Source of the DNA: the human T2T-CHM13v2.0 reference genome, Homo sapiens
NCBI RefSeq assembly: GCF_009914755.1
Contig: NC_060948.1
Strand: one strand, 5' to 3'
DNA length: 64,000 bases
A program made the position numbers and the translations under genes. Of this stretch, positions 1 through 64,000 are shown piece by piece. Every line of letters begins with the position of its first letter. Positions within the stretch are counted from its first letter, which is position 1. The notes under the pieces are model-generated. The model saw nothing but the letters and a program-made list of their open reading frames with translations, made no database searches and had not been told where the DNA came from.

Positions 1-3000
1 CATGGACAAATACCTAAGCCATGTATAATACTTTCTTTGGCTATGCCTACAAAATGGCACTTTTGTATATCCCTGGGACCATCACCCAGGTGAGGTGAAT
101 TATCTCCCTGAAATCTGCCTACAAAGAGAATAGTGTCTTTTACCTAGGCCCATCACATAAGTAATGTGACTCCCTATATTTCCTTGGCCTTTCACTTACA
201 GTGCATTGTGACACATAACTGGGCACTGCAGCAAGGTGACGTGATTCTTCTTCTTCGGTTCAGCCAACAGAAAGCATTGTAGCATATCTCTTGGCTCAAC
301 ACCTAGGTTATGTTTTTCTGCTTTGGCCTGTGGCTTGATTACAAGGAGATTGTGAAATTCTTGGGTCCAGCACCAATGTCACTCTCCAGCTTTGGTACTG
401 CACAGAACAAACACTGTGAGATGTATCTAGACCAGCTGCCTAGGTTAAGTGAGTCTCCTCTCTTTCCAAAGTCCTGCCCACAGAGGGGTTTTTGATATGT
501 CACTGAAACCCGCATCCAGGTGATGTGAATTTTCTATAAGGGGCTTCCCACAAGGGGGATTGTGACATCTCACAGGACTCACACCCAAATAGGTGATGTG
601 ACATTCTTGCCTTCTCTGTGTCCACAGGTGATATTGTGCTATATACCTAAGACCATAACAAAAGCCTAATAACAAGTCATATACCTGGGCCCAGAACATG
701 TGCAAGATGATGACTCTTATTTTTAAACCTTTCCACAAGTATAATTGTGACATATACCTTTGCCCAGCTCCAGAATGATTTAATAATTTTGCTAGGTATA
801 GCCCACAAATGAGATTTTGACAAATACCTGGGCAAAGTACCTTGGTGATTTGACTGTGCTATTTTAACAGTGTCTTCAGGGGGGATTGTAATACATTTCT
901 GGACCCATCATCTAGGTTATGTGACTCTCCTCTACCCTCTACTGCCTGTATTCTACTTCCTTTGGTAATTGTAGCATTACTAAACACTGCATCTAAATGA
1001 TACATCTCCTGCCTGGGCCCTGTTAACAGGAGGCATTGTGAAATATTTTTGGGCCCACCATTAAGTGAAATGACCCTACTCTCCTGCTCTGACACTTCCC
1101 ACAAAGGACACTGTGCCAAGAGCTGGACCTTGCACACAAGTGTTTTGACATTTATGACAAGACCTTGCCTACAAAGAGAATATTGGAATAATTCTGGCCC
1201 AGCATTTAGGTAATATGGCTGTTCTTCCTGCTTCATAGCCATACAAAGAATTGTAATATATACCTAGGCATGGTTCACAGGAATGATAATGACTGTCATA
1301 TGGGGATTGAGATAATAGAGGTTATTTTAACTCTTATAACCAAGTTTAGGTACATGCATGATGTCCTGAATAACGTTCTTATACAAATGTCACAAAAGAT
1401 TACAACATTTACACATATTTTACAAAGTCTTTGGGTTATAGAGACAGAGTCACAGCAGGGCTCAGAACACAGGTTAAATTGTGTCTTGTATGCACACCCT
1501 GCTGACAGTAAAGACTGTCATTATCTCACATGGATAAAGACAAATATCACACATGAAAACAGGATATGTGTGGTATTGTAAATCTCATCTTTGCAATTAT
1601 CTAACACTGTGATTGTGATATAAATCTGTGCCAAGCACTTGTGTAATTTGACTCTCCTGACTTGTTGCAGCCCACATATGGGATTGTGATATCTGGCTAG
1701 GCCAAACTGAAGGTGACATGATTCTCCTACCTGGGCCCTTCTCTGAGTAAGGATTGTAACATACTGAATCTAGCACCCAGGTGATGTTATATTCTTGCCT
1801 GCACCATGCCCACCAAAATTATTGTGTCATATTTTTGTGTCCTCCTCATAGATGATGTAACTCTGCTCTCTGGAATGGGCCATGCACAGATGAAAGATAG
1901 TGACATATTGCAAGGCCAGACACAGAGTTGAGGGTATTACTTTGCCAGAGCAATATTCAAAGGAGGGCATTGTGAATTATATCTGGGCCTATCACCTGAG
2001 TTATATGGCTCTCCTGCTCGGACCTTGCCAACCTGGAGTAACATATTTCTAGGCTAGGCACACAGGTGATGATACTCTTTTGTCAGGGCTATGCTTTATA
2101 GAGGACGTTGTGACGAATCTCAGGGTCTATCACCTAGGTGAAGGGACTCTCTCCTTGGGCCCTACTGAAATAAAGCACTGTGGAATAAGCAGAAAACCTA
2201 CAACTACATGATGTAACCCTCTTTGCTTGTTGCTGTCCTAAGACAGCCTTGTGACATATTTCAGGACCCAGCATCCGAGTGATGTGGCTCCTCTACTTGG
2301 TTTCTGCCCATGTGTTACATTGTGACATATTTCCAGGGAAGCACCTGGTGATATGACTCTGCTCATATGCCTGAGCCTTGCCTACTGGAGACATTGGGAC
2401 ATATCTCTGAGCCCATCGCCTAAGTGATGTGATGTTCTTCATCCGCCTGGGACTTCACAATAGGAGGATTTTGACATATTGCTGAGCCCAGCACTCAGGA
2501 TAGGTGACTCACCTCTTTTTCCCGATCCATACCCACAAAATAATGTATTTTGATTTATTGCATGGCCCAGCATTCAGATGATGTTACTCTTCTGCCTGGG
2601 TTCTGCATAAAGGGAAATTTATGACATATTGTATATTGCTGGACTCAACACCCTTATCATGTGTCTCTCCTGCCTGTTCTGGAGCCACCGAAGGTTTTTT
2701 GACACATCTTGGACCTATTATATAGGTGTTTTGCCTCTCATAACTTGGCTGGGTTTTTCCACATGTGGAATGGTGTCATGTTCCTGGGTCTGGCACCCAG
2801 TTATTGTGACCCAAATTCCTATACACTGTCAAAAGAAGGAATTGTGACAGAGCACCACATGTGACAAATGTGGCATAGCATCACAAGGCATTGTGATACA
2901 GCATCTAAGTGATGTTAACCTTCTGCCCCATTTTATGCCCACAAATGGGATTATGACATGTACCTTGCTTCAGTTCAAAGACATGGTGATCAAATGTATA

Positions 3001-3226
3001 TTTGGATTCAGCCAATAGGAGATATTTTACCTCACATTGCTAAGCTTAGGGCAATAGGTAAACTCCTGGATTGTATATTGATTCCAAGTTGACAGAAGTT
3101 TACAACACCAACTTATATTATATAAACTCTTTGATGGTAGAGAGTTTCATAACAGGACCTAATGAAAAGTTGAGATTGGGACTCTCGATTATGCACCCAG
3201 GCAAAATCAAAAGTTTTCACCTTCCC

Positions 3227-4455
3227 AAAAACTGGATAGCCATATTACAAAAGCTGAAACTTGATCCCTTCTTTACACCTTTTACAAAAATCAATTCAAG
3301 ATGGATTGAAGATTTAAATCTTAGGCCTAAAAGCATAAAAACCCTAGAAGAAAACCTAGGCAATATCATTCAGGACATAAGCATGAGCAAGGACTTCATG
3401 ACTAAAACAGCAAAAGCAATGGCAACAAAAGCTAAAATAGACAAATGGGATCTAACGAAACTAAAGAGGTTCTACACAGCAAAATAAACTACCATCAGAG
3501 TGAACTGGCAAGCTACAGAACGGAAGAAAATTTTTCCAATCTACCCATCTGACAAAGGGCTAATATCCGGAATCTACAAAGAACTTAAAGAAATTTACAA
3601 GAAAAAATTTAACAACCCCATCCAAAAGTGGGCAAAGGATATAAACAGACATTTTGCAAAAGAAGACATACAAGCAGCCAATGGACACATGAAACAATGC
3701 TCATCATCTCTGGTCATCAGAGAAATGCAAATCAAAACCACAATGAGATACCATCTCACACCAGTTAGAATGATGATCATTAAAAAGTCAGGAAACAACA
3801 GGTGCTGTAGAGGATGTGGACAAATAGTAACGCTTTTACACTGATGGTCGGAGTGTAAACTAGTTCAAACATTGTTGAAGACAGTGTGGAAATTCCTCTA
3901 GGATCTAGAACTAGAAATACCATTTGACCTAGCCATCCCATTACTGAGTATATGCCCAAAGGATTGCAAATCATGCTACTATAAAGACACTTGCATACGT
4001 ATGTTTATCGCAGCAGTATTCACAATAGCAAAGACTTGGAACCAACCCAAATGTCCATCAATGATAGACTGGATTAAGAAAATGAGGCACATATACACCA
4101 TTGAGTACTATGCAGCCATAAAAAGGATGAGTTCATGTCCTCTGTAGCGACATGAATGAAGCTAGAAACCATCATTCTGAGCAAACTATTGCAAGGACAG
4201 AAAACCAAACACCGTATGTTCTCACTTGTAGGTGGAAATTGAACAATCAGAATGCTTGGACACAGGGCGGGGAACATCACCACTGGGGTCTGTCCTTGGG
4301 TGGGGGAATGTGGGAGGGATAGCATTAGGAGAAATACCTAATGTAAATAATGAGTTAATGGGTGCAGCAAACCAACACGGCACTTGTATACATATGTAAC
4401 AAACCTGCACATTGTGCACATGTACCCTAGAACTTAAAGTATAATAATAATAATA
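3227..4455 (+). mobile_element. 5'-truncated L1PA (about L1PA5-7), ORF2 C-terminus plus 3' UTR
   Basis: ORF2 peptides [19 protein letters not shown] and [19 protein letters not shown]1 3' UTR G-rich tract, and (taa)n tail. TSD aaaagttttcac at 3209-3220 and 4456-4467. Confidence 0.95.
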
Positions 4456-4693
4456 AAAAGTTTTCACAAATCCCACATTTACAATGCCCACTTTTGAAGT
4501 CCTGAATGTAACAAGGAAATAAAGCACAGAGTTGGAATTGTGACTTTTATGTGTTGATCTGCCCACAAGTGGAATAATTAGTCATTTCTGGATCCAGTCC
4601 ACAGACATAATAATAGGTCTTCTGCATTAACTCTGCCTATAGGGGAGATATTGACTATCAAACATGGGTTTTGGACAATATGTAAGATTGTGA

Positions 4694-5064
<371 letters not shown>

Positions 5065-5867
5065 ACTTCATGTAGGTTTTATAAAGCCCATGGATATTGT
5101 AGAGAGTGTCATATACTGACCCAGCTCACATGTGAGACTGTGAATCTAATATACACACAGCTAAAAATTAGAAGTATCGACCTGAAAAATGTTGAGATTG
5201 TGTCATGTCACTGGGCCTACTATCCAGATGTTGTGAGATTGTGGCTCTATTTTCTTTCCATGGGTGCATTGTTATGTATTGCTGGGTCAGAATAAAAATA
5301 ATGTGACTTTTCTGCCTGGGCCATGTCAACAGGAGATATTATCACGTATCTCTGGGCCTATCCGCTAGGTGATATGTCTCCCCAGCCTGTGCCCTGCCCC
5401 CAAGTACATTTTGAAATATGGCTGAAACTAGCATCTAGGTAATGAAATTCTCCTCCCCTGCCTGGATACTGCTTACCAAAGGAATTGTGACATACAGCTG
5501 AATGCAAAACCTAGGTGGTATGTCTCTTTTCTCCATTCAAGGGTTTATTTCTGTGCTGCATTCTGTTTCATTACTTTAGTGTTCTAGTTTTATATCAGTA
5601 CCAAAGTGCTTTGGTTACTGTAGGTTTTTGTGTGTGTATGAAAATTGTTAAGTGTGAGGCTTCCAATATTTTTCTTATTTTTCAAGATTGTCAGACTATT
5701 CATGGTCCCTTGAGATCTTACAGGTTTTTTTTTCTATTTTTGAAAAATATGATTAAAAATAACAAGGGGTATGTTGAGCATTGGGTCACTTTAAGCAGCA
5801 TGGACATCTTCGCAATATTATGTCTTCCAACCCCTGAAAAAAAAAGCCTGCTCAAAAGTGTGTTGTT

Positions 5868-6117
5868 GGCTGAGCATGGTGTCTCGTGCCTGTAATCCCA
5901 GCACTTTGGGAGTCCGAGGAGGGTGCATGGAGAAATCAGGAGATCGAGACAATTCTGGGCAAAATGTTAAAACCTCATCTCTACTAAAATACAAAAAATT
6001 AGCTGGGCGTGGTGGTGTCTGCCTGTACTTACAGCTACGTGGAAGGCTGAAGCAGAAGAATCCTTTGTCCCCGGAAACTGGAGGTTGGTGACAGAGCGAT
6101 ACTCCATCAAAAAAGAA
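5868..6117 (+). mobile_element. Alu (AluS-like) with internal right-arm deletion
   Basis: Starts ggctgagcatggtgtctcgtgcctgtaatcccagcac. ggaggttg joins directly to gtgacagagcg, so the cagtgagccgagatcgcgccactgcactccagcctgg segment is missing. Confidence 0.9.
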
Positions 6118-6281
6118 ATTTTAAAAAATCTGTGTTTTTAAATATTATATTGTTTGAATTCTTCAGCTTTTCTTCTTTTGCTGATTTCTAGTTTCATTCC
6201 ATTCGGGATGTAAATAATTGTAAAATTTCAATAAAAAAATTGTTACTGCTTCTTTTGTAGTGTCACAAGTGGTTCGTGTAG

Positions 6282-6603
<322 letters not shown>

Positions 6604-7879
6604 AGAAAATGTTTTATGAGCTTTTGAAATGAATGTATATGCTGTTGTCTGTATACAGTTGTTAAATGTAATTATTGTATAGTGCATTCAATTATTTTGT
6701 TTCCTTATTGATATTCTGTCTTGTTTATTTTTTTGAAAGTGTGATGTTGATGTATGCATCCATTATTATATTGCTGTCTATTTTTGCATCAATTCTGTCA
6801 ATGTTTGCTTCATGTGTTTGGGAAAACTGTCATATATTTATAGGTTCTCCGTGAATGAACCCTCTTCTATAATTGAATGTCCTACTTTGTCTCTTGCAAA
6901 ATTTCACTAAAACTAAATTTTATTAAATATGACAGTTGCCAACTTAATAATTGTTGTCTCTTCTCCTCTCATTTGGTTAACACTTGCATGGAATGTATTT
7001 TTCACCCTGGCATTTCCAGTTTATTTTTTTATTTGCTTTGAAGTGAGTCTCTTGAAGCCATGACATAGTTAGATCTTGATACAGAACATGATGTAGTTAG
7101 ACTAATTTTTTTATTTTGAGTGATACTTTTGCTGGATATAGTATTCTTGCTTAGACTTTTTTCCTATGTTTTGACTATGTCATTCTCCTCTCTTCTCGCC
7201 TGAAAGATTTATGTTCATAAATTTACTGGTAATCTTACAGAAGCCTGCATATAAATAACATATCTATTTTTGCTCCTGGCATTACAGCTTCTCTTCGTGT
7301 TTGTGACATTCAAAACATTCCTTATGTTTTGTCTTGTTAGAAATCTCTTTTTGTTAAACTCAGTTAAAATTTTCTGAGATTCTTGATTTTCTTATTTTTT
7401 TTACTAATGTTGAAGTGCATATTAGTTTTTTTGGTTCTCATACTCCAAAATTTGTATTTCTTTTTGTGCATTTTTTTGTTGGTTTCATTTTTGTTCTTTC
7501 ATTTTGCCTGCTTTATTTCCATTTGCTCACTGAGCATCATTAAGATGGTAATTTTGATAGTTTAGGATAATTTATTCTTTTCTTTTAACAATAGATCTAG
7601 AATTTAAATCTGATTGTTTCAGGTAATTCTTCCATCTTCATTTTTTAATAACTGAATCCTGAATATTTATTTTTGTTTTTGATTGAGTCATATTATCTTG
7701 ATGTTTGCTGTATGTTCTAATCTTAGGTTGCAATTTATTTAATAAAAAGGCATATGTCAAAATCTTGAAAAATAAGTTACACATTTTTTTAGGCTAGAGA
7801 TTCTTGGAGTCTCTCAAGCCTGTTCTATGAATATTTTCCCTTAACTTGTGTGATTTTTTGTTTAAAAAGTTCCCCCATG

Positions 7880-7912
7880 TTTTTTTCTTGCTCTTTTTCT
7901 TTTCTCTCTTTT

Positions 7913-7959
<47 letters not shown>

Positions 7960-8006
7960 CTCTCTCCTCCTCTTTCTTTCCTTCTTTCTTTCTTTTCCTC
8001 TTTCCT

Positions 8007-8073
<67 letters not shown>

Positions 8074-8087
8074 CTCTTTGTTTCTGT
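7880..8087 (+). repeat. (TTTC)n compound microsatellite derived from an Alu tail
   Basis: About 200 bp of interrupted tttc repeats directly abutting the 3' end of the antisense Alu at 8088. Confidence 0.95.
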
Positions 8088-8350
8088 CTTACTCTTGTTG
8101 TCCAACCTAGAGTGCAATGGTGCAATCTTAGCTTACAGCAAACTCCACTTCCAGGCTTTAAGCAATTATCCGGCCTCAGCCTCCTGAGTAGCTGGGATTA
8201 CAGGTGACTGCCATCACACCCAGCCAATTTGTGTATTTTTATTAGAGATGGGATTTCACCATGTTGACCTGGCTGGTCTTGAATTTCTGACCTCATGTGA
8301 TTCACTGGCTTCAGCCTCCCAAAGTGCTGGGATTACAGGCATGAGCCACG
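8088..8350 (-). mobile_element. Alu (AluSq/Sp-like), antisense
   Basis: ttactcttgttg...gagtgcaatggtgcaatc...cccaaagtgctgggattacaggcatgagccac. Confidence 0.92.
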
Positions 8351-8853
8351 ACTTTTTCCATGTTTCTAATTAAGGTCCTGTAGTCAGTTGCTATTTCCAT
8401 TGTCTGTCAATGATACTGATGTCTCTCTTCTCTTGTAACAGTCATTTACATTTGATTTCAGTTGTCCAAAAGTGTCAAAGTGCACCACCTTTCTTTTCAA
8501 CACTCTCATGGAATATAGAAATTAGTCTTTTGTAAGGTCACAAAAATCCAGAAGCATGGACATAGGTGTCACTATTTTACTTATTTTTGGAGGAGTAAGG
8601 AAGGAGTTGGGAGTCTATATTTATAGTCATAATAAAATGAAGAATGGCAAATGCTTAACTGATTATTAGACTTCTCACAAAGACATTTTTGTCCATATAT
8701 TTCTGTTGAGTTTATATGTTTATAAAGGAATTAGTACCTGTGGTATTTTATTGTCACCTTGTTAATGTGTTTTGTATAATTATGCATTTGTAAAGTGTAT
8801 TCACCTGCACTTAATGAGGGAGGAATTCTGTTGTTCTTTTTTTTTCTTTTCAG

Positions 8854-10080
<1,227 letters not shown>

Positions 10081-11121
10081 TTCCATGGCATAAGGCCCAA
10101 ACCAGAGAACGGGCCAGCAGTTTTGCTGCACCTAAGCAGCTTCTGCACTTTTCCAAGCACGTCTCATTCTGTTCATGCTTCCAATTATTTCACCAGCAGC
10201 TTCTCATTTGTCCCAGTTATTTTTGACCCCCCACAAACTATGATTTTGAAACTCCTCTGAAGACTGCATGAGCCAAGCACTAAGGTTCACAGTGCTCTAG
10301 CCTACTCAGTTTCACCTGAGGACAGAAACAAGGCAGGAGAGTCTTGTCACCTGGATTCTGTTCTCAGGATATGTTATAATCTTCTTTGGAGGCAGCGCAG
10401 AGTCAGAAGAGTAACATCATTTGTGTACAGCCTCAAGTAATATGACACTATGTCCACTATAGACAGATTTGAAGAAAAACAGGAGAGTCACACCACCTAG
10501 GTGATAGGCCTAGCAATATGAAATTATCCTCTTTCTTGGCTGACTCCAGAATAAAGAAGAGAGTTGCATTACCTAGGTTTTGCACTCAGTGGTATGTCAC
10601 AATTCCTTTATCTGGCAGGACCTAGGCCAGAGAGGAGTCACATTTCCTAGATGCTACTTCCAGAGATGTCACACAGGCAAAATAGACAAATCTCCTAGCT
10701 AATAGGCTCAGAGATATGTGATAATATCTCTTGTTGGCAGGACCTGGGCAGAAGAGTCACATTATTATAATTCTGACCCAACAATATGTAGCAATGCACA
10801 CATGGAAAACAATTTAAGCAAAAGTTTTTATACCTTGGTAGTCTGCCCAGTGATGTGACATAATCTCTTCATCTTTGAGGGTCACAATTTTTACTGTGAG
10901 CTTGTTACTTGTATCAGTTAATATTTCACGTGTGTGCTGGACCATTGCATGAAACCCTCTACAGCATCAGAGGGCTTTATACATCATGCAAGAGAGTTGC
11001 AAACTACTCTGTGACTCACATGCTCATATGTACTCATAATGTTATATATTGCCTTAAATCGAGATACGATAGAGGTATGATAGTGTATTTCTCTCATTTA
11101 GGCTGAGTTCAGGAATGAGAC

Positions 11122-11411
11122 TTTTTTTTTTTTTTTGAGACAGAGTCTCACTCTGTCACTCAGGCTGGAGTACATTGGCACAGGGCACAATCTCGGCTCG
11201 CTACAACCTCCACTTCCCAGGTTGAAGTGATTCCCCTGCCTCAGCCTCGCAAGATATGGAATTACAGGTGCCTGCCAGCATTCTCTGCTAATTTTTTTGT
11301 ATTTTTAGTAGAGACAGAGTTTCACTGTATTAGCCAGAATAGTCTCAGTTTTGGCCTCATGATCTGCCTTCCTCAACCTCCCAAGCCTGGGATTACATGA
11401 GTGAGCCACCC
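11122..11411 (-). mobile_element. Alu (AluS-like), antisense, inserted in satellite
   Basis: Poly-T, gagacagagtctcactctgtc...gggattacatgagtgagccacc. No clear TSD. Confidence 0.92.
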
Positions 11412-14047
11412 TATGCCTGTGAACTCAAGATACATGATAATTTTCAAAACTGAATCACGATTGAACCTGTGGCCAGATCCGCATACAAAAGTCAAAATTC
11501 ATTCTTTGTACGCTTTCCCTTGTTAAACCCAGTACTTCAACAGTGAGCTTTGTAAATTTGCAGTGGTGAAAACTTTTACTTTCAACTGGGTGCGTAATTG
11601 AGAGTGACAATTTTAACGTTTTGCAGCGCCTTGTTATGGAACTCTCTGTATCACCCAAGGAGTTTGTAGAAGAGGAATTAGTGTTGTAAATTTCTGTGAG
11701 TCTTCTACAAAAATGCAACCCAGGATTTTACCTATTGCATTAGTTTAGCGATGGGAGGCAAAATATCTTCTACTGGCTGAATCTCAGTATATGTTTGACC
11801 ATTATGCATGTGAACTGAAGCAAGGTATATGTTATAATCCCATTTGCGGGCAAAAGCTTAGAACAAAGAATGAAATATCTTAGGTGATGTGGCAAGCAAC
11901 ATGTCACAGTGCTTTCTCTAGGCAAAACCTAGAAAGGAGGGTCACATTATCTGTTTGCTGTACTGATTGATATGACACAATTCCACATGTGGAAAGACGT
12001 AGCCAAGGGTTGAGAGCCAAACACCTACAGAATGGACTGAAGATATGTCAAAATACTTTCTGTGGCTCAGGCACAGGCAGGACAGTAGCATCATCAGGGT
12101 GCTAGGCCCACCAGTATGAAAAATTCCCTCTTTATTCAGGTCTCTGGCAGAAGACTAACATCATCTGGGTGCAATAGGTCAAAATTTTCCCTTGTGGCAT
12201 AATTCATAAAAAATGAATAGAGTCACATGACCTAAGCTGGGCTCAGCAATATGTCAAAATCCCACCTTTTTAAAGGCATAGGCCATGGACTCATAGAAAT
12301 GTCTTAATGTCTCCAGTAGGCAGGGCTCTGGCAGATGAGGAGAGTCATATCACCTAGGTGTTTCCCAAAGATTCAGTCACAATGTAACATGTGGGCAGAA
12401 ATCAGGCAAAAGATCCACATCACTTGGGTGCTGGGTCCAGAGATATGTCACAAGGCTCTCTTAGGACAGCATGCAGGCAATACAGTTACATCACATAGGG
12501 CCAGGTTCTCTGCTTATGCCACAGTGTTCCATAAGGGTAAGGCCCAAGGAGGGAGCCACTTCACCCAGGTGATAGGCCCAGAGATTTATCACATTGTCCA
12601 CTAAGAAGCATAGCCCTGGCAAGAGGACCTTCGCCTGTGTTCTTGTCCTAAAACTGTGTCACTGTCCATGTTCGCAGGGCAAAAACAGAGAGCCACATAA
12701 CCTGGGTAATAGGCCAAGAGATATATCACAATGCCCTCCACTGGTCATGGCTCTGGGGAAAAATATCTTCACCTCTGTGCCTGGCCTTACATTATGTCAC
12801 TATCCTTCCTTTGTGCAGGGTCCATTCCAGAGAAGAGGGTTGCATCTCCTATGAGGTAGACATAAAAATATGTCACAAAAATTTTGTTGGGCATGGTGCA
12901 GGCAAGAATGTAAGATCACCTGGGTGCTAGATCCAGTGATATACCACAATTCTTACTGAGAGAAGGTCCCAGGCAGGAGAGTCACATCACCTTGAGATTG
13001 GCCTAGGTAGATATCACAATCCCATATATGGGCTGGAATAAGTCTGAAGAGTGAAATTGCAAAGCTGCTTCCAATGATTTATATCACAATCACATGGTCA
13101 GAAAATTTCACACATGAAATTTGCAATACCACAGGTATCTTGTTTTCATGTGTGACACTTGGCCTCATCCATGTGAGATCATGACAGTCTTGACTGCCAG
13201 CTGGGTTTGCATAGAAGAGTCACAATTTCATCTGTGTGCTGAGCCCTGCTTTGACTCTGTCTTTATAGCCTAAAGACTTTGTAAAATATGTGTGGGTGTT
13301 GTAATCTTTTGTGACCTTTGAGCCAGGAGGTGATCCATGACATCAAACATTTTCATAAACCTAGTTATAATAATCAAAATATTCTCTATTGGCTGAATTC
13401 GCATATGAGACTCACTATCATTCTTGTGAGCCACACCTAGATATATGCCACAATATTTTCTGTTGTTATGAAGCAGGCAGAACAGCCACATTACCTCAGT
13501 TCCGCGACAGAAGTATTTCTATATTCTCTTTGTAGGCAGGGTACTGTCAAAAATGTCACATAACTTGAGTGCTAGTTCCAGCTCTGTGGAACTATGTCCC
13601 TTGTGGGCAGTGTCCAGGCAGAGGAGGAGAGTCATATCACCTAAATGATGGACCCAGATATATTTCACAATGCTCCTGTTGATAAGGCCCAGGCAAGAAA
13701 GTCATATCATTTGGAATCAGTTTTTAGAAATGCTACAATTACCAAAAGAAGCAGGTTACAAACAGGTTAGGGGTGTCATGTAACCTAGATGATTGGTCCA
13801 GATGTATGTTACAATCCTTCCTGAGGATATTGTCACATCATCTGGATGCTGGTTTCAGTTACATCAAATCTCCCTGTGTAAGCAGGACTTCAGCAAGAGA
13901 GGAGGTTCATTTCACCTAGGCAATTGGCCTAGATATATGTCACAATGACCCTTTTGTGCAGTAGGAAGGCTGGAGACTGACCTCACATTGTTGTTAAGCC
14001 CAGCAACATATCACAATCTCCCTGTGGTCGGGGCACAGGCAAAAGCA

Positions 14048-14050
14048 AAA

Positions 14051-14093
<43 letters not shown>
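14048..14093 (+). repeat. (TAAA)n microsatellite
   Basis: About 11 perfect taaa units inside a satellite monomer. Confidence 0.95.
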
Positions 14094-17000
14094 CCTAGGT
14101 GCTAATCCAAGTGATATGTTACAATGTTTCCTGTTGACACAACCCAACCTGGGTGAAGTGAAGAGCTACATGTCAAAATGCGTTGTAAATGCAGGGCCAA
14201 AGAACTAGAAGGGAGTCACATCACTTATGTGAAGGACCTAAATATAAGACGCAATTCTTTTTGTAGGCAGGTTTCAGGATGATAATTCACATCACCTGGC
14301 TGATGGTCCCAGTGATCCCCAATCCCACTTAAATATTTTGTTACAATAGGGGAGTCACAGCACCACAGGTGTGCTGAATTCTGGTTCAAGTGTTACCAAA
14401 CCACCTGTGCATGTGATCCATGTATGAGAGTAATTATTTCAACCTTCGACTGCTTTATATGTGTGAGATTTAGTACCTTATTCCCAGGCCATGTTCATGT
14501 GTGAGAATGACAAATGTGTCAGCTAGGCGTTCATAAAAGAGTTCCATTCTCACCTTATTGCTGGTGTCTGTTATGACACTCTTTGTATCATGAATGCTTT
14601 TTATAATACAACTGAGTATTATAATCATTTGTGAACTTTATATAAGTGAAAAACACAGGACTTTACTCATGGCGATGAGAGTGACTATGACAGTAAAAAT
14701 ACATCTGCTGGCTGGGTTCAGGTATGAGAGTTATTATGGTGCATGTTTGCTTAAACCAGGTATATGTCACAGGTTCACCTGTGAGCAGGGCCAAGGCAGG
14801 AGAAGCACATCACTTGGGTGCTGAGCCAGTGATAGAGTATAATCTAATTTTGAGGCTGGACCTAGTCAGAAGAGTCACATTACCTGGGTGCAGCTTCAAA
14901 TAGTATGTCACCAAGACCACTATAGAAAGGGAAGAAGAAAGAGAAAAGAGTCACTCAATCTATTTACTGGGCTCTGCAATATGTAATAAAGCCCACTTTT
15001 GGCAGAGTCTAGAATATGAAGGAGAGTCATATAACCTAGATTTTTCAATAATCAGTATGTCACCATTTCCTTAGTTAGCAGGACGCAGATAGGAGATGAG
15101 AGTCACATTACCTAGGTGTTGTCAAACAATATTTAACAATGTTGTCTGAGGGCAGGGAACTGGCATTGGATATAAATTACCTAGCTTACAGGGCCAGAGA
15201 TAAGTGACAATATTCCCCATTGGCAGGGTCCAGGTGGAAGAGTCACATTATTATGACTCTAAGCCAGCGTTATGTCACAATGTACCCATGGGAGGGAATT
15301 TAAGCTAAAAATTCTCAACACCTGGGTATTAGGCTTAGGAGTATGACAAATCTTCTTATCTTTGGAGGCGACACTATTAACTGTGAACTTGGTGTGTATA
15401 TGAAAGTCACAATTTCACATGTTTTCTGGGCCATTGTATGACACTCTACAACATTTGAAGGCTTTATACAGCATTCATGAGAGTTGCAAACCACTGAAAC
15501 CTACAAGCTTGTATGCATTCACAATCTTAAATATTGCCTTAATCCTAGGCTTAATAGTCAACATCTCTTCTGTAAGCTGTATTTGGAATAATACTCATTA
15601 TTATGCCTGTGAGCTGGATTCAGAAATGAGTCACAATCCCATCTGTGGCCAGATCCACATATGAATGTCACAATTACAGGTTTGTACTTTACTCATTTAT
15701 TAGACTAGGACCTGAACAGTGTGGTTATGTTATGTGGGATGGGGAGAACATTTGCTTTCATCTGGGAGTGTAATTGAGAGTCCCAATCATAACTTTTTGC
15801 AGCTGCCCATCATGAAACCCTCTGTACAACACTAGGAGGTTATACATTATGAGTTAGTATTGTAAAGTTTTGTGAGCTTGGTACAAATATGCAACTCAGG
15901 ACCTTATCTATTCAATTAAGCCTAGAGATGAAAGGCAGCATATCTTCTATTGTCTGAATTTCACTACAAGTTTGACAATCATACTTTAAACAGAAGTAAG
16001 GCATATGCCATATTCCCATTTGAGGGCAAAAAACTAAGTAGGAGGGCAACATCACTTAGCAGCTGTGTTAAACAACATGTGAAAATACCCACCCTGGGAA
16101 GAGCATAGGAATTAGAGTCACATTAAATGGGTGCTAGACTCAGCAATATGAACCATCCAACATGTGGAAAAACAAAAACAAAAACAACAAACAACAACAA
16201 CAACAAAACAGCCAAGGGATGAGAGCCAAAACACCTACATAATTGGCCCACAATCTGTCAAAATACCTTCTGTTGCTTTGGCACAGGCATGAGAGTCACA
16301 CTATCAGGATGCTGGGCACAGCAATATGTCATAATTCTTTCTGTATGCTGGACCAGGAAAAAGAGTATCATTAACTGGGTGCTGGCCTCTGCCATAGGTC
16401 AAAATTTCTGTTTGTGAGCAAGGTTTGAGGAAAAAAAACAAGAGTCATATAACCTGAGTGTTGGTATCAGTAATATGTCACAATTCCCCCAATGTAAAGA
16501 CCAGGCAGAAGAAGAGAGCCATTTCATGTAGGTCGTGGGCTCAGAGCTATATCTCAGTGTCCCTCCTAGGCATGTACGAAGTAGAAAATGAGTCCCATAT
16601 CACCTAGGTGCTTCCCTAGTTATATCACTTGGGTACAGCCTCAAGTAATGTGTCAGCATGCCAAATGTAGATGGGTTAAAGAAAAAAAGAGAATCACACA
16701 ATCTGGTTTCTGGGCTCAGCAATATTTAATCATTCTCTCTCTTGGCAGAGTTCAAGACGAATAGGAGAGACAGGTCACCTAGGTTTTGCACTCAAATAAT
16801 ATGTTACAATGGACATACGTGAAAATTCCTGTTTCCAGAGCCCAGGCAGAAGACACACATTATCATGATTTTGACCCATAATGCTCTTATGGAGAGGAAT
16901 TTAAACAAAAAAGACTCAACACCGGGATACTAGGCCAAGGGATATGACACAATCTCCTCATCTTTAAGGGTGACATCATTAACGTTAGATAGTTGTGTAT

Positions 17001-18900
17001 ATGAGCATCACAATCTCATGTGTGTGCTGACCATAGTATGACACTCCCTACAACATCTGAGAATTTTATACAAGAGGCATGAGAGTAGCAAAACTCTGAG
17101 GCCTATATGGTTATATGAACTCACCATCTTACATATTGCCCTAAACCCAGGTATGACAGTCAACATCTCTCCTATAGGCTGGCTTCAGGGATGAGACCAT
17201 TATTATGCCTGTGAGCTGGGTCCAGAAATGGGTCACCATCACACCTGTGGCCAGATTCATTTCTGAAATTCACAATTCCAACTTTGTGCTTTATTCACTT
17301 GTTAGACTCATGACCTCATCAGTGGGCCTTGTAAATGTAGAATAGTAACAACTTTTACTTTCACCTTAGTTTGTAGTCTAGAGTCATAATCTTAACTTTT
17401 TGCTGGGTTCTGTTATAAAACACTCTGTTCCACCCAAGAAGTTTGTATGATGTGAGTTGGTGTTGTAAACTTCTGTGAGATTTGTACACATTTGCAGTGA
17501 AGAACCTTACCTATTGACATAATCCTAGGGGTGAGAGGCATCCTATCTCCTATTGGTTGAATCCCAATATAAGCTTGATCATTAGGTTTTGAACTGAAGC
17601 AAGGTATATGTCACAATCCCATTTCTGGGCAAAAAAGTAGGCCGAAGGTTAACATCACTTTAAGTGTTCTGCCAAGCCATATATCACAATGCCCTCTCTA
17701 GGCAGAGCCTAAAAATGAGGCTGACATTAACTGTCAGTTTAAGCCAGAAATTTTATACAACCACAAGTGGAAGAATCCTAGCAATATGATGAGAGCCAAA
17801 GTACTTACAGAATGGGACAAAGATATGTCAAAATATCTTCTATGGTTCTGGCAAAGAAAGGAGAGTCTCATGATTAGTGTGCTAGGCCCAGCAATATGCC
17901 ATAATTTCCTCTTTATAAATGACCTAGGCAGAAGAGTAACATCATCTGGGTGCTGGGCCTTGAAATACAGTAAGTGTCCTGTTTGTGGGCATTGTTCAGC
18001 AAGAAGACATAAGTCATATTACCTAAGTGCTGGGCTCATCAACATGTCACAATATTCCCATTGTAAAGGCCCAGAAAGAAGTCATGTCACTTAGGTTATG
18101 GGCTCAGAGATATGGCCCAATGTAACCAGCAGGCATGGCTCAGGCAGAAAAAGACAGTCATATTCCCTAGGTGCTTCTTTAGGTATATGTTGCAATTTAA
18201 TATGTTGGCACAACCCAGGTAGAAAAGCAAAATCACTTTGTCCTGGGTCATGAGATATTCTTAAGTCACCCTTAGAGAAGGACCTAGACAAGAGAGTAAC
18301 ATCACCTAGATGCAGGTTTCACCCTTATGCCACAATGATACATGTGGGCAGAACCAAGCAGGAAGTCACATCAACTAAGTGATAGGCCCAGAGATATGTT
18401 CCAAAGCCCTCCTTAAAGCATGGCCCTGACAAAAGAGTACCATCACTTTTGTGCCTTGCCTAGCAATATGTCACTATTCAAGTCAGCAGGTCCCAAGCAG
18501 AAGAGCCATATCACCTACATGATATGTTCTGTGATATGTAAAAATGCCCTTTTTTGAGCATGGCCCTTGCAAAAGAGTATCATCACCTGTGTGCCTGGCC
18601 TAGAAATATGTCTCTGTTCTTCCCTGTGCTGCAGGACCGCTTCCAGAGAGGAGAGTTATGTCTTCTAGATGATGGACACAGTCATATATCACAATGATGT
18701 CTGTGGGCATGGTGTAGGCAAGAATGTAACATCACCTAGGTGCTGGATCCAGTGATGTCACCATTCTTGCTAAGCATGATCCAGGCAGAAGAGTCACATC
18801 ATTTCAAGGTTGACCCATGTAGATATCAAAATCCCATATATAGTCTAGATCCAGTCTGAAGAATGAAATCATGCAGGTGCTTGCCATAGATTTATATCAC

Positions 18901-18940
18901 AAAGTTCTGGAATTATAGGCATTAGCCACTGTGCCCGGCC
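18901..18940 (-). mobile_element. Alu 5'-end remnant (40 bp)
   Basis: aaagttctggaattataggcattagccactgtgcccggcc is the reverse complement of the first 40 nt of Alu. Confidence 0.85.
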
Positions 18941-19989
18941 TTTGAGTACAACTTTGTGTGAGATTTAGTACTTTATTTGTACCTGTTCTTGTGAGAGAAT
19001 AAAAATGAGGTCAGCTGGGTGTGCAACCAAGAGTCACAATTGCATCTGGTTGCTGCTGTTCCCTGTTATGACACTCTTTGTATTACTCAGGATTTATATG
19101 ATATGCCTGAGTTTCATAATCCTCTGTGAAATTCATGCAATTATGAGACCAATTACTTTACTTATTGCTGTAAGACTGACTATGAGATCCAAAATATCTC
19201 TCCCTTCTGGATCCAGGTATGAGAGTTATATTAGTGCATGTGAGTTGAACCTAGGTATATGTCACAATTTCACCTGTGGGCAGAAACAAGGCAGGAGGGT
19301 CTCATCCCCTAGATTCTGAGCTCAGGATGCATTATAATCTTCTTTGCAGCCAGGGCAAGTCAGAAGTGTTATATCACCTGGGTAAAGCCCCAAATAATAT
19401 GACACCATGTTCCCTGTAGACAGGGTGTGAAGAAAAAGAGGAGAGTCACACCACCTTGGTGCTGGGCTTGGCAATATGTAATAATCTCCTTTTTTTGCAG
19501 ACTCCATAATAAAAGGAAGAGTTGCATTACCTAGGTTTTGCACTCAGCATCATGTTGCATTACTTAATGCAACATAATGCACTCAGCATTATGTCAGTAC
19601 CATAATGCACTCAGCATTATGTCATGATTAGTTTAGTAGGCAGGACCCTGTGATCAGGGCCTAGAAAAGACAATCAAATAATTCATGGGCTGGGCAAAGG
19701 CTGTTGTCTTAATTACACTCTCAGTAATATTTGGAAATAAGTCTCACATCCCACACAAGTCCTGGTTTTGTACATGTGAGTCAAATCTTTCTATGAGTTT
19801 TTGTATATGTGAGTATATGAGTTTTGGTATATGTGAGTCAACTCTTTCTATGAGTTGGGTCAAAGTAGTCGAGTCACAATCTCAACAATGGGTAAGATTT
19901 ATGTGTAAGAACTCCAATCGCACTTGAAGATTGTGTTTCAGTAGGGGAATTACAGCATGACAGGTGTGCTGAATCATGATTTAAATATT

Positions 19990-20262
19990 GCTCACTCCTT
20001 CAATCCCGACACTTTGGGAGGCCAAGACAGGAGGATCACTTGAAGCCAAGATTTTAAGACCACCCTGGGTAACATAGCAAGACCCTATCTCTACAAAAAA
20101 TTGAAAAATTATCCAGGCATGGTGGTGCATGCCTGTTGTCCTAGCTACTCAAGAGGCTGCAGAGGGAGGATCGCTTGAGCCCAGGAGTTTGAGGTTACAG
20201 TGAGCTGTGATTGTCCCACTGCACTTCAGCATGGGCAACAGAGTGAGACTTGTCTCTGAAAC
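19990..20262 (+). mobile_element. AluJ-type element, slightly 5'-truncated, part of a larger insert ending at ~20506
   Basis: AluJ diagnostics ggaggatcacttga, gggaggatcgcttgagcccaggagtttgagg and agcaagaccct. Confidence 0.9.
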
Positions 20263-21464
20263 AAACCAATACTAAATTAAATAAAACATAAGCACAAATA
20301 CACACTCACACACATACAAGAGTATATATATATCCTAAAGTTTATTCCACAGTAACCATAGTAATATATAGAGATTTTTCTAATTCTTTTTACAGCTGCA
20401 TAATAATCGGTTGTGTTAATCTTCATAGTTTATTTAACTATTCTGTGTTATTGAATATTTGGATTATTTGCAATCCACTTGCTATTAAAAACGGTGGTTC
20501 AATAAAAAAAATTACCAAAGCACCTGTGAATCTGATCTATGTATGAGAGTAATTATTTCAACCTTTGACTATTTTATATGTCAGATATAGTACCTCATTC
20601 CTAGACCCTGTTCAAGTTTGAGAATGACAATCATGTCAGATAGGTGTGCATACAAGAGTCACATTCTCAACTGGTTGCTGGTCTCTGTTATGACACTTTG
20701 TACCACTAAGTGTTTATGTGATAGGCCTGAGGGCTATAATCCTTTATGACCCTTATACAAGTGAAAAATCCAGGACTTTACCCATGACCATAAGACTGGC
20801 TGAGAGTCAAAATATCTCTACTGGCTGGGTCCAGGTGTGACAGATATTATTATAAATGTGTATTTAACTCCGGTATATGTCACAATTTCACCTGTGAGCA
20901 GGGACAAGGCAGGAGAGTCACATTACCTGAGTGCTGAGCCAGTGATACACTATGATATCATTTGCAGCCTGGTCTTATTCAGAAAGGTCATATCACCTAG
21001 GTAAAGCCTTAAATAGTACGTCACCAAGCCCATGACAGACAGGGAAGAAGAAAAAAAGGAGAGTCACTCCACTAAGGTGCTGGGATCTTCAATATGTAAT
21101 AATTCCCTCTCTTGGCAGAATCTAGAATATGAAGAAGAGCCACATCACCTAGGTTTTGCAATCAGTAGTATGTCATAATTTCTTTTGTCGTCAGGACCCA
21201 GGCAAGACATGAGAGTCACATGACCTAGATTAGTTAGCCAAATGATATTTCAGAATATCCTCTGGGGGCAGAGGCAGGAGAGAAAAATTGCCTAGCTTAC
21301 AGGCCAAAAGATATGTCATAATATTCCCCATTGTCAGGGTCCAGGCAGAAGAGTCATATTATTATGATTCTAACCTGGAGATATGTCACAGTTCATCTGT
21401 ATGTAGGAATTTATGCCAAAACATCTCAACACCTTGGTAGTAGGCCTACATCTCCTAGACGAGT

Positions 21465-21892
21465 CAGCTGCTCCCACAGAATCCTCACACGACCACCCCA
21501 ACCTCTCACCCTCAATAATTATCTTTCTATGCTATTAAAATTAATTGTGACCACCACCCCATCATACTCAAATATTCATTGGACCAATGCCAACTCTCTT
21601 AATAATTCTAATAATAAAGACCCTCAAATATCAGTAGTTGACCCTCATGTTTCAGGATATTCCTTAATAGTGATAGCCACAGTATAACCAAAAACAACCA
21701 TCATATCACCTAAATAAATAAAAAAAAGACTATTGACCCTATGAAACCCCCAAGAAAATTCAACACAATTCCACAACACACAGCATCACTAATAATTAAC
21801 TCTAGGCCTCCATAAATAGAAGAAAGTTTTGAAGAAAAACCTACAAACCTTACAGCCAAGGGAATACTTAATAAAAATAAAGCATATTACAT
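21465..21892 (-). pseudogene. MT-ND6: NUMT ND6 pseudogene (3' end missing)
   Basis: Matches the mtDNA ND6 region (accaccaccccatcatactc, tcaggatattccttaatag). Start codon CAT at 21890-21892 abuts tRNA-Glu. Confidence 0.9.
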
Positions 21893-21960
21893 TATTCTCA
21901 CATGGACTATAACTATGACTAATGATATGAAAACCATCGTTGTACTTCAACTATAAGAAC
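21893..21960 (-). pseudogene. MT-TE: NUMT tRNA-Glu pseudogene
   Basis: tattctcacatggact...tatgaaaaccatcgttgtacttcaactataagaac, positioned between ND6 and CYTB. Confidence 0.88.
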
Positions 21961-21964
21961 ATTA

Positions 21965-23082
21965 ATGACCAATACTCACAAAACACATTGCTAATAAAAT
22001 TATTAACTACTAATTCATTGATCTTTCCACACCATCTAACATTTCTACATGATGAAACTTTGGATCACTTCTTGGTGGCTGCCTAATTCTCCAGATCCTC
22101 ACAGGATTATTCTTGGCCCTGCACTATACTTCAGACACCTCAACTGCATTTCCTTCAGTTGCTCATATCAGCCAAGATGTAAACTGCAGTTGAATGGTTT
22201 GTTATTTTCAGGACAATGGCCCTTCAATATTTTTCATCTGCTTCTTCTTATGTGTTGACCAAGGCTTATATTACAAATCATTTCTATTCCTGGAAACCTG
22301 AAATATTGGCATTATCCTCCTATTCACAACTATAGCATCAGCATTCATAGGCTACATGCTCCCATGGGACAAATATCATTTTGAGGCACTACAGTAATTA
22401 CAAATCTGCTATCAGCCATACAATATATTGGAACTGACCTGGTACAATGAATCTGAGGCAGATTCTCAGTGAACAAGGCCACCCTCAAACAACTATTCAG
22501 ATTCAATTTCATCTTACTTTTCAACCCTACAGCTCTAGCAACGATTCACCTTTTATTCTTGCATGAGAGAGGATTTTTAGGAGTTTCATCAGACCCAGAC
22601 AAAATCATGCTCCACCCCTACTATAAAACCAAAGATATCTAGGTTTAATTTTTCTTCTCCTTCTAATAACTCTAGTACTGTTTTCACCAGACCTCCTTAA
22701 CAACCCAGATAATTAGAGTTTAGCCAACCCCCTCAATACTCCACCCCACATTAACCAATACCTTTTTTTGGTGTACCCAATCTTACTACCTATCCCTAAC
22801 AACCTAGGAAGTGTACTGGCCCTCATATCATCCACTCTCATTCTAGCAGTTATTTCTGTACTTCACAAGTCTAAGCAACAAGGCATCATATGCCAGCCAT
22901 TAAATCAATGCATATTCTGAATCCTAGTGGCTGTTCTGTTTACATTCACATGAATCGGAGGGAAGCCATCAAATACCCTTTTATTGACATCAGACAGACA
23001 GCATCTATCATGTACTTCTCTACCATCCTCACCCTTATGCTGCTCACTACCCTAATTGAAAATAAATTACTTAAATGAAAAT
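21965..23082 (+). pseudogene. MT-CYB: NUMT cytochrome b pseudogene
   Basis: ATG at 21965 with a frameshift giving TAA at 21992-21994. Recognisable blocks tgatgaaactttggatcactt, gaaacctgaaatattggc and LIENKLLK at the end. Confidence 0.95.
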
Positions 23083-23149
23083 TCTCTTGTAGTATAATTC
23101 AATACTCTGATCTTCTAAACCAGAAATGGAGAATCCCCTCTACAGGACA
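23083..23149 (+). pseudogene. MT-TT: NUMT tRNA-Thr pseudogene
   Basis: ctcttgtagtataa...tcttctaaaccagaaatggag...aggaca, immediately after CYTB. Confidence 0.85.
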
Positions 23150-23151
23150 AC

Positions 23152-23218
23152 TCAAGAAAAAAGCATTTCTACTTCACCGTCAACTCCCAAAGCTGAAATT
23201 CTAATTAAATTATCCCTG
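23152..23218 (-). pseudogene. MT-TP: NUMT tRNA-Pro pseudogene
   Basis: tcaagaaaaaagc...caactcccaaagctgaaattctaattaaattatccctg. Confidence 0.85.
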
Positions 23219-24532
23219 AATTTTTTTACAGCACACACTTTAACTACTATGTCAGTATTAATCAACTAACACTAATACATTAGTGCTTTTATGTATTTTG
23301 TACATTACTGCTATCCCCATGAATAGTATGTATTACTATAATTGTTTATTCATACTTTCATACATGCAGATACATTACAAATCTGCTCCACATACATATA
23401 AGCATGTATTAACCTTCCCTTAATCAACTATGCTATATCTACTATTATTGACAGTACAATACAAATCTAATTTATATGAATATTGACCTATATTAGATAT
23501 CCTTAATATGACATAGTGCCTACATTTATTTTTCAGACATAACACATTTCTGTCAAGAAATCTCTTGTCAACATGGATATCCTCTACCAAATCCTGATCT
23601 CTTAATCTACCAACTTCTGTGAAATCACCATCCTAATTGGGAGTACTACCCACCTCATTCTGGGCCCTTAACACATGTGGCTGACTATTTTGAAAGTATA
23701 ACTGGCAACTGGTTCTTACTTCAGGACCATGAAACTAAGATCACTCACATGTTCCCCTTAAATAAGACATATTGATAGACTAAAGGCTACCACCATATTA
23801 ACCAGTAATGGGAGCACTATCATGCATTTGATATTTTTAACTTTGGAGGCTGCTGTCACTCACCATCAAGGAAAGCCTAGTCTCCTCTGAATCTGCTGTA
23901 CATGAATTCAGATTTAATTCCTGCCAAATCAATGGTAGAAACTGAGCTCGTATTGAATATTCTGGGCTGGCACAGGAACCATAGCTGTTAATTAATTCTT
24001 GCTTAAAAGACATAACAATTAGTCATTAGGCACGTATGTTCATGAAGGTATGCTCACTTTCAAGAACTACTTCTGATTAAATCCACAAACTCCTCCTCCC
24101 CTCATCACTGACTTTACCATCAACCAAGGTAAATTTATCTTTGCCAAATTCCAAAAACAAGAGACTAAACTGGAACACAGCTAGAACTCAAAAATCATAT
24201 TTTAACCATGAATACCCCAACTTCTACCCCAGGATTGAGGAAATTTTCCTAAAAATCTTAAGACCCAACAAATCAAGCCTCCATTTTATATAATGAATAT
24301 AATAACTAAACTTCCATCTTAACACTAATATAATAACCTGAGCATATCTCTCTAAAAGCGCCACCCCATGTATTATACCTTAAATCAATTATATTCTAAT
24401 TATGAGTAATCCTCTCAACTCAATCTCTGCCAATTCAACTTCAAAGGCCGTGAATTCTCAGAAGTGTAAATGACTACTTATATTTACTTCTCTCCTTCTC
24501 ATATTCTAATTTTAGACTTAAGTATCTATACA
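23219..24532 (+). other. NUMT mitochondrial control region (D-loop) relic
   Basis: TAS-like gtacattactgc, central domain ctggttcttacttcagg and ttccccttaaataagacat, CSB1-like ttaattaattcttgcttaaaagacataac, and CSB3-like tgccaaattccaaaaacaa. Confidence 0.9.
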
Positions 24533-24604
24533 GTTAACATAGCTTTATTATTTCAAAGCAAGACACTGAAAATGTCTAGATGGGTCTAGACAATCCCATA
24601 AACA
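24533..24604 (+). pseudogene. MT-TF: NUMT tRNA-Phe pseudogene
   Basis: gttaacatagcttt...aaagcaagacactgaaaatgtctagatggg...cccataaaca. Confidence 0.88.
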
Positions 24605-25123
24605 AACAGATTTAGTCCAGGCCTTTCTATTAGATCCTAGTAAGATTACACAAGCAAGCATCCCTGAGCCGGTGAAAATGCCTTATAGATCACCCGGATC
24701 AAAAGGAGTAAGAATCAAGGATGCACAAATGCAGCTCAAAACACTTTGCTCAATCACAACCCTGTGGGAAACAGCAGTGATAAATATTTAGTAATAAATG
24801 AATATTTAACTAAGCTATGCTGATATCCAGGGCTGGTCAGTTTCATGCCAGCCACCATGGCCATACGATTAACCCAAGCTAATGGAACACTGCATAAAGA
24901 GTGTGTAAGTTCTGCTCTCACTAAGGCTAAACTCCATCTAAGTTGTAAAAAACTCCAGCTGAAAAACAATATACTATGAAGGTGGTTTTATTATCCTGAA
25001 GGCACAATAGCCAAGACCCAAACAGGAATTAGATAACACACTATGCTCAGCCCTAAACTCTAATAGTTACATTAACAAAACCACCAGAATACTACAAGCA
25101 ACAGCTTAAAATTTAAAGGACTT

Positions 25124-27448
<2,325 letters not shown>

Positions 27449-27892
27449 TTAAAGGACTCAGCGGTGCTTTATATCCCTCTAGAGGAGCCTGTTTTTTAAT
27501 CAATAAAACCTGATATACCTCACCACTTCTTGCCCCCAACCTATATATCCCCCTCTTTAGAAAACCCTAAAATGGTTATAGAGTAAGCACAAGCATACCC
27601 ACAAAAATGTTAGATCAAGGTGTAGCTCCTGAGCTGGCAAGAAGTGGACTACATTTTCTGTACCCAGAATATCTCATAACAACTTCTATGAATTCTAAGG
27701 GCTCAAGGAGAATTTAGCAGTAAACCAAGAGCAGAGTGCTTGGTTGAATAAGGCCATGAAGCATGCATATACCACCTGTCACCCTCCTCAAATATTATTC
27801 TAGAAATTACTATTACTGAAAATTCTCCATGCACTTATAAAGGAGCTCCATGACAAAATGGTAAGCATACTGAAAAGTGTGCTTGGACAAAC

Positions 27893-27961
27893 AAAAGTGT
27901 AGTTTAACCCAAAGCATCTGGCTTACTCCCAGAAGATGTCATCACAACCTGATCACATTGA
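27893..27961 (+). pseudogene. MT-TV: NUMT tRNA-Val pseudogene
   Basis: aaagtgtagtttaacccaaagcatctggcttac...cagaagat, between 12S and 16S. Confidence 0.85.
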
Positions 27962-29511
27962 GCCAGCTCTAGTCCCAAACCTCTCTAAAAATATAATAAA
28001 CTATCTTAATCATACTATTTATCTTAGACAAAAGTATAGGTGATAAATTTTTTTACCCTGGTGCAATAGACATAGTACCATAAGGAAAAGATGAAAAAAC
28101 TGAATAAAGCATTAGAAGGCAAAAACAAACCCTTTTATATTCTGAATAATGTATTGACTAGAAATAACTTTACACAGAGAACCATAGCCAAGTCCCCCAA
28201 ACCGGACTAGCTACTCAAGAACAGCTAAAAGAGCACAGAGTAGGAAGATTCATGAGTAGCAGTGACAAGCCTACTGAGACTGGTGATATCTGGTGGTCCA
28301 AGATAGAATCTTAGTTCAACTTATACTTACCCACAGAATTACTTAAACTCCCTGTAAGTTTAAATGTTATTCTAAAGAGGGACAGCTCTTTAGACCTTAG
28401 GAAACAACTTTCCTAGAGAAACTAAAAAATATTACCACCATAATTGGCCTCAAAGCAGCCCCGATTAGGAAAGCATTCAAGCTAAACATCCAATTACCTT
28501 AAATTCTAATCACCACACTAAACTTTAATATCACTTTGGACTAACTTATTACTTAATATAAGCAATAATGTTAATATAAGTAACATGAAAATATTCTTCT
28601 TTGGATAAGCTTATGTGAGACTGGAATAATTCACTGATAGTTAATAGCCCAATATTAATAATTGATATAATAAGCACCCTATTATTTATACTGTTAATCC
28701 AACACAGGTATGCTCTAAGGAATGATTAAAAAAACTAAAAGGAACTCAGCAAATCTTACTCTGGCTGTTTACCAAAAACTTCACCTCTAGCATTATCAGT
28801 ATTACAAACACTGCCTGTCCAGTGAAAAATGTTCAATGACCATGGTATCCTGAATGGACAAAGGTAGCATAGTTACTTGTTCCCTAAATAGGGACTTGTG
28901 TGAATGGCCATATGAGGGTTCATCTGTTTCTCACTTTTAATCAGTGAAATTGGTGACCTATCCATGAAGATGTGGATATAAACAAATAAGATGAGGAGAC
29001 CCTATGGAACTTTAATTCATTAATGTAAATAAAAACTCAAAAAATCCTCCAGACCCTAGTGTACTATCGCTGCATTAAAAATTTGGGTTATGGTGACCTT
29101 GGACCATAATTTAAACTTTGCACAACCTAAACTAAGACTGCACTAGTCTAAGAGAGTTGACACACATTGATCCAATAATTTCATCAATGAAATAAGTTAC
29201 CCTAGAGATAACAGCATAATCCTATTCTAGAGTTTATATCAAGAATAGGATTATGACCTATTGACCTTCATGTTTGATAAGGACATGCTAATGGTGTAGC
29301 CAGTATTAAGGATTCTTTTGTTCAGTGATTAAAGTCCTACATGATTTGAGTTCAGACCAGAGTAACCCAGGTCGGTTTCTATCTATTTAACTTTTCTCCT
29401 AGTATGAAAGGACAAGAGAAACAGGGCCCACTTCATAAAGCACCCTCACCCCACAGATGATGTTATCTTACTCTAATATATCACCATGCACCCTACCCAA
29501 GAGCAGGGTTT
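27962..29511 (+). pseudogene. MT-RNR2: NUMT 16S rRNA pseudogene
   Basis: aagatagaatcttagttcaac, ctgtttaccaaaaac, aagttaccctagagataacagc and gagttcagaccagagtaacccaggtcggtttctatcta. Confidence 0.95.
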
Positions 29512-29585
29512 GTTAAGATGGCAGAACCTGGCAGTTTCATAAAACTTAAAGTTTATAATCAGAGGTTCAACTCCTCTTCTTAACA
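29512..29585 (+). pseudogene. MT-TL1: NUMT tRNA-Leu(UUR) pseudogene
   Basis: gttaagatggcagaacctgg...cagaggttcaactcctcttcttaaca. Confidence 0.9.
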
Positions 29586-29587
29586 AC

Positions 29588-29958
29588 ATGCCTATAATTA
29601 ACTTTGTCCAACTTATTACTCCCACTCTAATTGCTATAGCATTCTTTACGCTCATTGAACAAAATATCTTAGGCTATATACAACAATGCAAAAGACTTAA
29701 CACTGTAGGTCCTACGGACTGATTCAACCATTCACTGATGGAATACACTACACACTGTATATTCACCAGAACTCTATATCACAAATTTTATTACAAAGAC
29801 CTTCTTTTACCCACCTTGTTTTTATAAATTGGAAGAGCATACCTCCAATTTAACTGTGAACACCTCACACATTTTCTATGAAAAAAAATTTCTATCACTT
29901 ACACTAGCATTCTGCATATATCACAATGTCTGTCCTAATTTTGAGCATTACACCCCAA
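29588..29958 (+). pseudogene. MT-ND1: NUMT ND1 pseudogene with large internal deletion
   Basis: ATG at 29588. The 5' part ends at caaccattcactgatggaata (~29745) and joins the late-gene tcaccagaactctat block. Only ~370 bp remain. Confidence 0.9.
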
Positions 29959-30028
29959 AGAAAATATGTCTGACAAAATAATTACTTTGACAGAGTAAAC
30001 AATAGGTGTTAAAATCCTCTTATCTCTA
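29959..30028 (+). pseudogene. MT-TI: NUMT tRNA-Ile pseudogene
   Basis: aaatatgtctgacaaaataattactttgacagagtaaacaatagg. Confidence 0.87.
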
Positions 30029-30096
30029 GAATATAGGAATTGAACCTGCACCTGAGAATCCAAAATTCTCTGTGCTACCTATTACACCACGTCCTA
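30026..30096 (-). pseudogene. MT-TQ: NUMT tRNA-Gln pseudogene
   Basis: tagaatataggaattgaacc...ctgagaatccaaaattctctgtgctacct...gtccta. Confidence 0.87.
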
Positions 30097-30097
30097 A

Positions 30098-30165
30098 ATT
30101 AAGGTCAGCTAAATAAGCTATCAGGCCCATACACTAAAAATGTTGGTTATATCCTTCCCAAAGTA
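30098..30165 (+). pseudogene. MT-TM: NUMT tRNA-Met pseudogene
   Basis: taaggtcagctaaataagctatcaggcccatac...aaaatgttggttatatccttccc. Confidence 0.9.
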
Positions 30166-30640
30166 ATTAATCCATTAGTTCAACTTATTATCTCCATTAC
30201 TATTTTCACAGAAACCCTTATCACAATGCTAGACTTACACTGATTTCTCATTTGAATGGAAATAGAAATAAATATAATTGATTTTACCTCAATCTCCATT
30301 AAAAAATAAGTTTCTGCTCTAGAGAAGCAGCCACCAAATATTTGTTTACACATACAACTGCATCTATAATTCTCATGATAGGTATTCTTTCCAATAAACT
30401 TTCCTCCAGGCAATGAATACTATTAATCAAATTTACCCTTAATAATAATAACTGCCCTAGTAATACGACTCAGAATAGCCCCCTTACTTCTAAGTCCCAG
30501 AGATAACCCAAAGAACCTCTCTTATATCTGGCATAATTCTCCTCACATGAGTAAACTAGCCTGTATCTCGATTATGTTTCAAATCTTCCATCAATGAACA
30601 TGAACATCCTCCTATCTATCAAGAACCTATCCATTATAGA
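30166..30640 (+). pseudogene. MT-ND2: NUMT ND2 pseudogene (5' half)
   Basis: Begins attaatccatta after tRNA-Met. Contains gaagcagccaccaaatattt and atagccccctt...gtcccagag, and is truncated at ctatccattatag. Confidence 0.9.
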
Positions 30641-33600
30641 GAAAGCTAAGTATTTACCAAGTTATATGGCACAATCTAACATGTGGGCAGAAATGAGGCA
30701 GAAGAGCTACATCACCAGGGTACAGCCCCTAGTAATGTGCTACCATGCCAAGTGAAGACAGGTATGAAGAAAAACAGAGAATCGCACCACCTGGGTGCTG
30801 GACTCAGAAATATATAATAATTCCTTCCCTTGAAAAAGTCAGGACAAAGGGGAGAGTCATGTCACCTAGGTTTTCACTTAGTGGTAGGTTACAATTTCTT
30901 TTGTGGGAAGGATCAAGGCAGGAGATAAGAGTCACATTACTTAGAAGTAATTCCACTGATATTCTAGTGGAATATCAGTGACCACCATAAACATGGCACT
31001 GGCAGCAGAGACAAAACACCTAGCCAATAGGCCTGGAGGTATATAAAAGTATTCTGTTTGCAGAGCACAGGCAGAAGAGTCACATTATCATGATTTTGAA
31101 CCTGTGATATGTAACAATGCCTTATGAAAAGGAATTAACCCAAAAAGTCTCAACCCAGAGGTACTAGGCCAAGGGATATGACAAAATCTCCTCATCTTTG
31201 AGGGTGACACCATTAACTGTTAGCTAATTGTGTATATAAGAGTCACAATCTATCCTGTTTGCTGGCCATTATATGACACTCTCTACAACATCTGAGAACT
31301 TTATACAAAATGCATGAGAGTTGCATACCTCCTTGAGGTCTAGATGCAAAATCTTTTTTGTTGCCCTAAACACAGGTATGACAGTCAACATCTCTCCTGT
31401 AGGCTGGCTTCAGGGATGAGAGTACTGTTATACCTGTGAGCTGGGTCCAGAAACGAGCCGCCATCCCACCTGTGGTCAGATTAAGCTATGAAAGTCAGAA
31501 TTCCAACTTTCTTCTGTATTCACTTCTTACAATCAGGACTTCAACAATGGGCTTTGTAAAGGTAGAATGGGAAAAACTTATACTTTCACTTGAATGTATA
31601 GTCAAGAGTTACAATATTAAATTTTTGCTGGGCCCTGTTATGAAACTCTCTGTACCACATAAGAAGTTTTTATAATATGAGTTAGTGTTGTTAATTTCCG
31701 TGAGCTTTATAAAAATATGCAATGAAGGACCTTACCTATTAACCTAAACCCAATGGTGAGAGTCAAAATATCTCCTTTTGGCTGAGTCTGAATATAAGGG
31801 TTAATCATTATGTTTTTGAATGAAGGAAAGTATATGTCATAATCCCATTTGTGGGCCAAAAAAAAAAATAGGATGTTAACATCCTTAGGACCTGTTTCAA
31901 GGAATATATCAAGGCAGGGTCTAGGAAAGACAGTCATATTAACTGAGGGCTGGAGCCAGCAATATGATACAACCACTAGTGGAGAAAATCCAGCAACGTG
32001 ATGAGAGCCAAAACACCTACACAACTGAACAGAGATACGTCAAAACACTTTCTATGGCTCTGGAACAGGCAGGAGAATCTTATCATTAGGGTGCAGGACT
32101 GAGCAGTAGGCTGTAATTTCTTCTTTATGCATGACCTAGGCAGAAGAGCAATATCATCCCAGTGCTGCAATCTGAAATACTGCAAAAGTCCTGTTTGTGG
32201 GTGTTTTTTGGCTACAAAACAAGAGCCACATTACCTAAGTGCTGGGCTCATCAATATGTCACAGTCTTCCCATTGTAAAGACCCAGACAGAAAAAAAGTC
32301 ACATCACTTAGAACATGGGCTCAGAGATATGACCCAATGTCATCAATATACAGGGCTCAGGTAGAAGAGAATCATATCACACCTAGGTGCTTCTTTATGT
32401 ACATGTCACAACCTAATATGCAGGCAAAATTATGGTGAAGAGCCACATCACCTGGTCCTGGGTTCTTAGATAATCACAAGTTCCCCTTAGAAAAGGCTCA
32501 GGCTAGAGAGTTATATCATCTAGGTGCAGGTTCCACCCTTACGTTACAAAGTTCCAAGTGGGCAGGGCCAAGTAGGATGTCATATCACCTAGATGATAGG
32601 CCCAGGGATATGTCACAAAGCCTTCCTAAAAGCATGGCCCTGGCAAAAGAGTACCATTGTGCTTGGCCTGGCAATGTGTCACTATACAAGTAGGCAGATC
32701 CCAAGCAAAAGAGCCGTATCACCTGCCTGATGGGCCCTGTGATATGTCAAAATGCCCTCTTTTGGTCATGGACCTGGCAAAATGGTATTATTACCTGTGT
32801 GCCTGGCCAAGGTATATGTCACTATATTGCCCTGTGTGTAGGGCTCATTCCAGAGAGGAGAGTTACATCTTGTAACTGATTGATGGAGTGATATGTCACA
32901 ATGATGTCTGTAGGCATGGTGCAAGCAAGAATGTAACATCATCTGGGTGCTGGATCCAATGATGTCACAATTCTTACCGAGAGCAGGTTCCAGGCAGAAG
33001 AGTCATATCACCAGGTAGACATCAAAATTCCCAATGTAGGCTGGAACCACTCTGATGAGTGAAATCACACAGGTGCTTGGCAAAGAATTATATCACTGTC
33101 ATGATAAAATAAAATTCTAGGGATTAGATTTAAAATACCACACATGTCCTGCTTTAATGTAAGACAGTTGCCTTCATCTATCTGTGATTGTGAAAATCTT
33201 TAAATCAGCTTGGAGCACATATGGGCTAAAAATTTCCTGTGGGTGCTTGGCCTTGTTATGACACTCTCTATAAAATCAAGGGTGTTATATAGTATATGTG
33301 ATGGTTTTAATATTCTGTGACCTTTTTACCAGAAGGAAATGCTGGACATCACTCATGTCCCTATACCTAGTTATGAGAGTCAACATTTCTCCTATCGGTT
33401 GAGTGTACGTATAAGAGTTATAATCTTGCCTTTGAGCTGTGCCTTGGTATAAGTCACCATCACCTCCTGTGGTTATTAAATAGTCAGGATAATTACAAAA
33501 CCTATATCCTAAGCCAGAAATATTCCAATATTATCTTTGAGACAGAAAAGTCACAAACCTTTTGTTCTAGGCCCAGCTCTATGGCATAATGCCCCTTGTG

Positions 33601-36600
33601 GAGAGTGTCCAGGCAGGAGAGTCATATCACCTGGATTATGGGCCCAGAGATATGTTACAATGCCTCCTGTTGAAAGGGTCCGGGGAAGAGACTCATGTAA
33701 TTTGGATGCAGGGCTTAGAAATGTTATACTCTTCACTAGAAGCAGGGTTGAGGCAAGAGAGGAGAGTCACATAACCTAGACTATGTGTCCAGAGATATGT
33801 TATGATCCCTTCTGAGGACACTGTGAAGACACAAGGGTCAAATCACCAAAGTCCTTGGCCCAGGTACATGTCAATATGCCATCTGTGGGCTAGAATTAGG
33901 CAGAATTATTAAATCACTCAGGAGAAAAGTAAATGTCACTATAACACCTGTGGACATGTTCAGGGATGAGAGTCATCATCCTGTATACATCTTGGCTCCA
34001 GGTACAAGAGTTGTTATTAGGCCTTTGACCTGGTCTTAGGTGTATGGCATAATATCACCTGTGGTCCAGGAGAAGAAAGGACAGCCGCATCACCTTAGTG
34101 GGTGCTGGTCTAGTGAATTATTACAATGTATTTTTGGGGCAGGACTCCGGAAGATGAGTCACATCACCAGGATACTTGTTTCAGTGATATATCTAAATCC
34201 CCACTATGGGGAGGGCTGAGGCAGGACAAGAGACAAAGTTCACATACTCAATTGGCCTGGATATATGTCACAATTTCCCCTGTGTGCACAAACATACAGG
34301 AGAGTAACCTCACCTTGGTGCTGGGTTCAGCAATGTGTCACAATCTCCCTGGTTGTCAGGGCCCAGGCAAGAGGGAAGAAACATCACCTAGGTTCTGAGA
34401 CAAGTGATATGTTACAAATTTTCCAATTGGCAGAGCCCTTGCACAAAAGAGTCACATCACCTGGGTTGAGATACCAGTTATGTGTCACAATGCACCCCAA
34501 GTGTCAGGCAAAGGCAATAGAAGGAATTCATGTCACTTACATGATGGACCATGATAAAAGCCACAATGCTCCTTGTAGGCAGGGTTCAGGCCAATATTTC
34601 ACATCAGCTGGGTGCTTGTCTCAGTAATACGAAAAAGTGCCCTCTGTCACATTGCCAAACAAGATGTTGTATATTGCATATATGCTTGATGCATATATGT
34701 CACAATTTCAACAGCGGTCTGGGCCTACAAAGGAGAGACAAAACACTCAGATGCTGGACAAAGTCATACTTCTCAATTACACAGTCAAAAATGTTCAGAA
34801 ATAAGTTTTACAGTCCCACAGAAGTCCTGGCTTCTGGTATGAAAGTCAACAGCTCCTATGATTTGGGTCAAAGTACAGGAGTCACAATCTGAACAATGGG
34901 CAATATCCCTGTATAAGAACCCCAGTTCCACTTGAAGACTGTTCCAAGAGATGAGTCAAAGCACTACAGGTATGCTGAATTATGGTTGAAACATCATCAA
35001 ACTACCCATGGATCAAATTCATGTATGAGAATACAACTTTAAGCTTTGACTGCTTATGTGTGTGATATTTAGTATCTCACTCATAGGCTCTGTTTATTTG
35101 TGAGAATGACAACTGTGTCAGCTGGGTGTGGATCCAAGAGTCACAATAGCCACTTGGTTGCTGGTGTCTGTTATGACACTTTTTGTACCACTCAGACCTT
35201 ATATAATATGTCTAAGTAGCATATTTTTCTGTAAATATTTACAGGTGGGAGATCTAGGACTTTACCCATGGTCCTAAGACTAGCTATGATAGTTGAAGTA
35301 TCATTCCTGGCTGGGACTAGGTATGAGAGTTATTATTGTGAATATGAGCTGAAGAAGGGTAGCACAACTTAGGTGTTGTGCCAAGCAATATGTCACAATG
35401 CTCTCTTTAGGCAGGGTCCAGTAATTAGTGTTACATTAACTGGGTGCTGGACCCAGCAATATGACACAATCCCAATGTGGGGGGCGGGGAACAGAAAAGT
35501 AATGAGAGCAAAAGAGCAAAAACACCTACAGAATAGGCCCACAATATGTGAAAATACTTTCTGTCACTCTGGCACAGGGAGGAGAGTTACATCATCAGGG
35601 CGTGGGGCCCAGAAATATGCCCTAATTATCTCCTTAGGCAGGAGTGAGGTAGAAAAGAAATATCATCTGGTTCCTGGCCCCTGCCAATATGTCAAAATTT
35701 CTTTTCATGGGCATGGTTCAGAAGCAAAAGTAGAGTCATATTGCATAAGTATTAGCCTTAGCGATATGCCACAACACCCCATTGTTAAGGCTCAGGGAGA
35801 AGAAAAGAGTCACTTCAATTAAAAAACAATCTTACATATATAGTCCAATGGCCCAAGTAAGCGGGGATCTGGCAGTAGAGAGGAGTCATATCACCTAGGT
35901 GCTTCACTAGGTATATGACATAATCTAACATGTGAGGTGAAAGGAGGTAGAGGAGCCACATCACCTTGATGCTGGGTTCTTAGATGTGTCACCAGGCTCC
36001 CTTAGGACAGGACCCAGGCAAGACTGTTACAACAAATAGATGCAGGTTCCACACTTATGTCACAAGGCTCCATGTGATCAGGGCCCAAGAAGTAAGTCAT
36101 ACCACCTAGATGACAGGCCCAGAATTATGTCACAATGTCCTCTTTGAGGCATAACCCTGTTGAAAGAGTGTGATCACCTGGATGCCTAGCCTAGCAATAG
36201 GACACCATCCAGGGAAAGCAGGACCCAAAAGGAGAGCAACATAACTTAGGTGATAGGCCAAGCGATTTTTCACAATGTCCCTCTTAGGACATGGGCCTAG
36301 CATAGGAGTGCCATACCCTGTGTGCCTGGCCCAGCTGTATGTTACTATTCCCCACTGTGTGAAAGGCCCATTCTAATGAGGAGAGTTATGTCACCCAAGT
36401 GGTTGACATAGTGAAATGTCACAATAATTTCTGTGGGCATGGCTCAGGAAAATGTAATATGACCTGGGTGCTGGATCTGGAGATATGTCATGATTCTTAC
36501 AGACAGCAGGGCCCAGGAAGGAGAGAAATATCACCCAGAGGTGGGTGGATACCACAATAACATATGTGGGCAGAAACCAGTATGGAGTGTCAGATCACAC

Positions 36601-39600
36601 AAAAACTCTACAAATACTTATATTACAATCACACTTGCAGAAAATTCCCAAAAGGAGATTTACAATATCACACCTGTCCTGTTTTCATGAGTGAGAGTTG
36701 GCTTCATATATGTGAGATGGTGACAGTTCTTACTGTCAGCAGGGTGTGCATATGCGACTCACAATTTCACCTTTTCTGCTGGGTTCTGTTATGACACTCT
36801 CTGTATAAGCCAAAGAGTTTAAGAAATATCTGAGACTGTTGTAATCTTATTTGAACTTTTTTTTTACCAGAAAGATATTTAATCACTCTTGTTACTAAAG
36901 CAAGTTATGAGAGTCAAAATTACTCCTTTTTGTGGGGTCTACATATAAGAGTCATTATCATGCCTGTGAGCTGTGCCTAGGTATATGCCATAATTTACTC
37001 TATGGTAATGAAACAGACAACACAGACAAGTCACCTAAATGCTGAGCCAGAAATTTTCATATATTCTCCTTGTAAGCAACTCCCTAGAAGAAAAGTTGCA
37101 TGTCTTGGGTTTACACTGAGATGTATGGCATAATGCCCCTTGTGGGCAATGTCTAGAAGGAAAAAGAGACTCATATCACCTAAACGATAGGCCCAAAGCT
37201 ATGTCAAAACTTCTCCTGTTGAAAGGACCCGGCAAGAAAGTCATATGAATTTGATGCAGTGCTTGGAAATGCTACAATCCCCAGTGGAATCAGGGTCTAG
37301 GAAGGAGAGTCAGGTAACAAGATGATGAGTCCAGCAACATGTAGCAGTCCTCCCTGAGGATATTGTTAACACAACAGAGTCAAATCACCAAGGTGCCCAG
37401 CTGAGGTAAGTGTCCAAATGTGTGGGTTGCACTTAAGCAGAATATTCAATCACTCATGAGCTGGGCAAAGGTATATGTCACAATAACACTGGTGGAAAAT
37501 TCCAGGAATCAGAATCATCATCATGCGTATAACCTGGCTCCAGGTTTAAGAAGAATGATTAGTCCTTTGATCTGCTCTCAGGTATATGGCACAATATCAC
37601 CTGTGGGAAGAGGAAAAGCAGGAAGGTCACGTCACCTGGGTAGGTGCTGGTGCAATGAAATGTCACAATTCTTGTAGGCAGAATCCTGAAAGAAGGGTCA
37701 TATCATATGGATGCTGGTTTAAGTAATATACCAAAATTCCACCTGTGGGTAATGCTTAAAATTAGAGTAGACTCAATTCATCTAGGCGACCGACCTAGAT
37801 ATGTCACAATAGCTTCTATGTCCAGGACCAAGGTATTGAAATGACCTCACCTTGGCACTGGGGTTAGCAATATGTCACAATATCCCCTGTGTTCAGGGTG
37901 AGGCAAGAGAGGAGAAACATAACCTAGCTGCTGAGCCAAGGGATAGGTTACAAAGATTCCTGTTGGCATAATCCAAAACACAGAGTCCAATCACCTGGGT
38001 GCAGTACCTAGTTTTGTGTCACAATGCACCGTAAGTTCAGGGCCAAGAGAGTAGAAAGGAGTCACATCACTTATGTGATGGGCCTAGATATAAGCCCAAA
38101 TACTATTTACAGGCAGGAATCAGGTAAATAATTCACATTACCTGAGTGCTGGTTCTAGTGATATGTAAAAGTGCCTTTTGTAGGCAGGCCCAGGCACCTA
38201 GACTTAGGTGTATACTCCACATATGTCACAATTTTATCTGTGGTCATGGTCTAAAAAGGAGAGTAAAATTATTCAGGAGCTGGGCTAACTTTTATGTCCT
38301 AATCACACACTAAGCAATATTCAGAAATAAGTTACACAGTCCCACACAAGTCCTGACTTTGAGTATGTGAGTTCATATCTCCTATGAGTTGGTCAAAGCT
38401 GAGAAGTCACAATCTCAACAATGGGCAAGATCCATATATTAGATGCCCAATCCCACATGAAGATTGTGCTTCAGTAAGGGAGTCGTGGAACCTCAGTTGC
38501 TGAATTATGCATCACCAAGTGACCTCTGTGTCAGATCTGTGTATGTGATGACCAATTTCAACTTTCAACTGCTCTTTTTTTTGTGAGATTTAGAACCTTA
38601 CTTCTGGGCCCTGTTCTTGTGAGAGAATGACAATCAGGTAAGATGAGTGTGCATCCAAGAGTCACAATCACACCTGGTTTCAGTTCTGTGTTATGATACT
38701 TTTTGTACCACTCAGGTTTAATGTGATATGCCTGAGTGTCATAATCCTCTGTGAACTTTATACAGTTAGGAGACCCATTACTTTACTTATGGTCATAATA
38801 TTAGCTATGAGAGTCAAAATTTCTTTCTCTTCTGGGTCTAGGTATGACAGTTATTTGTGATGTGAGCTGAACAAAGGTATATGTCACAAATTCACCTGTG
38901 TACAGAAACAAGGCAGGAGAGTTTCATCACCTGGATTCTGAAGTCAAGATACCTTACAAACTCCTTTGCAGGCCAGGCCAAGCCAGAAGAGTCACATCGC
39001 CTTGGTACAGCCTCAAATAATATGGCACCATGTCCACTGTAGACAGGTTTGTAGAAAAAGTGGAGAGTTACACCACCTAGGTCCTGGGCTCAGCATTATG
39101 TAATAATCTCCTCTTCTGGCAGACTCCAGAATAAAGAGGAACATTGCATTACCTTGTTTTCCACTCATCAGTATATTATAATTCCTTCAGTGGGCAAAAC
39201 CTAGACAGAAGACAAGAGTCACATTTCTTAGATGCTACATTCAACGATGTCACAAAGTTCCTTGAGGGTAAAGCACATGCAAAATAGACAAATCACCTAG
39301 TTGATAGGGTTGGAGATATGTGATAATATCCCTTTTTGGCAGAACCCAGAGAGAAGAGTCACATTATTATGATACTGACCCAATGATATGTCGCAATGCA
39401 CACATGGGAAACAATTTAAGCAAAATTTTAACATCTAAGTACTAGACCCAGTAATATGATGCAATCTTTTCATCTTTGAGGATGACACCGTTAAGTGCTA
39501 GCTTGGTGTATATATGAGTCACAATGTCACGTGTGTGCTGGGTCATGATATGACACACTCTACAACATCCAAAGGCTTTATATAGCATGCAAGACAGTCA

Positions 39601-42600
39601 GAGACTACTCTGACGCCCACTGGCTTATGAGAACTGACAATCTTAAATACTGCCTTAAACCCAGGTATGATAGTCAACATCTACCATTTAGGCTGAGTTC
39701 AGAAATAAGACTCATTTTTATACCTGTGAGCCTTGTCCAAAATGAGTCATGATCACACCTGTGGCCAGATCCACATATGAGAGTCACAATTCCCCCTTGG
39801 TACTGTTTTCCCTTGTCAGACTCAGTAACTCAACAGTGTGCTTTCTAAACGTGGTATGATGACAACTTTTACTTTTACCTGGCTGTGTAATTTAGATTCA
39901 CAATCTTAACTTTTTGCTGGGCCTTGTTATGTAACTCTCTGTACCACCAAAAGGAGTTTATACAATATGAGTCAGTGTTGAAAACTTCTGTGAACTTTGT
40001 ACAAATTTGAAACCCAGCATTCTACCTGTTACCTTACTCATAGTGATGAGAGATAAAATCTCTCCTATTGACTAGATTCCATTATAAATTTGACCATCAT
40101 GCCTGTGAACTGAAGCAAGGCATATATCATAATCCCATTTGTGGACAAAAGTTAGGAATAGAGTAACATCACTTAACTTAAATGATGTGGCAAGAAATAT
40201 GTCACAATACCGTTTCTAGGAGGATATGTCAAAATACACTCTGTGGTTCTGACACAGGCAGGACACTAGTATCTTCAGGGTGCTAGGCCCACCAGTCTGA
40301 CATAAATCCCTCTTCATTCAGGAATCTGGCAGAAGAGTGACATCATCTGGGGGAATAGGACAAAATTTCCCTTAGTGGGCATAGTTCAGAATAAAGAAGA
40401 GAGTCACATGACCTAAATGCAACGCTTAGCAATATGTCACAATGCCACCATTTTAAAGGCACAGGTAGGGGAAAAGAGTCATATCCCTTAGGTCATGGGC
40501 TTAGTGATATGTCTCAATGTCCTGAGTAGGCAGGGCACAGTAGACAAGAAGAGTCACATCGCCTAGGTGCTTCCCTAGGAATATATCACAATGTAACATG
40601 TGGGCAGAAACCAGGCAAAATAGCCAGATCACTTGGGTGCTGGGTCTTGATATATGTCACTAGGCTCTGTTAGGACAGCACCTGGGCAAGAGAGTTACAT
40701 CACCCTGGTGCAGGTTCTCTGCTCATGCCTACAATATGTGTAGGGCCCAAGGAGGGAGTCATTTCACCTAGGTGATAGGCCCAGAGATCTATCACAATGT
40801 CCACTATGAAGCATAGACCTGGCAAAAGAGTACCATCACCTGTGTCCATGGTATAGAAATATGCCAGTCTCCAGGTTGGCAGGGTAAAAGCAGGAGAGCC
40901 ACATAACCTAGGTGATAGGCCCAGAGATTTGTCACGATGCCCTCCTTCTGTCATAGCTCTGGCAAAAAATATCTTCACCTGTGTGCCTTTCCTTGCATTA
41001 CATAACAATCCTTTCTTTGTGCAGGGTCCATTACAGAGAGGAGAATTACCTCCTATGAGGTAGACACAAAACTATGTCACAATAATCTTGTTGGGGATGG
41101 TGCAGGCAAGAAAGTAACATCACCTGGGTGCTAGATCCAGTGATATATCACAATACATACTGAGGGAAGGGCCCAGGCAGGAGAGTCACATCACCTCTAG
41201 GTTGGCCTCAATAGATATCACAATCCCATATATGCGCCTGAACAACTCTGGATAGCCAAAATACCCAGGTGCTTTGCAAAGATTTATATCACGATCACAG
41301 TCTCAGAAAATTTCACAGATGATATTTACAATATCACACGTTTTGCTTTTATGTGTGACAGTTGGCTTCATCCATGTGAAATGATGACAGTCCTTACTGT
41401 TCAGCTGGGTGTGCATACAAGAAACAGAATTTTGCCTGTGGGCAGAGTCCTACTATGACTCTGTCTGTAGAACTCAAAGACTTTGTAAAATATATGTAAG
41501 TATTGTAATCTTTTGTAACCCTTGTACAATAAGGTGATCTAGGATATCACACATGTCCCTAAACTTGGTTACAAGAGTCAAAATATCCTCTACTGGCTGA
41601 CTCCCCATAGAAGAGTCATTATCAAGCCTGTGAGCCATACCTAGGTATATGTTCCACTTCCCTCTGTGGTTGTGAGGCAGGCAGAACAAATACATCACCT
41701 AAATGCTGGGCCAAAAATATTCCAATATTCCCTTTTTAGATGGGGTCCTGTCCAAAATGTCACAAAATTTGTGTGCTAGGATCAGCTCTATGACACAATG
41801 TCCCTTGTGGGCAGTTTCCAGGCAGAAGATGAGAGTCATATGATCTAAATGATCAGCCCAAAAATATGTTACAATGCCTCCTGTTGGCAGGGCCCAGGCA
41901 AAAATTTCATATCATTTGGATGCAGTTTTTAGAAATGCTGCAATTACCAAAGGAAGCATGGTACAGGCAGGAGAGGAGAGTCATGAAATGCAGATGATGG
42001 GCCCAGAAATATGATACAATCTACCCTAAGGACATTGTTAAGATACCAAGAGTCAAATCACTAAGGTGCTTGTCTCAGGTATTTGTCAAAATCTCATTTG
42101 TGGGCTACACTTGAGCAGAATTATTAAGTCACTCAGGAGCTGGTGAAAGGTATATGTCACAATTACATTTGTGGAAATGTCTAAGAATAAGGGTCACCAT
42201 CATGCACATATCCTGGATCCCGGCATATGAGTTGTTATTAGGCTCTTGTTATGGTCTTTAGTATATGGCACAATATGACCTGTTGCCAGAGAGAAGGCAA
42301 GAAAATCACATCACACACGTGAGTGCAGGTCCATTGAGATGTCACAATCAACCTTATGGGCAGGACCCTGGCAGAAGTGTCACATAATCTGGTTTCTGGT
42401 TTTAATGTCATATCAAAATCTCCTCTGTGGGCAGAAATTTGGCAGAAGAGGAGACACACTTCACCTAGGGAATCAACCTAGATATATGTCACAATGGCCA
42501 ATATGTGCACTACCAAGGCTGGAGAGTGACCTCACTTTGGTGCTGGGCAAGAAATATGTCACAATCTCCTTGTGGACAGGTTCCACTGAAAAGCAAAGAA

Positions 42601-43517
42601 ACAACACCTATGTGCTGAGCCAAGTGATATGTTCCAATGCTTCCTGTGGGCACAACCCCAAAAGGAGAATCATGGCACATTTGTGCAGTACTGAATTACG
42701 TGTCACAATGCGCTGTTTGCGCAGGGCCAAGGCAATAGAAGGAAGTCATATCACTTGCATGATGGACGTAGATACAAAACACAATTATTTTTGTAGGTAG
42801 GTTTCAGGCAGACAATTCACATCACCTGGGTGATGGTCCCGGTGATACATAAAATTTATCTTTATGGACAGAACAAAGGAAGATGGTGTTTATTCTATAT
42901 ATGGTACAATTTCATCTGTGTCCTGGGCCTAGAAAAGACAGTCAAATTATTCCTGTGCTGGGCAAAATTAACCTGTGACAATCACACTCTCAGAAAGGTT
43001 CAGAAAGAATTTTTACATCACACAGAAGTCCTGGCTTTTTTTAGGTGAGTCAAATCTTTCTATGAGTTGGGCCGAAGTAGAAGAGTCACAATCTCAACCT
43101 TGGGCAAAATCCATGTATAAAAGCCCAAATCTCACTTGAAGATTGTGTTCCAGCAGGGGAGTCAGAGCACCACATGGGTGCTGAATAATGGTTCAAATAT
43201 TACCAATCCACCTGTGAATCAGATCCATGTGTGAGAGCTATTATTTCAATCTTCAACTTCTTTTTATGTGTGAGATTAAGGACCTCATGCCTAGGTCCTG
43301 TTGATGTTTGAGAATAACAATCGTGTCAGCTAGGTCTGCATATAAGAGTCACATTCTCACCTGGTTGCTGGTCTCTGTTATGACACTCTTTGCACAATTA
43401 AGGCTTTATATGATATACCTGAGTCTTATAATCCTTTGTGAACTTTATACAAGTGAAAAACCCAGGACTTTACCCCTGGCTATGATATTGGCCATGATAT
43501 TCAAAATATCTCTACTG

Positions 43518-43806
43518 GGCCAGGCGTGGTGGCTCACGTCTGTAATTCCAGCACTTTGGGAGGCCAAGGCGGGTAGATCACAAGGTGAGGAGATTGAGAC
43601 CATCCTGGCTAACATGGTGAAACCCCATCTCTACTAAAAAATACAAAAAATTAGCCAGGCGTGGTAGTGGGCACCCGTAGTCCCAGCTACTCAGGAGGCT
43701 GAGGCAGGAGAATGGCGTGAACCAAGGAGGCAGAGCTTTCAGGGACCAGAGATCGCACCACTGCACTCCAGCCTGGCCTACAGAGCGATACTCTGTCTTA
43801 AAAAAA
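43518..43806 (+). mobile_element. AluY-like element in satellite
   Basis: Diagnostics gagaccatcctggctaac and ggagaatggcgtgaacc. Imperfect TSD aaatatctctactgg / aaataaatctattgg. Confidence 0.93.
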
Positions 43807-45695
43807 TAAATCTATTGGCTAAGTCCAGGTTTGTGAGTTACTATAGTGATTGTGTACTTAACCAAGGTACATGTCACAATTTCACCTGTGAGAAGGCACA
43901 AGGCAAGAGAGTCACATCACATGGGTGCTGAGCCAGTGATACAGTATAATCTCATTTGTAGGCTGGGCCTAATGTGAAGAGTCACATCACCTGGGTAAAG
44001 CCTCAAATACTATGTCACCAAGCTCACTATAGAGAAGGAAGAGAAAAAAGGAGAGAATTATTCCACCTAGGTACTGGGATCTGCAATATGTAATAATTCC
44101 TTCTCTTGCCAGAGCCTAGAATATGAAGGACAGTCACATAACCTAGGTTTTGCAATCAGCAGCATGTCACAACTTCTGTGGTGAGCAGGACCCAGGCGGG
44201 AGAGGAGAGTCACATTATCTGGATGTTAAGTCAAACAACATTTTACAATGTCCTCTGGAGGCACAGTACAGGCAGGGGAGACAAATCACCTAGCCTATAG
44301 CCCAAGAGATATGTGATAATATCCCCTGTTTTCAGGGTTCAGGCAGAAGAGTCACATTATTATGATTCTAACCAGTGATATGTAACAATGCACCCATGAG
44401 AAGATATTTAAGCCAAAAATCCTCAACACCTGGGTATTAAGTGAAATAATTTGCCAAATCTTTTCATCCTTGAGAATGATACTATTAACTGTGAGCTGGA
44501 TGTGCATATTAGAATCACAATCTTATGTTTTTCCTTGGCCATTGTATGAAACTCTACACATTCAAAAGCTTTATCCAGCATCAATCAGTGTTGCAAACCA
44601 CTTTGAAGCCTACGTGCTCATACGAATTCATGATCTTGTAATTGCCCTAAACCGAGGTATAATATTCAATATCTTTATTGTAGGCTGCATTCAGGGATGA
44701 GACTCATTATTATTCCTGTGAGCTAGATTAGGGATTAAGGCACCATCCCACCTGTGGCCAGATTCACATATGAAGGTCACTATTCCAACTTTGCTCTGTA
44801 TTAACTTATTAGTCTCATGATCTTAACAGTGGGCTTTGGACATGTGGGATTGTGACAACATTTGCTTTCACCTGGATATATATATAGGAATTCCAATCTG
44901 AACTTTTTGTTGGTCACTATCATGAAACTCTCTGTACCACATAAGGAGTTTATACATTAAGAGTTAGTGTTGTAATGTTCTCTGAGCTTGGTACAAATAT
45001 GCAACTCAGGACTTTACCTATTCCCGTTAGCCTAGTATTGAAAGGCAAAATATCTTCTATAGGATGAATCCCAGTATAAGTTTGAAAATCATGCCAGTGA
45101 ACTGAAGTAATGCATATGTGATGCATTTTGGGGAAAAAACCTAGGTGGGAGGGTAACATCACTTAGGTGCTAGCTATGCCAAGCAATATGTTAAAATGCC
45201 CTCTCTAGGCAGAAAATAGGAATGAGAGTCACATTAAATGTGTGCTGGACTCAGGAATATGACACCATCCAACATGAGGGAAAAAGCAGGCAAGTTATGA
45301 GAGCCAAAACACCTACATAATTGGCCTAGGATATGTCAAAATACCTTCTGTGTCTCTGGCATAGGCATGAGAGTCACATTATCAGGGTGTAGCATTTATA
45401 GTAGGTAGGACAGAGGCAGAAAAGGAGAGTCATTTCTCCTAGGAGTTTCCATAGTTACATGTCACAATCTAACATGGGAGCAGTAATAAGGCAGAAGTGC
45501 CACATTACCCGTGTACAACCTCAAATAATATGTCACCATAGCTAATGTAGACAGGTTTGAAGAGAAAAAAGAGAAGCACACCACCTGGTTGCTCTGCTCA
45601 GCAATATATAGTAATTCCCTCTCATGGCTGAACCCAGGACAAAGAGAAGAATCATGTCACCTAGGTTTTGCAGTACTGGTATGTCACAATTTCTT

Positions 45696-45993
45696 TTTTT
45701 TAAATTTTATTATTATTATACTTTAAGTTTTAGGGTACATGTGCACAATGTACAGGTTTTTTACATATGTATACATGTACCATGTTGGTGTGCTGCACCC
45801 ATTAACTCGTCATTTAGCATTAGGTATATCTCCTAATGCTATCCTTCCCCGCTCCCCCACCCCACAACAATCCCCAGAGTGTGATGTTCCCCTTCCTGTG
45901 TCCATGTGTTCTCATTGTTCAATTCCCACCTATGAGTGAGAATATGCGGTGTTTGGTTTTTTTGTCCTTGCGATAGTTCGCTGAGAATGATGG
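45696..45993 (-). mobile_element. Short 5'-truncated L1PA 3' end, antisense
   Basis: ttattattatactttaagttttagggtacatgtgcac...ctgagaatgatgg. Perfect 21-bp TSD actggtatgtcacaatttctt at 45675-45695 and 45999-46019. Confidence 0.95.
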
Positions 45994-48900
45994 ATGAAAC
46001 TGGTATGTCACAATTTCTTAAGTGGGAAGGATCCAGACAGGAGAGTAGAGTCATATGTCACAATTTCTTAAATGGGCAGGATCCAGGGAGGAAACTAGAA
46101 TCATATAACCTAGATGCTATGTCTAGTGATTTGTAACAGTGTCAATTGCCAGCACGGAACTGGCAGGAGAGACATCTCACCTAGCCAGTAGACTCAGAGA
46201 TATGGGAAAATATACCCTGTTTGCAGGGCCCTGGCAGAAAGTTATCATCATTATCACATTATCGTGTGATAATGATATACCATCATTATACACCATCACA
46301 TTATGATGATTCTGACCCATAATGCCCTTAGGAAAAGGAATTCACTCCAAAAATTCTGAACACCAGGGTACTAGGCCAAGGGACATAACACAATCTCCTG
46401 ATCTTTAATGGTGATATCATTAGTGATCAGGTAGTTGTGTATAGGAGAGTCATAATCTCACATGTGTGCTGGCCATTATGTGACACTCTTTACAACACCT
46501 GAGAACTTTATAAAATATGGATAAGAGCTGCAAACCTCTCTGAGGCCTACATGCTTATATGGACTCATGATCTTGCATATTGCCCTAAACACAGAAATGA
46601 CAGTCAAAATTTCTCCCATAGGCTGGCCTCAGTGATGAGACAATTATCATGTCTGTGAGCTGGATCCAGAAATGAATCACCATGCCACATGTTGACAGAT
46701 TCACTTATGAAAGTCATAATTTCAACTTTGGGCTGTATTCATTTATCAGGACCTCAGCATTGGGCTTTGTAAATGTAGGATGGTAACAAATTTTACACTC
46801 ACCTGAGTGTGTAGTTGAGAGTCACAATCTTCACTTTTTGCTGGGCCCTGTTAAGAAACTCTCTGTACAGCCCAAGAGTTCTTGTGATATCAGTTAGTGT
46901 AGTAAAACTCTGTTAGATTTGTATGAATATGCAATGAAGGACCATCCATATTGACCTAAGCCTGGTGGTTAGAGTCAAAATATCTCCTACTGGCTGAATC
47001 CAAATATAAGCTTAAACATCATCACTTTGAACTGAAGCAATTTGTGGGCAAAAAACTAGGCAGAAGGTTAACATCACTTAGGGGCTAGGCCAAGCAATAT
47101 GTCACAATGCCTTTTCTAGGCAGGGCCTGGGAAAGAGGTGAAATTAACTGGGGGCTGGAGCCAGCAATGTGATACAACCACACAGGGAAGAAACACAATA
47201 AAGTGATGACAGCCAAAACACTTCTAGTATGGAAAAAAGATATGTCAAAGTAACATATGTGGTCCTGCAAAAGAGTCACATCATTAGCGTGCTGGGCCAA
47301 TCAATATGTTCCAATTCCCTCTTTATTCGTGACCTAGGGAGAAAAGTAACATCATCCAGGTACTGGGCCCCAAAATTCAGCAAAAATCCTGTTCATAGGC
47401 ATTGTTCAGCAAGAAGGCGGGAGTCACTTTACGTAAGTCCTGGGCTCATCAATATGTCACACTCTTCCCATTGTAAAGGCCCAGACAGAATAAGAGAGTC
47501 ACATCATGTTAGCCGTGGGCTCAGAGATATGGTTCAATGTCACCAGTCAGAAGGGCTCAGGCAGAAAAAGAGTCTTATCACCAATATGCTCTTTACATAT
47601 ATGTCACAATTTAATATGTGGGCAGAAACCAGGCTGAGGGGCCGCATCACCTGATCCTCAGTCCTGAGATATTCACAAGTCCCCTTAGAAAAAACCCCAG
47701 ACAAGAGACTTACATAACCTAGGTGCAGGTTCCACTCTTTTTGTCACAAAAATCCATGTGAGAAGGGCCAATCAGGAAGTCACCTCACCTAGGTAATAGG
47801 TTCAGAGATATGTCACAAAGCTTTCCTTAAAATATAGCCCTGGCAAAAAGAAGTTGCATCACCACTGTGCCTAGCCTGGCAATATGTCACAACTCAAGCG
47901 GGCAAGTCTCAAGAAGAACAAAATTATCTATATGATACACCCTGTGATGTGCCAAAATGCCCTCTTTTGGGTGTGACCCTGGCAAAAGAGTATCAACAAC
48001 TGTGTGTCTGGCCTTGGTATATGTCACTATTCTGCCCTGTGTGCAGGGCCCATTCTAGAGAGGAGAGTTTCTAAGTAATGGACACAGTGAAATGTCACTA
48101 TGATATCTGTGGATATGGCCCAGGCAAGAATGTAACATCACCTGTGTGCTGGATCCATTGATGTCACCATTATTACCGAGAGGAGGGCCCAGGTAGAAGA
48201 GTCACATCACTTCAAGGTTGGCCCATGTACTTATCAAAATCCCATAAGTAGGATCAAACCAATCTGAAGAGTGAAATCACACAGGTGCTTGACAAAGATT
48301 TATATCACAGTCAAAATGGAAGAAAATTATTGGGACTAGATCTACAATACAACACATATCGTGGTTTCATGTAGAACAGTTACCTTCATCCATGTGATAG
48401 TGAAACTCCTTACTGTCAGGTGGGTGTGCATGTCAGACTCACAATTTCCTCTGTGTGCTAGGCCCTACTATGACACTCTCTATACAACACAAGTTTGTTA
48501 TAAAATATATGTGAGCATTGTAATCTTCTGTGACCTTTTTATCAGAAGGAGATCCTGGATGGCACTCATGTTTCTAAACACAGCTATGAGTCAAAATTTC
48601 TCCTATTAGCTGGGTCCTCATATGAGAGTCATTTTCATGCCTGTTAGCTGTGCCTAGGTATATGTCATTATGTCACCATCCCCTCTGAAGTTATTAAACA
48701 GGTAGGATAGCCACATCACCTTAATATTTTCTTTGTAGGCAGGGACCTAACACAAAATCAGAACACTTGGGTGCTAGGCCCAACTGTATGGCATAATGCC
48801 TCTTATGGAGAGTGTCCATGCAGGAGAGAAGAATCATATTACCTCAATGATGGGCCCAGAAATATGTCACATGACTCATGTTGAAAGGGCCCAGGCAAGA

Positions 48901-50780
48901 GATTCATGTCTTTTGGATACAGTGCTTAAAATGCTACACTTCTCATTGGAAGTAGGGTTCAGGCAGTAGAGGAGACACATAACCTAGACAGTGCGTCTAG
49001 AGATATGTTATAATATTTTCTGCAAAAACTGTTAACACAGGAGAGTCAAATTAACGAGGTTCTTGGCACAGGTCTATGTCAAAATGTCATCTGTGGGCTA
49101 TAACTAGGCAGGATTATTAAATCACGCAGGAGCTGGGCAAAGGTACATGTTACAATAACACCTGTGGAAAGGTTCAGTGATGAGAGTCACCATCCTGCAC
49201 ATGTCCTGGATCCAGGTACAAGAGTCATTATTAGGCCTTTGTTGTGGTCTCAGGTATATGGCTCAATATCACCTGTGGGCAGGGAGAAGAAAGGAAAGTC
49301 ACATCGCTTGAATGGGTGTTGGTCTAGTGAAATGTCACCAGCCTCCTTGTGGGCAGGACCCTGGAAGAAGAGTCACATCATGTGGATTCTGGTAGCAGTG
49401 ATATATCTGAATCCACACTGTGGGTAGTGCTTAGGAAGGAGAGGAGACGAACTTCACATAGACTATTAGTCTTCATATGTGTAAAATGGCACCTATGTGC
49501 AGGACAAAGGCAGGAGAGTGACCTCATCTTGGTGCTGAGTTCAGCAATATGTCACAATGTCTCTGGTGGTCAGAGCCCAGACAAGAGAAAAGAAACATCA
49601 CCTAGGTGCTGAGCCAAGTGATATGTTACAATGCTTTCTATTGGCAGAACACTCCTCCCCCCAAAAAAAGAGTCACATCATCTGGGTACAGGACGCTGTA
49701 TTGTCACAATGCGCTATAAGGGCAGAAGCAAGGCAGTAGAAGAAAGTCACATCATTTTACACGATGGACCTAGATAAAAGCCACGATGCTCTTTTTAGGC
49801 AGGGTTCAGGCCAAGATTTTACATTAGCTGGTTGTTGGTACCAGTGATATGTAGAAGTGCCCTTTGTTGCATTGACAAAGAAGGTGCTATATAATGCTTA
49901 GGTGCTTGGTGCATGTATGTCACAGTTTGAACTGTGCTATGGGCCTAGAAAACAGGGTGAAAACCTTCAGAGGCAGGTCAAAGTCATACTTCTCAATCAT
50001 ACACTTGAAAATGTTCAGAAATAAGTTTGACAGTCCCACAAAAGTCCTGGCTTCAGGCATGTGAATGAACACCTCCTATAAGTTGGGTTCAAGTACTACA
50101 GGAGTCACTATCTCAACAATGGGTAAGATCCATATATAAGAGCCCCAATCCCACTTAAAGATTGTGGTCCAGTAGGAGAGTCAAAACACTGCAAGTCTGC
50201 TGAATCATAATTCAAAAGCCACCAAGCCACCTGTGGGTCATATTCATGTATGAATGTAACAATTTCAAGCTTCTACTGTGTACGTGTGTGAGATTTAGTA
50301 CCCTATTCCTAGGCTTTGCTCATGTATGAGAGTGACAATCGTGTCAGCTGTGTGTGGATCCAAGAGCCACAATAGCACCTAGGTGTCGGTGCCTGTTATG
50401 ACACTATTTGTGTCACTCAGGTTTTATATGATATGCCTGAGTAAGTAGCATACTTCCCTCTGAATTCTTACAGGTAGAACATCTAGAACTTTACCCATGG
50501 CCATAAGACTGGCTATGAGAGTTGATATATTTCCCCTGGTGGGGTCTAGGTATGAGACATATTATTGTGCATATGAGCTAAATCCAGGTTTATGTCACAA
50601 TCTCACTTTTGGATAGAAATATGACAGAAGAGTCACATCATCTGGGTAATGAGCCAGGGAAACATTTTAACCTCCTTTGTAGGCAGGAGCCATGCAGAAG
50701 AGTCATAGAGCATGGATAAAGTCTCCAACAATATGTCATCATGCCCACTGTATACAGGGCTGAGAAAAAAGCGGATACTC

Positions 50781-51102
50781 GGCTGGGCATGTGGCTCATG
50801 CCTGTAATCTCAGCACTTTGGGAGGCTAAGTTGATTTGATCACCTGAGTTCAGGAGTTCAAGACCAACCTGACCAAGATGGTGAAACACCGTCTGTACTA
50901 AAAATATATAAAAAAATAGCTGGGTGAGGTGGCAAGTGCCTGTAATCCTACCTACTTGGGAGGCAGAGGCAGGAGAATCGCTTGAAACTAGAAGGCGAGG
51001 TTGCAAAGAGCTGAGATTGTGCCCTTGCACTGCAGTGTGGGTGATAACAGCAAAACTCCATTTCAAGGGAAAAAAAAATATATATATATAGTGGATATAT
51101 AT
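50781..51102 (+). mobile_element. Alu (AluS-like) with (TA)n-degenerate tail
   Basis: ggctgggcatgtggctcatgcctgtaatc...gatcacctgagttcaggagttc. Flanks gcggatactc / gtggatagtc. Confidence 0.92.
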
Positions 51103-54100
51103 ATCGTGGATAGTCACACGCTCTGGGTGCTGGGCTCAGCAATATGTTATAATTACCTCTTCCGGCAGAGTGCAGGACAAAAGAGAGTCACATCACCTAG
51201 GTTTTCCACTCAGTGGTATGTCACAATTTCATCACTGGACAGGATTCAGGCAGGAGAGGAGAGTCATATTACTTAGATGCTAGATCTAGCGATATGTCAC
51301 AGTGTCCCCTGTGGGTAGGGCACTGGCAGGAAAGACACATCATCTAGTTAATAGTCCAGAGATATGTGATAATATTCCCTGTTCCCTGAGTTCAAGTAGA
51401 AGAGTCACATTGTTATCATTCTGACTCAGTGATATTTCTCAATGCACCCATGGGAAAGAACTGAAATAACATAGTCTCAACACCGGGTTACTAGTTCTAG
51501 TGACGTGACACAATCACCTTATCTTTTAGGGTAGCACCTTTAATTGTTAGCTTGGTGTGTATATGTAAGAGTCACAATCTCACATGTGTTCTTCTTCAGC
51601 TTATAACACAGTCTAAAACATCTGAAGGCTTTATGCAACATGAATGTGAATTGCAAACCATTCTAAGGCCTATGTGCTCATATTGACCCAAAATCTTACA
51701 TATTGCCCTAAATTCAGTTATGATAGTTAACATCTCTCTTATAGGCTGGGTTCAGACAGGACACATCTTGTTATGTCTGTGACCTGGTTTCAGAAAATAA
51801 TCACTATGTGACATGTACCAAGATCCACAGATGAAAGTCACAATTCCATCTTTCTAATTTATTTATTTGCTAGACTAAGACCTTCAACAGTGGGCTTGTT
51901 AATGTGAGATAGTGACAACTTTTGCTCCCACCTGCATGTGTAATCAAGAGTCACAACCTTAACCTTGTGCTGGGCCCTGTTATGAAGGTCTGTGTACCAG
52001 CAAAGGAGTTTACAGTGTATGAGTTATTATTGTAAACATCTGTGAGCTTTGAACACTATGCAACTCATAACCTTATATATTGCATTAAGCTTACTGATGA
52101 GAGACAAAATACCTATGACAGGTGGAATCCCAATTTAAGTTTGATTATCATGCCTGTGAAATGAAGCAACATAAAATTTATAATCCCATTCACAGAAAAA
52201 TAAACTTGGCAGGAGTGTAGCATAATTTAGCTGCTGTGAATATGTCACAATGCTTTCTCTAGGCAGGGTCTAGTAATGAGGGTTACATTAACTGTGTGCT
52301 GGAACCAACAATATGACACAATGCTATATACATATATAAAACAACCCAGACAAATGTTGAGAGCAAAACCCCTAGAGATTTGCCGAAGGTATGTAAAAAT
52401 ACTTTCTGTTGCACTGGCACAGGCAGGAGAGTTATATCATCAGGGTGGGGGGCCCAGCAATATGCCATAATTCTCTCTTTATGCAGGACACAGGTAGAAG
52501 AGAAATGTCATCTGTGTACTGGGTCCTGCAATACATCCAACATCCTTTTCATGAGCATGGTTTGGGAAAAAAAAAGAAGAGTCACATTACCCAAGGATTG
52601 GGCTTAGCAATATGTCACATCATCCCATTGTAAAGACTCAGGCAGAAGAAAAGAGTCACATCACATAGGACACGGGCCCAGATATATGGCCCAGTGTCCC
52701 AAGAAGGCATTGGTCAGGCAGAATAGAAGAGTCATATCATGTAGGTGCTTCCCTAGGTATATGACACAATCTAATATGTGAGTTGAAGCCAGGCAGATGA
52801 GTCAAATCAGCTTGATGGTAGGTCTATAGATATGCTGCATGTCTCCTTAAGAAAAGACCCAGGTCAGAGAGCTACAACAAATACTTGCAGGTTCTGACCT
52901 TATGTCACAATGCTCCTTGTGGATAGGGCTCCAGCAGGGAGTCACATCACCTAGGTGATAGACCTAGAGACATATCACAGTGTCATCCTTGTGGCATGGT
53001 CCTTGTGAAAGAGCTCCATCTCCTGTTTGCCCGGCCTAGCAATATGTCACTATCAAGGTAAGCAGGATCCAAGGTGGACAGCAACATCACCTATGTGATA
53101 GGCCCAGAGATTTTTCACAGTGCCCTCTTCAGGACACAGCATTAGCAAAAGAGTACCATCACCTGTGTGTCTGGCCCAGCCATATGTCACTATCTTCCAC
53201 TGTGTACAAGGCTCATTCTAATGAACAGAGTTATATCACCTAAGTGGTTGAAACAGTGATATGTCACAATTATTCATTTGCATGTTGCTCAGTCAAAAAT
53301 GTAACATAATCTGGGTGCTGGATCTAGTGATATGTCACGATTCTTACGGAGAGAAAGGCCCAGGCAGGAGAGTCACATCACCTAGAGGCTGGCCCAGGTA
53401 GATATCATAATGATATATGTGGGCTGGAACCAGTCTGGGGAGTCAAATCACACAGGTGCTGGGCAAAGATTTATACCACAATCACACTGGCAGAAAATTC
53501 CTGAGTTGAGATTTACAATACTACACATGTTCTGTTTTCATGGGTGACAGTTGGCTTTATATATGTGAGAGGGTGACAGTCCTTACTTTCAGCTGGGTGT
53601 GCATATGAAACTCATAATTTCACCTTTCTGCTTGGTTCCATTATTACACTCTCTGTACAAACCAAGGGCTTTATAAAATATCTGAGGCTATAATAATCTT
53701 CTGTAGCCTCCTTTTCTATCAGAAAGAGATTTAATCACTGATGTTTCTAAAGCAAGTTAGGAAACTCAAAATTACTCCTATTTGTGGGATCTATATATGA
53801 TGGTCATTATTATTCCTGTGAGCTGTAACTAGTAAATTGTGTGTATCACAATTTACTCTGTGATAACGAAAGAGTTACAACAGCCAAGCCACTTAAATGC
53901 TGAGCCAGAAATGCCTATTGTTGTCAGTGTCCAGGCAGAAGAGGAGAGAATATTACCTCAATGATAGGACCAGATATGTTTCAAAATGTCTCCTGTTGAA
54001 AGGACTAGGCAAGAGAGTCATATGATTTGAATGGAGTGCTTATAAATGCTACAATCCCCAGTAGTACCAGAGTTCAGGCAGGAGAGGAAAGTCTGGGTAA

Positions 54101-55800
54101 CCTAGATAATGGATGCAGAGACATGTTACATCCTTCCTGAAGGTATTGTTAAGACATGAGAATCTAATCAGCAAGGTGCTCAGCATAGGTGAATGTCTAA
54201 ATATTATGTGTGGGCTACACCTCAAAAATTGATTAAATCACTGAGAAAGTTGGGTAAAGGTATATGTCACAAAAACACAGGTGGAAAGTTCCAGGAATGG
54301 GAATCACCATCATGCATATATCTTGACTCCAGGTTTAAGAGACATGATTAGTCCTCTTATCTTGTCTCAGGCATATGGCACAATATGACCTGTGGGCATA
54401 CAGAAAGCAGGAACGTCACATCCCCTGGGTGAGTGCTGGTCCAGTGAGATGTCACAATTCTTCTTGTGGGCAAGACCCTGAAAGAAGAGTCACATCACCT
54501 GGATGCTGGTTTTAGTGATACATCAAAACTCCCCCTGTGGGCAGGGCATAGGAAGGTGAGGAGACTCACTTCACCTAAGCAATGGGCCTAGATATATATC
54601 ACAATGGCCGTTATGTGCAGGAGCAAGGTATGAAAGTGACTTCCTCTTGCTTTATTTAGCAATATATCACAATCTCTCCTGTGTTCAGTGTGAGGCAAAA
54701 GAGGAGCAACATCACCTAGGTGCTGAGCCAAGTGACATGCTATAAAGCTTCCTATTGTCAGAACCACAAACTCAGAGTAGCATCACCTGGGTGCAGTACT
54801 GAGTTATGTGTCACAATGCACCATAAGTGGAGGGCCAAGGCAGAAGAAGGGAGTCACATCACTTACATGATGAACCTAGATACAATCCACAATGCTTTTT
54901 ATAGACAGGGATTAGGCAAAATTTCACATCACCTAGGTGCTGGTCCAAATGATATATAAAAGTGCTCTTTGTAGGCAGGTCCAGGCAAATTTTCTTAGGT
55001 GTATGGTCCACATATCTCACAATTTTATCTGTGGTCATTGCCTAAAAAGGAGAGTAAAGTTATTCAGGAGCTGGGTTAACTTTTATGTCCTAATCACACA
55101 CTAAGAAATATTCAGAAATACGTTTCAAAGTCCCAAACATGTCCTGGCTTCGTGTATTTCAGTCAACATATCTTGTGAGTTGGGTCAAATCAGAGGAGTC
55201 ACAATTACAGCAATGGGCAAGATCCACTTATAAGATGTCCAATCACACATGAAGATTGTGTTGCAGTAGGGGAGTCATAGCCTCATAGGTGAAAGTCCTT
55301 ACTGTCAGCTGAGTGTGATATGAGACTCACAATTTTACCTTTCCTCTAGGTTCTGTTATGCCACTCCATACAAGGCAAGGGCTTTGTAAAGTATCTGAGG
55401 CTATTATAATCTTACGAGACCTTTTTACCAGAAAGAGATCAAAGACATTACTCTTGTTTCTAAAGCAAGTTACAAGAATCAAAATTACTCCTATTTGTGG
55501 GGTCCACATATGATACTCATTATCAGGTCTGTGAGTTGTGCCTAGGTATATGTCAAAATTTACTCTGTGGTAATGAAAAAGGCCCGACAGCTACATAACC
55601 TAAATGCAGAGGCAGGAATTGTTCCAATAGTTTCCTCATAGGCAAGCTCCTGACAGAAAAGCCCTATAACTTTGGAGCTATGCCCAACTGTATGGCACAA
55701 TGTCCTTTGTGGGCAGTGTCCAGGCTGAAGAGGAGAATCATATAATGTAAATGACAGGCCCCAAGTACGTCACAATGCCTCCTGTTGAAAGGGCGAGGCA

Positions 55801-56840
55801 TGTATGTTTTCTAATTATAGTCATTTTAACTGGAGTGGCTTGGTATCTTATTGTGGCTTTGATTTGCAGTTTTCTATGAATAAATAATGATGAGCATCTT
55901 TGCATGAACTTGGTCACTTTTGTCTTCTTTGGAGAAATGTCATTTAAGCTCTCTTGCCTATTATTAAATTTTGTGTTATTTTTGCTGTTAAGTTTGTTGT
56001 ATATTCTGTATCTTTTCCCTGTGTCATATGTATATTTTGCAAATTATTATTCTATGCTGAAAATTGTCCCTTTACTCTGCTATTTTTGCTATGTAAATAT
56101 TGTTTAGATTCTGGTGATTTCACTTGTCTGCTTTTGCTTTTGTTGCCTGTGCTTTTGAGGTCCGATTTAAAATATTTTTCCCTCTCCTATTTGGTAAATA
56201 ATTTCTCCATGTTTTATTCAAATACTTTTATAGGTGTCAGTTTTATATTTAAATCTTTTTTATTTTTATGTAAGTTCTTTTATGGTAACAGGTAGGCACC
56301 TAGTTGTTTTCATTTAATCAATTTTCCTTGACACTGTTCATTGAAACTACTGTCTTGCCTTAAATGCATACACTAAACAACTTAAAAATTACTTGGCAAT
56401 AGGTTTATTAACTGATTATTGTGATCACTGCATACTTTGGTCTATATGTCTGTTTTCCATGCCAATATCATTCTTTCTTGTTATTAGTTTTGTCATATAT
56501 TTTGAAGTCAGTTAGTCTGATGCTTTCAGCTTTATTTTTTTCACAAAATTTCTTTGGCTATTTGGGAAGTTATTTTGTTCCTTATAAATTTTAGGCCTGC
56601 TTTTTCCATTTCTGTGAAAAAAAAAAAGTCATTGGTGTTTTTGTAGGCTTTGCACTGCATCTGTAGATTGCTTTGAGTAGCATAGCCACTTTAATAATAT
56701 TTTTTATAACTCATGAGCAAAAAAATTGCTAAAATTTTTCATTTTTTTAGTTTCTTCATCAGTGTTGTATAATTTATAGTGTAGAGGGCGGTTTATCTTT
56801 TTAATTAAGTTTATGGCTAGCCACCTTTATCTTTTATTTT
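55801..56840 (-). mobile_element. Old L1 (L1MA/L1PB-like) ORF2 3' region, antisense
   Basis: cattttaactggagtgg...tggtatcttattgtggctttgatttgc, tcttctttggagaaatgtc and catctgtagattgctttg. Confidence 0.85.
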
Positions 56841-56849
56841 AGGTGCACT

Positions 56850-57335
56850 AAAATATTTGGAAAATTTTAACATGCCTTTGTGATTAAAACAACTGAATAA
56901 ATTAGGTGTAGATAGTATTTACCTCAAAACAATTAAGGTAACATATGAAAAATCAAGACCTGATATCACACTGAACAGAGAAAGAAGAAATCTTTTTATT
57001 TAAGATCTAGAACAAGACGATGATGTCTACTTTTACCACTTTTATTGAACAGAGTACTGGAAATCTCAGCCAGATCACTTATGCAAGAGAAAGAAATAAA
57101 ATACATCCAAATAAAAAAGAGAAAATTTAATTATCTCTGCAGATTACATAATTGTTTATATAGGAAAGTTTAAATACTACACTAAAAAGCTTGAAAACAA
57201 AGAAATTTAATAAAGTGGCAGACTACCAAATTAAACTACAATAATTAGTAGTAGCATTTTTACATGCCAAGAATAAGCCATTTGGAAAATAAATTCAAGA
57301 AAAAAAATCATTCTCAACAGCTGTAAAATTAAAAG
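56850..57335 (+). mobile_element. Old L1 ORF2 RT-region fragment, sense (probable inverted 5' part of the preceding L1)
   Basis: taagatctagaacaagacga...agtactggaaatctcagccag...gcaagagaaagaaataaa...tctgcagattacataat. Confidence 0.8.
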
Positions 57336-57497
57336 TCTTACTTCATTTTATGTTCATTGTTGTAATGAACCTTACCCCAACATTTTTTATCATTTAGATG
57401 TTCAGTGTTCTTCAAGCCATTTGTTAGTCAGACTGTGCCTTTCTCATTCTGAGTGACATAGACAGAAAATAGCCAAGGAAACTTTTAACATTGTGAG

Positions 57498-57927
57498 TGA
57501 TAGAGGAGAATGTCAAGGGTCCTGGGCAAAACTCTGCCATCTAAAACAGCTGGAAGCCTGAAAAACTTAAACTGTGGATTTTGGATGAAGCTGGCCATTT
57601 TCTGACTCTTTCTCTTTAAGTAATACCCACCTGTGCACTGGGAAAAGAAGGTGGAGCCATGGAAATTCACATTTTTTGAAAGGGGAGAAGCCTGGATTAT
57701 TCGGTTGCTATGTGGACACCTGGTGTTCACCAATCTGTGTGGTGGGGGCCCGTTAACAGGATAACCTCTCATTTTGCTGACAGTTTTGTTTGTTTGTTTG
57801 TTTGTTTCTGTTTCCATTTTGCCCAAAATCTTTTCTCCTCATGCTTCAGTGTGTCCATTATCTTATACCTTCCTGGTCATGTGACAAGTTCATAGTTTTA
57901 GCTGAAATAAGGAAAAAGTTCTACAGT
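57498..57927 (+). repeat. 5' LTR (MER61-like)
   Basis: Shares caagggtc, ctaaaacagc, cacctgtgcactggg, ggtggagcca and gtcatgtgacaag with 62131-62559. Confidence 0.8.
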
Positions 57928-60900
57928 TCAGTGTCTACATGTGAGGCTTGAGGAAATGTAAGATGTAAATCAATTTTTTTTTCTCTTTTACTTGTAAGCC
58001 TTTTCATCCTTGGACTTCTCCCGAGGGTAGAGGAAACCATGCACCACCCCACCATAACAGCCCAAAGTACATGCGAGATGACAGGTGAATGTCGGCTTTT
58101 AACCCCCATCTCTTCTGGGATGTAAAGTGCCAGAAATTTACGATGTCTTCCCCTTCAATGCCCAAGAGATCCAGCCTCATCCAACAGCAATTAAGTTTTT
58201 CACTGGGTTGAAGGAACCCTATTACATAAGAATAAAAATTTTCTTCCCTGCCCTACATTTTAGACTTTTTTTTTCACCCTGTCAGCAGTTTATTTTTAAG
58301 AAAAAGGCCTTTTTTCTTCTTAGAAGAGGTTTTGCTGGGCTAGGACCCCAGTGATCACTGCTTATATTCTTTGTAGAGTATTAATTTGAAAGGGTATTTG
58401 TGATATTGGTCTTGAGCTGCGGCCAATCTGGTGTGCTTTGTATGTCATTCTCTATGTTTGCTATGAAATTTTACTGTAGGCCTCCATCTTGTTGTATGTT
58501 TTTAGGACTGTGACCTGTAATCACATGGTGATGTTTCGTTTTGGACTCTGCCATTTTACAATGGTGGCTCAGGTTTAATCTTGGCTTAGGAAGTGAGTGC
58601 CTTCTGGTTTCATATCAGCATGTGACTTTTGCCATTTTCAGATTCTCTTTTCCTTCACAAATTGCCTTATATTGTTTTTTTCTGACCACCTGGTAAATTA
58701 TCTTTAGTAAAGTTGGAAAGCCAGAAATACTGGCTGCTTGGGGCTGGTAGAGTCAGGTAAAAAAAATAATAAAATAATTTTCTTAAAGTGTGCTCAACTT
58801 AATTAAAAGTGGATATCCAAATTATAGGCATATTTAAAAGGCCTGTATGTTTTTCTCTTCTGGGATCTTGTTTTGCTGGTAAAAGGTTTTTTCTCCACCA
58901 ACTGAATTATTTTTCTTTATTATGTCTTGCCATTGTAGTGCATGCATGTCAGAGCAGTAATTTAATCAGAAAATTGGCAAACAAAAAATCTTATGGCTAC
59001 TGGGTTTTCTTCTGCCTGTATATGTATATATATATGTGTGTTGTGTCTGTGATGTCTATAAAAAGAGCTCTAATAAATTTAATTGAAAAATAAATACAGC
59101 CTTAAAAGTGATCGGTAAAACACAAATGTCATCAATATATGAGTAGGTGGACTAAATTATTCAGGTCAGATACTAGGTTTGCTAAATGTTTCAAAATTAT
59201 AAACTGCTTTTTTTTGAGAACAGTTTAACCTTGCTTCACAATTGGTAAGGCCTGAGGACAAGTGGAATTAACAACATCCTTAATTATGTTGAAAAAAGTG
59301 AAACTCTTGGCTACACCTAGCACTTACTTAATAAAATTTACCTGGTTTTATACTAAAGTTAAAATTGTTAGAAATTACCATTACAATATGTAATTGAAAC
59401 CACTGGAAGTAGATTTACATATGAGGTGTGTAAGAGCAGTAAAATGTGTTTTTAAGAAAAGACTAAAAGTCATGGAAATATAAATTCTTGCCTAGGGTCA
59501 AGCAATTGTTTTGAATTACATAAGATAAAGCAAAAAGTTCAAACAAGTTGTAGAAGTCTTGTAAAAATAAATGTTGACAGAGGAATTCTCTGTGTGAATG
59601 TTAATTAAATTCAAAAAGGTATTATATGGGTTTTTTGTAAATTGAGCCTTAAAATAAAAGCACACAAGTTACTTTTAAGGCATGTGTCTATTCTTTAGCA
59701 AAATTTGTAAAGAATTTATAAAAGCTTTTTGCTTTTTAAATTTGTAAGTCATCATTTTGGTTAAATAAGTAATTTATGGTAATCTGGAATTTTATTTTAT
59801 AACATCTAGTGTTTTAAACCCCTAACATGTAACATCCTTCTCAAAATCAAACTTTAGTTACAAAATTGTTTTTCCCACCTTGTGGCTTTTGGATGCTAAA
59901 GGGAGCCCCTAGAGTATCCACAAGAGAGGTAAACAGGATTATATGGCATGTTTAGTTACATAGAATTGCCAAAATGGTGTTCAATATTCTGTAGATGATA
60001 TTTTGATGAATAATACTTATACATGTTCAAAAATTGTATGGGATTTCAAAAATTCTAATGTCTGAAGTATATGCTATCAATCAAAGTGAAGATTGTTTAA
60101 GATATTGTAAACCACAGAATAAACTGAAATTTTTTGTCAATCTTATTTCTGACTGTAACTACCCTGGGCAATTTGTTATACACAGACAATTGTTGTCTGT
60201 TTTGATTTTTTTTATAAAGTGGTTTTTAATCAGCTACAGATCTTTGACAGGTCCTCTCAATTGCAGGTTTCTAATCACTTTGGAGCTTGTGACATTGGAA
60301 TATAAGAAAAAAGTACAGCATAATGAAGAGCTAAAATGTTCATGAATATCAAACAAAACAAGAGTTAACTGAAAGGGGTGGACTAATAGAAAACTGAAGT
60401 ATTTTTTCTGACTTTTGATTGTAACATTACTGCTTCTTCTATTGTTTACCAGAGTCAAGGCAACTTATTTTGAGCTATTTACAGCCTTTAACATTTGAGT
60501 AAGGTGTACTCCTGTGAACAAAATATAGAATATGTTTGCCTCTCTCTGCCTGGCTTCTCCAGAATTTGAAAAGTAGTTCTGAGTCTTCTAAACTTATGGC
60601 AATATAACTGCTTGCATCAGAGCAATAATAATCCATTTTCTTTTCCAACAGGGCACACCTGCAGAAACTGGTTGTTTTACCAAGGACTTGATTGAAAGGG
60701 TTTGCTTCCCTTTAAGGAGTCAAGCTCAACTTGCAGAGCCAATAAAAGCCCCTTGGAAAAACAGGACTCATACCTCATCTATACAGTCATAGTGCAGGTT
60801 TATCTGTGGAAAGTAAAGAATGACACTTTCTGACAGCCCCAGGGACTCCAACTTTATCTTGGGACCATAAGAGGAGAGAATCACCCAACTCATAAGTATT

Positions 60901-62130
60901 TAAGGGTAAAACCCATGGCTGGGCTTCACATTAGAAGGTCTTATCTGAAATTTCTTGTTGAACAGAGTTCCATCAAAGCCAATGTAAAAGACCTATGATG
61001 AAATAATTCCATGTAATCCACTGAGAAACATTTTTATCCCAACCTCAATTTCAAGCTTCAGGTCAAAGCTCTAGGAAAGATTACTGGATCTGAGAAAATC
61101 AGAGGCTGATGATAATGGAGGTTAAAAAACTGTGCAGGTTGACATGACTAATTGGAGCTGATAATGCCAACCCTCCCATTTCATGGATAAGGATTATGCC
61201 AGCATCCTTGTCATAAATGAGGTCGAGTGAACTCCAGAACTACTAACAGCAGGGGAGATAGGGCATATGTAGGTAAGAGCAGATAGTTTCCCTCCCCAGA
61301 TCTCCCTGTTAACATGGATGAAAACTGCCTTGACACCCAGGAGTGGCAAACTGTAACAATTATGGGACTCAGGGGTACAAGGATTGAAAAGGGAAAGAGA
61401 ATATTCTTTCTCCTATATCTCAACATACCCTGGGTATTTGCTAGGAAGAGAAAGAAACTAGAGACACCTCCTCCTCTCTCTCTTTCTAGATAAGTAGCCA
61501 TTCATCTTCATTTTATACTTTTTTCAAATGCATCCTGAACCCTTGGAACTCCTTTGAAAAAATGCTTACTTTTTTTCATTTATTCTCCTGTGTATTCTCT
61601 TTACAGATAGGTAATCAGGTCTCAATACTGTGGGACACTCTTCTTGGTGCATCCTTTGAATTTGAAAGAGTTAATTTCCCAAACCTTAGACTGGTTTGCT
61701 TAGGATTCAACTCAGGAGAAAAGAACCCAGAACCCAGAAAACTGACATGCTCGAAAAGGGTAAGGGTAAAATTTTTGTTGTTCCATTTGGGCTTTTGATC
61801 TCCCTTTCCCTATGCAAACTGGTAAAAGACCTAGGAATTTGTGAGCTGTCCTTGCCCCCATTCCCCTTGTTTCATTTTAATACATTTTTAAAAAATAACC
61901 CAGTTTGATTCTTCTCACCTTCAGGCTATGAAACTCCAAACAGTCATGCAGCAATAGGCTTGGACAATGGCACTTTTAACTGGGGACACTTAGGCCTCTT
62001 AGGGAGTTCTGACTGCCATTTTTTTTTTAAACCAAAGCCCCCAGTCAGCAGGAAGCACTTAAAAGTGGTTTTTGTCTTCATGCTTATCGTTATTCCAACC
62101 ACAGTAAGATGTACTTATTTAGTGGGGAAA

Positions 62131-62559
62131 TAACAGAGTTAGGGAACAGCCAAGGGTCTTGGGTGAAACCCCGCCTTCAAGCCTAAAACAGCCTGCAGGC
62201 TGAAAACTGAGACTGCTGGTCTCAGAAAAAGCCTGCCTTTTTCAAACTGATTCTCTCTGAATAATGTCCACCTGCATACTGGGGGAAGAGAGTGGAGCCA
62301 CGGAAAGCTCAGGCCTTGTACATAGAGGAGGATCTGGGACTCTTCACTTCCTGTGTGATGGTCTGGTGTTCAGCAATCTGGGAGGAGAGGCCCTGTAAAC
62401 AGAACTCCCACTCACTTTTTTGAGAGTTGTTTTTTTTTTCTTCCTTTATTTTACTCAATCAACTCTACTCCTCATCCTTCAGAGTGTCCCTGACCTAATG
62501 TTTCCTAGTCATGTGACAAGAACCCAATTTTACTGAAGTAAGGAGAAAGTTTTGCAATG
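62131..62559 (+). repeat. 3' LTR (MER61-like)
   Basis: cagccaagggtcttgggtgaaaccccgccttcaagcctaaaacagcctgcaggctgaaaa...gtcatgtgacaagaaccc. Confidence 0.85.
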
Positions 62560-62563
62560 TGAG

Positions 62564-63430
62564 GATTTGGAACCCCCGTTTAAGATAAGTTGACTGTATC
62601 TGGCTTCCCTTACTGTTTCAGAATTTATTTTTCTATCTATGCCAGCATCACTCTTTTGATTATTATAACTTTGCAAAATGTTTTGAAATAAAAAGGAATT
62701 ATGCCTCTGAGTTTATTCTTATTTCCAGGCTGTTTGACTACTTGTGGTTTTCTGAGTGTTTATAGAAACTACAGGGCAATATTTATTGTCTCACTATGTG
62801 ATCCCAGAACTGTGGAAAGCCAAAGTAGGTGGATTGCTGTAGCCCAGGAGTTTGAGACCAGCCTGGGAAATATGGTGAAACACTGTCTCTACAAAAAACA
62901 TAAAAACTTGCTGAGCATGATGGCATGCACCTGCAGTCCCAGCTACTTGTGAGGCTGAGGTGGGAGGATCAATTGAACTTGAGAGTTCAAGGCTCAGTGA
63001 GCCATGATTATGACATGGCACTCCAGGCTGGATGACACAGCAAAATATTGATTCAAACATTTTAGAGCATTTTAGTACTTCTCCAGAAAGAACCACTGTT
63101 ATTTTTTAAAAAGAGATCTCATTGATTTGTAGATCATTTTGAATACCTTTAACATCTAAAGAAACTTGCATGTTTTAACTCTTGAAAAATACTATGCTCA
63201 AGAATTGGTCTAGTTTTCATATATATGCAGATGTGCTGTTTTCTTTTTGTTTTTAACTTCCCATTATATTACTGTGGACAGAAATAATACCTTTCGTGAT
63301 TGCCGTCTGTTTAAATATGCTGAAATGTGCATCTAGCATAGAAGTTTGCCTATCTGACAAAACATGTTGTACGTAATTATAAATATAATGTTTTATGCTG
63401 TTGTTGGGTGAAATGTTTTGTAGATTATGC
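62564..63430 (-). mobile_element. Old L1M-type fragments, antisense, continuing 57390-57450 across the ERV and interrupted by an Alu
   Basis: ccatttgttagtcagactgtgcctttctcatt before the ERV continues as ttggaaccc...agttgactgtat...tatgccagcatcac...ttttgattattataactttg after it. Confidence 0.6.
62790..63046 (+). mobile_element. AluJ-type element, degenerate
   Basis: agcccaggagtttgagaccagcctggg, gaggctgaggtgggaggatc and cagtgagccatgat. Confidence 0.88.
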
Positions 63431-63437
63431 CCACAGC

Positions 63438-63946
63438 TTATTTCTTTATCCTTTTATTTCTCTGTATATTTGTCTTTATCTCCATTTTGTTTATTTTATT
63501 TATTTACTTTGTTTTTATTAATAATTTAATTTCACTTCTATTTTTTATTTTATTTTTCTTATTATAGTCCCTTCATTTCAAATTTTCTCCAATTTGTATC
63601 TTGTTTGTAATATTTTATTTATTGTTTTGTTTTTATTAATTTATTTTCATTCATGTCCCTTCATATTATTTTATTTCCTTTTTTAATTTTATTTTTAGTT
63701 TTCTCCTCATTCTTGCATTTTTCTTGTTTTATTATGTTGCTAATTATTTCTGTTTATTTCTCTTAATTTATTTTATTTATTATCTTCATCTTTTTATTTA
63801 TTTTTCCTGATCTTAATTACATTTTTTTCCTTATTTTCTCTATTTTATTTTAGTTTATTTACCATTACTATGTTTTACTTCAAATTTATTTTTAATTTTT
63901 ATTTTATTTTTCTTTATTTCATTTTTTTAACTTTATTTTTTGTTTT
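63438..63946. repeat. T-rich low-complexity tract
   Basis: About 500 bp of irregular ttta/tttc/tttg words, nearly devoid of G. Confidence 0.9.
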
Positions 63947-64000
63947 ACAAAACAGAAGAGATGAGCTATTTTAAACTGACCCAGCCAGCGTGGTCAAGAC

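What the first reader, a model, noticed from the sequence alone, without database searches (positions are those of the whole stretch)
43920..49231. Satellite macro-unit encodes three collinear blocks matching the Y orphan protein BPY2/VCY2
Seen on the minus strand: 49231-49153 reads IMTLVPGSRTCAG then, after a frameshift, SHH*TFPQVLL. 47133-47060 reads SQALPRKGIVTYCLA*PLSDVNLL. About 44033-43923 reads IVSLVT*YLRLYPGDVTLHIRPSLQMRLYCITGSA. Recalled BPY2: MMTLVPRARTRAG...SHPCPRFSQVLLTEGIMTYCLTKNLSDVNIL...KVGLLTYYVKLYPGEVTLLTRPSIQMRLCCITGS. The three matches lie in protein order on one strand, separated by ~2 and ~3 kb like exons. Inference: BPY2's coding exons were recruited by splicing from this beta-satellite macro-unit, and each unit here is a disabled pre-gene or paralogous template. 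A de novo origin of BPY2 has been proposed before as I recall; the explicit mapping to satellite subunits is the point to check.
Basis: partly seen in the sequence, partly recalled or inferred. Interest (0 to 1): 0.85.

Follow-up and report, generated by a model that had tools for sequence, protein, structure and literature searches.

The report
Never-coding BPY2 look-alike in decayed beta satellite
This stretch of the human Y short arm is an unannotated, never-functional relative of the sperm gene BPY2, and it lies in a badly decayed beta-satellite repeat array whose reverse strand also supplied at least two of the three BPY2 coding exons examined.

Summary
All three minus-strand translations are present as quoted. 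The true BPY2 coding exons, read from the three identical Yq copies in this assembly, hit those same places in order: e1 74% (E 2e-6), e2 79% (E 3e-12), e3 86% (E 4e-29). The stretches between them align to BPY2 introns.

It is one of dozens of about 5-kb macro-subunits, 70-85% alike, on Yp11.2, Yq, 8q11 and 7q11. It is probably not the annotated pseudogene BPY2DP. It was never a working gene. It keeps the ancestral exon-1 stop (TGA/TAA in 20 of 22 homologues), lacks the two insertions found only in BPY2, has ATA at the first Met, and carries a private stop (e2) and a near-private one (e3).

De novo origin of BPY2 from non-coding 8q11/7q11-type DNA, with shared disablers and a duplicated 5'UTR segment, is already published (Cao 2015, PMC4370482).

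The satellite claim is also supported. A profile of real 68-bp beta satellite gives 272 hits in the window against 10-14 in shuffles. Monomers lie head to tail with a modal spacing of 71 bp, and BPY2 exons 2 and 3 lie on antisense monomers. Four literature searches found no paper linking BPY2 to beta satellite.

The parts
49153..49231 (-). Exon-1-like block. ATA ATG stands where BPY2 has ATG ATG. It has the shared ancestral TGA stop and no BPY2-type insertions. The donor CAG|GT is kept.
   Evidence: (74%, E 1.9e-6)
47053..47133 (-). Exon-2-like block. The acceptor AG is kept. It has a private TAG (1 of 33 copies) and a 16-nt gap in the pairwise alignment relative to BPY2 (not seen in the other copies aligned). 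It lies on antisense beta-satellite monomers at 47044-47111 and 47117-47177.
   Evidence: (79%, E 3e-12)
43923..44033 (-). Exon-3-like block. Acceptor AG and donor GT are kept. Its TAG is seen in 2 of 23 copies. It lies on antisense monomers at 43894-43953 and 43958-44023.
   Evidence: (86%, E 4e-29)
43800..49300 (-). One macro-subunit of the exon-1-bearing clade. It is collinear with the whole BPY2 coding unit, introns included, and carries an Alu at 45681-45980. About 51% is recognisable as beta-satellite-like monomers.
30700..56000 (+). Decayed beta-satellite-like array with monomers in plus orientation, organised into about 5-kb subunits of three old clades.
10000..21400 (+). The same decayed array on the other side of the NUMT. 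It holds a second collinear e2/e3-like pair (17705-17588 and 14919-14821) and the e3-like block (21032-20934) of the unit split by the NUMT.
1..4500 (-). Inverted block of the same monomers, in minus orientation.

Best explanation
Window 43.9-49.2 kb, minus strand, is one unannotated non-coding paralogue of the roughly 5.3-kb unit that carries BPY2/VCY2 coding exons 1-3. It lies in a very old, decayed array of beta-satellite-like monomers (mode 71 bp). That array was reorganised into about 5-kb macro-subunits and copied as segmental duplications between 8q11, 7q11, Yp11.2 and the Yq green amplicons.

Shown here: the unit carries the ancestral non-coding state. It has a stop 14 codons after the ATG, no enabling insertions, and no first ATG. 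It has since gained a stop of its own in the exon-2-like block, a stop in the exon-3-like block that one other copy shares, and a 16-nt gap in the exon-2-like block. It therefore never encoded BPY2.

Also shown: BPY2 is read antisense to the monomer consensus. Exons 2 and 3 each sit on two adjacent monomers. Both exons read the best-kept monomer core in the same frame, giving G-x-x-T-Y in each.

Inferred: the antisense monomer consensus carries a CCTAG|GTGA motif that offers ready-made splice donors and acceptors. The exon-3 donor aligns to this motif. Testis transcription across such an array could therefore splice monomers together, and two insertions in exon 1 of one Yq subunit then opened the 106-codon frame.

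The window copy most likely has no protein function. Its value is as a record of the pre-gene state.
For: Collinear match of genome-derived BPY2 exons and introns.

Exon-1 alignment of 22 homologues: only BPY2 has the 5-nt and 3-nt insertions; 20 of 22 have TGA or TAA at the shared stop column; the first ATG is present in 2 of 22, namely BPY2 and the 7.59-Mb copy.

Tree of 24 copies of the 2-kb part: the window unit lies in the 14-row clade with the BPY2, chr8 and chr7 units but is not nested in or beside BPY2. Its nearest row is chr7 at path 0.17.

Beta-satellite profile: 272 hits against 10-14 in shuffles. There were 0 hits in 37 kb of control loci, and 44-50 hits per roughly 6 kb in the chr8 and chr7 homologues. 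After two rounds of iteration: 374 hits against 0-3 in local shuffles; 0.00 coverage in the NUMT and in 56-64 kb; about 0.5 coverage in the array. Monomer spacing has its mode at 71 bp, and autocorrelation at lag 71 has z 7.5.

Monomer alignments over BPY2 e2 and e3.

Cao 2015 (PMC4370482, sections read) reports the same disablers in the chr8, chr7 and primate copies.
Against: Exon 1 of BPY2 itself is not recognised by either profile. Only its flanks are, so its monomer origin rests on the lattice and on the window copy (49206-49269, E 5e-4).

Only about half of the array is recognisable as monomers, and Tandem Repeats Finder finds none.

The iterated consensus (56 of 67 positions equal to the canonical one) is biased toward its seed.

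The clade that holds the window unit is poorly resolved, with forks drawn open.

No expression data were available. No primate genomes could be searched, so the ancestral-state argument rests on human paralogues plus the published primate comparisons.
Confidence: 0.85

Rival explanations
1. It is a decayed pseudogene: a copy of an already coding BPY2 gene that later picked up stops and a frameshift.
For: All three splice-site pairs are kept, and one ATG is present at the second Met position. The stop in block 2 is private and the stop in block 3 is shared by only one other copy, so both look late.
Against: The unit lacks both exon-1 insertions, which are unique to BPY2. It carries the same TGA that 20 of 22 homologues, including the chr8 and chr7 copies, have at that column. 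It is no closer to BPY2 than to the autosomal copies.
Confidence: 0.05
2. It is the annotated pseudogene BPY2DP itself, so nothing here is unannotated.
For: It lies on Yp11.2 on the minus strand with ZNF736 and TRIM60 pseudogenes nearby (hub table). Cao 2015 describes this setting for BPY2DP. The published coordinates are from another assembly, and I could not lift them over.
Against: Cao 2015 says BPY2DP has gained the start codon. The first ATG is ATA here, but it is kept in the copy at chrY 7,589,680-7,593,747, which is also the closest paralogue of the coding unit (e1 82%, e2 98% over 56 nt, e3 85%). The hub table lists no BPY2DP in the window or within 100 kb.
Confidence: 0.07
3. The resemblance is chance or low-complexity similarity within a repetitive region.
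For: Short pieces of exons 2 and 3 hit many places in the array because monomers resemble one another.
Against: The three best or near-best hits are collinear with BPY2-like spacing. The introns align over 5.5 kb at 75-76% with E reported as 0. Splice sites are conserved.
Confidence: 0.01
4. The unit is functional as a non-coding RNA or regulatory element, for example an antisense partner of lncRNA LOC105377231 or a source of small RNAs.
For: Splice sites are retained in all three blocks. Cao 2015 reports expression of the chr8 homologue BEYLA (the section heading was seen; the section was not read).
Against: No minus-strand transcript is in the hub table. The terminal branch is long (0.12) and comparable to other Y copies, with no sign of constraint.
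Confidence: 0.05

Closest known systems
BPY2/VCY2 (three Yq11 green-amplicon copies)
   Same: Exon-1/2/3-like blocks are in the same order, strand and spacing. The introns are alignable and the splice dinucleotides are kept.
   Different: About 75% nucleotide identity. No open frame: there is a stop in each block, both exon-1 insertions are missing, the first ATG is ATA, and exon 2 has a 16-nt gap.
BPY2DP, the Yp11.2 pseudogene described by Cao et al. 2015 (PMC4370482)
   Same: It lies on Yp11.2 on the minus strand, carries the conserved exon-1 stop, and has ZNF736P and TRIM60P neighbours.
   Different: The first ATG is absent here. A different Yp copy, at 7.59 Mb in this assembly, is much closer to BPY2 and fits the published description.
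BEYLA/LINC00293 (8q11) and the 7q11 ZNF-cluster copy, the non-coding autosomal homologues
   Same: They share the disablers, and they are the nearest relatives of the window unit by identity (chr7 81-85%, chr8 79-81%). They consist of the same decayed beta-satellite monomers.
   Different: The window copy is Y-linked, has a longer terminal branch (0.12 against 0.05-0.08), and has an extra stop of its own in the exon-2-like block (the exon-3-like TAG recurs in one other Y copy).
Canonical beta satellite (68-bp Sau3A family), here taken from the 4q35 and 10q26 arrays distal to D4Z4
   Same: Monomers are head to tail in uniform orientation. Consensus identity is 56 of 67 positions, and the ATATGTCACAAT core is conserved.
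   Different: The period mode is 71 bp, not 68. Copies are too diverged for Tandem Repeats Finder. The GATC-containing stretch is not kept in the local consensus. The array is organised into about 5-kb subunits and interrupted by Alus and a NUMT.

Membership tests
BPY2/VCY2 protein-coding gene | Open reading frame through coding exons 1-3 (106 codons over four exons, per Cao 2015) | tested here: not met
   There are stops in all three blocks and a frameshift in block 1.
BPY2/VCY2 protein-coding gene | Exon-1 enabling insertions that bypass the ancestral TGA/TAA | tested here: not met
   They are present in 1 of 22 aligned homologues, BPY2 only, and absent from the window copy.
BPY2/VCY2 protein-coding gene | Homology of exons and introns in collinear order | tested here: met
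   (75-76% over 5.5 kb).
BPY2/VCY2 protein-coding gene | Exon 4 with a TAA stop | not tested
   Exon 4 has about 5 codons and could not be located without a transcript sequence.
BPY2DP (annotated pseudogene) | Start codon retained together with the conserved exon-1 stop (Cao 2015, section read) | tested here: not met
   The first ATG is ATA here. The stop is present. The 7.59-Mb copy meets both conditions.
BPY2DP (annotated pseudogene) | Genomic position of the Ensembl record | not testable with these tools
   No liftover was available. The published coordinates are from an older assembly.
Beta satellite (BSR/Beta) | Sequence similarity to canonical 68-bp monomers | tested here: met
   An HMM of 190 real monomers gave 272 hits against 10-14 in shuffles and 0 hits in 37 kb of control loci.
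Beta satellite (BSR/Beta) | Head-to-tail tandem arrangement with a period of about 68 bp | tested here: met
   Spacing is 68-76 bp with mode 71. Autocorrelation peaks at lag 71 and its multiples. The period is slightly longer than canonical.
Beta satellite (BSR/Beta) | Homogeneous array detectable as a tandem repeat | tested here: not met
   Tandem Repeats Finder found no such array at a minimum score of 50 or 30. This is a decayed relic.

The most novel reading that the evidence does not exclude
BPY2 is a human protein-coding gene whose coding sequence was assembled from the antisense strand of decayed beta-satellite monomers. Exons 2 and 3 each cover two monomers and read the conserved monomer core in the same frame, which gives the protein an internal G-x-x-T-Y repeat. 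The monomer's palindromic CCTAGG/GTGA motif supplies at least the exon-3 donor (exon 2's acceptor aligns to a separate, locally mutated part of the monomer, and the exon-1/2 donors were not mapped to it). The dozens of non-coding subunits on Yp, Yq, chr8 and chr7, including this one, are snapshots of the pre-gene state. Satellite arrays next to KRAB zinc-finger gene clusters would then be a so far undescribed seedbed for de novo genes.
Probability: 0.5. Interest if true: 0.6.

Novelty: new member of a known kind. Interest (0 to 1): 0.42.

Why it matters
BPY2 is one of the nine Y ampliconic gene families and lies in AZFc. Its de novo origin from non-coding DNA is published, so this locus mainly adds one more unannotated fossil of the pre-gene state.

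The added value is the nature of that non-coding DNA. If the satellite derivation of exons 2 and 3 is indeed unreported, BPY2 is a concrete and testable case of a satellite repeat giving rise to a spliced coding gene. The many paralogous subunits then give a natural series for dating each enabling change in T2T primate Y chromosomes.

It also shows that about 40 kb of this window, which is unmasked in the NCBI file apart from Alus (hub table), is relic satellite.

Tried and rejected
Tandem Repeats Finder on 36-58 kb and on the whole window found no satellite array. This nearly led me to reject the satellite claim. The short paralogous hits, the autocorrelation and the profile search reversed that.

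I tried to place BPY2DP by coordinate arithmetic from recalled assembly offsets. The two candidates (7.59 and 7.74 Mb) could not be separated that way. The 7.74-Mb copy has no exon-1 match, so I favour 7.59 Mb.

Exon 4 was not sought, because I had no transcript sequence and would not use a recalled one.

Protein-database, structure and complex tools were not used. They hold no relevant human data and would not bear on a non-coding locus.
Full report
**1. Observation**

- Block 1 (49231 downward) gives the 13-residue start-like piece, then W and a stop. The SHH*TFPQVLL piece appears in a second frame.
- Block 2 (47133-47060) has one TAG.
- Block 3 (44033-43923) has one TAG.

I did not trust the recalled BPY2 sequence, so I searched the window's own assembly with window:43800-49300 on the minus strand. 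The assembly is the T2T human genome, and contig C24 is chrY. The search found the stretch at 73-81% identity in many places:
- 8q11 at 47.0-47.26 Mb;
- 7q11 at 65.58 Mb;
- several places on Yp11.2;
- three Yq loci (23.79-23.83 Mb plus strand; 24.23-24.27 and 25.85-25.89 Mb minus strand).

The three Yq loci are 100% identical to each other over the 5.6 kb tested.

I fetched one Yq locus and read three open exon pieces from it, all with canonical borders:
- e1: ATG to CAG|GT, 26 codons;
- e2: AG|GTG to AAAG|GT, 118 nt;
- e3: AG|TG to GAG|GT, 106 nt.

Together these make 100 2/3 codons. This fits the 106-residue, four-coding-exon BPY2/VCY2 described by Cao et al. 2015 (PMC4370482; Table 2 and section 16, read).

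blastn of the three exons against the window gave:

| Exon | Window position | Identity | E-value |
|---|---|---|---|
| e1 | 49231-49175 | 74% | 1.9e-6 |
| e2 | 47123-47053 | 79% | 3e-12 |
| e3 | 44026-43928 | 86% | 4e-29 |

Conceptual protein identities are 9/13, 12/18 and 22/31. The intervening DNA aligns to the BPY2 introns at 75-76%, apart from an Alu.

**2. What the locus is**

The window holds more than one such set. A full-length e2 copy at 17705-17588 pairs with an e3 copy at 14919-14821. A third set is split by the mitochondrial insert: an e2-like block at 31911-31814 and an e3-like block at 21032-20934, with an exon-1 homologue at about window 33.9 kb found in the wider search.

Self-comparison of 38-56 kb shows segments of about 1.4 kb and 3.3 kb recurring at 67-76% identity, with one 0.5-kb piece at 83% at an offset of 16.8 kb.

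A maximum-likelihood tree of 24 copies of the 2-kb exon-1-bearing part gives three deep clades of 3, 7 and 14 rows, each with SH-aLRT 100. In the window their order along the minus strand is I-III-II, repeated at about 15-17 kb.

The unit of the finding lies in the 14-row clade together with the BPY2 coding unit, the three other BPY2-locus units of that type, and the chr8 and chr7 units. That clade is star-like, with forks drawn open. The nearest row to the window unit is chr7 (path 0.17, 85% identity over 1948 columns), followed by the chr8 copies (0.19-0.21). BPY2 is about 0.25 away.

**3. Pre-gene or pseudogene**

I aligned 22 exon-1 homologues from the window, Yp, Yq, chr8 and chr7 and counted states.
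- Only BPY2 carries the two insertions (5 nt and 3 nt) that carry the frame past the old stop.
- At the old stop column, 16 copies have TGA, 4 have TAA and 2 have TTA. One of the two TTA copies is BPY2, where it is out of frame.
- The first ATG is present only in BPY2 and in a copy at chrY 7,589,680-7,593,747.
- The window copy reads ATA ATG, as do chr8:47230552 and the first unit of the BPY2 locus.

The window's e2 TAG is private (1 of 33 copies). Its e3 TAG is seen in 2 of 23 copies. Its e2 also shows a 16-nt gap.

The unit therefore retains the ancestral non-coding state and has added damage of its own. This matches what Cao 2015 reported for the autosomal and primate copies: a stop 42 nt after the start, and an insertion plus a TGA/TAA-to-TTA change in VCY2 (section 16). 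It argues against descent from a coding gene.

**4. Is it BPY2DP?**

Cao 2015 describes BPY2DP as a Yp11.2 minus-strand pseudogene that has the start codon and the conserved exon-1 stop (section 19). The copy at 7.59 Mb fits this description. It is also the closest paralogue of the coding unit: e1 82%, e2 98% over 56 nt, e3 85%, and 84% over 3.9 kb. The window copy lacks the first ATG, and the hub table lists no BPY2DP in the window or within 100 kb. I conclude it is probably a separate, unannotated paralogue. I could not lift the published coordinates over to this assembly.

**5. The satellite claim**

Tandem Repeats Finder finds no array. However, short pieces of blocks 2 and 3 hit dozens of places in the BPY2 locus. 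Autocorrelation of 4-mer matches peaks at lag 71 (z 7.5), with further peaks at 140-147 and 217. This is seen across 10-21, 31-38 and 38-56 kb but not across 56-64 kb.

I took real beta satellite from the same assembly. These are the 68-bp arrays distal to D4Z4 on 4q35 and 10q26, found with TRF. That these arrays are the classical Sau3A beta satellite is my recollection.

A profile of 190 of these monomers gave the following.
- Window: 272 hits at E<=10 and 82 at E<=0.01.
- Five dinucleotide shuffles: 10-14 and 0-1.
- Four non-satellite control loci, 37 kb in all: 0 hits.
- chr8 and chr7 homologues: 44-50 hits per roughly 6 kb.

After two rounds of iteration on the window plus the Yq locus, the results were as follows.
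- There were 374 hits in the window at E<=1, against 0-3 in five local shuffles.
- Coverage was 0.46-0.58 inside the array blocks, 0.00 in the NUMT and in 56-64 kb, and 0.05 in 4.5-10 kb.
- Consecutive monomers are spaced 68-76 bp apart, with the mode at 71.
- Orientation is plus throughout 10-56 kb and minus in 1-5 kb.
- The local consensus equals the canonical one at 56 of 67 positions. It is biased toward its seed.

The window is therefore largely a decayed beta-satellite-like array.

**6. BPY2 exons on the monomer lattice**

In the Yq locus, 365 of 398 hits of the unrefined profile, and 515 of 526 hits of the iterated one, are on the strand opposite to BPY2.

| BPY2 exon | Overlapping monomers (Yq locus coordinates) | Iterated profile E | Unrefined profile E |
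|---|---|---|---|
| e2 | 45105-45167 and 45171-45221 | 8e-6 and 4e-8 | 0.05 |
| e3 | 48132-48197 and 48202-48267 | 1e-8 and 7e-6 | 0.004, model positions 2-65 |

Both exons read the conserved core (the reverse of ATATGTCA) in the same frame, as GGC ATC ATG ACA TAT in e2 and GGC TTG CTG ACA TAT in e3. The e3 donor aligns to the monomer's ACCT/AGGT position.

Exon 1 of BPY2 is not itself recognised by either profile. Only its flanks are. In the window copy, a monomer hit at 49206-49269 (E 5e-4) covers the start region.

The idea that the motif predisposes the antisense strand to splicing is my inference and has not been tested.

**7. What is known**

Cao 2015 already gives all of the following:
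- the de novo model;
- the chr8 (BEYLA/LINC00293) and chr7 homologues;
- the shared disablers;
- BPY2DP as a possible ancestral copy;
- an 8.5-kb duplicate of the coding region in the 5'UTR.

I read the abstract and sections 10 (part 1), 16, 19, 20, 21 and 24. The words satellite, tandem and RepeatMasker do not occur in its main text.

Four full-text searches found no paper that holds BPY2 or VCY2 together with beta satellite or BSR. The term sets were:
- BPY2 / satellite / green amplicon;
- BPY2, VCY2, LINC00293 / beta satellite, BSR;
- beta satellite / AZFc / ampliconic / Y chromosome;
- beta satellite / de novo gene / exonization / orphan gene / coding exon.

Only listings and abstracts were seen for those results. 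Subscription journals and public repeat tracks are outside that library, so the link may be known informally. The supplementary figures of Cao 2015 are TIFs and could not be seen.

**8. Verdict**

The locus is an ordinary kind of object: one more non-coding paralogue of a gene whose de novo origin is published. That point is that the coding exons map onto subunits of a beta-satellite-derived macro-repeat. Interest is moderate.

Noticed in passing
window 21469-30635 and flanks 20934-21032, 30646-34117: The 9.2-kb mitochondrial insert (the ND6, CYB, ND1, tRNA-Gln and ND2 pseudogenes in the hub table) sits inside one macro-subunit. It separates that unit's exon-1/2-like blocks from its exon-3-like block. 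About 1.2 kb of the unit seems to be missing at the junction. The insert contains no satellite monomer hits.
   Followed up: partly
G000:C24:7589680-7593747 (L034), minus strand: This is the closest paralogue of the BPY2 coding unit in the assembly (e1 82%, e2 98% over 56 nt, e3 85%). It keeps the first ATG, has TAA at the shared stop, and lacks both BPY2 insertions. It is the best fit to the published description of BPY2DP.
   Followed up: partly
G000:C24:7991790 / 23670540 and 8148386 / 23792706: These two Yp/Yq pairs are strongly supported sisters (SH-aLRT 100, branches 0.06-0.07), in the same orientation and at similar spacing (157 against 122 kb). Yp 7.99-8.15 Mb, which includes this window, therefore looks like an old collinear copy of the green-amplicon stretch upstream of BPY2.
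   Followed up: partly
window 1-4500 versus 10000-56000: The satellite monomers are in minus orientation in the first 4.5 kb and in plus orientation from 10 kb on. The ZNF736P6Y zinc-finger pseudogene lies between them in monomer-free DNA; its 84-bp finger period at 9146-9936 was found by TRF.
   Followed up: no
window 46004-46106: This is the only sizeable tandem repeat that TRF finds in the array (period 50, 2.1 copies). Its unit contains the conserved beta-satellite core TATGTCACAAT.
   Followed up: no
L017 (Yq BPY2 locus) and window 30-56 kb: Y-linked copies have terminal branches about twice as long as the chr7 and chr8 copies (0.11-0.13 against 0.05-0.08). This is consistent with faster change on the Y.
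   Followed up: no
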